DNA of 64,000 nt, taken from Candidatus Spongiisociaceae bacterium (GTDB lineage Bacteria > Actinomycetota > Acidimicrobiia > Spongiisociales > Spongiisociaceae). The position numbers and the translations under genes are program-made. Below the pieces are notes generated by a model that was given only the letters and a program-made list of their open reading frames with translations, was not told the origin of the DNA and ran no database searches. Below are positions 1-64,000 of the stretch, piece by piece (within the stretch, counting starts at the first letter, position 1; each line of letters begins with the position of its first letter). The stretch spans positions 1,696,001 through 1,760,000 of the forward strand of contig OZ241841.1 in NCBI GenBank assembly GCA_965202665.1. Reading direction: 5' to 3'.

Positions 1-1
1 A

Positions 2-187
2 CAACAGGCATCTCACATCCTGTTTTCACCTCCGCCAGGCTCTTTGCCATCACCAGATGAACTTCGTAAGGAACTGGAACGTCTTGATTTGGAAGAGCAG
101 GGATGGGTGGAGGAATACGGGGAGGTTCCCCGCCGGTATTCTGCTCGTCCGAGACGGCAACGCCCTGATGGGAATGCGAGCAAATGA
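2..187 (+). CDS. 3' end of a hypothetical protein (partial, runs off window start)
   Basis: Open frame from position 2 (QQASHILFSPPPGSLPSPDELRKELERLDLEEQGW...ASK*). Its TGA overlaps the next ATG (ATGA at 184-187). Confidence 0.6.
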   Translation, partial: QQASHILFSPPPGSLPSPDELRKELERLDLEEQGWVEEYGEVPRRYSARPRRQRPDGNASK

Positions 188-1119
188 TTTTCGCAGGCAT
201 CCCGCGTACGAGAGGTGAATGGCCTGAAGGTGTGTTGGAGCACCTAGGTTCCTTCCGGCAGGGTGATGTTGTTGAAGGTTTTCCTATGTCTTATCTTGGG
301 AACCCGGATGTTCCCGTCCATGCGCAAACAGCGGCATATCTCGGCAAAGGTCCGGGAACGATCGAATTTGAGGAGGAGTTTCCGTATGGGATGATAACGA
401 CGCAGACTTGTGATATTATAGAGGAGGATAGTAAACAACCATCCCGGCCGTGGGTGCAAATGGTACCTGTTTACGATGGAGAGCATAAACACGAACCAAC
501 CACAGGTTCGACAAAACGACCTTCCTATATTCCTAGCAATTACCGAAGGTCTATAACGGAAGGCGGAGGCCCTCAGTATTTACTACGTTTGCAAGATTTT
601 CCCCGGGAAGGGTTTTGGGTTGCTGATCTGCGTTTGAGCATTTCCGTAGATAAGGGATGGTTGCTGGGACGCGATCCTATCAGGGTTTTTGGATCTGAGG
701 AAAGTCGCAGGATAGTCGGTAGCAGATTAGCGATGCTCGTAGACCGCCCAGCATTCGACGGAAAGTTTGAGCGGGCGGTAAGGAGACCATTAGCAAAAGA
801 ACTAGCTTCTCTAGAGAACACTCTACTTGGACAAGATATTTATCAGCAAGTGGCAGAATTTAGGATAAGGGCTGATGACAATATTAATATGGAGAGAGTT
901 GAGATATGGGTTTTTTCTGATTCGCCTTTGTCTGAAAATGTGCGAAGGTGGTTCGATGAACAGGCGGACCAGTGGAGGAGAAGGGCAGGTGAGGAGGATC
1001 TTGTTCTTCTCCCAACACAATATAGTCAGCTTGACGAAGTTAGTGCCAAAGAGTATCGTTCGCTAACCATGATGTCTTTACTTGATTTAACGCCCAATCC
1101 GCCCTGGTACCAAAACTGA
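184..1119 (+). CDS. Hypothetical protein with ITTQTCDI motif, accessory-region type
   Basis: 311 aa ORF coupled to the upstream gene. FRQGDV...GMITTQTCDI...WVQMVPV pattern; lower GC than backbone. Confidence 0.75.
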   Translation: MIFAGIPRTRGEWPEGVLEHLGSFRQGDVVEGFPMSYLGNPDVPVHAQTAAYLGKGPGTIEFEEEFPYGMITTQTCDIIEEDSKQPSRPWVQMVPVYDGEHKHEPTTGSTKRPSYIPSNYRRSITEGGGPQYLLRLQDFPREGFWVADLRLSISVDKGWLLGRDPIRVFGSEESRRIVGSRLAMLVDRPAFDGKFERAVRRPLAKELASLENTLLGQDIYQQVAEFRIRADDNINMERVEIWVFSDSPLSENVRRWFDEQADQWRRRAGEEDLVLLPTQYSQLDEVSAKEYRSLTMMSLLDLTPNPPWYQN

Positions 1120-1134
1120 TAGTAAGGTAGCGAT

Positions 1135-1344
1135 ATGGTGAATTTTCCTGAAGCTAGGTCTGGTGCTCCGGTCGAGACGACGGTGCCATCCTATGACGAG
1201 GCGGCTGTTGATAGGCAGATTGACCGGATGGTGGAAGAGATTGCGGCCTGCCTCCCGGAGGGGTACGGGTTTGATTGGGAGAGTGGTGCGGTGGTTCGCC
1301 TTGACCCGTCCCTGCCTTGGCACCCATGGTGCGCCCACGACTGA
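1135..1344 (+). CDS. Small hypothetical protein
   Basis: 69 aa ORF with AAGG-type RBS just after the previous stop; no motif recognised. Confidence 0.4.
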   Translation: MVNFPEARSGAPVETTVPSYDEAAVDRQIDRMVEEIAACLPEGYGFDWESGAVVRLDPSLPWHPWCAHD

Positions 1345-1421
1345 ACCAGAGGCGGCTTGGCGATTGAGATGAGTATACTTGGATTTGTTCTGACCAGACG
1401 GAAGGCCGGAGAGGAGGATGC

Positions 1422-2111
1422 GTGATGGAGCAAAACCGAGATGAGCGGGAGAGTGCCGCGGCTGGGATCAGTTCGCGTATCAGCTCCGAGGATGAGAGGC
1501 GTCGGTTGGATGCGATCATAAAGGATTACGACCGACGCAAGGCGACGGTTCGTCGGGTGCTAGAGGATGTGCTGGCTACGGAATGCGCAAGTCAGGACGG
1601 GCCGCTAACGGAGATGCTGTCGGAGGGGTACAGGGAGCAGACCGGCAAGACGGTGGAGATTGCAATGGTGTCCGACTTTCTGTCCGAAATTTCCGACCAG
1701 TTGTCCCTTCCCAAGAACCCAAAGAAGAAGCCCCCGCCCCCAAAGAAGCCCAAGAAGCCCAGGAAGCAGAGCCCGCGGCCTAAAGTGGTGGTCGGACCAG
1801 ACGGTGAAGAACGGGCGGTGCCCTACGGTTGGGCGGGGGCGTTTCGCGCCATTGCCCAAGAGATCGCCACCGACTATCCCGGTCAGGAGGATATTTGGGG
1901 GAGCCTGCCTTTCATCATGCCCAAACATCTTCTACCAGACTATGTGAAAGATATCGCTGCCAATGTCGAAGTCGTTCCGGGGCTGTGGTTGAACACCCAC
2001 GGCAGCGCCGAGGCGGTGCTACGCAATATGCATATGATGCTGGAGGCCTTTGGTTACCCGCCCCATCAATGGCGGTTGCGACTCAACGACGGCACTTGGC
2101 TGAAACTCTAA
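1422..2111 (+). CDS. Hypothetical protein with Lys/Pro linker and SeqA-like C-terminal domain
   Basis: GAGGAGG RBS. Helical N-terminus, PKNPKKKPPPPKKPKK linker, C-terminal VPGLWLNTHGSAEAVLRNMHMMLEAFGYP resembling the SeqA C-domain pattern. Confidence 0.6.
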   Translation: MMEQNRDERESAAAGISSRISSEDERRRLDAIIKDYDRRKATVRRVLEDVLATECASQDGPLTEMLSEGYREQTGKTVEIAMVSDFLSEISDQLSLPKNPKKKPPPPKKPKKPRKQSPRPKVVVGPDGEERAVPYGWAGAFRAIAQEIATDYPGQEDIWGSLPFIMPKHLLPDYVKDIAANVEVVPGLWLNTHGSAEAVLRNMHMMLEAFGYPPHQWRLRLNDGTWLKL

Positions 2112-2122
2112 GAGGGAATGGT

Positions 2123-2440
2123 TTAGGCGACCGCCCAGCGGAGTTTCTGCCACCAGTCGGTGCCCTGCGGACCCGCCCCGATGCTCACCACCGCCCCGTC
2201 GGAGCACAGCACTTCGGCCACCGCCGCATCCCCCTGGGCGGACAGGGACAGCATCTCGCACCCCACGAACCGTTCCAGCCCGTAGGAGTGCAGGTTCTGC
2301 CCGATGTCCTCCAGCCAAGCCTGCAACACCACGGCTGCCCCCACGCTTTTCGCATCCCGCGCCTCCCCCAGCGGGTGATACCACAACGGCTCAAAGGCAT
2401 CCTCATCAAAGATAACCTGCCCAATCGTAAGGTATTGCAC
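2123..2440 (-). CDS. Hypothetical protein
   Basis: 105 aa ORF with GAGGGAGG RBS upstream of a GTG start; convergent with 1422..2111. Confidence 0.55.
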   Translation of the reverse strand: MQYLTIGQVIFDEDAFEPLWYHPLGEARDAKSVGAAVVLQAWLEDIGQNLHSYGLERFVGCEMLSLSAQGDAAVAEVLCSDGAVVSIGAGPQGTDWWQKLRWAVA

Positions 2441-2608
2441 GATGTTGTCCCTCCCTCTGGCTGAACTTGCGCGTCCTGTCGGGTGATACTATAGTAGCAG
2501 GTATAACGGAGCAGGGAAAGAAAGGATTAGACGAGGGTGGGTCCCTCAGGGTGCGTGAAACATTATTTATACTGTGACGCGGACCCTATATGCTAAAAAG
2601 GAGAAATA

Positions 2609-3169
2609 ATGGAACAAAAGTCTAGGTGGCATGTTTGGTTGGGTGTTATTGTTATGATAGTACTGTTGGGTATCGTAACGTTATTCATCATTATTGTCAC
2701 CAAAAATTTTCAACTAGAAACCCTACTTGTTTTTTTTGCGGGTTCGTTTCCTTCTCTGATATACTGGTCAGCTCAAAGACGTAAGGAAAAACAAGAAAGA
2801 GAAAATTGGATTTTACGAGATAAGAAAGCTTATCTTATAGAATTAGTAAGTATATTTGATTCGTTTATCCAAGATAAAGGTAGTGATGAAGCAAAACAGA
2901 GAAAATTATTAAAAAGATTCAAGTCTTTTCGACCTGCTCTTTTGATATGGGGGTCGCCTCCGGTGATCAAAGTGTGGAATGAACAAAAAGATATTTCTGG
3001 TGATTCTATGGAGGGTATCCGGCAGGCAGAAAAATTATTTAGAGCAATTCGGAAAGAATTAGATCACGATGATTCTCAATTACCACCTGGCGCGATTGTA
3101 GCAACACTTGTAAAACCTGAGGAAAAGAAAAAAGTTTACGAAGCTTGTAAAGATGAAAAAAATCATTAG
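2609..3169 (+). CDS. AT-rich membrane-anchored hypothetical protein (two N-terminal TM segments)
   Basis: AAGGAG RBS, TATGCT -10-like hexamer, two hydrophobic stretches followed by a helical soluble region. Confidence 0.75.
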   Translation: MEQKSRWHVWLGVIVMIVLLGIVTLFIIIVTKNFQLETLLVFFAGSFPSLIYWSAQRRKEKQERENWILRDKKAYLIELVSIFDSFIQDKGSDEAKQRKLLKRFKSFRPALLIWGSPPVIKVWNEQKDISGDSMEGIRQAEKLFRAIRKELDHDDSQLPPGAIVATLVKPEEKKKVYEACKDEKNH

Positions 3170-3180
3170 ATATTGATTTT

Positions 3181-3573
3181 TCAAATGTTTGGTGTGGTGG
3201 CTTTGGATAGTTTTTTGTCTAGGGTGGCTAGTTGGGCTTGGCGGCGGTGGGCGGTTTCCAGGTAGGCGGCGTCGTAGCCGCTTAGGTTGTGTTGGCGGGC
3301 CAAGGCTACTGTGTTGGCGTCATCTTGATCGTGGTCGGTGATTAGGGGGAGGGAGCGGAGGCGGTTGAGGTAGGCCTCGGCGGAACCTGCCTCGATGCGG
3401 CCTTTCCGTTCGGCTCCCACAAGCACGTTGCGTATCTCGTGCCAGAACAGGTCTGGGACTATGGCGGGTTCGCTATATATTCGGGCTATCACCTCGTCTG
3501 CTTCGGCGGTGCCCGGTCGGTCGCGGAAGCACCAGGTGGCTGCTATTGACGCATCAGCAACTATGGTCGTCAG
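3181..3573 (-). CDS. vapC: VapC-family PIN-domain ribonuclease toxin
   Basis: Frame extends upstream of the called ORF to give TIVADASIAATWCF (PIN strand 1 Asp), then WHEIRNVL, LSGYDAAYL and LATLD. Probable CTG start overlapping the Res stop (CTGA), with GAGGGA RBS. Confidence 0.85.
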   Translation of the reverse strand: MTTIVADASIAATWCFRDRPGTAEADEVIARIYSEPAIVPDLFWHEIRNVLVGAERKGRIEAGSAEAYLNRLRSLPLITDHDQDDANTVALARQHNLSGYDAAYLETAHRRQAQLATLDKKLSKATTPNI

Positions 3574-6413
3574 GCACGTCCCTCGTCTCGTGCTTCAAGA
3601 ATTTCTTCTAAAGACATTGTGGTTTCCCGGTTATCGCGTTCGGTGAACATTTCATTTTTGATTATGTCCAAAATCAAAGACCGGAGCGTACCTAACTCGG
3701 GGTGGAACTGGTTTTGGTTTACTCTTATGTATTTCCAGGGCGTATCGGTGGCGGTGCTCACCTTACGGCACCAGTCTTGCATCGCGGCGTCTTTTTGTTC
3801 TGTTCCCTCCCAGACTCGCCCTTTGGTTTCGATAATCCAGTTCAACTCGCCTGCTTCCGTATCTTGGACGACCACCCAATCCGGATGGTAGAAGCCGATG
3901 GCTCCGCTCGGTTTCAGATAATTTACCCGGAAGGCGGTTCCAGACCCGCCCTGCTCTGTTGTCCCAAGTGCGGCGAAGCGCAGAACATCCTCTGCCTGGT
4001 CAAGAAACTCCGCAAACCTACGCTCAAAAGGGTTGTAGGTGGCTACAAAATTGAATATTGTTTTTCTCGCTTCTAAAAGAGGTAGATCTCGTCTCCAGCT
4101 GAAAGATGGGGTGTCGGAGAGGTGATTATCTAGATTCTCGAATTCAATGCGACGACGCTCTACGGTCAGCGTGCCTATTTGAGAAGCCAAATATTTCGAT
4201 ATAGCTTCTTGTAATTCTGACCTGGACAAGTGGGAACTAGTGTTTTGATCGTTCAGATCGATCGTTCTGCCAAAGCAACGTTCTCTAACATAATCCTGTA
4301 CTGTTGGATATAATTCGTGGAACTGACCGCTCAAACCCGTTTGTTTAGCAACCTTTTGTGTAATACTTGATAGAAGTTCTTTTACAGAAACGGTGGATTC
4401 CACGGCTATATTTGCTTGGTGAACCTCGGTTTCAGTGGTGGCAAACTCCATTCGCAATCTTATTCGGTAGCGTTCGTCCAAATCTTCCTGTTGAAAGATG
4501 GGATCGAGTAAAGTTAGATCCAGGTTGGAAAGGTCTCGTAGATTATGATACATATCCGGTTTAGTTATAGGAATGTTTATATCATATTCCATCTTCTCTT
4601 GTAATGGTGCTATTTTCACTGGAAGGGGCGGGGGTTTTTTAGTAACGGTTACGCTCACTCCCTCGGTCTCTAGTTGTTCGCGTAAGAATCTGAGCAAATT
4701 TGGCGTACCTAAAACTTCTAATGTTTGCGTGCGATCGGGGCCTATCTGGGGCATCAACCGGAGGCCCCGACCTATCACCTGCTCTGGTAATATTTCAGCT
4801 TTGGCTGTGAAAGGTCGCAGACCGAGAACCACGGACACATTTCTTACATCCCATCCTTCGCGTAACATCATAACGCTTACGATAACCTTTATTTTGTTTG
4901 TGTCCTTATCAATATCGCGAGCCGCCTGACGGGCCTTATCAACATCTCCTTTACGTACCTCTCCAGTGTTATCAGTGTGGATAATCAACACTTCTGACTC
5001 TTTGAATCCATATTCAGGGCTAGAATACAGTGCTTGGCCTATTGCATCTGCGTAGGCGTTTTTCTCGGCCATGATGAACAAAACTGGTCTTACATTCAAG
5101 GCATTGTATGACTGGTAATGTTCTTTCCAGCGTTCAGTAGCACTTCTCAGCCAGTGGCCGTATTTTTCTACAACATCTTCTTTTGTTACTCTAGTGGGTT
5201 CGTGGGCGGGTTTTTCAGGACTGTCCTGATCCACTATTATCGGGGCTTTTACTATTCTGTCCTCCACGGCTTGGGCGAGAGGGTAGTCACAGACGGTCCA
5301 AGGAAAGAACATACCGTTTTGGTCTTTGGGCGTGGCGGAAAAATCCAGCCAAAGACTAACACCGTTTGGTAGTGCTTGGTTAATGGAAAGAAGAGATCTG
5401 CTCCAAGCCAAGTCTTCGTCATGAACATGATGGGCTTCATCGTTGATAATAACAAGGTCATTTAGCAACTTTATTCGTTCCATCATAGAACGTTGGCCGG
5501 AGGTAGCGATACCCGATGCGGGCTTGCCAAGTAATGCTTCTACGGCGTTGCTTGGAGTCCACTCCTGGTCACGCGACTCATAGAGTTGATGAATGTTGGT
5601 CAGGAAGAGATTACCGGAAGGATCGGGTTCGGTGGACTCTCCACGTAGAATGACCCTTTGTGAGAATACCCTTTTTAGTTCCGGTGGTATCAAAGGTAAC
5701 TCGTGAAATATTTGGTTGTTGGCAAAATCTTTTTCCAGTCTTTGATACACGATGACATTTGGGGCTACTATTAGAAAGTTAGTGGAAAGATTGGAGTCGG
5801 GCACCAGACGGCTGTGGAGATGAGACCAAACTATAGTCATAGCCATCACCCAAGTTTTTCCCGAACCCGTCGCCATTTTGAAAGCAAAACGACGTAAGTC
5901 TTTAGGTGGTAAATCTTGTGCCCCAAAATCGCTGCGTTCTGGTATGTAGCGGCGGACTTGTCGTTTCCCATCCGTAGTAGTTTGGAAAGATAAATTGCTT
6001 TCAGTGAGAGTATCCATATAAAAGGTGTGGTATTTTTGTATCAGATTCTTTGCATCGCGTTGGTTTGCTATTTCCACGAGCCAGGCTAAAGTGTCGATAG
6101 CCTCGCGTTGGCAAAAGTGATAGCGGAAAGGAACTTCAAAATTTTGCACTTCGTGGTCTTCCTCGAACCAATATTCAAACAGACGTTTGGTTACATCGGA
6201 GGCTCCCTGGTAGCCGCTACTGCGCCAAGCATCCACCGCCTCACGGATTTTGGGAACTAAAAAGATAGGGCTAGGTCGACGCCCGGAGGTTTCCTCGCGC
6301 CAACCTGTTGACGCTGTTTCGTCTTTGACCAGGTAGGAAACAGGCTCAACCCAAGGAAGACGACCTTGGATCCCCGGCAGTTGCTTGTCGTAGGGAATTA
6401 CTGGTTCAGACAT
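3570..6413 (-). CDS. res: Type III restriction enzyme Res subunit (SF2 helicase + PD-(D/E)xK nuclease) with extra C-terminal tail
   Basis: MATGSGKT, INDEAHH, SATP, LREGWD, QVIGRGLR helicase motifs; HPDWVV...IETKG nuclease motif; directly follows mod (TAATG overlap). Confidence 0.92.
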   Translation of the reverse strand: MSEPVIPYDKQLPGIQGRLPWVEPVSYLVKDETASTGWREETSGRRPSPIFLVPKIREAVDAWRSSGYQGASDVTKRLFEYWFEEDHEVQNFEVPFRYHFCQREAIDTLAWLVEIANQRDAKNLIQKYHTFYMDTLTESNLSFQTTTDGKRQVRRYIPERSDFGAQDLPPKDLRRFAFKMATGSGKTWVMAMTIVWSHLHSRLVPDSNLSTNFLIVAPNVIVYQRLEKDFANNQIFHELPLIPPELKRVFSQRVILRGESTEPDPSGNLFLTNIHQLYESRDQEWTPSNAVEALLGKPASGIATSGQRSMMERIKLLNDLVIINDEAHHVHDEDLAWSRSLLSINQALPNGVSLWLDFSATPKDQNGMFFPWTVCDYPLAQAVEDRIVKAPIIVDQDSPEKPAHEPTRVTKEDVVEKYGHWLRSATERWKEHYQSYNALNVRPVLFIMAEKNAYADAIGQALYSSPEYGFKESEVLIIHTDNTGEVRKGDVDKARQAARDIDKDTNKIKVIVSVMMLREGWDVRNVSVVLGLRPFTAKAEILPEQVIGRGLRLMPQIGPDRTQTLEVLGTPNLLRFLREQLETEGVSVTVTKKPPPLPVKIAPLQEKMEYDINIPITKPDMYHNLRDLSNLDLTLLDPIFQQEDLDERYRIRLRMEFATTETEVHQANIAVESTVSVKELLSSITQKVAKQTGLSGQFHELYPTVQDYVRERCFGRTIDLNDQNTSSHLSRSELQEAISKYLASQIGTLTVERRRIEFENLDNHLSDTPSFSWRRDLPLLEARKTIFNFVATYNPFERRFAEFLDQAEDVLRFAALGTTEQGGSGTAFRVNYLKPSGAIGFYHPDWVVVQDTEAGELNWIIETKGRVWEGTEQKDAAMQDWCRKVSTATDTPWKYIRVNQNQFHPELGTLRSLILDIIKNEMFTERDNRETTMSLEEILEARDEGRA

Positions 6414-8292
6414 TAACCGACCTCAATGTCAAAACCCTGAGTAGTATCGTTACCAAAAACATCTATCACTTTGACCAGAATACGATATACACCAGGGGTC
6501 TCGTATGTGTGGGTGTCTGTTTCGAGGCGGAGGGTTCGGTCCTTACGGGTCCGGTAATCCACCCATCCTTGTATAAAGGTGTCATTTTGGAAGTTCCAAT
6601 CGACAGACCAGTAGTCAATGTAATCTGACCATTCCTTTATTTTACCCCGTATATCATCAGGGATGAGCTCCGAATTTGGGATGACGAAATCCTTCAAGAT
6701 TATCTTTATAGAAAGAACATCGGATTTTTGGATATCGGTTTCAAGATATGCTAATTCAAAGAATTGTATATCGTCTTTGTCAACGGCTTGTTGTTCCATA
6801 ATCTCACGCGGTATCTGGAATAGTAATAATTTGATTCCTTTTTCTTTAGCCACACTGTGCATGAGTCCCCCCCCCGTATATTGTTATTAGGTCCGGCCAG
6901 TCCCATTTCCCACTCCCATCCCAAAACATGAAGCTCTTGTTGGTTTAAGTGAGCACATTCATTGAGTGCTTGATCTATTTCGGTTATAGTGATGGGAGCA
7001 TCAACTGACCCAATGTAAACTAATGCTTTATCTTTCTTGCCATGTAGGCACTCTAAGCCAGGAACAGGTTGCGCTCCATACAATTTCATCACAAACGAAT
7101 AGTATTCGTATATACGATGTTCAATAACTATCGGATTCCTTGACTCATAAAAGGCAGAATCTTGCCAGTATTGTCGTTCGTATTTGCCGAGATTAAGTAT
7201 TTCAAAGGGTTTACATTCTTCAATACCTAGTAACCGCTTTCGGGTAATATGAATACTCCAGCGTCCAAGATCGCAACCAATCCATCTTCTGTTTAGTTTT
7301 TCCGATACCGCGAGTGTGGTGCCTGCGCCGCAAAAAAAATCAGCAATAAGATCATCAGGATTTGATGACGCTTTTATTATCCGTGCTAACACACTTTCGT
7401 TCTTTTGAGTTTGGTAGCCTGTTTTTTCTTGGGAAAAACTCTTGATCTGAATAGAGTCTAGTGATTGATTTCCTTTTAAGGCGAATTCATGAGAATTGGC
7501 ATTCCAAACATCCTCAATAGGGTATCCGTTGCCTTTGGTTTGATCGTTTCCTCTACGTTGGTAATCATCAGAGTAAGGTATGTATTCTTTGTTGAATTTA
7601 AAGTAACCAGGTGTCTTTACATAAAAGAGAATTGTATCGTGATTACGAATCCAGTTTTTGGCTCTAGATTTATAACCAGATATCCAACCTATCCTCCATA
7701 TTATTTCCCTTTGAAAACTGCGCATTCCAAATATTTCATCCATCATAACCTTTACATAGTGACCTACGTTGGCATCAAGATGAACATATATTGCCCCACT
7801 ATCTTTTAGTAGTTCTCGCATTATAGATAGCCGTGATCTCACCATATCAAGATAGCTCTCTATACCCTCCTTCCAAGTATCTCTATAAGCTTTTTCCTCG
7901 ATAATAGAAGGTTCTTTTGTTGTTTGTATATCCGTATCGCCCAGTTCTGCTTTAAAAGAAAAATCCAAGCCTGTGGCGAATGGAGGATCGATATATATGA
8001 GATCAATTTTGCCAGCAAATCTTTCCAGTAGCGAGCTCATTACTAGCAGGTTGTCGCCCCAGATTAGTTTGTTTTTCCAGCCTTCTTCGAAGGTGTCGCC
8101 TTCGTTGCCTTGGTAGACATCGAATAGGGACATCCCTTTGGTTTGCTGTGTTTCGCGGGTGGCGCGGCTTTCGTTGACGGTCTCTATGACCTGGAAGGGC
8201 AGGCTGACGCGGGGCACCTCTTTCAGGGTGCCGTCTTCGTTGTATTTACCGGGCCAGACCAGCTCGGTTTTGGCGATTTCTATTTTGGTCAT
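6413..8292 (-). CDS. mod: Type III N6-adenine DNA methyltransferase Mod, frameshifted at a G9 tract (pieces 6751..8292 and 6413..6862)
   Basis: NKLIWGDNL, YIDPPF, QKNESVLARII and DFFCGAGTT (beta-class order). The C-terminal piece has DYIDYWSVDW and VKVIDVFGND. Adding one G joins the frames as ...NIRGGGLMHSVAKEKG. Confidence 0.88.
6867..6875 (-). repeat. G9 homopolymer at the mod frameshift
   Basis: Nine consecutive C on the + strand, exactly where the two mod frames switch. Confidence 0.9.
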
Positions 8293-11150
8293 CCTGTTTC
8301 TCCGATGATGCCGTCCGTACGGCACAGCCTCCGCAGGTCGCATTCTTGGCAGATATCCGCTTCGGGCGGGGCGGACACTGCGAACTCGCCCGCCTGGATG
8401 CGCCGCACGGTGGCGTCGAAATGGCGGCCGGCCTCCTCTACCCGCTCCGGTCTGTATGGTAGCGCCATCAGCGCATCCTGCTTGCGTTGCTCCGAAGTCC
8501 AGTAGAGCAACAGTCGATCCACCCGCTTGCCCCGCCGTTGCTCCAAGATGTGGGCGTAGGTGCAGAGTTGCCGTTCGTAGGCCTCTATCAGATTCGGGTT
8601 GTCTTTGGGGCGGGGCGAAGTCTTGAAATCCAGCAGCTCCAATTTGCCGTCCCCGCCCATCAACAGGTCCACCTTGCCGGACAGGATGTAGTCGTCCTTC
8701 TCCAAAGACACATCCACCTCGGTTTCGATGATGCGGCCCATCTCGTCTTGGTTTTGCCGGAAATAGTTCATCACCTGTCGGAACGCGGCCTCTTTGACCA
8801 CCCCGCTGATGGGCCGCCGGTCGGACAGGCTCAGGACTCGGAAGTTGTCTTCGAACAGGTCGCTGATGCGGTTCTCGTCGAGGGAGTCCAGTTGGCCGTC
8901 CATGGCGAAGCGGTGGATGCCCTCGATGGACTGGTGGACGAGCTGGCCGAAAAAGAAGACCGCCGACCGGGACGGGGTGAAGTCGTATTCCCGGAAGAAC
9001 TGATACTGGCGCGGGCAGGTTTCGTAGACTTTGAGGTCGCCGGTGAAACTGTAGGTTTTTTTGACGGGCGTCCGTTCATGCGAGGCAAAACGCTGGGCGG
9101 CCAGCTTATCCTTCTCCGCGTACGGCCACTGGGGGAGGCCCTCCCAGATGGCGGCGAAGTGTTTCTTGGGCGTTTTGTGGGCGGTTAGGACCAGCACATT
9201 CTGCGCTCTGGAAAAGGCCACGTAGTGTTGGCGCATCCGGTCAAAATTGGTTATGCGGTCTTCGGGTTCAAAAGGCGGACGGTGATAGAACGGGGCCAAG
9301 TTGCGGTCAATTTGCTTGCCGGTGGGAATCTGCGCCGACAGGGAGCCGACCGCCACCACCGGAAACTCCAAGCCCTTGGACTGATGGATGGTCATCACTT
9401 GCACGTAACCTTTCGGGAACGGCTGATCCGGGTCCTCGTATTCGTTGATGCCTCCCGAATGAAGCAGGCGCAGGAAACTGTTGAAAAAACTGCGGGGCAG
9501 AGACTCCCGGTTGTCGTAGGTGATAACCGGGTAGCCGTAGAAAACCTGAAAAGCGTTGAGAAGCTGGGAGAAGATGGCCAGGTTGCAGGCCGTGTTTTCA
9601 TCTTTGGCCGCGCTCCGGAACGGTTCCAAGGCGAGCAGGCGGTAGAAGTAGTCGGTAGGACGCAGGTCGAGGGTCTGCCTTTTCTCCAGGGCGGCGATTT
9701 CGTCCGTCCACCGGCGGAGGGCCCGGGCGAGCGGGCTGGACTTTTCGAACTGCTGACAGAGTTGAAGGATGGCCTCATCCGCATATCGGGCCAGTTTTTT
9801 GAGCGCCCATCCCGAAACCGGATCCCGTTGGTCGCCGTACCAGCCGAGCAGGATTGCGTAACAGGCCACCAGGTTGCGGATGGCGGGAATATCAAAGAAG
9901 CCCCGGGCGCGGGGGCAGAAAGCGGGGATGCCCCTGGCTTGCAAGGCTTCCAGATAGTGACCGCTGTGCTTCTCGCGGACGCTGTGCAACAGGAGGGCCA
10001 CCTGGCTGTAATCCTCAATCACCTGATTTTTTTTCAGAAACTCCACCAGATCGGCGAATCGTTCAGCCTCGTCCTGGACGCCGGTTCCCCATATGCTGAT
10101 GACGGCCGGGTAGTTGGAGCGGTCTCCGTTCGGGTTGGCGACGATGGTTTTGTCGTAACGGAAGGAGTGGCCGGCCGAGTTGGACCAGTCCGCCGAGGAC
10201 ATCCAATCGTCGTAGCGTTCCACTATGGCGGGATGCGAGCGGTAGTTGGAAGTCAACTTGATGACCCGGCAGTCGGACACCCGCTGGGGGAACTCCAAGA
10301 TGTTGCGCACCGTGGCCCCCCGGAAGCGGTATATGCTCTGGTCCTCGTCACCCACCACGCACAGGTTCTGGTCGGGCCCCGCCAGTTTGAGGAGCAACTG
10401 TTCCTGGATGAAGTTGGTGTCCTGGTATTCGTCCACTAGCAGGTAGCGGAGATGGGGGGAAACCGAGTCGGCGGCGGCTGGGTCGTTCAGCAGGTCGTAG
10501 AAATGTCGTTGCAGGTGGGCGAAATCGACGCGGTTTTTGTTCAACAGGGCCTTTTGATAACTGAGGTAGGCGGAGCCGATGGCCCTGATGAAAGAGTCGT
10601 CCGAGTTCGTCATCAGGTTCGGATCGACCAGTTCTTCGGTTATTTTGTCAAAATACCCTCTCGCCCTTTCGATGGCCGTCCAGCGGGTTGTCCAACGGGT
10701 CAGATAGCGGCCGTCCTCATCTTTTTCTCCGATGATGTCGTCGAAATGTTCGAAGATGAACAACAGTTGGGTCAGCTCGTCCAAGGTTTGGTAGCCGTGC
10801 CCGAGGTTCGTCCGGTGGCGGTGACGGGTCAGGGCCCGGTTGCAAAATCCGTGGATGGTGGAGATGGTCAGGTCGGACAGGTCCTCCTTGTAACCCAGCT
10901 GGCTGGCGTAGGCGGCCAGACGGTCCCGCATTTCGTAGGCGGCTTTCTCGGTGAAAGTGCACAACGCCATCTCTTTCGGTTCCGCCTTCTTCAACAGCAA
11001 CAGGTTCAAGGCCCGCAGGACGATGCTGTAGGTTTTGCCGGAGCCGGGGCCGGCTATCACCAGGAGCGGGCCGTCCAGATGGCCGATGACCTCCTGCTGG
11101 CTGGGGTTTAGTTGCAGGTTGTGCTCCACAATTGCGGGAGCGATGGTCAT
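8289..11150 (-). CDS. UvrD/Rep SF1 helicase fused to C-terminal PD-(D/E)xK nuclease with 4-Cys (Fe-S staple) pattern
   Basis: AGPGSGKT, VDEYQD, GDEDQSIYRFRGA, TIHQSKGLEF, YVAFSRA; then YETCPRQY, GKVDLL, LDFKTS, YERQL and CQECDLRRLC. Confidence 0.92.
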   Translation of the reverse strand: MTIAPAIVEHNLQLNPSQQEVIGHLDGPLLVIAGPGSGKTYSIVLRALNLLLLKKAEPKEMALCTFTEKAAYEMRDRLAAYASQLGYKEDLSDLTISTIHGFCNRALTRHRHRTNLGHGYQTLDELTQLLFIFEHFDDIIGEKDEDGRYLTRWTTRWTAIERARGYFDKITEELVDPNLMTNSDDSFIRAIGSAYLSYQKALLNKNRVDFAHLQRHFYDLLNDPAAADSVSPHLRYLLVDEYQDTNFIQEQLLLKLAGPDQNLCVVGDEDQSIYRFRGATVRNILEFPQRVSDCRVIKLTSNYRSHPAIVERYDDWMSSADWSNSAGHSFRYDKTIVANPNGDRSNYPAVISIWGTGVQDEAERFADLVEFLKKNQVIEDYSQVALLLHSVREKHSGHYLEALQARGIPAFCPRARGFFDIPAIRNLVACYAILLGWYGDQRDPVSGWALKKLARYADEAILQLCQQFEKSSPLARALRRWTDEIAALEKRQTLDLRPTDYFYRLLALEPFRSAAKDENTACNLAIFSQLLNAFQVFYGYPVITYDNRESLPRSFFNSFLRLLHSGGINEYEDPDQPFPKGYVQVMTIHQSKGLEFPVVAVGSLSAQIPTGKQIDRNLAPFYHRPPFEPEDRITNFDRMRQHYVAFSRAQNVLVLTAHKTPKKHFAAIWEGLPQWPYAEKDKLAAQRFASHERTPVKKTYSFTGDLKVYETCPRQYQFFREYDFTPSRSAVFFFGQLVHQSIEGIHRFAMDGQLDSLDENRISDLFEDNFRVLSLSDRRPISGVVKEAAFRQVMNYFRQNQDEMGRIIETEVDVSLEKDDYILSGKVDLLMGGDGKLELLDFKTSPRPKDNPNLIEAYERQLCTYAHILEQRRGKRVDRLLLYWTSEQRKQDALMALPYRPERVEEAGRHFDATVRRIQAGEFAVSAPPEADICQECDLRRLCRTDGIIGETG

Positions 11151-11872
11151 AGCAGTCCTGCTTTTCTGAAGCTGAAAGTTTCCCGGTGGGACACCACGAG
11201 GTGATCCGCCACCCGCAGGCTAATGGTTTCGGCGGCCAGCACGATGGCGCGGGTGATTACTTTGTCATGTTCGGTCGGCTCCGTTTGGCCGTTCGGATGG
11301 TTGTGGGCGAGAAGCAGGGCCGCCGCCTGGTTGCGAACGGCGGCTTCCACGACCCGCCGGGGATACACGGCTACCCGGTCGATGGCCCCCTCCTGCAGGA
11401 TTTCCACGCCATCGGGGAGGAGGCGGTATCCGGAATCCAAATAGGCAACCGCGAACACTTCGTGTCTGAGGCCGCCGATTCGCATCCGCCAAAAGCTGCT
11501 GATTTTCTCCGGTTCGAGCAGGATGTCGGTGCCTTCCGCCGTGTGTTGCAGGTACAGGTTGGCCGTCTCCCGGATGATTTTCACGGCGACTGCGGCCGGT
11601 TCGCTCAGACCGGCTGACTGCAGTTCGGCGGGGGAGGCGTCCAGAACGTTGCGCAGGCAGCCGAAGCGCCGGAGCAGATCGCGGGCGGACGCCCCGTTGT
11701 CGGCGACGGGGGAGGCCAGGTTCAGCAGCAATTCGATCACCTCGTGGTCGGCGAGCCCCGCCAAGCCGGTTTTGCGAAACCGCCGGCGGAGCGGGTGGCC
11801 TTTGTCGAGAGGACGCGGCGGATCCGCCCGTAGGAGGGCTTCGTTCTGCGGACGCAGTGCGGGCGCGGTCAT
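11147..11872 (-). CDS. radC: RadC-family JAB/MPN domain protein
   Basis: GH-x-LRRRF, LADHEVIELLL, HhH region, VYPRRVV, AHNHPNG...TEHD and DHLVV; stop overlaps helicase ATG. Start uncertain (11872 or 11926). Confidence 0.88.
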   Translation of the reverse strand: MTAPALRPQNEALLRADPPRPLDKGHPLRRRFRKTGLAGLADHEVIELLLNLASPVADNGASARDLLRRFGCLRNVLDASPAELQSAGLSEPAAVAVKIIRETANLYLQHTAEGTDILLEPEKISSFWRMRIGGLRHEVFAVAYLDSGYRLLPDGVEILQEGAIDRVAVYPRRVVEAAVRNQAAALLLAHNHPNGQTEPTEHDKVITRAIVLAAETISLRVADHLVVSHRETFSFRKAGLL

Positions 11873-12057
11873 GGTCTTTGGCGAGTCGCCTCCAGCGTGC
11901 TGATGCTTTCCACTTCCAATATGCACAATTTTTCGCCGTGCGACAAGGGGTATGTTTTTCCCATCTCCGCAACCGTCGAGATCCCATAGAAGCGCGGGAG
12001 GCGAAACCCCCAGGTCTTCGATTGTTTCGGATGGGCGGTGGTCGCTCCAGCTGAAAG

Positions 12058-13431
12058 TTATTCCCGTGTTTGCTGAAGGTAATCCTGGCCTTTTGTCGTT
12101 AGGCGGTAGCGTTGCTTGCTGCTTTGCGGTTTTTCCGGGATGGTCATTTCGATCAGGCCGGATTTCAAGGCGGGCAGCAGGTAGGAAGTCCGAAAATGGC
12201 CTTTATGCTTGAGGTTCAGGATTTTTCGCAGTTGCTCGCTGGTTGCTTCTTCGGCTATAGCGGCCAGTAACTCGGCGACTTGGACGGTGACTTGGTCGGT
12301 GACTTGTACGGTTTGGAGACTTACTTGGTCGGTGACTTGGTCGGTGGGGGGTTGGACTTGGTCGGTTTTGAGGGTGACTTGGTCGGTTTCTTGGTCGGTT
12401 TGGGGTTCGACTTGGTCGGTGACTTGTACGGTTTGGGGACTTACTTGGTCGGTTTCTTGGTCGGTGGGGGGTTGGACTTGGTCGGTTTTGAGGGTGACTT
12501 GGTCGGTGACTTGGTCGGTTTGGGGACTTACTTGGTCGGTGACTTGGTCGGTTTGGGGAGCCTCTTGGTCGGTAACTTGGTCGGTTTTCGGACTTACTTG
12601 GTCGGTGGGGGCTTCGACTTGGTCGGTGGGGGCATTTGTCCGGACTTCCGGGTTGGGGTGGAAGGTGATGGTTATGAAGTGGTCGGCTTCGAATTCGGGT
12701 TCCGGGCAGTCCATCTCTTTGGCCTCCTCCCGGATGCGGCGGATGCCGGTGCCGGCCTTCTCGATGAAGTCGATGCGGTGGAGCAGGTCGGCGATCAGGG
12801 GATTCCGCCGCCTGCTGGTGCGGCCGATGTTGGTGAGGGTGACGCCCGGGGGCAGTTTGCCGGGGCTGATCACCTCGATCCGGTCGACGTACACTTCCAC
12901 GAAGACGTTCGACCCGGTGAAATACCAGTCCCGGTGCATGACCGCGTTGGTGACGGCCTCGCGCAGCGCCTTCATGGGGTATTCCTTGATGTTTTCCCGT
13001 TGCAGGCCCTCAATCCGGTATTTGGTGCGGGTGTTGCGGTCGATGAAAGCCATGGCGTTTTCGATGTCGGCCACCACGCCCCCCTCCAGGTCGCTCCGAT
13101 CCAGGATGTGCACCTTGTCCGTACCCTGCCCCATCAGGCAGGTGATGTACGCATCGGGGAAGAATTGGCGCACGTTTTTGGCGAAGAACAGCACGCCCGC
13201 GTTGCGGAGCCGCAACTGGCCGCCCGTCCGCTCCGCCACCCCGATGTTGACCAGCATTTCCTCGGTGGAGGCGAGGTCGGTGATGCGGGAGCGCCGGAAC
13301 CAGTCGTCGAATTTGGCCTGGTCGAAGTCCTCCGGGTATTTGAATCGGGGGCAAAAAGAGCGGTCGAATTCCAGGGCCCCCTCCGTTTGGAAGAATCCGA
13401 GAATTTCGCTCCGGCTGAGTTTTTGCGTCAT
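12058..13431 (-). CDS. Schlafen/AlbA-associated HATPase (RecG-C-like) protein with TDQV repeats and C-terminal wHTH; N-terminal AlbA domain truncated
   Basis: YPMKALREAVTNAVMHRD, DRIEVISPG, RNPLIA, EKAGTGI; C-terminal YLLPALKSGLIEMTIPEKPQSSKQRYRLT. Only the tail of an AlbA-like domain lies in frame upstream. Confidence 0.78.
   Translation of the reverse strand: MTQKLSRSEILGFFQTEGALEFDRSFCPRFKYPEDFDQAKFDDWFRRSRITDLASTEEMLVNIGVAERTGGQLRLRNAGVLFFAKNVRQFFPDAYITCLMGQGTDKVHILDRSDLEGGVVADIENAMAFIDRNTRTKYRIEGLQRENIKEYPMKALREAVTNAVMHRDWYFTGSNVFVEVYVDRIEVISPGKLPPGVTLTNIGRTSRRRNPLIADLLHRIDFIEKAGTGIRRIREEAKEMDCPEPEFEADHFITITFHPNPEVRTNAPTDQVEAPTDQVSPKTDQVTDQEAPQTDQVTDQVSPQTDQVTDQVTLKTDQVQPPTDQETDQVSPQTVQVTDQVEPQTDQETDQVTLKTDQVQPPTDQVTDQVSLQTVQVTDQVTVQVAELLAAIAEEATSEQLRKILNLKHKGHFRTSYLLPALKSGLIEMTIPEKPQSSKQRYRLTTKGQDYLQQTRE
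12278..12632. repeat. Coding tandem repeat (ACTTGGTCGGT core; TDQV peptide) with 120-bp higher-order duplication
   Basis: About 20 copies of the core. Sequence at 12301-12400 recurs nearly identically at 12421-12520. Confidence 0.95.
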
Positions 13432-13585
13432 CGCTCCCTGCCTGGCGAAGAACCCGTTCCGGCATTGCACCGGTTTGACCTCGCCTTCGTTTACATGGAC
13501 TGCCAACACTTTACCCACCGACTCCTCCCACACCTGCACCGGCGGGTTTCCCGCGCCGGGGGGAGGGGCGTGGTTAAATAGGGTT

Positions 13586-14167
13586 ATGGACAGGGCGCAG
13601 TTGGCTGATTTGCTCACTTTTTCCCGGTTGCTGGCCGGGCCGGTTCTGGTGGCTTTGCTGGCCGGACGGCGGTTGGAGGCGGCGGCCCTGTTTCTCACTT
13701 TGGCCTGGTTCACCGATTTCTTCGACGGGCGGATGGCCCGCTCCTCCGACCGGCCCACCCGGCTCAACGGATGGGATCTGCGGGCGGACGCCTGGCTGGC
13801 CGCCGGGCTGGGAATCGGCTTGGGACTGGGCGGCTACCTCACCTGGTGGCTGGCCGGCCCGCTGTCCCTGTTCGTGTTCGCCGGGGCCGTCCTGCTCGCC
13901 AACCCCGCCCCGGTGATGGTCGGTATCGGGGCCCTCACCGGACTCACGTTGCTCACTTTCGTGACGGAGGACAGCTGGTGGTGGGTTCCGGCGGGGGCCC
14001 TCCTCATCCTGTTGGTTCCCTCCCGCAAACGGTTCCTGCACACGATCCTCCCCGCCCTGTGGGCCGGAGTGGTCAGCCTCACCACCGGCGAAGATCCGGA
14101 GGCCGAAACCCGCGGGCGCAGGCTCACCGTCGACGAATGGGCCCCCGGGCCGGAACCCGACCTCTGA
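13586..14167 (+). CDS. CDP-alcohol phosphatidyltransferase family protein
   Basis: ADLLTFSR and TDFFDGRMAR...WDLRAD signature; multiple TM segments. Confidence 0.8.
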   Translation: MDRAQLADLLTFSRLLAGPVLVALLAGRRLEAAALFLTLAWFTDFFDGRMARSSDRPTRLNGWDLRADAWLAAGLGIGLGLGGYLTWWLAGPLSLFVFAGAVLLANPAPVMVGIGALTGLTLLTFVTEDSWWWVPAGALLILLVPSRKRFLHTILPALWAGVVSLTTGEDPEAETRGRRLTVDEWAPGPEPDL

Positions 14168-14212
14168 TTCCCGGCCGACCGGCCAAGCCCCTCCCGCGCC
14201 GGGAGAAGCAAA

Positions 14213-15013
14213 CTATTCGGCGCTGCGGCGGTAGGCGCGCACCGAAATGGGGATGAACAGGGCCAGGATGATCGCCGCCCACAGCAGGCCCAGCAACAGG
14301 GGGCGGAGGGTGGGGCCGCCCAGCGACAAAGCCCGCAACCCGTCCACGAACCGGGTTATGGGCTGGTTTTCGGCGAACAGCCGCAGCCAGCCGGGCATCG
14401 ACCCCACCGGCACGTAAGCCGAAGAGGCGAAAATGAAGGGGAACACCACGATGATGGAAGCCGCCTGCGCCACCTCCGGGGTGCGGGTTTTCAAACCCAC
14501 CCAAGCCGACATCCACGAAAAACACAGCCCGAACAGCAAGGCCGTAACCACCATGGCCGCCGCCGCCAAAGCCCCGGCCTGGAAACGGAACCCGATGACG
14601 TGCCCCACCGCCAGCATCAGCAGAATGGCGATGGAATTGCGCACCGCATCCGCCAGGGTGCGCCCGGCCAGCACCGCCGAACGGGCCATCGGCAACGACC
14701 GGAACCGGTCCACGATCCCCGCCTGCAGGTCTTCGGTCAGCCCCACCGAAGTGTTGGTGGAACCGAAGGCGGAAGTCTGAATGATCACCCCCGGCAGCAG
14801 GTAGTCGATGTAGTTGATGTCCGGCAGGGGAATCGCCCCCCCGAACACGAACGTGAACAGCAACACCAGCATTATCGGCTGGATGGTGGAAAACAGCAAC
14901 AGTTGCGGGGTGCGGAAAATGCGGATCACGTTCCGTTTGGTGAGAACCGCCGTGTGGCGCAAGGTCAGCCCGGGGCCGATGCGGTTCACGGGGGCGGAAC
15001 GGACGGCGCTCAT
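14213..15013 (-). CDS. ABC-2 type transporter permease (DrrB-like)
   Basis: GIVDRFRSLPMARSAVLAGR, SSAYVPVGSMPGWL; six TM segments; ATGA overlap with the ATPase gene. Confidence 0.9.
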   Translation of the reverse strand: MSAVRSAPVNRIGPGLTLRHTAVLTKRNVIRIFRTPQLLLFSTIQPIMLVLLFTFVFGGAIPLPDINYIDYLLPGVIIQTSAFGSTNTSVGLTEDLQAGIVDRFRSLPMARSAVLAGRTLADAVRNSIAILLMLAVGHVIGFRFQAGALAAAAMVVTALLFGLCFSWMSAWVGLKTRTPEVAQAASIIVVFPFIFASSAYVPVGSMPGWLRLFAENQPITRFVDGLRALSLGGPTLRPLLLGLLWAAIILALFIPISVRAYRRSAE

Positions 15014-16029
15014 CGGCCCCTCCCCCCGTTCCGGTTGCGGCGCCCCCCCAGCAGTCCCGCCAGCGCGCCCCGCCGCCGCCCGGGGCCGGGACGGGCGTCG
15101 TCCGCTTCGGCGGGGCGTCCGGTCAGGGCCAGGAAAACATCGTCCAGGCTGGGATGGCGCAACTGCAGGTCGGCGATGCCCACCCCGCTTTCGTCGATGG
15201 CCCGCAGGGCGGACAGGGCCTCCGACGTCCCCGCCACCGTCGCCCGCACCCGGCCGGTGGCGGGGTCCGCTTCCAGCGACTTCCCGTGCCGTCCCAGAAT
15301 CTCCTCCGCTTTCCCCAATTCCCCGTCGGCGATGGTCATTTCCAGCACGTCCCCGTGCATGCGGGACTTCAACTCGTCGGGGGTGCCTTCGCTGATCAGC
15401 CGGCCCGAATCGATTACCGCAATCCGGGAGGCCAAGCGGTCCGCTTCCTCCAAATACTGGGTGGTGAGCAGCAGGGTGGCCCCCCCGGACACCATCTCTT
15501 CCATAATCTTCCACAATTCGATGCGGCTGCGGGGGTCCAGGCCGGTGGTCGGTTCGTCCATCACCAGCACCTCCGGCCGCCCCACCAGCCCGGCCGCCAA
15601 ATCCAAGCGCCGTTGCATGCCCCCCGAATAGGTGCGCACCGGACGATGCGCCGCTTCCGCCAAGTCGATCCGCTCCAACAGGTCCTCCGCCCTCCGCCGG
15701 GCTTCGGCCGCCCCCAGGTTGTAGAGCCGCCCCACCATTTCCAGGTTTTCATATCCGGTCAGGGTCTGATCCACCGCCGCGTACTGGCCGGCCAGCCCGA
15801 TGCGGGAACGCAACGCCACCGCATCCCGCACCGTGTCGCACCCCAGCACCGTGGCCCGCCCCCGATCCGGTTTGAGCAGGGTGGTCAGCACCCGCACCAG
15901 GGTGGTTTTGCCCGCGCCGTTCGGCCCCAGCAGTCCGAACACGGTGCCTTCTTCGATGGCGAGGCTCACCCCGTCCAAGGCCCGAATGCCCCCGTAGGCT
16001 TTATGGACCGATTCGACCACGATGGCCAT
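15010..16029 (-). CDS. ABC transporter ATP-binding protein (DrrA-like)
   Basis: GPNGAGKTT, YSGGM, MDEPTTGLDP, LLTTQYLEEAD. Confidence 0.92.
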   Translation of the reverse strand: MAIVVESVHKAYGGIRALDGVSLAIEEGTVFGLLGPNGAGKTTLVRVLTTLLKPDRGRATVLGCDTVRDAVALRSRIGLAGQYAAVDQTLTGYENLEMVGRLYNLGAAEARRRAEDLLERIDLAEAAHRPVRTYSGGMQRRLDLAAGLVGRPEVLVMDEPTTGLDPRSRIELWKIMEEMVSGGATLLLTTQYLEEADRLASRIAVIDSGRLISEGTPDELKSRMHGDVLEMTIADGELGKAEEILGRHGKSLEADPATGRVRATVAGTSEALSALRAIDESGVGIADLQLRHPSLDDVFLALTGRPAEADDARPGPGRRRGALAGLLGGRRNRNGGRGR

Positions 16030-16243
16030 GGAATCCAATTGGGCCCCCTCCTCTGTTCGTTGCGGACGACTGGCGCGGAACGCGGCCGGCAACGCCCGCG
16101 CCCATCCCATATTTACAGGAACCCGGCCCTATTTCACATCGGGGCCCGCTCCGGGCGCCGCCGCCGTCCCGTCGGGCGGGAAGAAAGCCGGGGTTGGGTA
16201 TTATGAACCGACCGGAGGCCAAGGCGAAACAAGGAGGTTCCCC

Positions 16244-16744
16244 ATGGATGAGGATACCCGGCCGGCGGACAACGGCGGACCCGGTTTGGCGGTGGTTGAA
16301 AAAATGACCCCGGCGGCGGAGGCGGAACGGGGGGAGATGATCGGGGAGCCGGCCAAGCTGCTGCGCATAGCCACCATGACCCGCTCCATGCTGTCCGAAG
16401 CCCGCACCGCCACTTTGGACGAAGAGGGCCGGGCCCGCCTCAGCGACGTGTACCGGGCCACCCTGAAACAGTTGCGCAGCGTGCTCACCGACGACCTGAC
16501 CGAAGAGTTCGAAGAATATTTCCAGCCGCTGGCCGTCTCCGACCAGGTGCCCACCCAGGCGGAAATCCGGTTGGCGCAGGCGCAGCTGGTCGGATGGCTG
16601 GAAGGCCTGTTCAGCGGCATTCAGGCGGCGATCGTCAGCCAGCAGATGGCCGCCCGCGCCCAACTGCAGCAGATCCGGGCCGGAGGGGCCGAACCGGATC
16701 ACCCGGCGGATGAGCCGCCCCAGTCGGGCGGCCTCTATCTCTGA
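16244..16744 (+). CDS. bpa: Bacterial proteasome activator Bpa/PafE
   Basis: EPAKLLRIATM, EIRLAQAQLVGWLEGLF and C-terminal GLYL (HbYX-like) motif; AGGAGG RBS. Confidence 0.9.
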   Translation: MDEDTRPADNGGPGLAVVEKMTPAAEAERGEMIGEPAKLLRIATMTRSMLSEARTATLDEEGRARLSDVYRATLKQLRSVLTDDLTEEFEEYFQPLAVSDQVPTQAEIRLAQAQLVGWLEGLFSGIQAAIVSQQMAARAQLQQIRAGGAEPDHPADEPPQSGGLYL

Positions 16745-16765
16745 GGGCCGCTCCGCCGCCCGGGG

Positions 16766-17278
16766 ATGAGCAGGCGCGGCCCGCCCCGCACCAACGCGCA
16801 ACGGCTTTTGGAGGCGGCCGGGGTCGCCTGCCGCAACCTCGCCTACGACCTGGCCGGGGAGGAGTTTTCCGCCGAGGCGGTGGCCGACCGGCTGGGACTC
16901 CCCCGGGGGCAGGTGTTCAAAACTTTGCTTGTCATCGGCCCCGTCCATGGCCCGGCGTTCGCCCTCATTCCCGCCGGGACCGTCCTGTCTTTGAAAAACC
17001 TGGCCCGCCGGCTGGGGGAGCGGCGCATGGAAATGGCCCCTTTGGCGGAGGTGCAACGCATGACCGGATACCGGCGGGGGGCGGTGACCGTGCCCGGAGC
17101 CAAACGGCCCTACCCGGCGGCGGTGGACGAAACAGCCTTGGAATGGGAGCGGATGGCCGTCTCCGGAGGGGCGCCGGGGGCGCAACTGCTGGTGGAAACC
17201 GCCGCCTTCTTGGAGTTCATTTCCGCCCGCATCGCCCCGCTGGCCGTCGCGGAGTCCGGCGGCGGGAATTCGGAATAG
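16766..17278 (+). CDS. ybaK: YbaK/EbsC-family aminoacyl-tRNA deacylase
   Basis: TNAQRLL, QVFKTL, TGYRRGAV and VSGGAPG patterns. Confidence 0.85.
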   Translation: MSRRGPPRTNAQRLLEAAGVACRNLAYDLAGEEFSAEAVADRLGLPRGQVFKTLLVIGPVHGPAFALIPAGTVLSLKNLARRLGERRMEMAPLAEVQRMTGYRRGAVTVPGAKRPYPAAVDETALEWERMAVSGGAPGAQLLVETAAFLEFISARIAPLAVAESGGGNSE

Positions 17279-17353
17279 CCGCCCCCGCCGGGTATCGTCA
17301 AGGCCGGAACCGAAAGGCGGTATTTCACGGACAACATTCTGCTGATCTTCCTG

Positions 17354-18070
17354 TTGCTGTTCGCGGGCGGGTTCGGGGCCGGTTTCATCAACTCCATGGC
17401 GGGGGGCGGGTCGGTGCTGACCGTCCCGGTCCTCAACGAAGCGGTGGGGGCCACCATCGCCAACGGCACCAACCGGGTGGCGATCCTGCTGGCCAACCTG
17501 GCCGGAACTTTCGCCTACCACAAGGGGGGCAAAGTCCCCTGGCGGCGGGTGGGGCGTTTCCTGCCCGGGACCCTGGCGGGGGCGGTAGCGGGGTCGTGGC
17601 TGGCCACCCGGGTGCCCACCGACTGGATGCGGGAAATATTCGCGGTGGTGATTTTCCTGGTGGCGGCCACCGTGGTCATCCGCCCCCGGCGGTGGTTGGA
17701 GGAGGGCCCTCCCCGCCTGTCCCCTTTCTGGTTGACGGTCGTTTTTTTCCTCATCGGGGCCTATGGGGGGTTCGTGCAAGTGGGGGTCGGGTTTCTTCTG
17801 TTGGCGGGCCTGGTGCTGGGCGGCGGTTTGGAACTGATAAAAGCCAACGGGGTGAAAGTGGTGATCATCGCCGCTTACACGGCGGTGGCCCTTCCCGTTT
17901 TCCTGCTCGCCGGACAGGTGGATCTGCTGCTGGGGCTGGTGATGGCGGCGGGCAACGTGAGCGGGGCCTACACCGGGGCCCGCCTGGCGGTGGAGAAAGG
18001 GGCGGGCTGGGCGCGCTGGGTGCTGGTGACGGCGGCGGTGGGAGCGGCCATCCGCATGGCCTTCTTCTAA
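17354..18070 (+). CDS. TSUP/TauE-SafE family exporter, copy 1 (start uncertain)
   Basis: GFINSMAGGGS, ANGTNR, GAYGGFVQVGVG; about 8 TM segments. Confidence 0.85.
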   Translation: MLFAGGFGAGFINSMAGGGSVLTVPVLNEAVGATIANGTNRVAILLANLAGTFAYHKGGKVPWRRVGRFLPGTLAGAVAGSWLATRVPTDWMREIFAVVIFLVAATVVIRPRRWLEEGPPRLSPFWLTVVFFLIGAYGGFVQVGVGFLLLAGLVLGGGLELIKANGVKVVIIAAYTAVALPVFLLAGQVDLLLGLVMAAGNVSGAYTGARLAVEKGAGWARWVLVTAAVGAAIRMAFF

Positions 18071-18682
18071 CTTACGACCAGGTCCTCCGGTCCGCACGGG
18101 CCCGCGGGCGTCCGCCGTCTGGTAGCCCGGCCCGGAAGGAGCATCCAACTATCACCAACCTATAGACCCCCATGTCGCCCTGGAGCGGGAGATGGCGGAA
18201 GTCGCCGCCTACGTAGAAGGCGTTGTGAAGGTAGCCCGCCGGCTCGCCCGTGAGGCGGGTATAACTTCCGACCTGGCGCTCCGACCGGTTCGAGCAGGGT
18301 TTCATGGCCTGGGAACCGAATTCGACCGCCCCGCAGGGCGACCCGCTGATGATGGCCGGCTGGTTTTACCACCGGGGGCTCAGCATGGGATACGCGGTCG
18401 GTTTTGGCTGCCAACCAGGCGCCGAAGGAGACGCTCATTTCGCCTCTGACGGGGCAGGACGCCGGTGACTGGTTGACCGACCAGATAGAACCCGGAGAAG
18501 ACGAACACGCATAAGAACCCGCCCCGCGGAAGGGGAAGGGGGGACTCCCGGAGGATGATCTGAAGGCGGCGGGAGACGCTCCTGCGGACGGGGAAGCCCT
18601 GTAACCAACTTGCCGACCGGGCCCGCCGGGCGCTCGGGCGCGGCTTAATTCCGGTTTTCCGGGCGGGGGTGGGTATTGTCAT

Positions 18683-19444
18683 ATGAAACAAAGGCGGTGC
18701 GCCACGGATGACAACTTAATATTGCTGTGGCTGTTCCTGGCCGGAGGCGGCCTGGGGTTCATTAATGCCATGGCGGGCGGCGGGTCGGTGCTGACCATCC
18801 CCATCCTCACCGAAGCGGTGGGGGCGGCGGTGGCCAACGGAACCAACCGCATCGCCATCCTGTCCGCCAACGTGAGCGGGACCTACGCCTACCACAGAAG
18901 CGGCAAAGTCCCCTGGCGGCGGGTGGCCCGGCATATCCCGGTGACTTTGGCCGGGGCGGTGCTGGGGGCCTGGCTGGCCGTTCTCACCCCCTCCGAAGGG
19001 TTGCGGCCGGTGTTCGCGACGGTGATGTTCATGTTGGCGGCCGTCATCCTCATCAAACCGCAACGGTGGATGGAGGAGGGGCCTCCCCGCCTTTCCCCCA
19101 GGTGGATGGGGGCCATCATGTTCCTGATCGGGGTGCACGGCGGATACATCCAAATCGGGGCGGCCATAATGTTGCTGGCGGTGCTGACGGCGGGCGGCGG
19201 CATGGGGCTGGTCAAAGCCAACGCCGCCAAAGTGATGATCGTCGGCGCCTACACCATCCCCACTTTGGCCGTGTTCCTGTACGCCGGGCAGGTGGATTTC
19301 CGGCTGGGGGCGGCCTTGGCGGTCGGCAACATCATCGGGGCCTACATCGGGGCCCGCGTGGCCATCCGAAAAGGCGAAGGCTTCATAAGGTGGGTGCTGG
19401 CCGTTGCGGCGGTGGCGGCGGCGGTGCGCATGGCCTTCTTCTGA
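18683..19444 (+). CDS. TSUP/TauE-SafE family exporter, copy 2
   Basis: Same motifs; paralog of 17354..18070 (both end A(I/V)RMAFF). Confidence 0.88.
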   Translation: MKQRRCATDDNLILLWLFLAGGGLGFINAMAGGGSVLTIPILTEAVGAAVANGTNRIAILSANVSGTYAYHRSGKVPWRRVARHIPVTLAGAVLGAWLAVLTPSEGLRPVFATVMFMLAAVILIKPQRWMEEGPPRLSPRWMGAIMFLIGVHGGYIQIGAAIMLLAVLTAGGGMGLVKANAAKVMIVGAYTIPTLAVFLYAGQVDFRLGAALAVGNIIGAYIGARVAIRKGEGFIRWVLAVAAVAAAVRMAFF

Positions 19445-19447
19445 GTC

Positions 19448-19669
19448 TCACTTGTAGCGCCACACGATGCGCCCACGGCTGGGGTCGTAGGTGGACAGCT
19501 CCAAATCCACCCGGTCGCCGGGCAGGATGCGGATGAAACGGCCCCGGCGCATTTTGCCGGAGGCGCGGGCCAAAACTTCCATGCCGCCGTCGATTTCCAC
19601 TCGGAACATGGCGTTGGGCAACGTTTCGATCACGTTGCCCTGCACCCGCAGTACGTCGTCTTTGGGCAA
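19448..19669 (-). CDS. infA: Translation initiation factor IF-1
   Basis: [38 protein letters not shown]; TTG start with AAGGAG RBS. Confidence 0.93.
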
Positions 19670-19786
19670 GAAAACACTCCTTTGCTCGGTTGGGTGAACG
19701 CTCAGGCCGCCGCCGGGCGGTCCCGCCTCAAACGCCAAGGGTAGCGGGGCGCAGCGACATAAAAGGTAAACCGGGCGGCGGGCGGG

Positions 19787-21244
19787 TCAGGCGGGCTCTG
19801 CGGGGGGCGGGTCGGGCGGGGGGGTGAGGGAGTCCCGGGCCCGTTGGGCGAGGATGGCCCGCAAAGCCCTCATATCCCGGGGGCAGGTTTTGGCGGCCCG
19901 CCAGTAGCAGAAGCCGGTGGGGATGAAAAATATTTGGAAGACGGTCAAACCCACCGCATATCCGGTCAACGGCCCCAGCCGGGACTGCAAGGCGGCCGCG
20001 GCCAGCGCGGTCAGCCAGGCGCCCGTCGCCCGGGATACTCCGTTGGACAGGTTGCCCAACCCGTACAGGGTGCCCCGATGTTCGGGCGGGTTCACTTCCG
20101 AAATGAGGGCGAACCAGTTGGGGGAGTCGGCGGAGGTGAACATCAAAGCCATAAAGGACAGCCCGAAGGCCGCCGCCGCGTAAGGGTTGGTGAACACCGA
20201 ACCCAGGGCGGCCCAGGCGACGGCCGCCGTGCCCTGGCCGACGGGGATGTCCAGGCCGGTCAGCGGCAGGTTGAAGAAGGCGATGAAGAAGGGAATCGCC
20301 CCCAGGATGCCGGCCATGGCCACCAGGGCCCGGGCGTCGGGGCGGCGCGCCTGCAGCCGATCCCCCAGATGGCCGGCCGCAATGGAAGTGACCGCCCCCA
20401 GTTGGAACACCCCCCCGAACACGGCGCCGACCGCCACCGCGGTGGGCAGGTCGTAGCCTTCCGCCAGCACCTTCCCCTGATAGAGGAGCGGCACCCAAAT
20501 CAGCGAGCCGTAGGCGATTTGGGCGGTCAGTCCCTGCAGGATCAGCCAGATGTTGGTGCGGACGGCCAGCATTTTGGGCAGGTCGGCGAACTCAATTCGG
20601 TAGTCGTAGACGGCCCCCGCTTTCAACGCCCGGGCGATTTCCGGTTCGGATCCGCCCCGCAGGACGTCGGGGGTGGTGACCAGGTAGGCCGTTCCGGTGA
20701 TGATCGCCGCCGCCGCCGTCCACAGGAACGGGATGCGCCAGTTGCCCGCTCCCAGCAACCCCCCCGCCACCAGGCCGACGAACCCGCCCGCTCCCTGCGA
20801 CAGGCCCCAGAAACTCATCGCCAGCCCCCGGCGGCGGGGGGAAATCAGGTCGGAGACGATGGAAAACCCCACCGAGGCGATGGAACCCAGCCCGACGCCC
20901 AAAGCGATGGTCCATAAGGCCAGTTCGGCGGCGGTGGCGGAGCGCCCGGCCATCAAAAGGGCCCCCGCCCAAAGCAGGGTTCCCCAAAACATCAGCGGCC
21001 GGCGGTTGGAGCGGTCCCCCAGATAGCCCCAGCCGACCGCGGCGAGGGCTATGGCCAGGATGAGGAGGGCGGTGAGGCCGCCCATCCAGGCTTCGGACAC
21101 CCCCAAATCGGCGGCCATCGGTTTGGCCAGGGCGGGGTAGAGGGCCCCGGCGGCGTTGTCCAGCGAAGCCAGCAGGATGAAAAGCGCCAGGGAGTAGAGC
21201 GCACCGGCCCGCCCGCCCCGCCGGGAGCGGGTGAAAAATCTCAT
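19787..21244 (-). CDS. MFS transporter
   Basis: WGYLGDRSNRR and GHLGDRLQARR MFS motif A copies; about 12 TM segments. Confidence 0.88.
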   Translation of the reverse strand: MRFFTRSRRGGRAGALYSLALFILLASLDNAAGALYPALAKPMAADLGVSEAWMGGLTALLILAIALAAVGWGYLGDRSNRRPLMFWGTLLWAGALLMAGRSATAAELALWTIALGVGLGSIASVGFSIVSDLISPRRRGLAMSFWGLSQGAGGFVGLVAGGLLGAGNWRIPFLWTAAAAIITGTAYLVTTPDVLRGGSEPEIARALKAGAVYDYRIEFADLPKMLAVRTNIWLILQGLTAQIAYGSLIWVPLLYQGKVLAEGYDLPTAVAVGAVFGGVFQLGAVTSIAAGHLGDRLQARRPDARALVAMAGILGAIPFFIAFFNLPLTGLDIPVGQGTAAVAWAALGSVFTNPYAAAAFGLSFMALMFTSADSPNWFALISEVNPPEHRGTLYGLGNLSNGVSRATGAWLTALAAAALQSRLGPLTGYAVGLTVFQIFFIPTGFCYWRAAKTCPRDMRALRAILAQRARDSLTPPPDPPPAEPA

Positions 21245-21299
21245 CCCCCCAGCCTACTTTGCCCTCCGCCGGTTCCGGGGGGCGGCGGGCGGGGCTAGC

Positions 21300-21848
21300 A
21301 TGCCGCCCATGTCCGACCTTTTACCCCCCGGCCTGTTTTCCATCGGCCATTCCAACATGGAGATGGAAGAGTTCGTCGAATTGCTGGGTTCGCATCAAAT
21401 CGCGGTCCTGGCCGATGTACGCTCCGCCCCCTATTCCAGTTACAGCCCCTGGTTCGGCAAGCGGGATTTGAAAGGCCGGTTGACGAAGGCGGGCATCCGG
21501 TACGTGTTTATGGGAAAAGAGTTGGGCGGCCGCCCGGTGGGGGAGGAATACTATTACCAGCACCGCTCGGAGATGCGCGTCCATTACGACAAGGTGGCGG
21601 AGACGCAGCTGTTTCAGGACGGGCTGGAGGAGTTGTGGAAAATGGCCGAGTCGGCGCGGACGGCGATGATGTGCAGCGAAGAAGAACCGGGTGAATGCCA
21701 CCGCTATAAGTTGATAACCTGGCAGCTTTACGAGCAAAGCAGGCGGGTCACGCATATTTTGCGCGACGGCTCCCTGTTGAGAACGGCGGAGGTGAAAACT
21801 TTTGAAAAAGTGAAGGACTACTGGTTGAAGATGCCGCTTTTCAGCTAG
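21300..21848 (+). CDS. DUF488 family protein 1
   Basis: FSIGHSN, LADVRSAPYS, MGKELGGRP, MCSEEEPGECHR. Confidence 0.87.
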   Translation: MPPMSDLLPPGLFSIGHSNMEMEEFVELLGSHQIAVLADVRSAPYSSYSPWFGKRDLKGRLTKAGIRYVFMGKELGGRPVGEEYYYQHRSEMRVHYDKVAETQLFQDGLEELWKMAESARTAMMCSEEEPGECHRYKLITWQLYEQSRRVTHILRDGSLLRTAEVKTFEKVKDYWLKMPLFS

Positions 21849-21860
21849 GGAGGGCCGGTT

Positions 21861-22298
21861 GTGAAAATCTTTACCATCGGTTTTGCGGGAAAGTCCGCCT
21901 CCGGCTTTTTTGAGCAGATGCGGGAACACGGGATCGAACTGTTGGTGGATGTCCGGATCAACAACAAATCGCAGTTGGCCGGGTTCGCCAAACAGGCCGA
22001 CTTGGAGTTTTTCCTGCGGGAGTTGGCGGGAGCCCGCTACCAGCATGAGGAGCGGCTGGCCCCGACGCGGGAGATGCTCAAAGCGTACCGGGGCAAAGAT
22101 ATGACCTGGGAGGAATACGAGCGGCTGTTTCTGGACCTGATGGCCGAACGCAAAGTGGAGGAGGATATTCCCCGGGAGTGGTTCGAGGAGCCGACGGTCC
22201 TGCTGTGCAGCGAATCCTCACCGGAGCGGTGCCACCGGCGGCTGGTGGTAGAATACCTGAGTGAGGCTTGGGGAGACATACAAGCCGTCCACCTCTAA
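21861..22298 (+). CDS. DUF488 family protein 2
   Basis: IFTIGF, LVDVRINN.SQLAGFAK, LAPT, LLCSESSPERCHRRLV. Confidence 0.87.
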   Translation: MKIFTIGFAGKSASGFFEQMREHGIELLVDVRINNKSQLAGFAKQADLEFFLRELAGARYQHEERLAPTREMLKAYRGKDMTWEEYERLFLDLMAERKVEEDIPREWFEEPTVLLCSESSPERCHRRLVVEYLSEAWGDIQAVHL

Positions 22299-22307
22299 GG
22301 AGGAGTT

Positions 22308-23021
22308 ATGCAAATATTGGTAACCCATTTGACCAGAATGAAGTCTCCGTACATCTGCGTGGCCGGGATAGATAAGAGATGGAGGCATCGGCGGCCGGTT
22401 TTGGCCGATTCCGAAGGGGGGCATAGGCAGTTGGAACGCAACCTGTCGCGCAACGAAGGCGGCCATTTTGGGTTGGGGGAGGTGGTTGACTTAGGGAGTA
22501 TCAAGGCCCGGCCCGCTCCGCCGGAAATGGAGGACGTAGTTTTTGAGCCAGCGGGGATGACCGCCGTCAAAACTCTTGACCCGGAGGATTTCCTGCGCAA
22601 CCTCCACCGGGTGGCCGGCAATTCGCTCAGGACGATTTTCGGGCTGGAGTTGGAGGGGCTGAGCCGAACGGCGGCGGCCGTTCCAGAAGGTAGCGGCAGT
22701 TCTTCGTTGGGGGTGCTCGGGCTGAGCGGAGCCAGCTTGCAGGTTAAATCAGAATATGAGAAGCAGGCTTTGCGCTTCGATTTTGAAGACCCCGATTTAG
22801 GCGAACTTAGCTTAAAGGTGACCGACCTTCGTTTGTGGGAGAGCGACCATGAAACCCCGGCGGCGGATGCGGTTGACCGTATCAAAAATCACTTAGACGA
22901 ATGCTTCATTGCGGTTGGGTTGGGCCGGGCATATGATGCGCCGGCTTATCCAGGCCCCAAGCATTACCTGCAGGTCAACAACATTTTCCCGCGGGGCGAC
23001 CCCCTGTGGGAGCGTGAATAA
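22308..23021 (+). CDS. Dual OB-fold domain protein, copy 1
   Basis: LTRM...ICVAGID...RPV, PPEMED, SLG, LKVTDLR, VGLGRA, LQVNNIF; family commonly found next to DUF488 pairs. Confidence 0.65.
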   Translation: MQILVTHLTRMKSPYICVAGIDKRWRHRRPVLADSEGGHRQLERNLSRNEGGHFGLGEVVDLGSIKARPAPPEMEDVVFEPAGMTAVKTLDPEDFLRNLHRVAGNSLRTIFGLELEGLSRTAAAVPEGSGSSSLGVLGLSGASLQVKSEYEKQALRFDFEDPDLGELSLKVTDLRLWESDHETPAADAVDRIKNHLDECFIAVGLGRAYDAPAYPGPKHYLQVNNIFPRGDPLWERE

Positions 23022-23071
23022 AGGGTAGGCTTGGCGAGACACACAAGCTGTCCATCTTTAAGGAGGAGTTT

Positions 23072-23788
23072 ATGAAAATAGTCGTCACCCACTTGACCAG
23101 AATGGGGGATCCGCACATTTGCTTGGCCGGGATAGATAAGAGATGGAAGCATTGGCGTCCGGTTTTGGCATCAAGGAAATCCGGAGACGGCTGGAAGCCC
23201 CACCGTAGATGGTTGCGCAGTGTAGGCGGCCCTTTTCATCTGGGTTCGAAAGTCGATCTGGGAGATGTCCGGCATGAGCCCGTTCCGCCCGATGTGGAGG
23301 ACGCAGTAGTCGATGTCAAACAAGTAAAGTTCATAGAGGATATTGACCGGGAGCATTTTTTGAAAATTCTTGACCGGTTAGCCCAGGACTCGATTAGGTC
23401 AATATTTGGGACAGAGTTGGAAAGCCGGGGTCCAACATCTGCGTCCATGCCGGTAGGTGCGGGTGAAAGGTCGTTAGGAATCCTGAGGTTGAGCGGAGCC
23501 GAACTCAAAGAACGCTTTGAGCCAAGGAAACAAAAACAAGAGATACGGCTGGTGTTCGAGGATCCGGATTTCGACAAACTGGGGCTCAATGTCACCGATT
23601 TACGTTTGTGGGAGGACTATAATAACCCAAAGACGGATCGAGTTAAGCGCATACAAGGTAAGCTGGATGACTGCCTGGTCGCCATCGGTCTTACCGGGGC
23701 TTGGGGACCTGATGGTGAGGAAAAAAGACATTGGTTGCAGATAAACAACATCTATCCGCGGAGCGACCCCCTGTGGGAGCGTGAGTAA
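23072..23788 (+). CDS. Dual OB-fold domain protein, copy 2 (tandem paralog)
   Basis: Colinear with 22308..23021; both end DPLWERE and share upstream DNA. Confidence 0.65.
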   Translation: MKIVVTHLTRMGDPHICLAGIDKRWKHWRPVLASRKSGDGWKPHRRWLRSVGGPFHLGSKVDLGDVRHEPVPPDVEDAVVDVKQVKFIEDIDREHFLKILDRLAQDSIRSIFGTELESRGPTSASMPVGAGERSLGILRLSGAELKERFEPRKQKQEIRLVFEDPDFDKLGLNVTDLRLWEDYNNPKTDRVKRIQGKLDDCLVAIGLTGAWGPDGEEKRHWLQINNIYPRSDPLWERE

Positions 23789-23988
23789 GAGGGCTCGTCG
23801 TTTGCCGCGCTGGGCCGCCTTGCCCTCTCCGGACCCCTGTTCGCATCGGGGCCCCATGGGGTCGAACTGAGATTTGTCATACATCCCCCCTAAAATCCGT
23901 AAAACAAGGTAAAAACCGCAGGATAGGCGGGGTTTCTGCCACAATGGCGGAGCTTGCGCACCGGCTGGGCAGACGGGAGGAAAACAGA

Positions 23989-24285
23989 ATGGCGGAGGTT
24001 CCGCTCAGCGAAGAAGAGGTGATCAACGCGGAGGAGGCGGCCCGGTTGCTGGGCTTGGATGTCCTGCAGGTGCGCCGTTTGGCGCAGAAGGGGAGCCTCC
24101 CCGCCTACCGGTTGCCCGGCGGCCGCAAATACAAGTTTTTCCTCAGCGAAGTGCAGGCCTTCGCGGCATCCCGCCCTGCGGAGCCGGACGCCGAGGAGCC
24201 TCCCGCCGAGGTTGCGGCGGAAACTGAGGCGGTCCCCTCCGGGGCGCCCGCCGCCGACTCGGCGGTGGGCGAAACGGCAGGTTAA
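23989..24285 (+). CDS. Excisionase/BldC-like MerR-type HTH protein 1
   Basis: NAEEAARLLGL...VRRLAQKGSLPAYRLPGGRKYKF; GGGAGG RBS. Confidence 0.85.
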   Translation: MAEVPLSEEEVINAEEAARLLGLDVLQVRRLAQKGSLPAYRLPGGRKYKFFLSEVQAFAASRPAEPDAEEPPAEVAAETEAVPSGAPAADSAVGETAG

Positions 24286-24416
24286 CCGCGCTTTTTGCCA
24301 CACGGGGGCGCGTAGGCCGGGGCCGTCCTGGAGATACTTGAAAATAAATGTGGAATAATGTAAACTATTCTAAGGTTGTATGCTGATACAGTACGCACAC
24401 TGACAGGAGGTATAAG

Positions 24417-24647
24417 ATGGCGACTGTTACTTCGTTTGGCGACGACGAGGTCCTCGGCGCGCAGGATGTGGCCGATTTGCTGGACATGAACGTCCAGATG
24501 GTGCGCAAGTACGCCCGGGAGGGGCGTCTTCCCGCCTACCGGCTGCCCGGCGGCCGCAACTACAAGTTCTTCCGCAGGGAGTTGATCCGGTACCTGCGCC
24601 AGCACCCGGTGGACGACCGGGGCATCGTAAGCGAAGCCGGCGTCTGA
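24417..24647 (+). CDS. Excisionase/BldC-like MerR-type HTH protein 2
   Basis: GAQDVADLLDM...VRKYAREGRLPAYRLPGGRNYKF; AGGAGG RBS. Confidence 0.87.
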   Translation: MATVTSFGDDEVLGAQDVADLLDMNVQMVRKYAREGRLPAYRLPGGRNYKFFRRELIRYLRQHPVDDRGIVSEAGV

Positions 24648-24699
24648 CGAGAGACGCCGCCGGGACGCCCCCGGTTTGCGGGAGCGGGAGCCGTTTCAG

Positions 24700-25410
24700 T
24701 CAGTAGGTGGCGCGTCCGCCGGTGATGTCGTAGGTGTGTCCGGTGGAGAAACTGCATTCGTCGGAGGCCAGCCACGACACCAGGGCCGCCACTTCCTCCG
24801 GCTGGCCGACCCGTCCCATCGGTATGCGGGACACCATGTATTCGATGGTTTCCGGTTCGGTGACCGCGTTCATCGGGGTGGCGATCACGGCCGGGGCCAC
24901 CGCGTTGACGATAACCCCGTCCCGGGCCGCTTCTTTGCCCACCGATTTGGTGAGGCCGATCACCGCCGCCTTGCTCGCCGAGTAGGCGGCCAGGTTGGGG
25001 TTGCCTTCTTTGCCGGCGATGCTGGCGATGTTCACTATCCGCCCCCAGCCCCGCTCCCGCATGGCGGGCAGGACCGCCCGGATGGCGTTGAAAGTCCCGG
25101 TGAGGTTGGTGTCGACGGCTTCCGCCCAGTCCCGGTCGGACACTTCCCACACCGGCATGTTGGGCCCCAGAATCCCGGCGCTGTTGACCAGCACGTCGAT
25201 CGGTCCGCGGGCCCGCACCGCCGCGTTGACCGCCGCCGAGTCGGTGATGTCCAGGCGCTCCGTCCCGGCGAATTCGCCCCCGATTTCCCCCAGGGCGGCG
25301 GCGGAAATGTCGGCCGCCACCACTTCTAAGCCGTCGGCGGTCAGCCTCCGGGCGCAGGCCAAGCCGATTCCGCTGGCCCCGCCCGTAACCAACGCCCGCC
25401 GCGGGCTCAT
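24700..25410 (-). CDS. SDR family oxidoreductase
   Basis: TGGASGIG, NSAG, YSASK. Confidence 0.92.
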   Translation of the reverse strand: MSPRRALVTGGASGIGLACARRLTADGLEVVAADISAAALGEIGGEFAGTERLDITDSAAVNAAVRARGPIDVLVNSAGILGPNMPVWEVSDRDWAEAVDTNLTGTFNAIRAVLPAMRERGWGRIVNIASIAGKEGNPNLAAYSASKAAVIGLTKSVGKEAARDGVIVNAVAPAVIATPMNAVTEPETIEYMVSRIPMGRVGQPEEVAALVSWLASDECSFSTGHTYDITGGRATY

Positions 25411-25474
25411 CGGCCTTTAGCCGGGGTAAGGGTTTCCGTCATCCCCCCAAGTATAGGCGCCGGGGCGGGGCGGT

Positions 25475-26479
25475 TCATGGGACGAGGACGGCCCTTCCGG
25501 CGATTCGGCCTTGGGCCAAATGGAGGAGGGCCCGGTCGGCTTCCCGCAACGGGTAGGAGGCGATGCGGGGGATGACCCGGCCTGCCAAAGCCAGGGCGGT
25601 TACTTCCAGCAACTCCGGATAGGTGCCCACGTACACCCCTTCGATCCGGTATTCGGAGGTGACCAGGTCGGCGGCGGACAGGGTCAGCCCCCCGCCCACC
25701 CCCACCGCCAGGAAATGGCCTCCGGGGCGCAGGGCGGCCAGCCCGGAGGCGATGGAATCATCGGATCCCACGAAGTCCAAGGCGGCCGCCGCCGGTTCCG
25801 GCAGGGCCCCGGCCAATTCCCCGGGGGCGACCGCCGCCTCCGCCCCGCATTGCAAAGCCAGTTCCCGGGCTTCCGGGCGGGGGTCCACCGCCACCACCCG
25901 GGCCGGGCCGATCGCCCGCAGAATCTGGACGGCCAGATGTCCCAGGCCGCCCGCTCCGATAACCACCGCCGCGTCTCCCGGGGCCAGGCGGGCGCGGGCG
26001 CAGGCCCGGTAGGCGGCCAGCCCGGCGTCGGTCAGCGGCGCGTAGGCGGCCGGGTCGGTTCCGGCGGGCAGCGGAACCAGGGAACGTTCCCGGCACAGCA
26101 GGTATTCGGCGTATCCGCCGGGGGCGTCCAAGCCGGGGGTCAGCCGATGCGGGGCGCGGGAGTCGATTCCCCGCCGTTCCGCTTGGCTGAGGCCGTCCGA
26201 CTGGAAGGGGTAGCAAACCACCGGGTCGCCTTCCCGCACGGCGGTCACCCCGGGGCCCGTCCGGTGGACGTAACCGGCGTTTTCATGGCCGAGGATGTGG
26301 GGGAGCGGCACTTCCATTTCCCCGGTCAGCAGGTGCAGGTCGGTGCGGCACACCCCGGCCCCGGCTATCCGCACCACCACATGATCCGTTTCGGTTATCA
26401 CCGGGTCGGGTATTTCTTCCATTTGCAGGAGCGGGCCGGCCAGGTCGGGCGACAGGCCGCGCATCACCGCCGCTTTCAT
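25475..26479 (-). CDS. Zn-dependent alcohol dehydrogenase family (MDR)
   Basis: GVCRTD, GHENAG, GAGGLG; structural-zinc cysteines absent. Confidence 0.9.
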   Translation of the reverse strand: MKAAVMRGLSPDLAGPLLQMEEIPDPVITETDHVVVRIAGAGVCRTDLHLLTGEMEVPLPHILGHENAGYVHRTGPGVTAVREGDPVVCYPFQSDGLSQAERRGIDSRAPHRLTPGLDAPGGYAEYLLCRERSLVPLPAGTDPAAYAPLTDAGLAAYRACARARLAPGDAAVVIGAGGLGHLAVQILRAIGPARVVAVDPRPEARELALQCGAEAAVAPGELAGALPEPAAAALDFVGSDDSIASGLAALRPGGHFLAVGVGGGLTLSAADLVTSEYRIEGVYVGTYPELLEVTALALAGRVIPRIASYPLREADRALLHLAQGRIAGRAVLVP

Positions 26480-26614
26480 AGGGCGCCCTCCCGGGTGCGG
26501 GTTTTGCCGTCGGGGAACATCTTGGCGATTTTACCGCCCGCCGGGGGCGGCGGCCGGGGAGGCCCCGGTCTATAATTCCCCTGGTTCGTTATTCGACAAG
26601 GGAGGGCGCGGCGA

Positions 26615-27424
26615 ATGTGCACCATCGGCGCTTTGCGGCTGGGGGAGGACGACTACGTCCTGTTCAAAAACAAGGATTTCGGGCGTCCCCATTTTGACGA
26701 CCGCATCGTGGCGGAGCGGGACGTTTTCGGGGTGGAGGGCATCACCACCTGGGCGGATTCCGACCCCGACCGGGACCGGTTTTCCGGGTTTTCCATAGGG
26801 GCCAACGCCGCCGGGTTGCTGGCCTGCGATTCCAACGTGCGCACCTTGCCCGACCACGCCAACTACGACGATTTGGTGGAGTTCGCTTTGCGGGAAGGGA
26901 CGGATGCGGAGTCGGGGGCGGCGGCGGTGCAAGCGGCGGCGGCGGAGCGTCCCTACCTGTGGGGAAACGTGCTGCTGAGCGACGGGGAAAACCAGGTGGT
27001 GTTGGAGGTACGCGGGCAACGGGCGTCGAAGATGCCCCTGCCCGGGCCGGCCGCCCGCACCAACCACCATCCCCGCTGGGGGGTTCATCCCGAGCAGGAC
27101 GACACGACTACCAGCCAGACCCGTTGGGATTCCGCCCAATACCGGGTGGAGCGGGCCGAGTCGGTGGGGGACGTGTTCGCCCTGCTGGGCAGCCACGACG
27201 ACGGCGCCACCGGGGTGTGCAACCACGCCCTGTACCGGACGGTGTACAGCTACGTGTTGCGCCGCCGGGCCGGGGAGACCACCCTGTTCGTGCGGCAGGG
27301 CGCCCCGTGCGCGGAAGGGGAGGTGCGGGAGTTGCCGTTGCCGTTGGGGGAGCGGTGGTCGCCGGCGGCGGAGGAGGCCTTCCGGGCCGCCTATCCGTCC
27401 GCCCGCGCCCAAGCCGCCGCTTAA
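26615..27424 (+). CDS. Putative Ntn-hydrolase with N-terminal Cys nucleophile
   Basis: MCT start, FKNKD, GANAAGL and RTNH patterns typical of Cys-Ntn hydrolases. Confidence 0.65.
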   Translation: MCTIGALRLGEDDYVLFKNKDFGRPHFDDRIVAERDVFGVEGITTWADSDPDRDRFSGFSIGANAAGLLACDSNVRTLPDHANYDDLVEFALREGTDAESGAAAVQAAAAERPYLWGNVLLSDGENQVVLEVRGQRASKMPLPGPAARTNHHPRWGVHPEQDDTTTSQTRWDSAQYRVERAESVGDVFALLGSHDDGATGVCNHALYRTVYSYVLRRRAGETTLFVRQGAPCAEGEVRELPLPLGERWSPAAEEAFRAAYPSARAQAAA

Positions 27425-27434
27425 GCCCGGGGGG

Positions 27435-28400
27435 TTACCGGGGCGGTTGGAGCAGGCCGGCGTCCAGCATCCGCCGGAAGTCCCCCATCGCGTCGGCGAT
27501 GCCTTCTTCCATCGTGCGATGCCGGACGCCGAGCAGGCCGTCCAAAGCGGTTCCGTCTATCGCCTGCGGCAGGGGGAGCGGCTGGTCGTCGAAGGTGACG
27601 CCGACTCCGGGGGCGGCGGCGGAGACGGCGGCGGCGATGTCGGCGATGGCCGCGGTGGGCCCGCCCATGTTGTGGATAAGGGCGGAGTCGGTTTCCAGCC
27701 GGGCCGCGGCCAGGAAACAGTCGGCCGCGTCTTGGGCGTGCTGGAAGGTGGATGAGCCGCCGAAGCCGATGTGGGAGGAGGAGCCGGCGGCGGCGGCCAG
27801 CATGGATTTGGTCGGGTCGGAGGTGAGTCCCTGGTCGCGTCCGGGGCCGTAGACGATGCACGGGCGCAGTCCCACCGACCCCACCCCCCAGTCGTCGGCG
27901 TAGACGCGGGCGGTCCCTTCGTTGGCCTGCTTGTAGACGCCGTACAGGGTGCGGGGGGCCAGCGGGGAGCGGTCGCCCGCCGTCCCCCCCTCGTACATTT
28001 CCGCCGGGCCGAACACCGCCACCGAACTGGCGTAAGCCGTTCCCCGCACCCGTCCTTCCGACCGCCGTACCGCTTCCAGGATGTTGACGGTCCCCGCCAC
28101 GTTGACTTGGGACCCCATAATCGGATCGGCCGCGCAGAACGGAATCTGCAAGGCGGCCAAATGGACGATGTGGGTGATGTTTTCTTCCCGGACCAGCGAT
28201 TCCACGGCGGCGAAGTCCCGCAGGTCGCCCCGCCGAAAGGCCACGTCGCCCATCCGGTCTTCGTCCAGCAACAACCGCAACCGCCGGTAATCCTCCGACA
28301 AGTCGAAGGCGACCACCGCCGTCCCCTCGTCGACCAGCTGACGGACAACCCAAGACCCCAGGCACCCCCCCGCCCCGGTAACCAACACCCGATCCAACAT
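27435..28400 (-). CDS. NAD-dependent epimerase/dehydratase
   Basis: TGAGGCLG, HLAA, ASSVAVFG, YGVYK, VYGPG. Confidence 0.9.
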   Translation of the reverse strand: MLDRVLVTGAGGCLGSWVVRQLVDEGTAVVAFDLSEDYRRLRLLLDEDRMGDVAFRRGDLRDFAAVESLVREENITHIVHLAALQIPFCAADPIMGSQVNVAGTVNILEAVRRSEGRVRGTAYASSVAVFGPAEMYEGGTAGDRSPLAPRTLYGVYKQANEGTARVYADDWGVGSVGLRPCIVYGPGRDQGLTSDPTKSMLAAAAGSSSHIGFGGSSTFQHAQDAADCFLAAARLETDSALIHNMGGPTAAIADIAAAVSAAAPGVGVTFDDQPLPLPQAIDGTALDGLLGVRHRTMEEGIADAMGDFRRMLDAGLLQPPR

Positions 28401-28593
28401 CCCGCCTCCCTTCGCCTCTTGCGCAACCCCCATAGTACCAACCCGCCCCAACCCCCGCCGCGTTCTCCAGGCCGGGGGAAGCGCGGCCTGCTAAACGCAA
28501 CAGGTCTTTACGGAAAACGGCTGTGTATGATTTGGCGGGGTTGGAGGGATGGTGATATGATACGCGGCCTATGAGTCGAAAGGGGCGGTAAAC

Positions 28594-28800
28594 GTGAAAG
28601 CCAATAATTTGGACAGGGCGGTGGGCTTGCTGGTATCGGAGTGCATAGCATCTTTCGAGTACAGCCTTGGTTGGGACTGCACTATGTTCGACGAAGGCCT
28701 TCGTGTTGCCATATCAGACACTTTGACGAACTGTGAGCATAAAGGAGAGTTTGTCAAAACCGTTTTGGAACGGTTGGGCGAATACGAGACTATTAGTTAG
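28594..28800 (+). CDS. Small hypothetical protein upstream of GHKL ATPase
   Basis: 68 aa ORF with AAGGGG RBS before a GTG start; co-oriented with 28836..31211. Confidence 0.4.
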   Translation: MKANNLDRAVGLLVSECIASFEYSLGWDCTMFDEGLRVAISDTLTNCEHKGEFVKTVLERLGEYETIS

Positions 28801-28835
28801 TTAACAATACTTTAGATAAAGAGGGAACCAAAATA

Positions 28836-31211
28836 ATGGATAATAAGAACCTGGCCACCAGATTGATGAGAGCTGATTCAGCGGATGTGGTAGTGAACAT
28901 TCTTGAAGAGGCGGGCTATTGGCACGAGGACCGCTATTGGCGGTATCTCGGTGATATGCCAACTAACTTTTCCTCTATTGGCAATCAGCAAAGTGATCCG
29001 GTAGCCTCTTTGGTCGAGAAGATAATCAACGGAGTTGACGCTCGGCTGATGAATGCCTGCTTAGAACAAAACATTGACCCTGAGTCCAAAGAGGCTCCCA
29101 ACACTATGCAAGAGGCAGTGTCTCGTTTCTTTGAGGGAGGATCGGATGCTCGGGTGGATGGTAAGATTAGACACTGGAGTGCCGATCAGCTTCGCCAAGA
29201 GAGCTCTTTTTTGACTGTCGCTGCAACCGGTCATCGACCAGGCAAAGGTGACCCATGTATTACTATTGCGGACCAAGGAGAGGGGCAAACACCCGACGAG
29301 TTTCCAAATACGTTTTTGTCATTACAAAAAGGCAATAAAAACAAAATTCAATTTGTTCAAGGTAAATACAATATGGGCGGTACAGGAGCATTGAACTTTT
29401 GTGCTGGCCCGCATCGTTTGCAACTAATCATCTCGCGGCGAAACCCTGCTCTTCTAAAGGATAGTTTTTCTGAACGAGACAGCCAGTGGGGTTTTACGGT
29501 GGTGAGACGTGAAAAGCCTGTAGGTAATGAAAAGAATTCTACTTTCACATACCTTGCTCCTATTGGCTCTTCGTATCGTAAAGGGGAAGTTCTTACCTTT
29601 GTATCGGATGCTTGGCCATTATTTCCTGATGGTGAGGATGCGTATTGTATTCCTAGCAAGTTTGGAACACTCGTAAAACTATATGAGTATGACTTACCAA
29701 ACAAAAGTAATATAGTATCATCAGAGACGGGGCTGTTTCGTAGGCTTGACTTGGGAATGCCTGAGATAGTTCTTCCAGTAAAAGTTTTTGAATGTCGGCC
29801 AGGTTATGGAGGTACAGCAGAAGGTGTAATAGATGGACTAATTGCAAGATTAGAAGAAGATAGATCTAAAACTCTTGAACCAGGCTTTCCTCAGGTTAGC
29901 GAGATTAGCGATAACCAGAAACTCCCGATACGCATATATGCTTTCAAACATGGTCAAGGAAAACATTATCGTACATCAGATACGGGTATTGTTTTTACGC
30001 TAAATGGCCAAACGCATGCTTCACTACCGCGTAGCTTTTATAGTCGCAAATCAGTCGGTATGAGCTATTTGGCTGATTCGCTACTACTGATAGCTGATTG
30101 TTCTGAACTACAACGTGATAAGCAAGAAGAATTATTCATGGCTAGTAGGGATAGGATGAGGAAGTCCGCTTTTTCTAAACAATTGGAAGATGATTTGGTA
30201 TCGCTTTTGAATGATAATCCTGCTTTGAAAGAATTGAGAAATCGACGTAGAAAAGAGCAAATTGGGGAACAATTGAGTGATGATAAACCCTTACAAGAAA
30301 TATTGAGCAATTTAGTTAGCAAAGATCCGAATTTGGCGAAATTGCTGATGACAGGGAATAGAATAAGTGCTCCGTTTGTTCCTGGGCCAATCCCGAACGG
30401 TGATTCGGAGTTTGAGGGGAGAAAATTTCCTACCTTTTTCAAATTTAAAAAAATCGATTACGGAGAAATATTTATAAGAGAAGGTTCTTTAGGAAGTAAG
30501 ATTCGGTTTGATTTTATTACCGATGCTGTTAACGATTATTTTGGGCGAGATATAGACCCAGGTCAGTTAACTGTGACGATCGATGATTTTGAACCTAAGT
30601 ATTTAAGATTACCTCTAAGGGATGGTAGTTGCAGTGTCAATCTTGTGATACCTGAAAGATATGTAGAGGGTGATATATTTGAGGTTCAGGTACAGGTTAC
30701 AGATCAATCCCGCATTGAACCTTTTATTAATATTGCTAGAGTGACGCTAAGAAAGGGTCGTAAATCACCACCGGGTCCTCGACCAAATCCCCCTAAGTTC
30801 GCTGATAAACTTTCGTTGCCGAAAATAATAAAGGTGAAGGAAGATAAATGGGCGAATCATGATTTCAATGCAGAGTCTGGTTTGGTTGTAAAAAGTACCA
30901 AATCGGAGAGTCGCGAATCTCGCCTGAGTTACGATTTTTATGTAAATGTGGATAATATATATTTAAAATCAGAGCAGAAATCTTCTAAAATTGATTCGAG
31001 CTTGCTCGAAGCAAGATTTGTATATGGGCTTGTTCTTTTTGCTATGGCTATTTTAAGAGATCCTAAAGATTTCAAATCTCTCTATCAGGGTGAAGAACCT
31101 GATGATTTGGAGGGGATAGTTAAGCATGTGAGCAAGAGTTTGGCGCGAATAATACTTCCGGTATTTAATTTGATTTTTGATCTTTCTGACTCTGATTATT
31201 TTGATGAGTAA
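28836..31211 (+). CDS. GHKL (MORC/MutL/Hsp90-like) ATPase domain protein, AT-rich
   Basis: EKIINGVDA, IADQGEGQ, GKYNMGGTG and GTLV Bergerat-fold motifs; S5-like region with SRDR; unknown C-terminal half. Confidence 0.8.
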   Translation: MDNKNLATRLMRADSADVVVNILEEAGYWHEDRYWRYLGDMPTNFSSIGNQQSDPVASLVEKIINGVDARLMNACLEQNIDPESKEAPNTMQEAVSRFFEGGSDARVDGKIRHWSADQLRQESSFLTVAATGHRPGKGDPCITIADQGEGQTPDEFPNTFLSLQKGNKNKIQFVQGKYNMGGTGALNFCAGPHRLQLIISRRNPALLKDSFSERDSQWGFTVVRREKPVGNEKNSTFTYLAPIGSSYRKGEVLTFVSDAWPLFPDGEDAYCIPSKFGTLVKLYEYDLPNKSNIVSSETGLFRRLDLGMPEIVLPVKVFECRPGYGGTAEGVIDGLIARLEEDRSKTLEPGFPQVSEISDNQKLPIRIYAFKHGQGKHYRTSDTGIVFTLNGQTHASLPRSFYSRKSVGMSYLADSLLLIADCSELQRDKQEELFMASRDRMRKSAFSKQLEDDLVSLLNDNPALKELRNRRRKEQIGEQLSDDKPLQEILSNLVSKDPNLAKLLMTGNRISAPFVPGPIPNGDSEFEGRKFPTFFKFKKIDYGEIFIREGSLGSKIRFDFITDAVNDYFGRDIDPGQLTVTIDDFEPKYLRLPLRDGSCSVNLVIPERYVEGDIFEVQVQVTDQSRIEPFINIARVTLRKGRKSPPGPRPNPPKFADKLSLPKIIKVKEDKWANHDFNAESGLVVKSTKSESRESRLSYDFYVNVDNIYLKSEQKSSKIDSSLLEARFVYGLVLFAMAILRDPKDFKSLYQGEEPDDLEGIVKHVSKSLARIILPVFNLIFDLSDSDYFDE

Positions 31212-31268
31212 TATAGTATTGGTTTAGGAGGGTATCTCCAGGTGAGAGATGGTTTGCCGGGCTCTGGG

Positions 31269-31592
31269 TTAGTCGGTGGGGGGCCAGGTGGTTATTAGGG
31301 GGTGGTCTTGGTTTAGGGGTTTTACTCGGTTGGCGCCGCCGGGGGAGTTTAGGCCGGTGTGGCTGAAAAACTCAGCGTTGGCGGCTATGAAAGGTTCGAA
31401 GTCGGGGGGGGCGAATTCGTCCGGGTAGATGGCCTCCACCGGGCACACCGGTTCGCACGCCCCGCAGTCTATGCATTCGTCGGGGTGGATGTAGAGCATC
31501 CGCCCGCCCACGTAGATGCAGTCCACCGGGCATTCGGCTACGCAGGCCGCATCTTTCACATCGATGCAGGGGGGGCCGATTATGTATGCGAT
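31269..31592 (-). CDS. fdxA: 7Fe ferredoxin (FdxA type)
   Basis: AYIIGPPCIDVKDAACVAECPVDCIY...CIDCGACEPVCPVEAI; the position of the expected Met is an ATC codon. Confidence 0.9.
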   Translation of the reverse strand: MAYIIGPPCIDVKDAACVAECPVDCIYVGGRMLYIHPDECIDCGACEPVCPVEAIYPDEFAPPDFEPFIAANAEFFSHTGLNSPGGANRVKPLNQDHPLITTWPPTD

Positions 31593-31608
31593 GACTTCCC
31601 CGTTCGTT

Positions 31609-32028
31609 TCAGCGCCGGAAGCCGGGGTGCCGCTCGTACACCCGTTCCAGCATCCCGTTTTCCACGTATTCGGGGACGGCGGCCAGCGACAGCGGGCTGG
31701 CCTCCTGGCCGGGATAGCCGATTATTTCCCGCACCTGCGGGTTCAAAAAATACGCCCCGGTAACGGCGGTGGACAGCACCGCGAAATCTTCCGGCCGGTC
31801 GGCGTCCAACTCCCGCACGAACCGGCGCGGGTCGCATCCCGCCGCTTCGTCCAAGATGGCCAGCAACGGCTCCTTCCAGGCGGGAACCACCGCCAGAGCG
31901 CGGTCCAGCAACTCCCCGGACACCCCCGCCTCCGAAGCGGACGGCTTGCCCGCCCCGGCCGCGATCAGCACATCCGCCAACCCGTCCAAAGTGCGGCGCT
32001 GGGCGGCGGTCGCCGCGGCCCCGCTCAC
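31609..32028 (-). CDS. Gluconate 2-dehydrogenase subunit 3-like partner of GMC enzyme
   Basis: LADVLI...PSASEAGV and AYFLNPQVREIIGYPGQ; overlaps the GMC stop. Confidence 0.7.
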   Translation of the reverse strand: MSGAAATAAQRRTLDGLADVLIAAGAGKPSASEAGVSGELLDRALAVVPAWKEPLLAILDEAAGCDPRRFVRELDADRPEDFAVLSTAVTGAYFLNPQVREIIGYPGQEASPLSLAAVPEYVENGMLERVYERHPGFRR

Positions 32029-33662
32029 GAAGTCTCCTGCCCGCGGCGGTTTTCCATCATATGCTCAACCACCCGCAGGGTGTTGGCCATGATGGTGGCG
32101 GTCGGGTTGACCGAACCGGCGGTTACGAACACCCCCCCGTCCGTGATGTACAGGTTGGGCACGTCGTGCGCCCGGCACCAGCGGTCCACCACCGAAGAAG
32201 ACGGGTCGTCCCCCATGCGGGTGGTGCCCAGGTTGTGCCCGATGCCGGTCGGCCAAATTTCGTCCACCACCGTTTCCACCGCCCCCAGGGCCTCCGCCGT
32301 TTCCAGCGCCCGGGCTATGTTGAAATCCAGCATGCGGCGGGTGTTGTCCGAAAGCCGGTAGTGGATGCGGGCCGCCGCCAGGCCCGAATCGTCGGCGGCC
32401 TCCGGGTCCAACGTAACCCGGTTGCGTTCTTCGGGCAGATCCTCCGCTTGGATTCCCCACGAGAAGGAACGGCCGAAAAAAACATCGGAGGCCCGGTGGA
32501 AAGCCTCCCCCCACACCTGGTCGAACCCCCCGCCGCGGCGGGCGGTCAGATGGTCGAAGACGGCGAACATCGGTCCGCCGCGCGGGCAGACGTTCCATTT
32601 GCTCCCCCGCACGAAGTCGTGTTCGGGACGGGTTTCGGCGAATTCCAAAGAATAAATGTTCTGCCCCCACGGGCCCCGCCAGCTTTCCAGATGCTCTTCC
32701 AAAACGACGGTAACCGTCTGATAGGGGTGCTGCATCAGCCGCCGCCCCACCAGGCCCGACGAGTTGGCCAGCCCGTCGGGAAACAGGGACGAGGCGGACA
32801 GGAGCAACAGGCGGGGGGTGCCGATCCCGTTGGCGGCCATAATCACCACTTCCCCCGGCTGCAGGCGCTCCGTCCCTTCCCGGTCTTCGTACACCGCCCC
32901 CCGGGCCCGCCCCCGCCCGTCCAGCGGAATTTGCTTCACCCGGGCCCCGGCGACCAGCCGCGCCCCGTTTTCCAAAGCCCGCGGCCAGTGGGTGAGCAGG
33001 CCGTTGGCTTTGGCGTTTTCCGGGCAGCCGATGATGCACGCCCCCCGCCGCTGGCAGGCCTGCAGGTTGCGGTGGGCCTGGGAGGAGATGGCGTTGCTCC
33101 CCGGCCACCAATGCCACCCCATGCGATCCATTCCCCGGGCGGCGGCCATCCCCACTTTGCCGATGGGGACCGGCGGATTGGGGTAGTCCAGTTCCGGGAA
33201 AGCCGGGTCGCCGGTCAGCCCGGACACCGACATGTCCCGGGTGGCCCGCTGGTAGAAAGGCCCCAGATCCTCCCAACTGATCGGCCAGTCGTCGCCCACC
33301 CCGTCCAACGTCCGCACTCGGAAGTCGGAGGGGAGTAGCGGATGCCACATTCCCGCCCACTGCACCAGGCCGCCCCCTACCGCGTTGCACATCACCGGCC
33401 GCACATCCGCTTCGCCGGTGGTCGGATAGTCGGCCCGGTTGCGGCGGGCGTTGTGGTCGGGGTTCCATTTGCCCAGCCAGGACAGTTCGGCTTCCGGTTC
33501 GGCGCTCAGGTAGTCGGCGGTTTCCGTCCAGCCGCCCTGCTCCAAGCAGGTCACCCGGAAGCCGGCCGCGGCGAAAGCGTCGGCGGCGACCGTCCCCGAA
33601 GCCCCGGCGCCTACAATCACCACATCGGCCGGTTCGTCCCGCTGAAGCCGAGATGTCAGCAT
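32025..33662 (-). CDS. GMC family oxidoreductase
   Basis: IVGAGASG, LEQGG, NSSGLVGRRLMQH, HNLGTTRMG, VNPTATI. Confidence 0.92.
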   Translation of the reverse strand: MLTSRLQRDEPADVVIVGAGASGTVAADAFAAAGFRVTCLEQGGWTETADYLSAEPEAELSWLGKWNPDHNARRNRADYPTTGEADVRPVMCNAVGGGLVQWAGMWHPLLPSDFRVRTLDGVGDDWPISWEDLGPFYQRATRDMSVSGLTGDPAFPELDYPNPPVPIGKVGMAAARGMDRMGWHWWPGSNAISSQAHRNLQACQRRGACIIGCPENAKANGLLTHWPRALENGARLVAGARVKQIPLDGRGRARGAVYEDREGTERLQPGEVVIMAANGIGTPRLLLLSASSLFPDGLANSSGLVGRRLMQHPYQTVTVVLEEHLESWRGPWGQNIYSLEFAETRPEHDFVRGSKWNVCPRGGPMFAVFDHLTARRGGGFDQVWGEAFHRASDVFFGRSFSWGIQAEDLPEERNRVTLDPEAADDSGLAAARIHYRLSDNTRRMLDFNIARALETAEALGAVETVVDEIWPTGIGHNLGTTRMGDDPSSSVVDRWCRAHDVPNLYITDGGVFVTAGSVNPTATIMANTLRVVEHMMENRRGQETS

Positions 33663-33701
33663 ATTGAAATCATAATATATAATGAAAAACGGAGGTGCGT
33701 C

Positions 33702-34340
33702 ATTCTCACCAATCACAGTTCCAAGACGCTTGACTGGCACCATCCCCAAGCGCGGGAGGGGGGCCCCTTTTCCGACCGCCCCCGGATAACGGTGACGGAA
33801 GTGGGCAACCGGATACGGGAGTTGCGCAAGACGCAGGGCAAAACTTTGGAGCAACTGGCCCAAGCGGCCGGGGTCAGCGCCGGGTTGCTTTCGCAGGTGG
33901 AACGGGGCCAGGGCAACCCGTCTTTCAGTTCCCTGGTGCAGATCGCCCACAGCCTGGGGGTGGCGGTGGCCCGGTTGGTGGCGGACGACCAGATGGCTTC
34001 GCCGGTGGTGCGCCGGGAGGAGCGCATCCGCCTGGACCTGGGGGAAAGCAACGACCTGATTACCGCCGAGTTGCTCACCCCCCGGCTGGAAAGCGCCTTC
34101 GAAGTGGTCAAAGTCACCACCCATCCCGGTTACAGCAGCGAAAAAACCCCGTTCGTGCACGCCGGGGAGGAATGCAGCATAGTGCTGGAGGGAACGCAGG
34201 CCTACATTGTGGGCGGGGTGCGCTACGTGTTGCGGGCGGGCGATGTCATCTCCTACAAATCCACCATCCCGCACTGGTATGAGAACCCGGGCGACGGCCC
34301 GTCGGTTTCGCTGACGATGATCACCCCGCCCAGTTTTTGA
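33702..34340 (+). CDS. XRE-family HTH regulator with cupin domain (start ATT 33702 or GTG 33792)
   Basis: RIRELRK..GKTLEQLAQAAGVSAGLLSQVERG; HAGEEC...PHWYEN cupin; divergent from the GMC gene. Confidence 0.88.
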   Translation: MLTNHSSKTLDWHHPQAREGGPFSDRPRITVTEVGNRIRELRKTQGKTLEQLAQAAGVSAGLLSQVERGQGNPSFSSLVQIAHSLGVAVARLVADDQMASPVVRREERIRLDLGESNDLITAELLTPRLESAFEVVKVTTHPGYSSEKTPFVHAGEECSIVLEGTQAYIVGGVRYVLRAGDVISYKSTIPHWYENPGDGPSVSLTMITPPSF

Positions 34341-34372
34341 GGCGGCCGGGGAAACGGGACGAGGTTGAACAA

Positions 34373-35737
34373 ATGGAAAAAGCGGATCATCCCCTGCTGA
34401 CCGAACCGGCGAAGGTGGTCGCCCAAACCGACGTGGCGGTGGTGGGGGGCGGCCCCGCCGGGTTGGCGGCGGCGGTGTCGGCCGCCCGCAACGGGGCTTC
34501 CGTAACCCTGCTGGAGCGCTACCCCTACCTGGGCGGTTTGGCGGCCGGGGGAATGGTTTTGGTGTTGGACGACTTCGTGGACGGGGCGGAGGAAATCACG
34601 GTGCGGGGCCTCGCCCAGGAGATGGTGGAGCGGATGGAGCGGATCGGGCTGGCCGTCTACCCGCCCCCCGGGGACCGGCTGTTCAGCGAAGAAATGTGGC
34701 GGAAGTGGGCCCGGTGGGGGCTGTTTGACATTTACCAGTCGGGGCGGATGAAGCACATCGTGTACGCGGTGGCTTTCGACCCGGACGGCTGGAAGCGGGT
34801 TTCCAACGACTTGGTGGAAGAGGAGGGGATAAACCTGCGCCTGCATTCCTGGTACGCCGCCCCGCTGATGGAAGGAGGAACCATCACCGGGGTGGTTTGC
34901 CGCACCAAAACCGGCCTGCAGGCGGTGCGGGCGCAGGTGGTGGTGGACGCCAGCGGGGACGCCGACGTGGCCGCCACCGCCGGGGCCCCCTACATGGACG
35001 GCTCCTACATGGTGACCACCGTCTTCCGGTTGGGCAACGTGGACACCGAGGCCGCGGAACGGTTCGAATGGGAGAGCCCGCGGGAATGCCACGAGGTGAA
35101 CCGCGCCGCCCGCCGCCTGCTGGGCGGTTCGTGGGCGCACTGGTGGTTGAAAACCCCCCTGCCGGGGGTGGTGTGGTGCAACTGCCCGCATATGAACGGC
35201 TACGACGGGCTGACCGCGGAGTCCCTCACCGCCGCCGACCGGGAGGGGCGCAAACGGATCGCCCAAGTGGTGGACTACGCCCGCGGCCACTACCCCGGTT
35301 TTGAGAAGGCGGTGGTAATCGACGTCGCCCCCCAAATCGGCGTGCGCCAGTCCCGCCTCATACAGGGCGACTACGTGGTGACCAAAGAGGACGTGACGGA
35401 GCGGGTGCATTTTCCGGACAGCGTGGCCCGCGGCCGGGGCTACTACACCCCCTACCGGGCCATGCTCCCGCAAAAGGTGGAGAACCTGCTGGTGGCGGGC
35501 CGCCACTATTCGGCCACCCCCGACGCCCAGAAAATGTCCCGGGAGATTCCGCCCTGCATGGCGATGGGGGAGGCGGCGGGCGTCGCCGCCGCGCAGGCCG
35601 TCGACCGGGGAACGACGGTGCGGGAGGCGGACGTGGCGGCGGTGCAACGGCGGTTGCGGGAGCAGGGGGCCGACCCGGGGGACGTCCCTTCCCCCCGGGC
35701 GGTCGTCCGCGCCCCGGCCGGGGCGGGCGCCGGATGA
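34373..35737 (+). CDS. FAD-dependent oxidoreductase
   Basis: VVGGGPAG, LERYPYLGG, VDASGDAD, NLLVAGR, CMAMGEAAG. Confidence 0.88.
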   Translation: MEKADHPLLTEPAKVVAQTDVAVVGGGPAGLAAAVSAARNGASVTLLERYPYLGGLAAGGMVLVLDDFVDGAEEITVRGLAQEMVERMERIGLAVYPPPGDRLFSEEMWRKWARWGLFDIYQSGRMKHIVYAVAFDPDGWKRVSNDLVEEEGINLRLHSWYAAPLMEGGTITGVVCRTKTGLQAVRAQVVVDASGDADVAATAGAPYMDGSYMVTTVFRLGNVDTEAAERFEWESPRECHEVNRAARRLLGGSWAHWWLKTPLPGVVWCNCPHMNGYDGLTAESLTAADREGRKRIAQVVDYARGHYPGFEKAVVIDVAPQIGVRQSRLIQGDYVVTKEDVTERVHFPDSVARGRGYYTPYRAMLPQKVENLLVAGRHYSATPDAQKMSREIPPCMAMGEAAGVAAAQAVDRGTTVREADVAAVQRRLREQGADPGDVPSPRAVVRAPAGAGAG

Positions 35738-36918
35738 CTTCCGGCCAACCTTTGGCGGGGATGCGGGTTCTGGATTTCTCGCAGATCGTGATGGGCCCGG
35801 CCGCCACCCAGTTGCTGGGCGACCACGGGGCGGACATCCTGAAAATCGAACGCCCCCGAACCGGGGACATTTTCCGCCACGCCCTGGCTTCGGTGGACGA
35901 AGACGGCCTGCTGCATCCGGCTTTCAGTTCGGTCAACCGCAACAAGCGCAGCTGCTCGGTGGATGTCTCAACCGAGGCGGGACGGGAGCTCGTTTACGAC
36001 CTGGTGCGGGAGGCGGACGCGGTGGTGGACAACTACCGGCCGGGGGTGATGGAGCGGCTCGGCCTCGGCTACGAGCGGCTGGCGGAAATCAACCCCCGCA
36101 TCATCTTCGCCGAAGGAACCGGCTTCGGCCCGGACGGCCCCTACGCCCGCAAAGGCGGGCAGGACATTCTGGCCCAGGCGATGACCGGGGCCATGCATCA
36201 CAAGGCCGACCCTTCCCACCCCACCCTCATCTACCCGATTTCCCTGGCCGATTACACGGCCGGCATGAACATGGTGCAGGGGATTCTGCTGGCCCTGCTG
36301 GAGCGGGAGCGCAGCGGCCTGGGGCAGAAGGTGGAAGTCAACTTGTACGATTCGCTGTTGGCCATGCAGCATCAGGAGGCGGCCATCCGCCTGATGCGGG
36401 AACGGGATTTCAACTGGGCGCAAACCCCCCTCACCGGAACTTTCGCCGTCCGCGACGGGGAGGTGGTGATCGTGGGGGCTTTCAAACCCAACCCGCTGCG
36501 GGACATCTGCCGGGCTTTGGATATGGAGGACCTGTCCGCCCTCCCCGAATACCGGAGTTTCGCCGAACAGTCCCGTCGCCGCCCGCAACTGCAAAAAGCC
36601 CTGGCGGAGGCCATCGCCCCTTTCCCGGTAGCGGAGGCCGTCAGGCGGCTGGAAGAGCAGGACATCCTGTGCGCCCCGGTGCGGACCATGGAGGAGGCGG
36701 TCAAAGACCCGCACACTTCCCAGATGATCTGGGAGATGGAACGGCCCGGCCGGGCCCCGTTGCGCGTCCTCGCCTCCCCCGTCCACCTGTCCCGCACCCC
36801 GGCCCGGGCGCAACGCCCCCCGCCCGCGCTGGGCGAAGGGGGGGAGGAGGCCCTGCGGGAATACGGAATCAGCGAGGGCCGCATTCGGGAGTTGCGGGAA
36901 GCGGAGGTTCTGGGATGA
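35734..36918 (+). CDS. CaiB/BaiF family III CoA-transferase
   Basis: PLAGMRVLDFS, GADILKIE, NRNKRS, NYRPG, ADYTAG. Confidence 0.92.
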   Translation: MTSGQPLAGMRVLDFSQIVMGPAATQLLGDHGADILKIERPRTGDIFRHALASVDEDGLLHPAFSSVNRNKRSCSVDVSTEAGRELVYDLVREADAVVDNYRPGVMERLGLGYERLAEINPRIIFAEGTGFGPDGPYARKGGQDILAQAMTGAMHHKADPSHPTLIYPISLADYTAGMNMVQGILLALLERERSGLGQKVEVNLYDSLLAMQHQEAAIRLMRERDFNWAQTPLTGTFAVRDGEVVIVGAFKPNPLRDICRALDMEDLSALPEYRSFAEQSRRRPQLQKALAEAIAPFPVAEAVRRLEEQDILCAPVRTMEEAVKDPHTSQMIWEMERPGRAPLRVLASPVHLSRTPARAQRPPPALGEGGEEALREYGISEGRIRELREAEVLG

Positions 36919-37691
36919 GCATCGACTTGCGGGTGGAGGGGCATGTGGCCTGGGTGACCATCAACCGCCCGGAGCGGCTCAACGCGGTGGACGAGTTTCA
37001 CCAGCAGGAGTTGCGGCGGACATGGGAGGCCATCGAGGCGGACCGGTCGGTGCGGGCCGCGGTGCTCACCGGGGTCGGGGAGCGGGCTTTCTGCGCCGGG
37101 GACGACGTGCGAAGCGACGCGGGCAAAACCGGGGTGGATTACTGGCTGGGGGCCCGCCCGCAGGGTTTCGGATATCTGACCCTGCGGGACACGCTGGACG
37201 TCCCGGTGCTGGCCCGGGTCAACGGATACGCCCTGGGCGGCGGTTTGGAGCTGGTGATCGGATGCGACTTGGCGGTGGCCTCCGAGGACGCCCAGCTGGG
37301 TTTTGTGGAACCCCGGCTGGGGAGGTTGCCGATGGACGGGGGGATCGTTTCCCTGGCCCGGCAGTTGCCCGCCAAATGGGCCATGGAGATCCTGCTCACC
37401 GGGCGCCGTTTCACAGCCGCCGAAGCCCTGGCCCTGGGGTTGGTGAACGAAGTGGTCCCTCCTGCGGAACTGGACGGGGCGGTGGAGCGCTGGCTGGAAA
37501 ACCTGCTGGCCTGCGGGCCGCTGGCTTTGCGGGCCATCAAGCAGATCGTTCGCCGCACCCCGCACATGACCGCCGCCGACGCCCGCATGGCCAACCTTCC
37601 CGCCCTGATCGAAGTCCTGGGTTCGGAGGACGGGGAGGAGGGGGTGCGGGCCTTCCGGGAGAAACGCCCCCCGGTTTGGAAAGGAAAATAA
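36915..37691 (+). CDS. Enoyl-CoA hydratase/isomerase family protein
   Basis: NRPERLNA, AFCAGDD, ALGGGLEL, EGVRAFREKRPP. Confidence 0.92.
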   Translation: MSIDLRVEGHVAWVTINRPERLNAVDEFHQQELRRTWEAIEADRSVRAAVLTGVGERAFCAGDDVRSDAGKTGVDYWLGARPQGFGYLTLRDTLDVPVLARVNGYALGGGLELVIGCDLAVASEDAQLGFVEPRLGRLPMDGGIVSLARQLPAKWAMEILLTGRRFTAAEALALGLVNEVVPPAELDGAVERWLENLLACGPLALRAIKQIVRRTPHMTAADARMANLPALIEVLGSEDGEEGVRAFREKRPPVWKGK

Positions 37692-37772
37692 AACCCCCAT
37701 TTTTGGCAACAAATTAAAAAATCTTGTTTATAATGAAAAAATAGTTTTCCGGACAACGGAGGGAGGCCCCAA

Positions 37773-38924
37773 GTGAAAGCCCTGAAATTTTCCAAGTTCC
37801 TGATAGCGGCCCTGGCGCTGTCGCTGGTTGCGGCCGCCTGCGGAGGCGACGACGAACCGGCCGCCGTCACCCAGGCCCCGACCACCACCGCCGCCGCCCC
37901 CGCCGCTACGGAGGCGGCCACCACCACCGAGGCGCCCGCCGCCCCCGCCGCCACCGAGGCGACGACCACCACCGCCGCCCCGACCACAACGGAGGCGCCC
38001 ATGGAGCCGGCTACGGTGGCCTTGGTGGTCAACCAGCGGGCGGGCGACATGGGCCCCATCGATGATCTGGTGAAAGGCTTGGAGCAGGCGGAGGCCGACA
38101 TGGGGGTGGAAACCACTTTCATCGAAGCCACCGACCCTTCCACTTTTGAGACCACTTTGCGCAACCTGGGCAACCAGGGAACGGACATTGTGGCCGTCAC
38201 TTTCCCGCCCATGGCGGAGGCCCTGGCGACGGTCGCCCCCGACTTCCCCGACACCCGATGGATTCACATCTTCGGCGCCCCTCTGGATCTTCCCAACGCG
38301 GTGGTGGTCGGGTTCGACTATTACAAGGGAACCTATCTGGCGGGCATCCTGGCCGGAGCCCTGAACACCACCGGCAAAATCGGGTTTGTGGGCGGCGTGT
38401 CCATTCCTCCTCTCAACGCCGATTACAACGCGTTCGTGGCCGCCGCCCAAACCCAAAACCCGGACATCACCGGCGACGCCGCCTTCGCCGACTCTTTCGA
38501 AGACCCGGCGAAAGGGCGGGAGTTGGGGGCGGCCCTGTTCGACAGCGGGGCCGACATCCTGATGCTGGACGGAGCGGCCACCGACCTGGGCGTCATCCAA
38601 GCCGCCGAAGAGAAAGACGGCTTCGTGATCGGCGGTTCGGAGAACTATTTCGACAGCGAAACGGTGATAGCCGGAGTGCTGCTCTACTGGTCCACCGTCC
38701 TCTACAACCAAATCGAAAACGCCTTGAGCGACGGCTACACCCCCGGCTGGGTGGGGGCGGGCGTAGCGGAAGGCGGGGTGGACATGGTCATCAACCCAAT
38801 GTTCTTGGAGAACGGCCCGGCCGAGATGGTGGAGATTATCAACGCTACGCTTCCCATCATCGATGAAGCGCGGTCCCAGATCCGCAGCGGAGCGCTGGAA
38901 GTTCCGTACAACCCGGAACTTTGA
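37773..38924 (+). CDS. BMP-family ABC substrate-binding lipoprotein
   Basis: Lipobox VAAAC, Thr/Ala linker, KIGFVGG, SFEDPAKG. Confidence 0.88.
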   Translation: MKALKFSKFLIAALALSLVAAACGGDDEPAAVTQAPTTTAAAPAATEAATTTEAPAAPAATEATTTTAAPTTTEAPMEPATVALVVNQRAGDMGPIDDLVKGLEQAEADMGVETTFIEATDPSTFETTLRNLGNQGTDIVAVTFPPMAEALATVAPDFPDTRWIHIFGAPLDLPNAVVVGFDYYKGTYLAGILAGALNTTGKIGFVGGVSIPPLNADYNAFVAAAQTQNPDITGDAAFADSFEDPAKGRELGAALFDSGADILMLDGAATDLGVIQAAEEKDGFVIGGSENYFDSETVIAGVLLYWSTVLYNQIENALSDGYTPGWVGAGVAEGGVDMVINPMFLENGPAEMVEIINATLPIIDEARSQIRSGALEVPYNPEL

Positions 38925-38952
38925 CCGAGGCGCGCCGGACGACCCGCCGGGG

Positions 38953-40506
38953 GTGACCGCCGACTCGCCGGCGCCGCCCGATCCTCCTGCGGTGCGGTGC
39001 CGGGGAGTCAGCGTGTCCTTCGGGGCGGTGCGGGCCCTGCGGGACGTGGATCTGGAACTCGCCCCCGGCCGCATCCACGCCCTGGTGGGGCAGAACGGGG
39101 CCGGAAAGACCACCCTGGCCCGGGTGCTGGCCGGACTGCAGGCCCCGGATGAGGGCCGGGTGTGGGTGGCGGGCCGGGAAATGGCGGGCGGGGGGGTGCG
39201 GGCCGCCCAAGCCGCCGGGCTGGCCATGGTGCATCAGCATTTTTCCCTGCCCCCGTCTTTCACCGTGGCCGAAGCCCTGGAACTCACCGCCGCCCGGCCG
39301 GGCGGAACAGCGGTTTACCGGCGGGCCGGTTTGGAGAAACGTTGGCGCGGGCAGGTGGCGGGACTGGAAGCGGTTTCCCTGTCCAGCCGCGTCCGGGATT
39401 TGCCGGTGGAGGCCCGCCAGTCGCTGGAGATAGTGCGGGCCCTGGCCTCGCAAGCGAAGATTTTGCTGTTGGACGAGCCCACCGCCCTGCTCACCCCGGC
39501 CGCCGCCGAATCCCTTTTTGAAAGGCTGCGCAACCTGCGGGACGAAGGGGTGACGGCCCTGGTGGTGTTGCACAAGTTGCGGGAGGTGAAGGCGGTGGCG
39601 GACACGGTGAGCGTGCTGCGGGACGGAAAGTTGGTTCTGGGCCCGCTGGAAACATCCGCCGCCGACCAGGGCCGGCTGAGCGACGCCATCGTGGGGGCCG
39701 CTGAACGGGTCGCGGCCGGGACGGCGGCGATGGGCCAGACGGCGTCCCTTCCGGGCGGCGATGAGATTCGCCTGGAACTGACCGGGGCGTCGGCCAAAGG
39801 CTCCGCCCATGAAGTGGGACTGCGCGGGGTTGACATGCGGGTGGGGGCGGGGGAGATCGTGGGCGTCGCCGGGGTGGAAGGAAACGGCCAGCGCAACCTG
39901 GTGTCGGCCATCGCCGGGCTGACCCGGTTGGAAAAAGGGGAAATCAGGTTGGGCGGGCGTTCCGTCAACGACGACGACCCGGCCCGGAGGCGGCGCCGGG
40001 GCCTGCGGCTGGTGCCCTTCGACCGCCACACGGAAGGGGTTTCGTCCAGCGCCCCCCTGTGGTTGAACCAGTCGGCTTTGAAGTTGGCCGCCGGGGAGCG
40101 GCGCCGCCCGTTCGTCTCGGTGCGCCGCATGCGGGAGGAGGCCAAGTCGGCCATGGACAAATGGCGGGTGCGTTACCAGGCGGTCGCCCAACCGGCCGGT
40201 TCTTTATCGGGGGGCAACATTCAGCGCTTGATTTTGTCCCGGGAGCTGGCCGACGGGGCGGAGATGCTGATCGCCGCCCAGCCCACCCGCGGCCTGGATT
40301 TCGCAGCCACCGAATTCGTGCGGGCTTCCCTTTCCGGGATGCGGGATCTGGGGGCGGGGGTGCTGTTGGTGTCCTCCGATTTGGACGAGTTGTTTGAGCT
40401 GTCCGACCGCCTGCTGGTGATGCTGGGCGGCCGGATAACGGCCGAATTCGCGCCCCCCTACGACCGGCGGGCGGTGGGGGATGCGATGATCGGGGCGGTG
40501 CGGTGA
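38953..40506 (+). CDS. Sugar/nucleoside ABC transporter ATP-binding protein (double domain)
   Basis: GQNGAGKTT, LDEPT, GVEGNGQ, LSGGNIQR, QPTRGLD; start approximate. Confidence 0.9.
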   Translation: MTADSPAPPDPPAVRCRGVSVSFGAVRALRDVDLELAPGRIHALVGQNGAGKTTLARVLAGLQAPDEGRVWVAGREMAGGGVRAAQAAGLAMVHQHFSLPPSFTVAEALELTAARPGGTAVYRRAGLEKRWRGQVAGLEAVSLSSRVRDLPVEARQSLEIVRALASQAKILLLDEPTALLTPAAAESLFERLRNLRDEGVTALVVLHKLREVKAVADTVSVLRDGKLVLGPLETSAADQGRLSDAIVGAAERVAAGTAAMGQTASLPGGDEIRLELTGASAKGSAHEVGLRGVDMRVGAGEIVGVAGVEGNGQRNLVSAIAGLTRLEKGEIRLGGRSVNDDDPARRRRRGLRLVPFDRHTEGVSSSAPLWLNQSALKLAAGERRRPFVSVRRMREEAKSAMDKWRVRYQAVAQPAGSLSGGNIQRLILSRELADGAEMLIAAQPTRGLDFAATEFVRASLSGMRDLGAGVLLVSSDLDELFELSDRLLVMLGGRITAEFAPPYDRRAVGDAMIGAVR

Positions 40507-41567
40507 CCGGACGTTTGGCCAAAGTTGCGTCCACCGCGGCCCTGGTGGCGGCCGCTTTCGCCATCACCTCCCTGATTTTGTGGATCAGCGGATACAGCGT
40601 GGCCGAGGTTTTCTCCGGAACCGTCCAAGGGGCGATCACCGCCAAAGGGGCGGTGGCTTCCACCGTCCGCTGGACCATCCCCCTGTTGCTGATCGCCTGG
40701 GGGGTGACCATCGGGTTCCGGGCCGGTTTTTTCAACATCGGCGGGCAGGGCCAGTTCTACGTGGGGGCTTGCGCCTCCCTGGCGGTGGCTTTGGGGTGGC
40801 GGACCGGGCCCGCCTGGTTGGTGATCATCGTCGGAACGGCGGCGGCGGTGACGGCGGGGGCCGCCTGGTCGCTGATCCCCGGTTGGCTGCGGGTGCGGTT
40901 CGGGGCCGACGAGGTGCTGACCACGCTGATGATGAGTTTCATCGGTTCCCTGGTGCTGCAGTATTTGACTTCCGGTCCGATGCGCAACCCGCAGGGCACC
41001 GGTCAGACGGCGGCCAGCGAACGGATACCCGACGCCTTTCGCCTGACCGGCAGCTCCGGCGTGTCGCTGGTTTTGCTGGCGATCGTCGTCTTGACCGGGG
41101 CGGCGGTGTGGGTTTTGTTGGAGCGCACCCGGTTCGGGCTGTCCGTGGATTTGGCGGGCCGCAATCCGGTGATGGCCCGCTGGCAGGGAATCAACGTCCG
41201 CCGGGTGGGTTTGGCTTCTTTCGGTTTGGCGGGGGCGCTGGCCGGTTTGGCGGGGGCGATGGAACTGTTCGGGCCGGCGGCCCGTCTGATAACCGGTTTT
41301 TCACCGACGGTGGGGTTCAACGCGGTGGTGGTGGCTTTGGTGGGTTTGCTGAGCGTGCCCGGGGTGGCCCTGTCCGCCCTGTTCTTCGGCGGCTTGCAGT
41401 CGGCGATCCTGTTTCTGCCGATAGTGACCGATGTCCCGCCCCCCGCCCTGGTGGTCCTGAACGGGATGGTGGCTTTGCTGGTAACCATCCGGTTCCGCGC
41501 CCGCCGTCGCCGCGTCGCATCCGGCCCCGCCGTTGCGGAGGGGGCCGACGGGGAGGCCGGCGGCTGA
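40503..41567 (+). CDS. Nucleoside-type ABC permease 1
   Basis: FNIGGQGQF, DEVLTTLMM, RTRFG. Confidence 0.88.
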   Translation: MTGRLAKVASTAALVAAAFAITSLILWISGYSVAEVFSGTVQGAITAKGAVASTVRWTIPLLLIAWGVTIGFRAGFFNIGGQGQFYVGACASLAVALGWRTGPAWLVIIVGTAAAVTAGAAWSLIPGWLRVRFGADEVLTTLMMSFIGSLVLQYLTSGPMRNPQGTGQTAASERIPDAFRLTGSSGVSLVLLAIVVLTGAAVWVLLERTRFGLSVDLAGRNPVMARWQGINVRRVGLASFGLAGALAGLAGAMELFGPAARLITGFSPTVGFNAVVVALVGLLSVPGVALSALFFGGLQSAILFLPIVTDVPPPALVVLNGMVALLVTIRFRARRRRVASGPAVAEGADGEAGG

Positions 41568-42484
41568 TGGAACAGGTCCTGGCCACCACCCTGCGGGCCG
41601 CCGCCCCGTTGATTTTGGCGGCCTTGGCGGGGGTGTTCGCCTGGAGGGCGGGCGTCTTCCACCTGGGCTTGGAGGGCCTGATGATCACCGGGGCTTTCTC
41701 GGCGGCGGCGGTGGGGCACGCCACCGGTTCGGTGTGGCTGGGAATTTTGTCGGGGGTGGCGGCCTGCTCGGTCCTGTCGTTTCTGTTCTGGTGGGTTATC
41801 GGCCCCCTGCGGGCCAATATGATCATCGCCGGGTTGGGGCTGACTTCCCTCGGTTTGGGGGGAACCGCCTACGCCCTGACCGCCGTTTTCGACACGCGGG
41901 GCACGATTTTCACCGAGGTGACCCTGCCCCGGCCGGTGCGGGGAGTGAACGAGGGGCTGGGGGTGATAGTTTCCGAATCGTCCATTTTGGTGTGGCTGGC
42001 TCCGCTGTTCGTGTTGGCCTCCTGGGTGGTCCTGCGGCGCACCCGGTTCGGACTGCGCCTGACGGCGGTGGGGGAGTATCCGTTCGCGGCCCGTTCGGTG
42101 GGGGTGGACCCGTCCCGGATGCGGCTGTGGGCGTTGCTGATAGCGGGCGGGCTGAGCGCCCTGGCCGGCGCCGAACTGTCGGTGGGGGCGTTGCGCAATT
42201 TCACGGAGAACATGACCGCCGGGCGGGGTTTCATAGCCTTCGTGGCCGTCATTTTCGGGGCCTGGCATCCGATCGGGGCGGCGGCCGCCGCCTTGTTTTT
42301 CGGTTTGGCGGACGCCATAGGGGCCCAGTCGCAGATCAACATCACCGAGTCGGTCCCCCGGGAGTTCGTGCTGATGATCCCCTACCTGCTGACCATCGTC
42401 GCCGTGTGGGTGGGCGGAATGCTGCGCCGCCGCCAAACGGAAGCTTCCGCCGGCTACGCCGAACTAAGAGAACCCGACGATTAG
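41567..42484 (+). CDS. Nucleoside-type ABC permease 2
   Basis: LGLEGLM, FGLRLTAVGE, AGRGFIA, FGAWHP. Confidence 0.88.
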   Translation: MEQVLATTLRAAAPLILAALAGVFAWRAGVFHLGLEGLMITGAFSAAAVGHATGSVWLGILSGVAACSVLSFLFWWVIGPLRANMIIAGLGLTSLGLGGTAYALTAVFDTRGTIFTEVTLPRPVRGVNEGLGVIVSESSILVWLAPLFVLASWVVLRRTRFGLRLTAVGEYPFAARSVGVDPSRMRLWALLIAGGLSALAGAELSVGALRNFTENMTAGRGFIAFVAVIFGAWHPIGAAAAALFFGLADAIGAQSQINITESVPREFVLMIPYLLTIVAVWVGGMLRRRQTEASAGYAELREPDD

Positions 42485-42518
42485 CCGCCCGCCTGGAGAG
42501 GGACGGGAGGGGCGGCTG

Positions 42519-43337
42519 TCAGGACAGGAAGTCCAGGATGACGGCGATGGATTTCTCCGCCTGTTCCACGTAGTGGCCGTGGCCGCTCCCTTCGAAGACG
42601 GCCAAGCGTCCGTTGGGCAGATGTTCCGCCACGTAACGGGCGCAGGCCCCGGGCATCGGGGCGTCCATGGGCGTCAAATTGTCCTCCGACCCCACCATCA
42701 CCAGGGTGGGGCAGGCGATGTCCGCCAACAGGTGGGTCACGTCGGTGTCGATCATCGCCTGGCATCCGTCTATGAACACTTCGGTGGAGGCGTTGCGGGC
42801 CACCACTTCCATCGTGGACAGCAACAGGGCTTCGCCCCCGTCCGGCCCGTCCAGGTAGGAGCGGGAGAAGGCCTTGGTCAGCAGTTCTTCGGCCATTTCC
42901 CGGGAGGCCGCCCCGTAGGCCCGGGCGATGTTCTGCCAGGTGCGGAAAGCCAGTTTGCCCATCCGGTCGCATCGGGCCACCGCCCCCGCCCCCAACAGCA
43001 ACCGCTCCACCCGTTGCGGATATTTGGCGGCGAAGGCGAGGGCGATGAAACTCCCCATGGATCCGCCGTGAATATGGGCCCGCTCGACATCCAAGGCTTC
43101 CATCAGCCCGGCCAGGTCATCGCACCACCCTTCAAACGTATAGGTCTGTTCAGGCCGGTCGCTCTTCCCGTAACCCCGGTGGTCGTAGTCCAACACCCGG
43201 TAACGCTCAGAAAGGCCGGGGGTGATAGTGGCGTAGCCTTCATGGGCGCTGACCGCCCCCCCGATCTGCACCACCGTCTCCCCTTCGCCCTCAAACCGAT
43301 ACCAAAGGTCGGCCCCATTAACTTCCACTTTAGGCAT
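42519..43337 (-). CDS. Alpha/beta hydrolase
   Basis: YDHRGYG, GGSMG nucleophile elbow, GSED, GSGH. Confidence 0.9.
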   Translation of the reverse strand: MPKVEVNGADLWYRFEGEGETVVQIGGAVSAHEGYATITPGLSERYRVLDYDHRGYGKSDRPEQTYTFEGWCDDLAGLMEALDVERAHIHGGSMGSFIALAFAAKYPQRVERLLLGAGAVARCDRMGKLAFRTWQNIARAYGAASREMAEELLTKAFSRSYLDGPDGGEALLLSTMEVVARNASTEVFIDGCQAMIDTDVTHLLADIACPTLVMVGSEDNLTPMDAPMPGACARYVAEHLPNGRLAVFEGSGHGHYVEQAEKSIAVILDFLS

Positions 43338-43387
43338 ATTCCGCTCCTCGCTCCAGGCCCAAAACAATATGCTAGGCTCCGGGTAGT

Positions 43388-46300
43388 ATGAATGCTAAGG
43401 CTAACAGCAACCGGAACCACTCCTTCAAAGTAGGTGATTTCGTGCGATTGAAGGCCACAGGCGAGGTGGGGGTGGTTGTTGAGCTTATAGGAGACGACTT
43501 TGTAAAGGTCCAGTTCGCTGACGGCGCGAAGGTGGTAAATGCGGATGCTTTAGAACCCGCAGATAAGTCTCCAGTCGGCCCGGTCGGGTTGCTAGAAGGA
43601 GGCACACTCTCCGATAGTCGAGCTTTTGGTTTACGACTTCAGGCTGCTTACCTCCGACACGCTTACCGATATGACCCTAAGTCTGGGCTGTCCAACGCCA
43701 GGGTGGAGCCCAAGCTACATCAAGTGTTCGCCGCCCATCGGGTAACCGGCAAGCTCTTTCCTCGGATGATACTAGCTGATGAAGTTGGTTTAGGGAAAAC
43801 TATAGAGGCTGGGCTCATTTTAAAAGAACTTCGGGCTCGCGAAGTCATTGATCGCGTTCTCGTGGTTTGCCCAGCCTCTTTGCAACGCCAGTGGCAATAT
43901 GAGATGGAAACCAAATTCAATGAAGAGTTCGAAATATATAATAAAACCGCAGTTGATTTTCTCGGTAAGGACGGCAGTAATCCTTGGATGAAACGAAAGG
44001 GTGCCATAGCCTCCTATGAATTTGCCATCAAGCCAAGGAATATGGAACAAATTGTGGAAGCCGACTGGGATTTGATTATTTTTGATGAAGCACACCGGGT
44101 TAGAAGAACACGCGTCGGGAACAAATATAGAGAAACCAAGGCATACAAGATGGCTAAACTTCTACAAGATCGAGACTTTGGCTTATTATTGCTTACCGCT
44201 ACTCCTATGCAATTACACCTATATGAGCTCTATTCCCTTATTGACTTGATTGATTCTAGCCTTCATATAGATTTTGCTGAATTTGAGGACAAGATGTTAG
44301 AAATACCTGATTTGAATGATGCGATGAAGGAACTACAAGAATGGCCGTCAGTTCATAAACATCAGAGGCTCAATGCCGTTGTACGTTGGGGTTTTAAAAT
44401 GGGCTACTTGAGAAAAAAATCTGTTACCGATATTTTGAACGATGATGACAAGCGGGAGAAATTAATTAACGACTTGGTCCAACGACATCCTGTGGCACAA
44501 GTTCTTATTCGCAATCGTAAGAGTACCATAGGTGGATTTAAAGGACGAATTGCCAATCGTATACCAGTAAAGTTAACAGATGAAGAATGGGAGTTGTATA
44601 ATGAAATATCAGAATATATTCGGCTAGGTTATAACCGGGCTAACAAAGAGAAGAAGAGGGCGATTGGATTTACTATGACAATATATCAAAAACTCTTGAC
44701 TAGTAGCTCGTACGCCCTCCGCGAAAGTTTCAGAAATCGGGTGACTAACCTAAAGAATCAAGATAACGTAAGGCAAAAGGAAGCAATTACAGAAAATGGA
44801 TTAAACGAATTACGTGAACTTGATGATATTTCTGAAGGATTAGATCATTTAGAACAGGACGACATAGATAATTCTGAACAGAAATCAGAAATACGGGAGC
44901 TAGAGGGATATATTGACCGCCTAAATCAGATAAGAGATTCGAAAGCGGACAAATTAATAAATGAAATAGTATTGCCAATTCTGGATAAAAATTCCAGTGA
45001 GAAGATATTGATATTCACAGGTTTCGTCAATACACAGAAATTCCTGCAGAGAGTTCTTCAATCGATTGGCTATGAGGTCACCATTTTCAATGGTCAGATG
45101 GACTTATCCGAGAAGGAGAAGTCGGTCCAGCGATTCAGACAACAAGCGCAGATTATGATTACAACAGAAGCAGGTGGCGAAGGTCGTAACTTTCAGTTTG
45201 CGCATATTATGGTAAACTATGATCTGCCGTGGAATCCGATGAAGGTTGAACAGCGGATCGGTCGTCTTGATCGAATTGGCCAAACTCGTAAAGTTCAGAT
45301 ATACAATCTTTATAGTGAGAGTACACTAGAACAGCGAATTTTAGATGTATTGGAATATCGTATTCAACTCTTTACTCGGGCAGTAGGTTCATTGGATCCT
45401 ATACTTGGCGAAGTAGAACGAGATTTAGAAAGAATTATTTTCGAGCATATGGACAATCTAGATGAGTATATGGAGAAATTCGAAAAAGATCTTGCGGAAA
45501 GAATCAAAGAAGCAAGGGAAACCGAAAAGTTATTGGGTGACTTTATTTTGGATCGTACTAGCTTGAGACAAGACGAGGCAAATATACTATTAGAACGATC
45601 TACGCTGGCTAGTTTTGATGACCTGCACCGATTTATTGAGGAAGCACTAAACTATTATGGAGGAAGATTGAGTAAGCATAATAACGGAGGTGATTATTTA
45701 ACATTGTCACCCAATCTAAGACACGATATTCAGGCTGACAGTACCAATGTTCGTGGAGTATTTGATCCGAAGGAGGCACTGGAGTGGGAAGATTTAGATT
45801 TTTTCGCTTTCGGACACAAACATATTGACCGAATAGTAGACTATGTCTATAACCAAGATGCGAAGACGGGGGTCCGTTTTTTACCAGATGCCCCCCCAGG
45901 AGTTACGATAGAGATAATATATGAGTACGAAAGTCGAAGACCCCTTCATACAAAGGGTCAAAGAGGACCCTTTCATGCAAAAGGTCAAATGGTCCGACAT
46001 CATATAGGACAAGACTTGCAAATCCATAGTGAAATGATTACAACCATACCTGCTGTGGGTCAGGCCTGTAACAGCAAAGTAGATGTACCAGAGTGGTTAC
46101 CTAGTGCTTTGGAGATAAGCCAGCAGAGAGCTATCGAGGAATTGGAGCAGTTTCAAGAGAAGACATATAGGGAAGGATTACCAGAACGTAGAGGGATGGA
46201 AGAGCGTTACCGGCGGGTGTTTGCTCATCAGCGTAAACAGTTGAAAGCTAAGATAGAAAAAGCAAGGGCTTGGATAGATGAAAAAACACAAAGTGGCTCC

Positions 46301-46465
46301 GATGATGAAAAAAAGATTCTACCTGCCCAGCGAGCGAGGTTACGGCAAATGGAACAAGAACTTCAGAATCTAACCTCCGAGTTACAGCACAAAATTGAAG
46401 AATTGAATCGTCCGGCAGATATCATTCAGACGATTGTATCAGCAGGATTGGTAATGAGACAATGA
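43388..46465 (+). CDS. RapA/DrmD-like SNF2 helicase, AT-rich
   Basis: N-terminal Tudor/SH3-like segment; LADEVGLGKTIEAG, FDEAHR, LTATP, GGEGRNFQ, LPWNPMKVEQRIGRLDRIGQ; C-terminal coiled coil. Confidence 0.92.
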   Translation: MNAKANSNRNHSFKVGDFVRLKATGEVGVVVELIGDDFVKVQFADGAKVVNADALEPADKSPVGPVGLLEGGTLSDSRAFGLRLQAAYLRHAYRYDPKSGLSNARVEPKLHQVFAAHRVTGKLFPRMILADEVGLGKTIEAGLILKELRAREVIDRVLVVCPASLQRQWQYEMETKFNEEFEIYNKTAVDFLGKDGSNPWMKRKGAIASYEFAIKPRNMEQIVEADWDLIIFDEAHRVRRTRVGNKYRETKAYKMAKLLQDRDFGLLLLTATPMQLHLYELYSLIDLIDSSLHIDFAEFEDKMLEIPDLNDAMKELQEWPSVHKHQRLNAVVRWGFKMGYLRKKSVTDILNDDDKREKLINDLVQRHPVAQVLIRNRKSTIGGFKGRIANRIPVKLTDEEWELYNEISEYIRLGYNRANKEKKRAIGFTMTIYQKLLTSSSYALRESFRNRVTNLKNQDNVRQKEAITENGLNELRELDDISEGLDHLEQDDIDNSEQKSEIRELEGYIDRLNQIRDSKADKLINEIVLPILDKNSSEKILIFTGFVNTQKFLQRVLQSIGYEVTIFNGQMDLSEKEKSVQRFRQQAQIMITTEAGGEGRNFQFAHIMVNYDLPWNPMKVEQRIGRLDRIGQTRKVQIYNLYSESTLEQRILDVLEYRIQLFTRAVGSLDPILGEVERDLERIIFEHMDNLDEYMEKFEKDLAERIKEARETEKLLGDFILDRTSLRQDEANILLERSTLASFDDLHRFIEEALNYYGGRLSKHNNGGDYLTLSPNLRHDIQADSTNVRGVFDPKEALEWEDLDFFAFGHKHIDRIVDYVYNQDAKTGVRFLPDAPPGVTIEIIYEYESRRPLHTKGQRGPFHAKGQMVRHHIGQDLQIHSEMITTIPAVGQACNSKVDVPEWLPSALEISQQRAIEELEQFQEKTYREGLPERRGMEERYRRVFAHQRKQLKAKIEKARAWIDEKTQSGSDDEKKILPAQRARLRQMEQELQNLTSELQHKIEELNRPADIIQTIVSAGLVMRQ

Positions 46466-47817
46466 GAAACGTACTTGCCTGTGGTATTGACTTTGGAACA
46501 ACCAATAGCTCTGTATCGATCGCGTATGATAACGGCGATGTAGAGTTAGTTACTATTGACACTAGCACGCCCATGCCCCGTAGCTTGTCATCCATTGCAT
46601 ATATAGATCGTGAAGATGCTAAGCAAGCAGGACAAGAAGCTGTTAAACAGTTTATGATTACCGGACCTATTAGTACTTCTTGCGGTAATTGTGATTTAGT
46701 AGAGATAATCAAGTTTGGTGGTTTTGCACATTATGATACAGATTGTAAGCAACATCAGCCTGGGGGTAGGTGTCAGGACGCCCGTCTGGTTAGTGGAGTG
46801 AAAAGCTTACTAGCCCCCACTGAGAATGGTACTACCCATGCTTGGGCCAGGTATTTTGAATTGGAGGATTTTGTTGCGATCATAATAAAGGAGCTTAAGA
46901 AACGGGTTGATGATATAGCAGGTGCCAATATACGTAGAGTTGTTTTAGGATATCCAGTAACTTTCGTGGGTGCTGAAGGCTCAGATTATGAAAATCTACA
47001 GGAAGGGGCAGAGGGCAGACTACAACGAGCGGCAGAAAAGGCGGGGTTCACTGATATAGAATTATTTCCGGAACCAGCTGCTGTGTTGCTGGATCAATAC
47101 TTGAAGGATGGATACATACTAGCGGTAGATTTTGGTGGTGGAACTTATGATGTGGCAGTCTTAGAGAACCAGGGAAGCGAGCCGGAGATCGTAGCACTTC
47201 AGGGTGCTACGATAGGTGGAGAAAAATTCGACGGTTTGTTGTTTGATAAAAAGGTGGCTGACGCTATAGGTCTAAACCAGAAACCCAAAGGCAAAACTTT
47301 GCCCAAATGGATAAAGATTAATATGCGAACCTTGGCTGGCATCCCTATTTTACTCAAAAATCCGTTTCTTCTGTCCACCTTATTGAATTTTGAAAGTCTA
47401 GGAGCCAATATTGATGCCATTCGTGAGATTTTGTTTGGTGGTCATGCGTATAGTTTCTATACTGAAGTGGAGAGAGCTAAAATAGAATTATCCGAAAGCC
47501 AAGTAGCTCAGATTCGCTATCATGTGCAAGGCAGGATTGATGTATCAGCCACGGTATATCGGACTGATTTCGATCGTTGGATAAGTTCATATCTTGACAG
47601 GGTTGATACCGCTACAATAACCGCCGTAAATGAGGCTGGTGTAGCACCTCAAGATGTCCATACCGTCTTACGAGCAGGAGGTTCATCAAAAATACCGCAA
47701 TTTATTGACAGACTAGAATCTATATTTCCGAATGCGGAAATCAGGGAACGGGATGCGTTTACATCCGTGGCCTATGGCCTTGGTGTACATGCATTGGAGG
47801 TATGGGGTAATGTCTGA
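46462..47817 (+). CDS. Hsp70-family (YegD-like, nucleotide-binding domain only) ATPase with 4-Cys insertion
   Basis: GIDFGTTNS, EPAA, VDFGGGTYD, AGGSSKIP, FTSVAYGL; insertion CGNC...C...C; ATGA overlap with the helicase. Confidence 0.88.
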   Translation: MRNVLACGIDFGTTNSSVSIAYDNGDVELVTIDTSTPMPRSLSSIAYIDREDAKQAGQEAVKQFMITGPISTSCGNCDLVEIIKFGGFAHYDTDCKQHQPGGRCQDARLVSGVKSLLAPTENGTTHAWARYFELEDFVAIIIKELKKRVDDIAGANIRRVVLGYPVTFVGAEGSDYENLQEGAEGRLQRAAEKAGFTDIELFPEPAAVLLDQYLKDGYILAVDFGGGTYDVAVLENQGSEPEIVALQGATIGGEKFDGLLFDKKVADAIGLNQKPKGKTLPKWIKINMRTLAGIPILLKNPFLLSTLLNFESLGANIDAIREILFGGHAYSFYTEVERAKIELSESQVAQIRYHVQGRIDVSATVYRTDFDRWISSYLDRVDTATITAVNEAGVAPQDVHTVLRAGGSSKIPQFIDRLESIFPNAEIRERDAFTSVAYGLGVHALEVWGNV

Positions 47818-48562
47818 TGACAAGCAAAAGCCTCGTGAGAGGATAAGGATTCCTACGCCCAAGGAGTTAGACGAGTCCGCTACCGGTGGACAGTCGGAAC
47901 AGGATGAGCCTCAGGAGCAAAAGGGCGGTCGTGCCCGGTTCCGGCGGATCCGGATGCGGATGAGGGGAGGTGTGGGGCGGAACAAGAAAGTGCTAAAGGC
48001 TCCTCGACCTGATGTAGAGACAGTAGGGGAAGGTCCTCCGGATGGAAAAGACCCAGGAGATGTCGAGCCAGGTTTTATCGTCCCCTTATCTGAGCGGGTA
48101 ATAGGGGATGAAGGTGGTCAGATACAAGAAGAGGCTGTTCTTCCGAGGCAGATACCGGGACGGATCCAGCCGTTCAAGGACGAGTTTAGCGAAGAGGATA
48201 AACAAGAGGATTCTTCTAGATCGCGTGTCCGTGCTGTCAAATTCTCACCTAAGATTAAGAAAAGGAAAGAGGAACCGGTTCCTGATGATGATGCAAAGAG
48301 GCCCAAGAGTCGTGAGGAGATAGCTCGGGATTTAGCTAGTCGTAATGCTCAAGAAAATGGTCATGATATAGGTGACTTTTTCAAGCAGGTTCGCCCAGAT
48401 CGCACTAAGCACTTTACAGCTACATGTAGAAAATGTGGTTTGGATATCATAGCTGTGGTGGAGCTTGATGATTATCAGGTAAAAGGACTTCCAGGAGTTA
48501 TCGGGAAGGCTAAAAACAAAAGATGTACAGAAGAAGTTAAGAATAGAGGAGTCGGTCTTTAG
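47810..48562 (+). CDS. Hypothetical charged/disordered protein with C-terminal putative Zn finger
   Basis: GGAGG RBS, overlaps the Hsp70 stop; GHDIG...ATCRKCG...KRC. Confidence 0.7.
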   Translation: MSDDKQKPRERIRIPTPKELDESATGGQSEQDEPQEQKGGRARFRRIRMRMRGGVGRNKKVLKAPRPDVETVGEGPPDGKDPGDVEPGFIVPLSERVIGDEGGQIQEEAVLPRQIPGRIQPFKDEFSEEDKQEDSSRSRVRAVKFSPKIKKRKEEPVPDDDAKRPKSREEIARDLASRNAQENGHDIGDFFKQVRPDRTKHFTATCRKCGLDIIAVVELDDYQVKGLPGVIGKAKNKRCTEEVKNRGVGL

Positions 48563-48593
48563 GCGATTCTTTGCGGACGTTTCGGGGGTTGGG

Positions 48594-49385
48594 TTATTCT
48601 TCGGGTACGTCGTAGAGTTGGGCGGCTAGGCCTCCGTCTACTACCAGGTTGACGCCGGATACGTAGCGGGCGTCGTCGGAGGCCAGATACAGGAACGCGC
48701 GGGCTATGTCGTCGGGGGCGGCTAGGCGGTTGGCGGGTACGGCCGGGAAACCCTGTTTGCGCCATTTGTCCATCAGTTCTTCGCCCACCAGGTCCACTGA
48801 CTGCTGGGTGTCGGCCGGGCCGGGGGAGACGCAGTTGCATCGAATGCCGTAGGGGGCGCATTCCACAGCGATGGCTTTGGCCAGGGCCGTCAGCCCCGCT
48901 TTGGACACGCAGTAGGGGGTGAAGTTGCGCCCATGGCCTAAAGCGGCGATGGAGGCGGTGAACAGGATGACCCCGCCCCCGGTGTCTTTCATCGCCCGGG
49001 CGGCCCGTTGCGCCAGCACGAAGTAGGCGTCCAGGTTGACCGCCAGCACCCTCCTCCACCCTTCCTGGCTGACTTCCAGAAAAGGGTCGTCCACCCAGGC
49101 GGCGGCGTTGGAAATGAGCGCATCCAGCCGGGGATGAACTTCCAAGGCCCGTTCCATCGCCGAGGCGCAGGCCCCCATGTTCTCCAAGTCGGCGAGGATG
49201 GGGACGGGGGCGGCTCCCCGCTCCGCGACCGACTCGGCCGCTTTTTCCAAGCGGTCGGGGGCCCGGTCCACCAGATAGAGGTTGGCCGCCCCTTCTTCGG
49301 CGAACAATTGGGCGGTGCGCAACCCGATACCGCTTCCCGCCCCGGTTACCAGAACGTTTTTACCTGTGAACCGTCGCCCGCTCAT
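48594..49385 (-). CDS. SDR family oxidoreductase
   Basis: TGAGSGIG, SNAA, YCVSK, VVDGG. Confidence 0.92.
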   Translation of the reverse strand: MSGRRFTGKNVLVTGAGSGIGLRTAQLFAEEGAANLYLVDRAPDRLEKAAESVAERGAAPVPILADLENMGACASAMERALEVHPRLDALISNAAAWVDDPFLEVSQEGWRRVLAVNLDAYFVLAQRAARAMKDTGGGVILFTASIAALGHGRNFTPYCVSKAGLTALAKAIAVECAPYGIRCNCVSPGPADTQQSVDLVGEELMDKWRKQGFPAVPANRLAAPDDIARAFLYLASDDARYVSGVNLVVDGGLAAQLYDVPEE

Positions 49386-49447
49386 CCGTCTTCTCCTATC
49401 CGGTTGCTGAGCAGATGCCCCCAGATTAGGCGACGGCGCGCCGGTTG

Positions 49448-49708
49448 TTATCCGCTCAGGACGGGAATTTCCACTTCGATGGCTTTGGGGAGTATCCGCC
49501 CGCCCGGTTCCAGCGGCGGCCCGCTGTAGCGTTGGGGCGGCGGTATGGGTTGGTTGTGTTCGGTCATGGCTTCCACGTAGAGGGCGGCGGCGTCCCCCAA
49601 GTCTTCCGTAACGTCGGCGATGGTAGCGCCGACGCCGTAGGCGGCCAGACCCACCACCCACCCGGACCAGCCTTCCGGCGTGGGCTCAATCACCGCATCG
49701 TATTTCAT
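49448..49708 (-). CDS. HicB-like antitoxin domain protein (orphan)
   Basis: Y.AVIE....GWSGWV..L...GVGATI......L.DA..LY pattern; GGAGG RBS. Confidence 0.7.
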   Translation of the reverse strand: MKYDAVIEPTPEGWSGWVVGLAAYGVGATIADVTEDLGDAAALYVEAMTEHNQPIPPPQRYSGPPLEPGGRILPKAIEVEIPVLSG

Positions 49709-49760
49709 AGAAATCCTCCGTTCCCTTCCCGGCTAGGCAACCCAACCATCCCAACCAAGT

Positions 49761-50465
49761 TCACACGACGCGCAGGGGCGGCGACGGTTGGGAAAAGTCG
49801 GGCGGGGGGGAGCCTATGGCTACGAACATCCGCTCGGCGGCGAACACGCCCACCCCGACGTCTTTTCCTTTAACCCGCACGGTGAGGGCCCCCTGCGGGT
49901 CTTTCTGCACCAACTCCACCAGGGCATGCGGCCGCAGGTTGCTTTCGTCCAGGTAGCGCATCATTTCCGCATCCAGTTCCAACTCTTCCGAAATGCGCTC
50001 CAAAGGGTAAACGTCCCCCGGTTCCATTTCCGCCATCGGTTTCATCCGGGGCGGTTTGTATCCGGCTCCGGGGATGGGGTTGCCGTGCGGACAGGTTTTC
50101 GGGTCGTCCATCACCGCCCACATGGCGGCCTCCACATCGTCGGAGATCATCGTCTCCCAAACTTCCGCCTCCTCATGCACTTTCGCCCAGGGCAGGCGCA
50201 GCACCTCCGACAGGAAACGTTCCGCCAGGCGGTGGCGGCGCACGATCACCGCCGCCATATGGCGCCCTTCCGGGGTGAGCCGTATTTCATCCCCGATCGC
50301 CACCAGGCCTTCCTGTTCCATCCGGTGCACCATTTCCGACACGCTGGCCCGGCTCACCCCCAGCCAGTCGGAGATGCGGGCCTGGATGACGGGAATGCCC
50401 GCTTCCTCAATCTCCCAGACGGCCTCGGCGTATTCCCGGTAACGAACGGGGTAGGTGGCGTCCAT
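49761..50465 (-). CDS. DtxR/IdeR-family metal-dependent repressor with FeoA domain
   Basis: LGVSRASVSEMV, RRHRLAERFL, VHEEAE.WE, CPHGNPIPG. Confidence 0.92.
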   Translation of the reverse strand: MDATYPVRYREYAEAVWEIEEAGIPVIQARISDWLGVSRASVSEMVHRMEQEGLVAIGDEIRLTPEGRHMAAVIVRRHRLAERFLSEVLRLPWAKVHEEAEVWETMISDDVEAAMWAVMDDPKTCPHGNPIPGAGYKPPRMKPMAEMEPGDVYPLERISEELELDAEMMRYLDESNLRPHALVELVQKDPQGALTVRVKGKDVGVGVFAAERMFVAIGSPPPDFSQPSPPLRVV

Positions 50466-50530
50466 GGGCCCATAGTAGCCGCCCCCGCCCCCCGACCGCC
50501 CCCAAAAGCCCGACGATAGGCCGCAGCCGA

Positions 50531-51823
50531 TCAGTCTTTGCCGGCCTCGTACATCCAGCGGTGACCGCCTTCAGCGGCCCGGAAGTTTGCGGTCCAGCCG
50601 CTGTCGGTCAGGAAGCGGTGGGCGGCCAGGGCGTAGATTTTGGCGGCCAGGGCGGGGCCGTCGGCGGACAGGTATTCGTTGGGGCTGTGCGCCCGGGGCA
50701 GCATTCCCGGCCCGAAGGCGGCCACGCACGGAATCCCGGCCGTCAACTGGAAATGGGGGGCGTCGGTGGCCCCCGGAAAGGCGTCCAGCCGGGGGGTTTC
50801 CCCCAGCACGTCCCGGGCGGCCGACAGCAAAGTCCCCACCACCGGATCCCCGGCGCTGATTTCGGTGGCGGGCACCATCCCCACCAGGGTCAGTTCGGCG
50901 TCCAACTCCGGGTCGTCGGCCTTCGCCGCCGCCAGAAACCGCTCAATGTCGGCCCGCATCTCCTCTTCGGTCATTCCGGGCAGGGTGCGGATGTCGCAGG
51001 CGAATTCCCCCCGCCCCGGATAAACCCCGAAGAAAACCCCCCCGGACACCATCACCCCCACGTTCACGGTGGGGGCCGGGCACAGGGGATGCGGTTCGTA
51101 GGTCAGATAGGACAGCAATTCCCGGTCCATCCGTTGGATGAGCCCCGCCATTTTCACGGTGGCGTTCACCCCTTTGATGCGGTCGGAGATGGAAGAATGC
51201 ATTTGCGTGCCCCGCACCGTCACTTTCAACAGGCACGCCCCCCGGGAAACCAGATGCAGGGACTCCCATTCTTTTTCCACCCCCGCCGGTTCGCCGATGA
51301 TGGCCGCGTGGGCTTCCAACAACCCGTTTTCGGCCAGCCATTGCGCCCCCAGGGCCGACCCGGCTTCTTCGTCGGCGGTGAAAACCGCGGTGAGCCGCCC
51401 CGGACGGCCGGGGTGGGCGGCTATCGCCCCCATGGCGTACACGATCCCCGCCACCGCCGCTTTCATATCCCCCGATCCCAAGCCGATCAGGTCTTCGCCC
51501 CGCACCACCGGATCCCACGGGTCGGTTTCCCACGCTTCCATGTCCCCGGCCGGTTTGGTGTCGATGTGGCCGGACAGCATCAGGGTCGGCCCTTCCTCGT
51601 CCCCGTCCACCTGCGCGATCAGGTTGGGCCGTTTTTCTTCCGCCCCCGCCCGCCGCACTTCGGTCACGCCCAAGTCGGCCAGCCGGGAGGCAACCAGTTC
51701 GGCCACCGCCCTTTCGTCCCCCGGCGGGTTGGGGGAGGGGACGGCGATCAGGTCGCGGGCGAACTGCAGGATTTCGCCTTCCCGTTCTTCCAGGTAGGCC
51801 AGCAGGTTGCGTTCGACGGTCAT
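50531..51823 (-). CDS. M20 family metallopeptidase (ArgE/DapE-like)
   Basis: SGHIDT, GSGDMK, DEEAGS, IGEP, GATDA, AHSPNE. Confidence 0.9.
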   Translation of the reverse strand: MTVERNLLAYLEEREGEILQFARDLIAVPSPNPPGDERAVAELVASRLADLGVTEVRRAGAEEKRPNLIAQVDGDEEGPTLMLSGHIDTKPAGDMEAWETDPWDPVVRGEDLIGLGSGDMKAAVAGIVYAMGAIAAHPGRPGRLTAVFTADEEAGSALGAQWLAENGLLEAHAAIIGEPAGVEKEWESLHLVSRGACLLKVTVRGTQMHSSISDRIKGVNATVKMAGLIQRMDRELLSYLTYEPHPLCPAPTVNVGVMVSGGVFFGVYPGRGEFACDIRTLPGMTEEEMRADIERFLAAAKADDPELDAELTLVGMVPATEISAGDPVVGTLLSAARDVLGETPRLDAFPGATDAPHFQLTAGIPCVAAFGPGMLPRAHSPNEYLSADGPALAAKIYALAAHRFLTDSGWTANFRAAEGGHRWMYEAGKD

Positions 51824-51966
51824 GGGGCCTCCATTCCGGTCGCGGGCGGTGAAACAAGAATAGTATCAGGCGGGGGGCGGGGCCCGTCCTCCGCCCAAAG
51901 GCCGGCCCCGAACCGTCGGCCCGGCCCCGGCCCGCATAGTTCCCGCCGTAGATTAAGGAGGCGACA

Positions 51967-53712
51967 ATGTCCGACGCGCCCGCTTTTTCCGTTGAAAAGA
52001 TGCCCGGTTGGGAGGTAACCGTGCAACGGGACGTCCCGGCGGCGATGCGGGACGGAACCACCCTGCGGGCCGATGTCTACCGCCCGGCGGCCGACTCCGA
52101 CCTGCCGGTGCTGCTGATGCGCACCATCTACGACAAACGTTCCGGCATTCCGGTGTTCGGCAGCGCCCATCCGGCCTGGTTCGCCGCCCGCGGATACGTG
52201 GTGGTGGTGCAGGACTGCCGGGGCCGCTTTTCTTCGGAAGGCAAGTTTTACCCTTATCAGCACGAGATTGAGGACGGATACGATTCGGTGGAGTGGGCGG
52301 CCCGGTTGCCCGGTTCGGACGGCAAAGTGGGGATGATGGGGTTTTCCTACGTGGGGGCCACCCAACTGCTGGCCGCCATCGCCCGCCCCCCGTCCCTGGC
52401 TTCCATCACCCCCGCTTTCACCGCCTCCCAGTATTACGACGGCTGGACCTACAACGGGGGCGCCCTTTCTTTGGCGTTCATCGGCTACTGGGCGACTTTG
52501 CTGGCTTTGGAGGAGGCCCGGCGGGCGGGCGATTTGGAGGGCCGCCTGCAGTTGGAGGCCGCTTTGGGCGGGGCTCCGGTCTGGTTCTGGTCGTTGCCGG
52601 TGGCCGGATATCCGCCTTTGCAGAGCCCCCACGCCGGTTTCTTCAAAGACTGGGTGGAGCATTGCGCTTACGACGACTACTGGCGGCGGTGGAGCATCGA
52701 CGAGGATTACAGCCGGGTGGAGGTTCCCGCCCTGCATCTCGGCGGCTGGTACGACGTGTTCCTGTCGGGGACGGTGCGCAATTTCACCGGCGTGTCGCAG
52801 TCGGGGGGCGGCTCGGCCCGCGGCCGGCAGAAACTGCTGGTGGGCCCGTGGGCCCATATGCCGTGGACGCCGGTGGGCCGCTTCGGCTCGGGGGACGGCC
52901 CGTCCACCCGGGAGATAGACGACTGGCTGATCCGCTGGTTCGACGCCACTTTGAAAGGGGCCGACAACGGGGTGTTGGACAGCCCGGTCACCTTGTTCAC
53001 TTTGGACGGGGGGCGGCGGGACTTCGACGCTTGGCCTCCGCCGGGGACGGTGATGGAAGACTGGTTCATCCATTCCGGCGGGCAGGCCAACTCCAAGTTC
53101 GGGGACGGAACTTTGGACCGCACCGCCCCCGGCGACGAACCGCCCGACTTGTACGTGCACGATCCGGGGGTGCCGGTTCCGTCGCAGGGGGGCCATTCCT
53201 GCTGTTTCGACCATATCACGCCGATGGGGCCCGCCGACCAGCATGCGGCGGAGGTGGGGCGGACGGTGCTGGTCTACACTTCCGAACCGCTGGAGGAGGA
53301 CGTGGAACTGGCGGGGGAGGCCCATGTCACTTTGTTTGCGGCCACCACCGCGGCGGACACCGATTTCACCGCCCGTCTGTGCGTGGTGGATGCGGCGGGG
53401 CGGTCGGTGAACCTGCAGGAGGGGATTCTGCGGGCCCGCTACCGGGAGTCGCTGTCTTCGCCTTCTTTGCTGACTCCGGGGGAGGTCTATGAGTTGCGAA
53501 TTGAGTTGGGGCCGCTGGGGGCGCGGGTGGAGGCCGGTTCCCGCCTGCGGTTGAACATCGCCTCCTCCGATTTCCCGCAGTGGGATCGCAATCTGAACAC
53601 GGGGGCCGTTCCGCTGACGGACGGGACGTTCGACGCCGTTCCGGCCACGCAGACGGTGTTGCACAACCGCTCCTATCCGACGCGGGTGACTTTGCCGGTG
53701 CTGCGCTCTTGA
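51967..53712 (+). CDS. CocE/NonD family hydrolase
   Basis: MRDGTTLRADVYRP, QDCRG, GFSY, GGWYD, GPWAH. Confidence 0.92.
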   Translation: MSDAPAFSVEKMPGWEVTVQRDVPAAMRDGTTLRADVYRPAADSDLPVLLMRTIYDKRSGIPVFGSAHPAWFAARGYVVVVQDCRGRFSSEGKFYPYQHEIEDGYDSVEWAARLPGSDGKVGMMGFSYVGATQLLAAIARPPSLASITPAFTASQYYDGWTYNGGALSLAFIGYWATLLALEEARRAGDLEGRLQLEAALGGAPVWFWSLPVAGYPPLQSPHAGFFKDWVEHCAYDDYWRRWSIDEDYSRVEVPALHLGGWYDVFLSGTVRNFTGVSQSGGGSARGRQKLLVGPWAHMPWTPVGRFGSGDGPSTREIDDWLIRWFDATLKGADNGVLDSPVTLFTLDGGRRDFDAWPPPGTVMEDWFIHSGGQANSKFGDGTLDRTAPGDEPPDLYVHDPGVPVPSQGGHSCCFDHITPMGPADQHAAEVGRTVLVYTSEPLEEDVELAGEAHVTLFAATTAADTDFTARLCVVDAAGRSVNLQEGILRARYRESLSSPSLLTPGEVYELRIELGPLGARVEAGSRLRLNIASSDFPQWDRNLNTGAVPLTDGTFDAVPATQTVLHNRSYPTRVTLPVLRS

Positions 53713-53740
53713 ACGGGGGCTCCGTTGCGGAGGGGGGCGG

Positions 53741-55153
53741 ATGATTCCGGTTTTGACCGCCGGGCAGTCCCGCAGCCAAGATTCCGCGACGGCGGCGCCC
53801 CCGGAGATGTTGGTGGAACGGGCCGGGCGGGCGGCGGCTTTGGCGGCGGTGCGGCTGGGGGCCGGTTACGGGACGCGGACCGCGGTTCTGGCCGGGCCGG
53901 GCAACAACGGGGCGGACGGATACGTCGCGGCCGGGGTTTTGGCCCGCCGGGGGCTGTGGGTGGATGTTTACCCGTTTTTGGAACCGCGGAGCGCGGCGGC
54001 GGCACAGGCCGGGGAGCGGGCGGCGGCCGCCGGGGCGAAGTTTCGCCCCTGGGGGGTTTTCCGCCCCGCCGATACGGTGGTGGACGCCCTGTTCGGGGGC
54101 GGTTTCCGGGGGGAGGCGCCCGACCTGTCTTTCTGGCGGGCGGGGGGAGGGCGGCGGTTGGCGGTGGACGCCCCGTCCGGTTTGGATGTTTCCACCGGTT
54201 GCGCGGCGCCGGGGACTTTGCCCGCCGATGCGACCGTCACGTTCGGCGGCCTGCGGGTGGGGCATCTGATCGGGGACGGCCCCGGCCTGTGCGGGGAGGT
54301 TGCGGTGGCCGACATCGGGTTGGCGGAGGCGGAGCCGGAGTTTTGGCTGTGCGAGGAGGGGGACGCGCCTTTGCCGGCGCGGGAGCGGACGGCCCACAAG
54401 TGGTCGGCCGGTTCGGTGCTGGTGGTGGGCGGTTCGCGGGGTTTGGACGGGGCGGCCACTTTGACCGCTAGGGCCGCGTTGCGGGCCGGGGCGGGGGCGG
54501 TGATGATCGCCTGCCCGCCCGCGGTGGAGGAGAAGGTGCGGGCCCCGGAGATTATGACCCGGGCGGTGGGGCCGGGCCCTTTCCTGGGGGAGGGGTGCCT
54601 GCCGGAGGTTCTGGAGTTAGCGTCCCGGTTCGACGTGCTGGCCCTGGGTCCCGGCTTGGGTTTGGATCCGTCGGCGGCCGGTTTCGCGGCCGGGCTGCTA
54701 AAGGAATGGGAGGGCCCGTTGCTGGTGGACGCCGACGGTTTGAACGTTTTGGACGGTCCGGCTTCGCTGCGGCGGACGGCCCCGACCGTCATCACCCCCC
54801 ACGCCGGGGAGTTTCTAAGGCTGACCGGGACGGAGGCTGATTACCGGGCGGCGGCCGCTTTGGCGGAGAGCGCCGGGGCGGTGGTCCTGCTGAAAGGGTC
54901 CCCCACTTTCGTGATGGGGGAGGGCCGGTGGGCGGTGGCGGAAGGCGGCCCCGAGTTGGCCACTATCGGATCCGGCGACATCCTGGCCGGAATGATCGCC
55001 GCTTTCTGGGCGGCTGGCCAAGACGCCGAAACCGCCGCCCGCTCCGCCGCCTTCTGGCACGCCCGTTCCGCCGCCGTTTTAGTCCAAACCCAAACCCCCA
55101 CCGCCGACTCCCTGGTGAACCACCTACCCAAAGCTACCCGCCGCCCCACCTAG
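53741..55153 (+). CDS. nnr: Bifunctional NAD(P)HX epimerase/dehydratase
   Basis: GPGNNGADG, DALFG, VDAPSG, GPGLG, DADGLN, TPHAGE, LATIGSGDILAG. Confidence 0.92.
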   Translation: MIPVLTAGQSRSQDSATAAPPEMLVERAGRAAALAAVRLGAGYGTRTAVLAGPGNNGADGYVAAGVLARRGLWVDVYPFLEPRSAAAAQAGERAAAAGAKFRPWGVFRPADTVVDALFGGGFRGEAPDLSFWRAGGGRRLAVDAPSGLDVSTGCAAPGTLPADATVTFGGLRVGHLIGDGPGLCGEVAVADIGLAEAEPEFWLCEEGDAPLPARERTAHKWSAGSVLVVGGSRGLDGAATLTARAALRAGAGAVMIACPPAVEEKVRAPEIMTRAVGPGPFLGEGCLPEVLELASRFDVLALGPGLGLDPSAAGFAAGLLKEWEGPLLVDADGLNVLDGPASLRRTAPTVITPHAGEFLRLTGTEADYRAAAALAESAGAVVLLKGSPTFVMGEGRWAVAEGGPELATIGSGDILAGMIAAFWAAGQDAETAARSAAFWHARSAAVLVQTQTPTADSLVNHLPKATRRPT

Positions 55154-55248
55154 GCGCACTCGGCCGGGAGGGGGTCTCCGGGATGCATGGCAACGCAAGG
55201 TCGTCAGCGGGGGGTTCGGTTTCTTCTCCGCCGAGTGTTCCGAGCAGG

Positions 55249-55677
55249 CTATCGGCGGGTAATCCGGGTTCCGGCGGAGCGGCGGCGTTCCCGCCCCGGA
55301 GGGTTCGGGTTTTCACCGGCCGGTTCCCCCGGTTGTCGGTTGTAGTAGATAGCGCGGAGGGCGTATCCCCCGCCGGGGCGTATCAGGTCGGCGAGCCCTC
55401 CGGCGCGGATGGCGTCCGTCAGCCGTTCGGCGATAGGCGGCGGGAAACTATCCCAGGGTTCCGAACCCTCCGGTTCGGCGACTAGCAGATAGTGGTCGGT
55501 TCCCCCGCAGTCCGCCGGCAGGCGGGTAACCATTACCGCCGAGCGGTCGGAGTCGCCGGGTAGCCTTCCCGCGGACGCAACCCAGGTCCCCGCCCGCAGG
55601 GGCGGAGGGGCGGGTAGTTCCGCGGTGTCCACCGGACGAGGCTCGGCTGGTTCCGCCGGTCGCAGTTCGGTCGACAT
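55249..55677 (-). CDS. Hypothetical protein (mobile-element-like)
   Basis: 142 aa ORF with AAGGGA RBS; no motif recognised. Confidence 0.5.
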   Translation of the reverse strand: MSTELRPAEPAEPRPVDTAELPAPPPLRAGTWVASAGRLPGDSDRSAVMVTRLPADCGGTDHYLLVAEPEGSEPWDSFPPPIAERLTDAIRAGGLADLIRPGGGYALRAIYYNRQPGEPAGENPNPPGRERRRSAGTRITRR

Positions 55678-55753
55678 AAACCGTCCCTTCGTTTCTATCC
55701 GTCCCGGGGGTATTCCCGCCGGGGGTTCGTCCTCCGTTATCAGGTTACGCGAG

Positions 55754-56014
55754 TTAGTCCTCCTCCGGGCGTAACGCCGCTAACCACGCCGCCTGCCATT
55801 CCGTCCAACTCCGTCGTTCGTCCGCCGTTATCGTCCGGAGGTTATACGCCGAATGTACGAGTATCTGAGCCCACTCCGCCCGGAATATTCGTTCCGCTGT
55901 CCGAGCGTCCGTCCTTTCCCGGAGTTTGGTCAAGAACCATCGCTCCAACGCCGCCACATAATCGGCATCAGTCCGCGCCGCCGCCGCGGCGGACGGGTCG
56001 TGGCGGTTCGTCAT
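55754..56014 (-). CDS. Hypothetical protein (mobile-element-like)
   Basis: 86 aa helical ORF with GGAGGG RBS. Confidence 0.55.
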   Translation of the reverse strand: MTNRHDPSAAAAARTDADYVAALERWFLTKLRERTDARTAERIFRAEWAQILVHSAYNLRTITADERRSWTEWQAAWLAALRPEED

Positions 56015-56246
56015 CCGCTACCCCCTCCGTCTGAACGGGTTGGCCTACTAACCAGGAACGAGCAGGCAGTGGCGGAACAGACCCTGCCGTGAAACATATG
56101 CCACAAGCAAAAAGGGGCCTCTGACCTGCGATTACGCCCAAATACAGCACCGCAAAGGCCTAACGGATTGGACAACCCAGATCAGCCTGTGTATAATTTG
56201 GACTGCGACCGAACGGATACGGATTAGGGAAAGGCAGACACAGACA

Positions 56247-56723
56247 ATGATGGCAATGATGGGCAGAACGGTTTCCTGCTTGTTGTCCAGTGTTATGTTC
56301 TGGACTGCTCTGTCTGTTCCTGGTGGACAGGACGCTGATGATCTGCCTGCCTGCGGACACCCAGAATGTTATCCAACATTTTGTCAGGTGTTTAACGATC
56401 CTGATAATGTCCATGATAAGTTAAAAATGTTGTCTAATGAACATAAAATACAGATTATCAGTTTCCTGATAAGTGTCCGTAAATATAGGGATAAACTAAA
56501 ACGCTATCCAATACAAAACTTGGAAAATATTCTGTATGAAATATTACGACAGTCAGTTGACGCAAATAGCATATCTGCTTATATCAGACAACAGAATATT
56601 GGAAATGACAAAGTAACAAAAATACTGTGGTATACTATAGACTTACCAGGTGTCAGGTTGTCTATAATAGATAACCCAACGGCTGAACAACTGATAATAT
56701 TAGATATAGATTTGGATAATTAA
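56247..56723 (+). CDS. AT-rich hypothetical protein (start 56247 or 56427)
   Basis: 158 aa ORF; 3' half strongly AT-rich. Confidence 0.5.
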   Translation: MMAMMGRTVSCLLSSVMFWTALSVPGGQDADDLPACGHPECYPTFCQVFNDPDNVHDKLKMLSNEHKIQIISFLISVRKYRDKLKRYPIQNLENILYEILRQSVDANSISAYIRQQNIGNDKVTKILWYTIDLPGVRLSIIDNPTAEQLIILDIDLDN

Positions 56724-56748
56724 AACAACAGAGCAGAGGAGGAAAACA

Positions 56749-56982
56749 ATGGAAGATAATCCGTCTGCCGCTAGCACTATGGCAGATAACATCTATCAGG
56801 CCATCCAGGAACAGGTCAGTCAGGCTCTGGATGATGTCCTGGATAGGGTTATCCGGGATGCGGGCACTGATGTGGAAATCAGGGCCGCCCGTCCTGCTGA
56901 TGAATGTCCTGCCTGCCACAGGACATTAGACCCGGAAACCAGCAGGTCTGTTCTGACCAGTCAGGCTGATAACGCTGCCTGA
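56749..56982 (+). CDS. Small hypothetical protein with CxxC
   Basis: GAGGAGG RBS; CPACH motif. Confidence 0.6.
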   Translation: MEDNPSAASTMADNIYQAIQEQVSQALDDVLDRVIRDAGTDVEIRAARPADECPACHRTLDPETSRSVLTSQADNAA

Positions 56983-57405
56983 CATTCCAGAGCCTGGTCT
57001 ATCCAAGCCTGATATGCAGAAATGCTGACCTGTGGTCAAGAGCCTGCTGAAATCCAATCGGACAGGCACAGGCCTGCGGGCAGTGTTTCCAGGATAGCCT
57101 GGTGCCTGTCCAGGTCTGACCATTCCCGAGCTGCCGTCGCAGGTCTGCCAGAGCCTGTTTCCTGCTGTTTTTGGGGTGGGGTCCTCCATTATGGTTTTGG
57201 TGGGGTTGGATAGGGTTGAGGTGGTAGGGGCGGAGGAGACGGGCCGGGCGGTTGACGGGGGCGGGGGCGGGCGGCGGCGTTGTGGGGGATGGGGGCTTTG
57301 GTGGGACTATAATGGGCGTTAAGGCGCCGGATTTGGCGACGGCGGTGTTATTCTGCCGTTTCAACCCTCGGGGTGACGGGGGCGGGCCGCAAGTACGGAG
57401 GAAGC

Positions 57406-59823
57406 ATGCGGGACCAGGCACAAGTTGTCATCGTCGGCGGCGGGGCCATGGGGGTGGGGTTGCTCTACTTTTTGGCCCACGAAGGGTGGACGGATGTCCT
57501 GCTGGTGGAAAAAGACGAGCTGACCTCCGGTTCCACTTGGCACGCGGCGGGCCTCACCCCGCATTTCATCGGAGACCTCAACTATTCCAAGGTGCACCGC
57601 GACACCATCGACCTGTACAAGGTGATCGAAGAGGAAACCGGCCTGCATTCCGGATGGCACGGTTGCGGGGCGGTGCGTTTGGCCCGCACCCGGGACGAGT
57701 CGGACTGGTTTCACTACGTCAAAGGCATTTTGGACTACAACGGGGTGGAATGCCATCTGCTGAGCCCCCGGGAAGTCACCGAGGTGGCCCCCCTGCTGGA
57801 TGTGGAACCCGATGTGACCCTCGGTTTCTGGACTCCGGGCGACGGCTGGACCGACCCGTCGGCCGCCGCCAACGCCATGGCCGCCGGGGCCCGCAATTTG
57901 GGGGCGGAGATCAGCCGCCGCAACCGGGTGACCGACATGAACCAGCTGCCCGACGGAACCTGGGAGGTGATCACCGAAAAAGGCCGGGTGACGGCCGAAC
58001 ATGTGGTGAACGCCGCCGGATCCTACACCCCGCAACTGGGGGCGATGGTCGGTTTGGAGGTCCCCATGGAGTCGGTCATCCACCAATACCTGGTCACGGA
58101 ACGGATTGCGGAGGTGGCCGCCTTGGACAAGGAGCATCCGGTGGTGCGCGACCCCCGCTCCTCCTGTTATTACCGGCAGGAGCACGACGGGCTGATCATC
58201 GGCCCCTATGAACGGGAGGGGGCCAAAGAATACGGAACGGAGGGCATCGACTGGGATCTGACTTTCCATCTCACCCCGGTGGAGTTGGAGCGCCTGTTGC
58301 CCTGGCTGGAGTTGGCCGCCGCGCGCCTGCCCTGTTTCGCCGGGGCGGGGGTCAAACAGGTGGTGTCCGGCCCGATCACCCACACCCCGGACGCCGGCTT
58401 CCTGCTGGGCCCCGCCCCCGGGTTGCGCAACTACTGGTACTGCGCGGGGGCTTCCATCGGCATAACCCAGGGGCCGGGGGCGGGCAAATACCTGGCGCAG
58501 TGGATGGTGCACGGCCAGACCGAAATCAACGTGGGGGGAATGGATCCCCGCCGTTTCGGCCCCTACGCCCCGGGCCGCTACACCCACGAACGTTCCATCG
58601 ACGAGTTCCACGAGATGTACCAGGTGCGGATGCCCAACGAGTACCGCCCGGCCGGGCGGCCCATGAAAACCACCCCCCTCTACGACGTCTTAGATAGCAA
58701 AGGGGCGCAGTGGCAGGAGGTGTGGGGATGGGAGCGGGCCATGTATTTCGCCCCCGAACCGGAGCAGTATTCTTTCCGCCGTTCCTCCGCCCATGATTTT
58801 ACGGGCCGGGAGATCCGGGCCGTCCGCCGCAACGTAGGGGTGGCCGACCTGACCGCCTTCTCCAAGTTTGAAGTCACCGGTCCGGATGCGGCCGCCCTGC
58901 TGGACCGCTTGGCGGCCAACCGGCTCCCGGCCCGGGACGGCGGAATGCGCCTGGTGCATATGCTGACCGACTTGGGCGGCATAGAAGCCGAAATGACCAT
59001 CACCCGCTTGGGCGAGCAAAGGTTTTACCTCAATTCGGGCATCACCGGCCAGTGGCACGACTTCGACTGGCTGGTTTCCCACATCCGCCCCGGCGAGCAA
59101 GCCCAAGTCACGGACGTGACCGACCGGCGGGGGATTTTGGCGGTCACCGGCCCCCGTTCCCGCGTTCTTCTCCAAAAGCTCACCGCCGCCGACCTGTCCA
59201 ACGAGGTCTTCCCGTGGCTGACCGGCCGGGAGATGGAGGTGGCGGGCGCCCCCTGCCTGGGGTTGCGGGTTTCCTATGTGGGGGAGTTGGGATGGGAGCT
59301 GCACCTTCCCCTGGAGAACCTGGCCGACGTGTATCAGGCGGTGCAGGAGGCGGGCGCCCCGCTGGGTCTGGTCGATTTCGGGAGCCGGGCGATGAACATC
59401 ATGCGCTTGGAGAAGGGATATAAGGCTTTCGGGGCCGAGCTGACCACCGAAATCACCCCGGTGGAGGCCCGGCTGGGGCGGTTCGTGGATTACGACAAGG
59501 ATTTTCTGGGCAAACAGGCGACCGTCGCCCGCCGCGACCAAGCCGAGCCGTTGGACATGGTGCTGGTGTACGCCGAATTGGACGCATCCGACGCCGACTG
59601 CCTGGGCAATGAACCGGCCTACGACGGGGAGAGGATCATGGGCGTCACCACCAGCGGGGCCTGGGCCCATTCGGTGGACCGCAGCATCCTGTTCGCCTAC
59701 GTCGATCCCCGATTCGAATCCCCCGGTTCCGCTTTTCAGGTGGGGGTGATGGGCGAACGGAGGGAGGCGGCCGTGTTGGCCGAACCGGTCTGGGATCCGC
59801 AAAACCTGCGGATCAGGGGCTGA
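57406..59823 (+). CDS. GcvT-family FAD-dependent demethylase (dimethylglycine/sarcosine dehydrogenase-like)
   Basis: IVGGGAMG, LTSGSTWHAAG, TPD, GWER, SYVGELGWE, RLEKGY. Confidence 0.92.
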   Translation: MRDQAQVVIVGGGAMGVGLLYFLAHEGWTDVLLVEKDELTSGSTWHAAGLTPHFIGDLNYSKVHRDTIDLYKVIEEETGLHSGWHGCGAVRLARTRDESDWFHYVKGILDYNGVECHLLSPREVTEVAPLLDVEPDVTLGFWTPGDGWTDPSAAANAMAAGARNLGAEISRRNRVTDMNQLPDGTWEVITEKGRVTAEHVVNAAGSYTPQLGAMVGLEVPMESVIHQYLVTERIAEVAALDKEHPVVRDPRSSCYYRQEHDGLIIGPYEREGAKEYGTEGIDWDLTFHLTPVELERLLPWLELAAARLPCFAGAGVKQVVSGPITHTPDAGFLLGPAPGLRNYWYCAGASIGITQGPGAGKYLAQWMVHGQTEINVGGMDPRRFGPYAPGRYTHERSIDEFHEMYQVRMPNEYRPAGRPMKTTPLYDVLDSKGAQWQEVWGWERAMYFAPEPEQYSFRRSSAHDFTGREIRAVRRNVGVADLTAFSKFEVTGPDAAALLDRLAANRLPARDGGMRLVHMLTDLGGIEAEMTITRLGEQRFYLNSGITGQWHDFDWLVSHIRPGEQAQVTDVTDRRGILAVTGPRSRVLLQKLTAADLSNEVFPWLTGREMEVAGAPCLGLRVSYVGELGWELHLPLENLADVYQAVQEAGAPLGLVDFGSRAMNIMRLEKGYKAFGAELTTEITPVEARLGRFVDYDKDFLGKQATVARRDQAEPLDMVLVYAELDASDADCLGNEPAYDGERIMGVTTSGAWAHSVDRSILFAYVDPRFESPGSAFQVGVMGERREAAVLAEPVWDPQNLRIRG

Positions 59824-59824
59824 G

Positions 59825-61387
59825 ATGGCCGACCGCCGCCGCGCCGGGGGAAGGGCCGCCCGGATGGCCGCCCGGGCCGCCCCGCTGGCCGAAGAGGAAC
59901 GCCCGGTTCGGCCCGGTTTGCCGGGCGGGGCTTTCAAGCCGCTGTCCGAATCCGACTGCCAACAGGTTTACGAGACGGCCCTGGTCCTGCTGGAGGAGGT
60001 GGGGGTGGCGGACCCGGTCCCCGAATTCATGGAAGCGGTCACCGGGGCGGGCGGATGGATGGACGAAGGGGGGCGGCTCCGCTACCCGCGGGGGGTGGTG
60101 GAAAAGGTCATCACCGAAACAGCCGCCCGGAGCTGGGTGTGGCACGGCTTGGACGAAGACCGCAGCATAGAGGTTGGCGGCGACAAGGTCCATTTCGGCA
60201 CTTCGGGGGCGGCCGTTTTGATGCTGGATTACGAAAACCGCTCTTTCCGCCCCACCACCACCGCCGATTTGTACGACGCCGCCCGATTGGTGGACGTTTT
60301 GGAGCACATCCATTTTTTCGTCCGCACCGTGGTGACCAGGGATCTGGAAACCCCCCGGGAGGTGGATCTGAACACGGCCTACGCGGTGATGATGGGCACT
60401 TCCAAACCGCAGGGCGTCTCTTTTTTCAAACCGGAGAACGTCTACGAGGCGGTGGCGATGTACGACCACGTTTTAGGAGGGGAGGGGGAGTTTCGCCGCC
60501 GCCCGTTCGTCGCCGCCAACAACACCTTCGTGGTGCCGCCGTTGCGTTTCGCTTACGAGTCCACCGAATGCATGGTGGCCCAGATCGACGCCGGGATGCC
60601 CGTCAAACTGCTTTCCGCCGGGCAGGCGGGGGCCACTTCCCCGGCGGCCTTGGCCGGTTCGCTGGCGCAGGCCTTGGCCGAATGCCTGGCCGGCCTGACC
60701 AGCGTCAACCTGCTTTCCCCCGGTCATCCCTGCTCGTTGGACATGTGGCCGTTCGTGTCCGATCTGCGCACCGGGGCGATGAGCGGCGGGTCGGGGGAGG
60801 AGGCGGTGATGACCGCCGCCGCCGCCCAAATGGTGAACTGGCTGGATCTGCCGTCCGGGGTGGCGGCGGGGATGGCCGACTCCAAACTTCCCGACGGCCA
60901 GGCCGGATACGAGAAGGGGATCACCACCGTCCTGGCCGGGCAGGCGGGGGCCAATTTGATCAACGAGTCGGCGGGGATGCTGGGTTCCCTGCTGGTGTTT
61001 TCCCTGGAGTCGCTGGCGGTGGACAACGACATGCTGGGGGCGGCCAACCGCACCATCCGCGGCGTGGAAGTCAACCCGGATTCCCTGTCTTTGGAAACCA
61101 TCAAAGAGGCCATCTTCGGCCCCGGCCATTTCCTGGGTTCCGAGCAGACCCTGCGCCTGATGCAACGCGACTACGTGTACCCGCAGGTGGGGGATCGCAA
61201 CAGCCCCGACGATTGGCGGGATCAGGGGGCGACCAACGTGGCGGAACGGGCGGGGGAGTACGTGCGCAAAGTGATGCGCACCCATTTCCCCGCCCACATC
61301 AGCCGGGAGCAGGACGCTTGGATTAGGGAGCGGATGCCCATCGCCCTGCCCGCGGACGAGGTGGTCGGCCTCGGAACCCGCTGGTAA
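59825..61387 (+). CDS. Trimethylamine methyltransferase (MttB) family protein, non-pyrrolysine
   Basis: AGATSPAALAG, DLRTGA, DSKLPDGQAGYE, GPGHFLG; no in-frame amber codon. Confidence 0.9.
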   Translation: MADRRRAGGRAARMAARAAPLAEEERPVRPGLPGGAFKPLSESDCQQVYETALVLLEEVGVADPVPEFMEAVTGAGGWMDEGGRLRYPRGVVEKVITETAARSWVWHGLDEDRSIEVGGDKVHFGTSGAAVLMLDYENRSFRPTTTADLYDAARLVDVLEHIHFFVRTVVTRDLETPREVDLNTAYAVMMGTSKPQGVSFFKPENVYEAVAMYDHVLGGEGEFRRRPFVAANNTFVVPPLRFAYESTECMVAQIDAGMPVKLLSAGQAGATSPAALAGSLAQALAECLAGLTSVNLLSPGHPCSLDMWPFVSDLRTGAMSGGSGEEAVMTAAAAQMVNWLDLPSGVAAGMADSKLPDGQAGYEKGITTVLAGQAGANLINESAGMLGSLLVFSLESLAVDNDMLGAANRTIRGVEVNPDSLSLETIKEAIFGPGHFLGSEQTLRLMQRDYVYPQVGDRNSPDDWRDQGATNVAERAGEYVRKVMRTHFPAHISREQDAWIRERMPIALPADEVVGLGTRW

Positions 61388-61554
61388 GCCGAACAGAACA
61401 TAAGGTAAGGGGGGTGTTGGGGTGGGGCTAGGGGCGATCGTACCGGGGGTGGGGGTGTTCAGCGTTTTAGGTAGGCGGTACCGGCGGCTGAACGGCGTCA
61501 CTGAGCGCGTGCCCACCGGCTATAGCATGATGTATGCTAAAAAGCGGAGGGCTG

Positions 61555-61770
61555 ATGATGGATAACCAAACCAGCAGGGCGGTGTTGCCGGTGGAGGCGG
61601 ACGCGGGCGGGTGGCATCTGCAGGTGCCGTGGCCGGTGCTCCGCCGGTTGCGGATGAGCGGCCCGCCCGGTTTGCTCGTCGCTGTGGAAGACCGCTACCC
61701 GGATCGGGCGGCGGCGGAGACGGCGGCGGGACGGATAAACGAATGGAACACCGCAAGAAGGAGCGGATGA
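61555..61770 (+). CDS. Small hypothetical protein
   Basis: GGAGG RBS, TATGCT -10-like hexamer; ATGA overlap with the next ORF. Confidence 0.55.
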   Translation: MMDNQTSRAVLPVEADAGGWHLQVPWPVLRRLRMSGPPGLLVAVEDRYPDRAAAETAAGRINEWNTARRSG

Positions 61771-62030
61771 TGGCCGACAACGCCGCCGGCGCCGACGCCG
61801 GAGCCGAAGCGCCGAGTTTGGAGCGGACATTACGAACCGCTGCCGAGGCGGGAATACGCGGCGCGCTGGCGGATCTGATCGCCGGAGACGCGTGGGACTC
61901 GGTGCGCTCCGAGTGGGGAGCGGATGACACCGGATCCGATAGCAGGTCAGGGTTGGCGCGGGTGCGTAAAAAGGTGCGGGAGGCGGTGCGGAAAGAACTA
62001 GCCGAGTTCGCCCGGAGAGCGGGTGGATGA
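61767..62030 (+). CDS. Small hypothetical protein
   Basis: AAGGAG RBS; helical 87 aa product. Confidence 0.5.
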   Translation: MMADNAAGADAGAEAPSLERTLRTAAEAGIRGALADLIAGDAWDSVRSEWGADDTGSDSRSGLARVRKKVREAVRKELAEFARRAGG

Positions 62031-62114
62031 CGCGGCGGAGCATGCGGGGATTAGGCAGCGGAGGTTCCGTCTGGTGACATTTCTTGACCGCTGATTTCCA
62101 GTATCAGGACGTTT

Positions 62115-62279
62115 AAACATTTGGGTCAGGCGGGGGAGCAGCTGGGGCGGGAGCCGCGCGGGTTTCCCCGACCGGCGGTTGCGACGGGAAGTTCCAGCGT
62201 AGACGAGTTTCGTTACCAGGACTTCCGTCTGGTCGGTTACGATCCGCATGGGGCGTTGCGGGTTCCGATAGCGGTATGA
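62115..62279 (+). pseudogene. thyA: Thymidylate synthase 3' fragment
   Basis: Single frame KHLGQAGEQLGREPRGFP...VDEFRYQDFRLVGYDPHGALRVPIAV* matches the ThyA C-terminus; no N-terminal part present. Confidence 0.8.
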
Positions 62280-62314
62280 CCCGGCGGAACCCGGTGGAAC
62301 CGGGGGGGGGGGGG

Positions 62315-63076
62315 TCAGCGGGGGGCCATGCGGATGCCGCCGTCCATGCGGATGGTTTCCCCGTTCATATAGTCGTGGCGGATCAGAAACACCGCCAGCT
62401 CGGCGTATTCCTCCGGGGTTCCCAGCCGCTTGGGATGCAGCACCTGCTGCCCCAGCGACTCTTTGGCCGGTTCGGGCAGGCCCGCCAGCAACGGCGTGTC
62501 GATGATGCCGGGGGCGACGGTGTTGACCCGGATTCCCAAAGAGGACAGGTCGCGGGCGATGGGCAAAGTCATTCCCACTATCCCCCCTTTGGAGGCCGAG
62601 TAGGCGGCCTGCCCGATCTGCCCGTCGTAGGCGGCCACCGAGGCGGTGTTGACCATCGCCCCCCGGCTGTTGTGTTCGCCCGGCTGGTTTCCGGCCATGG
62701 CCGCGGCCGCCAAACGGATGGTGTTGAAAGTGCCGGTCAGATTAATGTCGATCACTTTTTGGAAATGCCGCAGGGAATGGGGGGTTCCGTCCCGGTTGAG
62801 GGTGCGGGAGGGCGGGCCGATGCCGGCGCAGTTCACCACCGCCCGGATTTCCGCCATCTCCGCCGCCGCCGCCACCCCGGCCGCAACCTCTTCTTCGTCG
62901 GTGACATCGCAGTGCACGAACGCCCCGCCCGCCTCCGCCGCCGTCCGTTCCCCCAGTTCATCGTTCACGTCCAAGACGGCCACTTTCATGCCCCGGGCCG
63001 CCAAAGCCCGCACCGCGGCCGCTCCCAGCCCGGAGGCCCCGCCGGTCACCACCGCCGCCGCTCCTTTGATTTCCAT
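62315..63076 (-). CDS. SDR, 3-hydroxyacyl-CoA dehydrogenase type II-like
   Basis: TGGASGLG, NCAGIG, DGQIGQAAYSASKGG, NGETIRMDG. Confidence 0.92.
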   Translation of the reverse strand: MEIKGAAAVVTGGASGLGAAAVRALAARGMKVAVLDVNDELGERTAAEAGGAFVHCDVTDEEEVAAGVAAAAEMAEIRAVVNCAGIGPPSRTLNRDGTPHSLRHFQKVIDINLTGTFNTIRLAAAAMAGNQPGEHNSRGAMVNTASVAAYDGQIGQAAYSASKGGIVGMTLPIARDLSSLGIRVNTVAPGIIDTPLLAGLPEPAKESLGQQVLHPKRLGTPEEYAELAVFLIRHDYMNGETIRMDGGIRMAPR

Positions 63077-63153
63077 ATTCGGTTTCCTTTCCTCGCGCCC
63101 GGCGCCGCCGGGCCTCGCCCAATGTCCGCCCCTTACACTACCACCCCGTTTGC

Positions 63154-63178
63154 CTAACGAACGTTCGTTCGCTAAAAT
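63154..63178 (+). promoter_or_regulatory. Palindromic operator (PaaR/TetR-like) next to TAAAAT -10 element of paaA
   Basis: Perfect 14-bp palindrome AACGAACGTTCGTT at 63156-63169; TAAAAT at 63173-63178, 8 nt before the ATG. Confidence 0.65.
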
Positions 63179-63186
63179 AAGACCGT

Positions 63187-64000
63187 ATGACCACCGCGGT
63201 TAGTTCCGATCAACGGCGGGCGGAGGGCCCGGAAAGGTTCGCGGCCCTGCTGGCCGCCGACCGAAAAGTGGAGCCCAAGGACTGGATGCCGGAGGAATAC
63301 CGGGGCACGCTCATCCGCCAGATGGCCCAGCACGCCCATTCGGAAGTGATCGGGATGCAACCGGAGGGCAACTGGATCACCCGCGCCCCGTCCCTGTTGC
63401 GCAAAGCCATCCTGATAGCCAAAGTGCAGGACGAGGCGGGCCACGGCCTCTACCTCTACGCGGCGGCCGAAACCTTGGGGATAACCCGCGATCAGATGAT
63501 GGAAATGCTGCACGACGGCCGCCACAAATACTCCTCCATTTTCAACTACCCCACCCCCACCTGGGCCGACATAGGGGCCATCGGATGGCTGGTGGACGGG
63601 GCGGCCATCGTCAACCAGTTGATGCTCACCCGTTGCTCCTTCGGCCCCTATGCGCGGGCCATGATCCGCATCTGCACCGAAGAGTCTTTCCATCAGCGGC
63701 AGGGATTTCAGATAATGCTCGCCCTCAGCCGGGGAACCCCCGAACAGCGGGAGATGGCCCAAGACGCCCTGAACCGGTGGTGGTGGCCGTCGCTTCACAT
63801 GTTCGGCCCGCACGACGCCGACTCCGTCCATTCGCAACAGTCCATGGCCTGGAACATCAAACGCCAGTCCAACGATGAACTGCGGCAGGCTTTCGTGGAC
63901 ATGACCGTTCCCCAAGCCGACTTTCTGGGCCTGCGCGTCCCCGATCCCGACCTGGCCTGGAACCCGGAGCGCGGACATTACGACTTCGGGGAGATCGACT
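63187..64000 (+). CDS. paaA: 1,2-phenylacetyl-CoA epoxidase subunit A (partial, runs off window end)
   Basis: [56 protein letters not shown]; not in the ORF track because no stop is in the window. Confidence 0.95.

What the first reader, a model, noticed from the sequence alone, without database searches (positions are those of the whole stretch)
3181..3700. Type III Res subunit ends in a VapB-like antitoxin tail coupled to a VapC toxin: possible toxin guarded by the restriction enzyme
Seen: after the nuclease domain ends (WKYIRVNQ...TLRSL), Res continues about 30 aa as IIKNEMFTERDNRETTMSLEEILEARDEGRA. Its stop overlaps the start of an intact PIN gene, and there is no separate vapB. Known: antitoxins preceding this VapC subtype often end in an E-I/L-x-x-x-R-D/E-E-G-R-like helix, and PrrC is a precedent for a toxin held inactive by an R-M complex. 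Inference: Res itself may be the antitoxin. Loss, degradation or phage inhibition of the restriction enzyme would then release an RNase (abortive-infection backup, or addiction to the R-M locus). A neutral deletion-fusion of an old vapB is the alternative.
Basis: partly seen in the sequence, partly recalled or inferred. Interest (0 to 1): 0.85.

Follow-up and report, generated by a model that had tools for sequence, protein, structure and literature searches.

The report
Restriction enzyme carrying an antitoxin tail
A restriction-enzyme subunit in a sponge-associated bacterium ends in a short tail homologous to the toxin-binding end of an antitoxin; the tail likely keeps the RNase toxin gene next door in check, as in about 30 other species, but here that toxin gene has lost its start codon and is probably silent.

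Summary
Res (3570..6413, minus strand, 947 aa) runs about 22 residues past the usual C-terminus of its family. No vapB lies between it and the PIN frame. That frame keeps all four catalytic acids but has no ATG/GTG/TTG: relatives read TGATG at the junction, the window reads TGACG.

The antitoxin reading is well supported. A profile of Res tails alone matches the C-termini of free-standing Phd/YefM antitoxins (hhalign 96.9%, E 1.7e-10). Of 76 complete Res relatives, 28 carry the tail and 25 of those are followed by this PIN. None of the 48 without the tail is. Tail divergence tracks the PIN (partial r 0.77), not the Res core (-0.10). Two further fusions use a different antitoxin tail and PIN subtype (L018; L146/L148). 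Where the R-M genes are deleted, the tail persists in frame (L003 and several proteins).

Binding was not tested because the complex predictor was unavailable. The guard (abortive-infection) role is untested. In this lineage vapC looks dead: ACG is shared with a second sample, and two other samples carry an 18-nt deletion removing the catalytic Asp. I found no published description. I rate it a new variant of a known kind, interest 0.78.

The parts
8289..11150 (-). UvrD-like helicase-nuclease gene upstream of mod (neighbour; membership in the system not shown)
   Evidence: PADLOC GajB/UvrD-type helicase hits. The homologous gene lies upstream of mod in 23 of the Res loci fetched, 9 with the tail and 14 without. 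L087 has a short hit next to mod, L006 a fragment, and L096/L097 a distant copy downstream.
6751..8343 (-). mod, 5' part (530-aa ORF): Type III-like N6/N4 DNA methyltransferase, frame broken at a G9 run
   Evidence: Pfam N6_N4_Mtase 4e-44. The intact orthologue in L036 is one 626-aa ORF that matches PADLOC MTase_III at 1.8e-123.
6867..6875 (-). G9 homopolymer in mod that splits the frame; G10 would restore it
   Evidence: Sequence. Run X6 has 8 extra letters at this run. L074 has G13 at the same site and is also out of frame. 71 of 73 other loci are in frame without a long run.
6413..6862 (-). mod, 3' part (149-aa ORF); its stop overlaps the res start (TAATG)
3570..6413 (-). res: SF2 helicase + C-terminal endonuclease, Type III-like, related to the BPTD_3080 family
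   Evidence: Pfam ResIII and RE_endonuc. NCBIfam NF046055 at 280 bits, below its cut-off of 800. PADLOC REase_III 1.2e-17.
3573..3662 (-). Res C-terminal tail (last 30 residues, DIIKNEMFTERDNRETTMSLEEILEARDEGRA), antitoxin-derived
   Evidence: Alignments A1 and A4. hhalign of Res tails against free antitoxins: 96.9%, E 1.7e-10 over the last 24 residues. Extra length relative to tail-less Res.
3181..3573 (-). vapC (PIN) frame, 130 codons read from CTG; start codon lost (ACG at 3570-3568 where relatives have ATG); catalytic residues intact
   Evidence: Strain variants.

Best explanation
The Res subunit of this Type III-like restriction-modification operon ends in a ~30-residue tail that is homologous to the toxin-binding C-terminus of Phd/YefM antitoxins. 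The tail likely binds and neutralises the VapC (PIN) RNase encoded immediately downstream, so Res itself would be the antitoxin.

Shown:
- The tail is an add-on to the Res family.
- It is homologous to antitoxin C-termini.
- It occurs with this vapC in 25 of 28 tail-bearing species, and with none of the 48 that lack it.
- It diverges with the toxin, not with the enzyme core.
- It has been grafted onto Res enzymes at least three times.
- It is retained in frame when the R-M genes are deleted.

Inferred:
- In relatives, vapC is made by translational coupling. The stop/start distance ranges from a 14-nt overlap to a 5-nt gap, and is T(G/A)ATG in 16 of 25. This would tie toxin supply to Res supply.
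- The tail occupies the VapC active-site groove, as VapB tails do.
- Losing the 3' end of res or its expression frees the RNase. The pair would therefore act as an addiction module riding on the R-M operon, and possibly as a back-up if Res is destroyed.

In this genome the toxin half is probably dead or nearly silent, because ATG has become ACG. Sister strains carry an 18-nt deletion that removes the catalytic Asp. The mod gene is out of frame at a G9 run.
For: (1) Extra tail: 46-51 residues after the W-x-Y-x-RVNQ motif in 28 tail-bearing Res, against a median of 25 in 48 others. The window Res matches the NCBIfam BPTD_3080 model only up to residue 899.

(2) Homology to antitoxins. Free-standing genes in front of more distant relatives of this PIN (L007, L009, L010, L011) are PhdYeFM by Pfam (4.2e-10 to 3.6e-15) and end ...RVSAAEIRAARDQGRA and similar. 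A profile of Res tails alone matches a profile of free antitoxins C-terminus to C-terminus (hhalign 96.9%, E 1.7e-10, 24 columns). A tail profile searched against 1.84 billion proteins gave 55 hits, nearly all of them at the extreme C-terminus. Of the 54 scanned with Pfam, 19 are PhdYeFM and 1 is MazE/AbrB.

(3) Association. Of 76 complete Res relatives, 28 have the tail and 25 of these have the PIN. Of the 48 without this tail, none has this PIN.

(4) Protein-level constraint: E-G-R is invariant in 26 of 26 tails with 2, 4 and 4 synonymous codons.

(5) Tail identity tracks PIN identity (r 0.80; partial r 0.77 given the Res core; 0 of 2000 permutations reach it) and not the Res core (partial r -0.10). 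L084 carries the tail+PIN of one clade on the Res core of another.

(6) Independent fusions. L018 has the same Res family with a different tail (...PRPSLKELLLAPNPRTDELAPP...) and a different PIN (Pfam 5e-12). That tail matches the ends of the roughly 85-95-aa antitoxins of that PIN subtype, two of which were confirmed as PhdYeFM. L146 and L148 are true BPTD_3080 Res (1342 bits for L146; 27% identical to the window Res) with a ...DFKELLAAAPLEGIDL... tail and a PIN.

(7) Deletion scars keep the tail. In L003 about 3.3 kb of mod-res is gone, but a 70-aa ORF with the tail and an intact ATG-started PIN remain. P0001 and P0002 are the Mod N-terminus joined to the tail. P0039 is a Mod N-terminus joined to the Res C-terminal third. 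P0005 and P0008 are a RadC-like N-terminus joined to the tail. P0009 is a nucleotidyltransferase N-terminus joined to the tail. P0004 is a 70-aa tail protein. The one locus that lost the tail (L006) also lost the first 13 PIN residues.

(8) The PIN is otherwise under purifying selection: dN/dS 0.21 between the window and L002.
Against: - Binding of tail to VapC was not tested. The complex predictor was never available.
- In the window vapC has no canonical start. Related strains have lost the catalytic Asp codon. Whatever the module does elsewhere, it may do nothing here.
- Three tail-bearing Res have no PIN (L049, L058, L070). Four PINs appear frameshifted or damaged (L021, L052, L083, L086).
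- The tail lies next to vapC, so the tail-PIN correlation could come from shared recombination tracts alone.
- Part of the free-antitoxin alignment A5 was gathered with a profile that included Res tails. L007, L010 and L011 were found independently.
- The genomic context of the chimeric proteins (P0001 and the others) could not be seen, so I do not know whether vapC follows them.
- Many loci are long-read MAGs, in which homopolymer errors can mimic frameshifts.
Confidence: 0.8

Rival explanations
1. Guardian or abortive-infection reading. Res holds VapC latent. A phage anti-restriction factor, proteolysis, or loss of Res would release the RNase and abort infection, as PrrC is released from EcoprrI. 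This concerns the biological role and builds on the binding model rather than replacing it.
For: The architecture gives a direct physical route from Res to the toxin. The 2025 review PMC12707154 (passages read) names PrrC and PARIS as established R-M guardians, so the logic has precedent. The locus sits beside other defence-type genes (UvrD/GajB-like helicase).
Against: No phage trigger, no anti-Type III factor and no expression data are known here. The tail survives as small proteins once the R-M genes are deleted, which shows the pair persists without a working enzyme to guard. 7 of 28 tail loci have a broken or lost PIN, and so does the window, which suggests weak selection on the toxin.
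Confidence: 0.3
2. Neutral relic. A deletion once fused the 3' end of a vapB to res, and the tail is carried along without function.
For: Fusions by deletion clearly happen at this locus (P0001, P0005, P0009, P0039). The toxin is often decayed.
Against: Tails are only 23-71% identical to the window's, yet E-G-R is invariant in 26 of 26 through synonymous change. The tail is present in 28 of 76 species-level loci across at least six phyla. There are three independent fusions. The tail motif degenerates where the PIN is gone (L070 ...ARCQDRT; L037).
Confidence: 0.06
3. Recruitment, not inhibition. The tail docks an active PIN nuclease onto the restriction complex as an accessory effector, for example an RNase or flap nuclease acting on invaders.
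For: PIN genes coupled to R-M subunits without recognisable antitoxins were noted before for Type I systems (PMC5499597, section 17 read). Stoichiometric coupling to Res would suit a subunit.
Against: The tail is homologous to the segment that free-standing antitoxins of the same PIN subtype use. The tail persists as a 70-94-aa protein without the enzyme, which fits neutralisation better than recruitment.
Confidence: 0.07
4. The conserved 3' end of res is constrained at the nucleotide level as the ribosome-binding site and coupling signal of vapC (GAGG within the D-E-G-R codons), not as a protein motif.
For: GA(G/A)GG lies 8-10 nt before the vapC start in most junctions.
Against: Codons vary freely at E (GAG/GAA), G (four codons) and R (CGN and AGA) while the residues stay fixed. 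The motif is also kept in L049 and L058, where no vapC follows. Homology extends over 24 residues.
Confidence: 0.03

Closest known systems
VapBC type II toxin-antitoxin pairs with Phd/YefM-type antitoxins
   Same: The toxin is a PIN domain with the four conserved acidic residues. The neutralising segment is the antitoxin's C-terminal ~25-30 residues, homologous between free antitoxins and the Res tail. The antitoxin gene precedes the toxin with an overlapping stop/start.
   Different: The Phd DNA-binding and dimerisation domain is absent. It is replaced by a 900-residue helicase-nuclease. There can therefore be no antitoxin-mediated autoregulation of the classical kind, and expression depends on the mod-res operon. 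Whether the carrier is labile, as antitoxins are, is unknown.
PrrC / EcoprrI (anticodon nuclease kept latent by a Type Ic R-M enzyme) and other 'R-M guardian' systems such as PARIS
   Same: An RNase toxin gene sits inside or beside an R-M operon, and the R-M protein is proposed to hold it inactive (PMC12707154, passages read).
   Different: PrrC is a separate protein with its own ABC-ATPase-like regulatory domain and no antitoxin homology (recalled, not from a call). Here the inhibitory element is a recognisable antitoxin peptide fused to the restriction subunit. The toxin is a VapC and the enzyme is Type III-like. No trigger is known.
PIN genes linked to Type I R-M operons (Matelska et al. 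2017, PMC5499597, section 17)
   Same: PIN toxins transcriptionally coupled to R-M subunits, sometimes with no antitoxin gene in sight (section read).
   Different: That paper reports Type I contexts, says the arrangements are not conserved between close species, and states that direct TA-RM interaction 'has not been shown yet'. It describes no fused antitoxin segment. Here the arrangement is conserved across phyla and the antitoxin segment is identified.
Fused or chimeric antitoxins (for example CapRel SJ46, HicAB fusions)
   Same: The neutralising module is part of a larger polypeptide with another job (10.1101/2023.12.08.570793, passages read).
   Different: In those cases toxin and antitoxin are fused to each other. 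Here the antitoxin peptide is fused to an unrelated defence enzyme and the toxin stays separate.
Type III R-M systems with phase-variable mod genes (phasevarions; recalled, not from a call)
   Same: mod-res order, overlapping genes, and a homopolymer tract inside mod that varies between strains.
   Different: Phase variation is not demonstrated here. The G9 run could be an assembly error. A downstream toxin coupled to res is not part of that paradigm.

Membership tests
Type III restriction-modification system | Mod: N6/N4 DNA methyltransferase of the Type III kind, encoded just upstream of res | tested here: met
   Pfam N6_N4_Mtase 4e-44 on the window's 530-aa part. The intact orthologue L036 matches PADLOC MTase_III over its full length at 1.8e-123. 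The mod stop overlaps the res start. In the window the frame is broken at a G9 run.
Type III restriction-modification system | Res: SF2 helicase motifs plus a C-terminal endonuclease domain | tested here: met
   Pfam ResIII 4.1e-17; RE_endonuc 20 bits, just under the 23.4 cut-off; relative P0026 scores 26 bits. PADLOC REase_III 1.2e-17. NCBIfam BPTD_3080 at 280 bits is below the equivalog cut-off of 800, so this is a related family, not that family.
Type III restriction-modification system | ATP-dependent cleavage that needs Mod and inversely oriented unmethylated sites | not testable with these tools
   Biochemical property. No assay was possible.
VapC (PIN-domain type II toxin) | PIN fold with four conserved acidic residues | tested here: met
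   Pfam PIN 5.5e-12. D7, E46, D101 and D119 are invariant in 24 sequences including the window. The closest solved chains are the PIN proteins PAE0151 and PAE2754.
VapC (PIN-domain type II toxin) | A translatable gene (start codon) placed after its antitoxin | tested here: not met
   In the window there is no ATG/GTG/TTG before the first catalytic Asp; it reads CTG ACG where relatives have CTG ATG. The feature is met in 21 of the 28 tail-bearing relatives (intact ORF with ATG or GTG) and in L003 and L004.
VapC (PIN-domain type II toxin) | Toxicity (RNase activity) relieved by the cognate antitoxin | not testable with these tools
   Needs expression and rescue assays.
Phd/YefM antitoxin | N-terminal Phd/YefM DNA-binding and dimerisation domain (PF02604) | tested here: not met
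   No PF02604 match in Res. The free-standing counterparts have it. Res is therefore not a member of the family; only its tail is homologous to the family's C-terminal segment.
Phd/YefM antitoxin | C-terminal toxin-binding segment matched to the toxin subtype | tested here: met
   hhalign 96.9%, E 1.7e-10, aligned end to end. Alignments A1 and A4. Tail identity tracks PIN identity.
Phd/YefM antitoxin | Physical binding and neutralisation of the toxin | not tested
   The complex predictor and the structure predictor were unavailable, and no experiment was possible.
R-M guardian (PrrC-like) systems | Toxin activated when the R-M enzyme is inhibited by a phage factor | not testable with these tools
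   No trigger is known. This is inference only.

The most novel reading that the evidence does not exclude
A restriction enzyme is itself the antitoxin. Type III-like Res subunits physically hold a VapC RNase through a grafted antitoxin peptide, so destruction, inhibition or loss of the enzyme releases the toxin. That would be a built-in guardian and addiction device. It has been assembled at least three times from different Res families and different VapBC subtypes, and it has spread horizontally among sponge-associated bacteria of many phyla.
Probability: 0.3. Interest if true: 0.9.

Novelty: new variant of a known kind. Interest (0 to 1): 0.78.

Why it matters
R-M systems and toxin-antitoxin pairs are known to cluster. 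The 2017 PIN survey stated that a direct molecular link between them 'has not been shown yet' (PMC5499597, section 17). Here the link is written into the protein: the neutralising peptide of an antitoxin is part of the restriction subunit.

If binding is confirmed, three things follow:
- It gives a simple, testable mechanism by which a first-line defence enzyme and a suicide or addiction nuclease are wired together.
- It shows that antitoxin tails are portable modules that can be grafted onto large enzymes.
- It explains PIN genes that seem to lack an antitoxin next to R-M genes.

The natural deletion series (full Res, a Mod-tail chimera, a 70-aa tail protein) is a ready-made set of constructs. 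For annotation, it warns that 'orphan' vapC genes after res genes are not orphans, and that short ORFs ending in ...RDEGR(A/R) may be relics of restriction genes.

Tried and rejected
- Complex prediction (tail alignment A3 with PIN alignment A2) was never accepted. The queue was full, and the calls in between were not sent on. There is no verdict on binding.
- I considered folding the tail and PIN of L018 as one chain by reading its stop codon through. I did not do it, because a genetic code may be named only to test how an organism reads its DNA.
- The IQ-TREE run of the Res core did not finish in 300 s, so FastTree was used instead.
- Context of the chimeric proteins was not found. P0002 and P0005 in genome contigs gave nothing, or only the radC-like neighbour of L050. 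P0001 in metagenome contigs gave nothing. P0039 in metagenome contigs returned 80 ordinary Res loci, none with this PIN.
- The look-up of sequencing runs listed no RNA holder, so nothing can be said about expression.
- In one search, runs X6, X9 and X11 did not lay on the 201-base stretch, so the start-codon state of those strains is unknown. The list of differences is cut, so X4 and X6 cannot be read at 3568-3573.
- The 295-nt skip in one X3 contig is only a weak hint. It was found at min_likeness 90 with a short side of 32 letters.
- The search of earlier findings returned nothing.
- A programmed frameshift joining Res to VapC was considered and dropped. The PIN frame is -1 relative to Res, but there is no slippery sequence at ...GGA CGT GCC TGA.
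- A sponge cyanobacterium was my first guess for the host and was wrong. The genome is in the same genus as L002, labelled Candidatus Spongiisociaceae (Acidimicrobiia).
Full report
**What is in the window.** Four genes lie head to tail on the minus strand.
- A UvrD-like helicase-nuclease gene (8289..11150).
- A Type III-like mod, split into a 530-aa ORF (6751..8343) and a 149-aa ORF (6413..6862).
- res (3570..6413, 947 aa).
- A PIN-domain frame (3181..3573).

Res has the ResIII helicase domain (4.1e-17) and a C-terminal endonuclease domain. Its best curated match is the BPTD_3080 restriction-endonuclease family, but below that family's cut-off (280 against 800 bits). PADLOC calls it REase_III (1.2e-17). 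The intact Mod orthologue of L036 matches MTase_III at 1.8e-123. The mod stop and the res start overlap as TAATG.

**Checking the observation.** The PIN frame is real (Pfam 5.5e-12). Its domain begins at the fourth codon after the Res stop. It keeps the four acidic residues that are invariant in 24 aligned relatives (D7, E46, D101, D119).

It is not an intact gene, however. No ATG, GTG or TTG stands in frame before GTG at 3492, which lies beyond the first catalytic Asp. The junction reads GCC TGA CGA... In the PIN frame that is CTG ACG ACC ATA GTT GCT GAT. The closest relatives read CTG ATG at the same place. So the toxin's ATG is ACG here.

An identical contig of run X1, which may be the sample of origin, shows no difference across 3100-7000. 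A related strain from another study (X3) covers 3568-3573 without a difference. The change is therefore real and shared.

**The tail is an add-on.** A scan of species-representative genomes with the Res protein confirmed 133 relatives, of which the best 80 were kept. Four are cut by contig ends. Of the 76 with a complete C-terminus, 28 end in the motif ...(E/D)E(I/V/F)xx(A/W)(R/K)(D/E)EGRx and 48 do not.
- Tail-bearing proteins have 46-51 residues after the conserved W-x-Y/F-x-R-V/I-N/D-Q motif (median 47).
- The others have a median of 25 (range 15-61).
- The two longest of those others are L018 and L037, discussed below.

**The tail is homologous to antitoxin C-termini.** A scan with the PIN protein found 16 loci.
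- In L002, L004 and L005 the PIN follows a full-length Res with the tail.
- In L007, L009, L010 and L011, which hold more distant PINs (40-51% identity), it follows a 78-92-aa gene. That gene is a Phd/YefM antitoxin by Pfam and ends ...RVSAAEIRAARDQGRA...TTADEILAWRREGQR or ...VSIDEIIAWKNEGRR.

These ends align with the last ~30 residues of Res. A profile built only from Res tails (A3) matches a profile of free-standing antitoxins (A5) with hhalign probability 96.9% and E 1.7e-10. The match covers 24 columns and is anchored at both C-termini. One caveat applies: part of A5 was collected with a profile that contained Res tails.

A 32-column tail profile searched against 1.84 billion representative proteins gave 55 hits at E<=1e-3, and in nearly all of them the match is at the extreme C-terminus. 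Of the 54 scanned with Pfam, 19 are PhdYeFM and one is a MazE/AbrB antitoxin. Others are Res or Res fragments, a few are likely false hits (P0038, P0048), and many have no Pfam match at all.

In the window's own genome the motif occurs once, in Res (E 1.5e-14). The five Phd/YefM domains in the genome all lie far from the locus. There is no other candidate antitoxin.

**Tail and toxin go together.** Of the 28 tail-bearing Res, 25 are followed by a homologue of this PIN. Of the 48 without this tail, none is. The stop/start junction in those 25 loci is:
- T(G/A)ATG, a one-base overlap, in 16;
- ATGA in 2;
- a longer overlap in 3;
- a gap of 1-5 nt in 4.

This suggests translational coupling, which is an inference.

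Of the 28, 21 have an intact PIN ORF with ATG or GTG. Four look frameshifted or damaged (L021, L052, L083, L086). Three have no PIN. In L049 and L058 the tail is intact. In L070 only nine PIN codons remain and the tail motif has decayed to ...ARCQDRT. L037 sits beside a tail-bearing clade and has a degenerate tail-like end and no PIN.

E-G-R at positions -4 to -2 is invariant in 26 of 26 tails, although encoded by 2, 4 and 4 different codons. The constraint is therefore on the protein, not only on a ribosome-binding site.

**The tail evolves with the toxin, not with the enzyme.** Across 23 loci, pairwise identity of tails correlates with that of PINs (r 0.80) far better than with that of Res cores (r 0.34).
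- The partial correlation of tail with PIN, given the core, is 0.77 (0 of 2000 label permutations reach it).
- The partial correlation of tail with core, given the PIN, is -0.10.

In a FastTree of the Res core, 30 of 31 tail-bearing rows lie in one half of the tree (39 rows, support 98). The exception, L084, carries the tail and PIN of the L029/L073 type on a core that groups elsewhere. Physical linkage could produce such a pattern without interaction. It nevertheless shows that tail plus vapC move as one module.

**Independent fusions.**
- L018 belongs to the window's Res family (59% identity). It ends ...PRPSLKELLLAPNPRTDELAPPREPHSHRPPPEFE and is followed by a different PIN (Pfam 5e-12).
- I scanned with that PIN and examined 48 of the 80 loci kept. 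About 43 have a short upstream frame ending ...ARPSLKELLL..AR...L.PPRG..RRR. Two of these were tested and are PhdYeFM (1.9e-14 and 6.1e-15).
- In L146 and L148 the upstream gene is instead a ~1050-aa protein. L146 is a true BPTD_3080 restriction endonuclease (1342 bits) and is only 27% identical to the window's Res. Both end ...DFKE(L/M)LAAAPLEGIDL... directly before the PIN.

Antitoxin tails of two kinds have therefore been joined to Res enzymes of two families at least three times.

**Deletion derivatives keep the tail.**
- In L003 about 3.3 kb from within mod to near the end of res is missing, and the mod remnant is frameshifted. A 70-aa ORF (MQEWCRRV...RRARDEGRS) with a Shine-Dalgarno-like AAGGA upstream remains, and it overlaps an intact, ATG-started PIN.
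- P0001 and P0002 (93-94 aa) join the first 46 residues of Mod in frame to the last 47 of Res. They differ from each other at nine or more positions yet stay open.
- P0039 joins 24 Mod residues to the last third of Res.
- P0005 and P0008 join a RadC-like N-terminus to the last ~45 Res residues. A radC-like gene does lie upstream of the R-M operon in L050's genome.
- P0009 joins a nucleotidyltransferase N-terminus to the tail.
- P0004 is a 70-aa protein like that of L003.
- Conversely, in L006 Res is cut mid-gene, the tail is gone, and so are the first 13 PIN residues with the catalytic Asp.
- Among the 16 PIN loci, I saw no intact PIN without a tail-bearing gene or an antitoxin in front.

This is the pattern expected if losing the tail while keeping the toxin is lethal. 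I could not see what follows the chimeric proteins.

**State of the module in this lineage.** The genome is a 2.77-Mb single contig of the same genus as L002. That record is labelled Candidatus Spongiisociaceae (Acidimicrobiia). Public runs holding the stretch include sponge and marine metagenomes.

Besides the lost start codon, contigs of two further studies (X4, X6) carry an 18-nt deletion at 3543. It removes PIN codons 5-10 (VADASI), including the catalytic Asp. One X3 contig skips 295 nt of the PIN, which is only a weak hint. dN/dS between the window's PIN and L002's is 0.21, so constraint held for most of their divergence. I judge vapC here to be dead or nearly silent (about 70%). A weak CTG start through coupling cannot be excluded.

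mod is out of frame at a G9 run (6867-6875), and G10 would restore it. X6 shows eight more letters there. L074, of the same family, has G13 and is also out of frame. 71 of 73 other loci are in frame and have no long run. This is either a phase-variable tract or homopolymer error.

**Mechanism proposed.**
- Shown: the homology, the association and the module behaviour.
- Inferred: the tail binds the VapC active-site region as antitoxin tails do. VapC is made in step with Res by coupling. The pair punishes loss of the res 3' end or of its expression. Whether it also fires when a phage disables Res, in the manner of PrrC, is open.

**Literature.** Full-text searches found no description of a restriction subunit carrying an antitoxin segment.
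- The PIN survey PMC5499597 (section 17 read) reports PIN genes near Type I R-M genes and says a direct interaction has not been shown.
- The 2025 review PMC12707154 (passages read) lists PrrC and PARIS as R-M guardians and does not mention VapC.
- Supplements were not consulted. Supplementary Figure S7 of PMC5499597 might show related operons.

**Verdict.** The tail is a real feature conserved across the Res family. Its 'intact toxin' and 'guard' claims are, respectively, wrong for this genome and untested. I rate it a new variant of a known kind.

Noticed in passing
window 6867-6875 (minus strand, inside mod): A G9 homopolymer splits mod into 530-aa and 149-aa ORFs; G10 would give one ORF like L036's 626-aa Mod. 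Run X6 has 8 extra letters here. L074 (same bacterial family) has G13 at the homologous site and is also out of frame. This is either a possible phase-variable switch of the whole mod-res-vapC operon or long-read homopolymer error.
   Followed up: partly
window 8289-11150 (minus strand): A 953-aa UvrD/GajB-like helicase with a C-terminal nuclease-like part lies directly upstream of mod. The homologous gene is in the same place in 23 of the Res loci fetched, 9 with the tail and 14 without, so it may be a third component of this R-M family.
   Followed up: partly
window 3181-3600 versus 3600-8100: There is a sharp composition step. The PIN frame is about 60-64% G+C, while res and mod are about 35-50%. 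Synonymous divergence from L002 is 0.60 in the PIN but saturated in res. This suggests the enzyme genes and the tail/toxin end have different recombination histories.
   Followed up: partly
window 2609-3169 (plus strand): A very A+T-rich (27-41% G+C) 186-aa ORF converges on vapC. It has a hydrophobic N-terminal stretch and no Pfam or PADLOC match. Function unknown.
   Followed up: no
L002:3340-3470: The PIN of the sister genome reads into a different C-terminus (155 aa) after ...ATLDK, apparently through one base fewer in an A run than in the window. This is either decay or a homopolymer error.
   Followed up: no
L008:2186-3001 and protein P0015: A 214-aa protein with no Pfam match (a 272-codon open frame in L008) carries the same ...AAEIRAARDLGRP tail in front of a PIN. 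This is another non-canonical tail carrier.
   Followed up: no
L012-L017, upstream of the PIN: The most distant PIN relatives (29-36% identity) follow 85-88-aa proteins ending ...EVRRDRDRGH(D/E). L012's has no Pfam match. This looks like a further antitoxin type for this PIN clade.
   Followed up: no
L054:6777-7952 and L031:4646-5704; L090:6907-8109: Tail-less Res relatives are followed by other defence-type genes: DruA (5.7e-119) in L054, a nucleotidyltransferase/DruA-like gene in L031, and a Fic/DOC protein in L090. The position after res seems to be a hotspot for accessory modules.
   Followed up: no
window 184-1119 and 1422-2111 (plus strand): Two ORFs of 311 and 229 aa have no Pfam match. 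The second has a lysine/proline-rich low-complexity stretch.
   Followed up: no

Follow-up and report, generated by a model that had tools for sequence, protein, structure and literature searches.

The 64,000-nucleotide stretch of DNA analysed here (the window) carries a cassette of three genes, encoding a SNF2-family ATPase, an Hsp70 that consists of the nucleotide-binding domain only, and a third protein with a small zinc-finger-like domain. The cassette is a real, mobile unit that was inserted horizontally, and it represents an undescribed system. We consider it probable that this is a defence system of some kind, with an anti-phage role likely, and we put at about one in two the chance that it is a stand-alone anti-phage system; under this reading, the Hsp70 and zinc-finger proteins would form a sensing switch and the SNF2 protein would be an effector that strips proteins off DNA. 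The cassette and its borders are laid out as follows:

43388..46465, + strand: gene 1, SNF2-family ATPase, 1025 aa
46462..47817, + strand: gene 2, Hsp70, nucleotide-binding domain only, 451 aa
47810..48562, + strand: gene 3, third protein, 250 aa
48302..48538, + strand: zinc-finger-like domain in gene 3 (predicted structure, mean pLDDT 89.8)
43338..43387, no strand: left junction, 50 bp; its start resembles the spacer at the empty site in G001, a genome of the same genus
48563..48593, no strand: right junction, 31 bp, reaching the dehydrogenase stop codon
42519..43337, - strand: alpha/beta hydrolase, host flank outside the cassette
48594..49385, - strand: short-chain dehydrogenase, host flank outside the cassette; adjoins the hydrolase in G001

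An earlier note on this DNA had described three overlapping, co-oriented genes of far lower GC content than their neighbours, inserted between two catabolic genes, and the reading frames and base composition bear this out. The SNF2 and Hsp70 genes overlap by 4 nt (ATGA) and the Hsp70 gene and gene 3 by 8 nt; the GC contents of genes 1, 2 and 3 are 42.3, 43.7 and 49.3% (39, 35 and 43% at the third codon position), whereas the two flanking host genes reach 64–66% (79–81%) and the genome as a whole 64.1%. Low GC is not rare in the source genome, for which 87 low-GC stretches are listed. Gene 3 most likely starts at the ATG at 47810, since a GGAGG lies 7 nt upstream and most homologues start at a matching MSDDK or MTD; the longer start proposed by the ORF finder (47732) is unlikely. 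A public contig is identical across 41500–50500 and may be the window's own source; a second study supplies a piece that covers the left junction and is likewise identical. The window's island contains no mobility gene, and a promoter and terminator scan gave hits at chance level only. An 8-bp match, CTTTAGGC, at both cassette ends was rejected as a target-site repeat: it lies within chance expectation, and the G001 sequence is different at that point.

Mobility is evident from the comparison of sites. In G001 the hydrolase and dehydrogenase genes lie about 20 bp apart and the site is empty; a site at aroC is occupied in G013 and G004 and empty in G009 and G017. The three genes recur together elsewhere, a point on which the earlier note had asked for a neighbourhood search: among 401 genomes of the order, the top-scoring SNF2 matches were in every case (12/12) followed by Hsp70 and third-gene homologues, at no fewer than six other sites. 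The 13 genome copies occupy at least eight insertion sites, and most of them consist of exactly the three genes, inserted alone; most sit among metabolic genes. Carried by nine of the 29 family genomes, the cassette has a patchy distribution and is no core feature. The 4-nt SNF2/Hsp70 overlap is present in the window and in all 13 other loci examined. For clusters of the Hsp70 family on contigs of at least 6 kb, 32 of 85 share a contig size with one of 119 SNF2 clusters (0.46 expected), compared with 0 of 40 for a control of generic YegD-like proteins; across 21 SNF2/Hsp70 pairs the distances correlate with a Spearman coefficient of 0.85, a value reached in none of 5000 shuffles. The copy in G002 is broken, with two stops, in both ATPase genes, and an open third gene, as in genes of fast turnover. 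A sample of 400 genomes of the phylum yielded no member of the cassette family, and neither did 250 other genomes of the genus of G1062 (2–4 candidates scored per genome), 71 viral loci, a SNF2 search in viral contigs or the listed plasmid matches (best, 28–35% identity); the RNA entries listed include no holder of the cassette.

Sequence matches suggest for the SNF2 protein a layout of the BrxHII, DrmD and RapA type: one small SH3/Tudor-like N-terminal domain, then two ATPase lobes (motifs GLGKT, DEAH and QRIGRLDR; the Walker A lysine is K137 and the DEAH glutamate E234) and a RapA_C-like region that includes a long hairpin of helices. Its best match in PADLOC is BrxHII of type 3 BREX (E 3e-108), that in NCBIfam is RapA (352 bits, below the equivalog cut-off of 576), and the closest solved structure in the PDB is E. 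coli RapA (E 2e-67). The alignment to RapA begins at residue 65 of the query and 111 of RapA, and the roughly 50 fewer N-terminal residues point to one Tudor domain rather than two. The nearest relatives among those tested are DrmD-like genes (33% identity over the full length, 475 bits; E. coli RapA, for comparison, gives 151+103 bits), three of five of which adjoin a DrmA-like helicase, some being also beside DrmB-like genes. In a tree with long branches the SNF2 protein is sister to these genes (support 93, unstarred). We rejected the tip of the hairpin as a J-domain-like arm specific for Hsp70, since DrmD-like genes without an Hsp70 partner carry a similar, conserved tip, which is therefore no sign of Hsp70 binding.

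The triplet matches no named system in the libraries and literature searched, in keeping with the earlier note, which had recognised none, and the same literature holds no description of a SNF2-Hsp70-zinc-finger cassette. A class I DISARM locus comprises drmA, drmB, drmC and a methylase; the cassette shares the SNF2 core of its DrmD but has none of these four genes, has Hsp70 and zinc-finger partners, and misses the DrmD cut-off (profile NF038317, 303 bits against 610). In Zorya I, ZorD is paired with the membrane proteins ZorA and ZorB, whereas the SNF2 protein here scores 57 bits against a ZorD cut-off of 1500, and neither gene 2 nor gene 3 matches ZorA or ZorB. The layout described for BrxHII of type 3 BREX and for the DUF499 BREX-related (Hma-like) helicases, with a single Tudor domain, SNF2, a degenerate nuclease-like domain and a coiled-coil C-terminal part (PMC12839542), appears to fit the SNF2 sequence, but the window's island lacks the BrxC/DUF499 ATPase, methylase and PglZ, which are no constant feature of the 12 other copies either; the main text of that paper nowhere mentions Hsp70 or DnaK.

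The Hsp70 protein has the actin-like nucleotide-binding domain of the DnaK chaperones, with its catalytic residues intact (D10, T13, K114, E204, D223 and T228), but terminates 12 residues past the equivalent of DnaK G374 and has no substrate-binding domain. That architecture and a CGNC-x17-C-x8-C insert had been noticed before, and the insert matches exactly (C74-G-N-C77-x17-C95-x8-C104); the ATPase residues and the four cysteines are kept in 94–100% of 137 relatives. One alignment pairs K114 with K69 of the DnaK encoded in this genome, while another set DnaK K70 against the insert. DnaK residues D148, R151, K155 and R167, which we take to be allosteric and J-domain residues, are replaced by G170, E184, Q188 and E200, and the R167-equivalent position is E, V or A across the 137 relatives. 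E. coli YegD, which consists of a nucleotide-binding domain only (PMC13580251), shares this architecture and the loss of R151, K155 and R167; however, the two are 25% identical, YegD has no CxxC insert, the family of the cassette's Hsp70 branches apart from generic YegD-like proteins with full support, and the cassette's protein falls below the cut-off of the YegD family PRK11678 (120 bits against 331). CoCoNuT, a predicted defence system, has also recruited an Hsp70-like ATPase, CnuD/CnuCD (PMC11090510). That protein has a nucleotide-binding plus a substrate-binding domain, degenerate ATPase motifs and McrB/McrC partners, whereas the cassette's Hsp70 has an intact catalytic site and SNF2 as its constant partner, and the window holds no McrB-like GTPase or McrC.

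From N- to C-terminus the third protein has a PTPxEL motif, a basic RxGVG motif, a low-complexity linker and a 75-residue His-Cys-Cys-Cys domain; the H...CxxC...C tail reported earlier is present (H185, C206, C209 and C239), and the domain is predicted to bind zinc. It is predicted to fold as a helix plus a small beta-sheet and occurs in one to three copies among gene 3 homologues; in G004 the third gene is reduced to little beyond the finger. No match to the domain was found in Pfam, PADLOC, NCBIfam or PHROGs. The best PDB sequence was Pcf11 (E 0.36), Foldseek gave best E values of 0.2 (PDB) and 0.04 (BFVD), and matches in the Atlas were below 0.9 with no family attached. Five database proteins (P0015, P0016, P0017, P0034 and P0035), all single-member predicted proteins known from protein sequence, are fusions of Hsp70 and gene 3; gene 3 aligns with the tail of P0016 at 48% over 240 columns (E 8e-59), and the fusions attach it exactly at the position of DnaK's substrate-binding domain. 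Many homologues show a strong amphipathic helix that could anchor them in a membrane, but for the window's protein this idea was rejected, its moment of 0.57 being equalled in 56% of shuffles.

Genes 1–3 travel together, with overlapping stop and start codons and all ATPase residues kept. We speculate that gene 3 replaces the missing substrate-binding domain of the Hsp70, and that its fast-changing, sometimes repeated zinc finger would recognise an invader protein or nucleic acid. The Hsp70 domain could be a nucleotide-dependent latch, independent of DnaJ because R151, K155, D148 and R167 of DnaK are not kept, and the latch would control the SNF2 motor. The motor may move along DNA and pull off protein complexes, with no DNA cutting, and so might stall phage transcription or replication, or host transcription. 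The order of these steps, from sensing by gene 3 through the Hsp70 latch to SNF2 action, is offered tentatively. Eukaryotic remodellers of the SWI/SNF family pair a SNF2 motor with actin-related proteins and, by analogy only, resemble the cassette in joining such a motor to an actin-fold nucleotide-binding protein. It is a doubtful further step that the Hsp70-derived ATPase directly binds and gates SNF2, with the zinc finger as a swappable target sensor, in a nuclease-free immunity that would be an independent bacterial parallel to the eukaryotic module.

Defence neighbours, chosen by eye (those of G954 and G1010 were read, outside the scan), flank four of the 13 genome copies: a type III restriction-modification (RM) system plus methylase in G001, an HmaA-like helicase in G268, McrB-like and McrC genes beside the distant copy in G1062, and a type III Mod in G013. 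The window's copy and eight more have no recognised defence neighbour, G004 having only a toxin-antitoxin-type pair, so that the enrichment in defence islands envisaged earlier is seen at four loci and does not extend to the other nine. In the window's own genome, G000, 19 of 24 other low-GC islets contain a PADLOC match at E<=1e-15, and RM, Dnd/Pbe and Hma-like genes are encoded elsewhere. Together with the DrmD-like relatives of the SNF2 protein, these islets give the defence role indirect backing. PADLOC gives no match for either gene 2 or gene 3, and searches of the three cassette proteins with PADLOC, NCBIfam and Pfam turned up no domain of nuclease, methylase, toxin or membrane type.

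The missing effector domain, the four copies beside other systems, the RM, Dnd/Pbe and Hma-like genes of G000 and the role of SNF2 relatives as subunits of larger systems (PMC12839542) would all suit an accessory module that plugs into RM, McrBC, Hma or DISARM systems and is inactive alone. We regard this as rather unlikely, given that a different partner stands at each of the four sites and that most copies are exact, lone insertions of the three genes. Somewhat unlikely, too, is an aid to transcription resembling RapA, in which SNF2 frees stalled or drug-bound RNA polymerase and the Hsp70/zinc-finger unit senses stress or a small molecule. The NCBIfam and PDB matches, the RapA_C-like tail, a PadR-type helix-turn-helix in 3 of 120 SNF2 homologues and the metabolic surroundings of most copies speak for it. 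Yet the protein scores below the RapA family cut-off, is closer to DrmD-like genes than to RapA, and has a shorter N-terminus that fits one Tudor domain rather than the tandem pair (PMC12839542); moreover, it belongs to a coupled operon that is patchy, low in GC, site-hopping and in one copy broken. Very improbable, in our view, is that the cassette is neutral cargo or a selfish or addictive element, with a toxic third protein restrained by the two ATPases: the mobility, the island's lack of a mobility gene, the tight gene coupling and the mostly strongly basic third proteins (net charge up to +49) are compatible with it, but the stops in both ATPase genes of G002 beside an open third gene are badly tolerated by a simple toxin model, and the investment in ATPases is large.

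In the SNF2-containing defence systems known to us, the motor's partners are methylases, nucleases or membrane proteins. If the defence role is true, a cassette whose two ATPases are intact and which lacks any domain for cutting or killing would single out the SNF2 motor's own part in immunity, a question also posed by DrmD and BrxHII. An Hsp70 made up of the nucleotide-binding domain alone would likewise gain its first concrete role; for the E. coli member of this class, YegD, the text consulted states no function. The cassette further contributes a four-cysteine Hsp70 insert and a small predicted metal-binding domain unmatched in Pfam, PHROGs, PDB and BFVD, and at 5.2 kb, with clear catalytic residues, it is easily testable.

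The PTPxEL motif of gene 3 resembles the DnaK linker DVTPLSL, at about 24 versus 21 residues after G374 in the fusion P0015; the motif is too short for a test, and its origin as a relic of that linker is a lead only. Two further observations weigh against the proposed anti-phage reading. A Nocardioides copy has neither the cysteine insert nor a recognisable zinc finger. A solo subclade of four-cysteine Hsp70s with host-like GC content (L105, L136 and L106) indicates that the Hsp70 can persist without SNF2.

Three open reading frames, mutually overlapping and in the same orientation, make up the cassette:

43388-46465, +, gene 1, SNF2-family ATPase, 1025 aa (ORF, Pfam)
46462-47817, +, gene 2, Hsp70 nucleotide-binding domain, 451 aa (ORF, structure model, Foldseek)
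47810-48562, +, gene 3, zinc-finger-like protein, 250 aa (ORF, homologue alignment)

Its GC content is 42-49% (35-43% at third positions), compared with 64-66% (79-81%) for the two genes on either side, an alpha/beta hydrolase and a short-chain dehydrogenase, and 64.1% in the 2.77-Mb host genome (G000), judged by its genes probably that of a high-GC actinobacterium; the reading frames and this composition confirm the overlapping, co-oriented, low-GC genes described in the earlier note. The region shows zero differences from one public contig, which may not be independent of the window, and a second study supplies an identical 281-base piece across the left junction. In G001, a genome of the same genus, the hydrolase and dehydrogenase are adjacent, separated by about 20 bp without a cassette, indicating that the cassette entered the spacer of an operon and lies on the strand opposite to it. 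G001 carries a separate copy (55-56% identity) at a distance of 13 kb.

The cassette is real and mobile, and its genes are coupled and inherited together. The Hsp70 is carried by 9 of 29 family genomes, and the cassette-type (top-scoring) SNF2 occurs in the same nine. Across the order, this SNF2 is present in 12 of 401 genomes, scoring at least 1188 bits with the next tier at 720, and in all 12 the Hsp70 and a homologue of the third gene come next, so the conserved triplet that the earlier note suggested seeking does exist elsewhere (the G002 copy has one stop in each ATPase gene, and the third gene is reduced in G004). The class sample yielded 3 positives in 401 and the phylum sample 1 in 401, counting the window's genome. 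Copies in 13 genomes (L024, a repeat of L020, was counted once, and G032 enters the tallies solely as a non-carrier) occupy at least eight sites, a distribution that, with the 9 of 29, is neither core nor syntenic; one copy, in Nocardioides (G1062), lacks both cysteine insert and finger. The three genes also lie together on a metagenome contig (L104), and in each of the 13 other loci examined SNF2 and Hsp70 overlap by 4 nt. Taking equal contig size as a proxy for a shared contig, which gives a lower bound, 32 of 143 family Hsp70 clusters (32 of the 85 on contigs of at least 6 kb) can be paired with one of 119 SNF2s, where chance predicts 0.46 and generic YegD gives 0 of 40. Distances for 21 Hsp70-SNF2 pairs correlate at 0.85, which speaks for joint inheritance, not contact. 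A subclade of solo four-cysteine Hsp70s (L105, 3986-5302; L136; L106) has host-like GC and neither SNF2 nor third gene; its database members include one labelled Candidatus Dormibacteraceae.

Gene 2 consists solely of an Hsp70 nucleotide-binding domain (model pLDDT 91.7), and its best Foldseek matches are exclusively Hsp70/DnaK. Its active site is intact: E. coli DnaK residues D8, T11, T12, E171, D194, G197, T199, E267, K270 and G342 are retained, K114 lines up with the host DnaK's own catalytic lysine, and the kept positions are 91-100% conserved among 137 relatives. These relatives are the high-scoring block of two database searches, leaving out P0075 and six high-scoring rows (three insert-less, two fragments and one of 799 aa). 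That last protein, P0325, is apparently two family units in tandem, and may be an assembly artefact. Gene 2, like YegD, has lost DnaK D148, R151, K155 and R167, which serve in domain coupling and DnaJ contact. The four insert cysteines are 99-100% conserved in the same relatives, whereas 40 of 40 generic YegD-like proteins lack the CxxC; in a 58-row tree the family forms a single branch (support 100) separate from them. Model, Foldseek and cysteine conservation thus bear out an ATPase-domain-only Hsp70 with a cysteine insert. YegD too is described as consisting of this domain only, its function not being given alongside in the part of PMC13580251 available.

Gene 3 matches nothing in Pfam, PADLOC, NCBIfam or PHROGs, and has 14 relatives among 1.84 billion representatives. 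These share an N-terminal PTPxEL, a basic RxGVG, a variable low-complexity linker and one, two or three copies of a 75-residue domain in which G-H and CxxC are invariant and the last cysteine nearly so. Modelled as a helix and small sheet (pLDDT 89.8), the domain finds no significant counterpart in either PDB or BFVD; we predict that it binds zinc. It follows the Hsp70 domain in fusions P0015, P0016, P0017, P0034 and P0035, and P0011 and P0013 join Hsp70 to the start of gene 3 only. Two of the three fusions in the 58-row tree group together and the third falls in a different sub-branch; each fusion is a single-member cluster, and frame errors at the gene overlap could partly account for them.

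Gene 1 has SNF2 and Helicase_C domains and a weak SH3-like match (residues 15-43) in Pfam, with GLGKT, DEAH and QRIGRLDR invariant across 97 aligned relatives; no PD-(D/E)xK motif was seen among the conserved columns. Its C-terminal part is RapA_C-like. According to PMC12839542, BrxHII consists of one Tudor domain, the SNF2 core, a nuclease-like domain that is inactive and a C-terminal domain bearing two long helices, and RapA differs in having two Tudors; by its sequence matches gene 1 would fit the BrxHII layout. Its best PADLOC matches are BrxHI/HII (E 3e-108), DrmD and HmaA, and its best NCBIfam matches RapA, DrmD and DpdE, each under its cut-off. The ten cassette-type SNF2s fall on a single branch (support 99-100) of a 19-row quick tree, with four DrmD-like genes from family genomes as sister (support 93, unstarred, with long branches present). 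Five second-tier, DrmD-like SNF2s have no Hsp70 beside them: three adjoin a large helicase (DrmA in the one case scanned; a DrmB gene comes next in G009), and two are solitary low-GC genes. G004 has two such solitary genes 3 kb apart, both without partners (L297, 4964-8191 and 11185-14421). SNF2 homologues P0236, P0238 and P0241 carry a PadR helix-turn-helix, N-terminal in P0236; the source contig of P0241 equals in size that of a family Hsp70.

The cassette is probably a further form of the defence cassettes built around SNF2, one that would protect without cutting DNA. The Hsp70 domain and gene 3 would work as a single unit, its variable finger standing in for the substrate-binding domain to recognise an invader molecule; the Hsp70 ATPase site, which is intact, would be the latch, and the SNF2 motor would then strip protein complexes from DNA. 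All contacts among the proteins, the trigger and the target are presumed in this scheme. Kinship is consistent with defence, the SNF2's nearest kin including DISARM genes, as are the islets of the host genome: 19 of 24 other low-GC islets contain a PADLOC match at E<=1e-15, including RM types I, IIG and III, Dnd/Pbe and Hma-like genes. The islets, each at least 2.5 kb, were merged from 27 low-GC stretches (three at the window, the rest in 21 fetched regions); each match stands for one gene rather than for a called system, and two of the 19 depend on one weak match.

A RapA-like aid to transcription, which the C-terminal part of gene 1 would fit, is unlikely. Four of 13 copies adjoin defence genes, which speaks for defence and would also suit an accessory of other systems, a reading that we think improbable:

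G001: methylase, type III RM
G268: HmaA-like, NYN
G1062: McrB-like AAA, McrC
G013: type III Mod, two host genes in between

Defence-island enrichment, a check proposed in the earlier note, is partial: the other nine copies, the window's included, have no recognised defence neighbours. This counts against defence, as does the lack of any effector domain in the cassette proteins. A selfish unit would suit the mobility; we consider it very improbable. That the cassette is a categorically new SNF2/actin-fold machine is doubtful. It is undescribed within the literature searched: SNF2 paired with a YegD-like, NBD-only Hsp70 was not found, in keeping with the earlier note, supplements and subscription papers lying outside that search, so that candidate-system tables could list it. 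Hsp70-like NBD/SBD proteins occur with McrBC systems (PMC11090510, in part); Hsp70 and DnaK go unmentioned in the available main text of PMC12839542, as does Hsp70 in the accessible part of 10.1101/2025.09.15.676423.

Elsewhere in the window are a low-GC type III restriction-modification pair (3573-8343, -; Res 947 aa, Mod 530 aa) and a solitary low-GC gene (28836-31208, +; 791 aa, third-position GC 0.34), a candidate defence gene that matched neither Pfam nor PADLOC at the thresholds applied. Low-GC islets L310 (969-3271) and L318 (2535-7981) of the same genome hold several genes without PADLOC matches, two in L310 also lacking Pfam matches. A small protein and GHKL ATPase pair (L021, 7522-8374) is convergent with the G013 cassette, and a 561-aa gene of GC 0.26, without Pfam or PADLOC match, lies directly upstream of the G001 cassette (L016, 4949-6631). 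The site after a 470-aa gene (53741-55153, nnrE-like by eye) has different low-GC cargo in G000 (window 56247-56720, +) and G001 (L016, 4800-7150); in G001, short fragments that match the inside of the 470-aa gene are repeated between the inserts and may mark the route by which inserts arrived.
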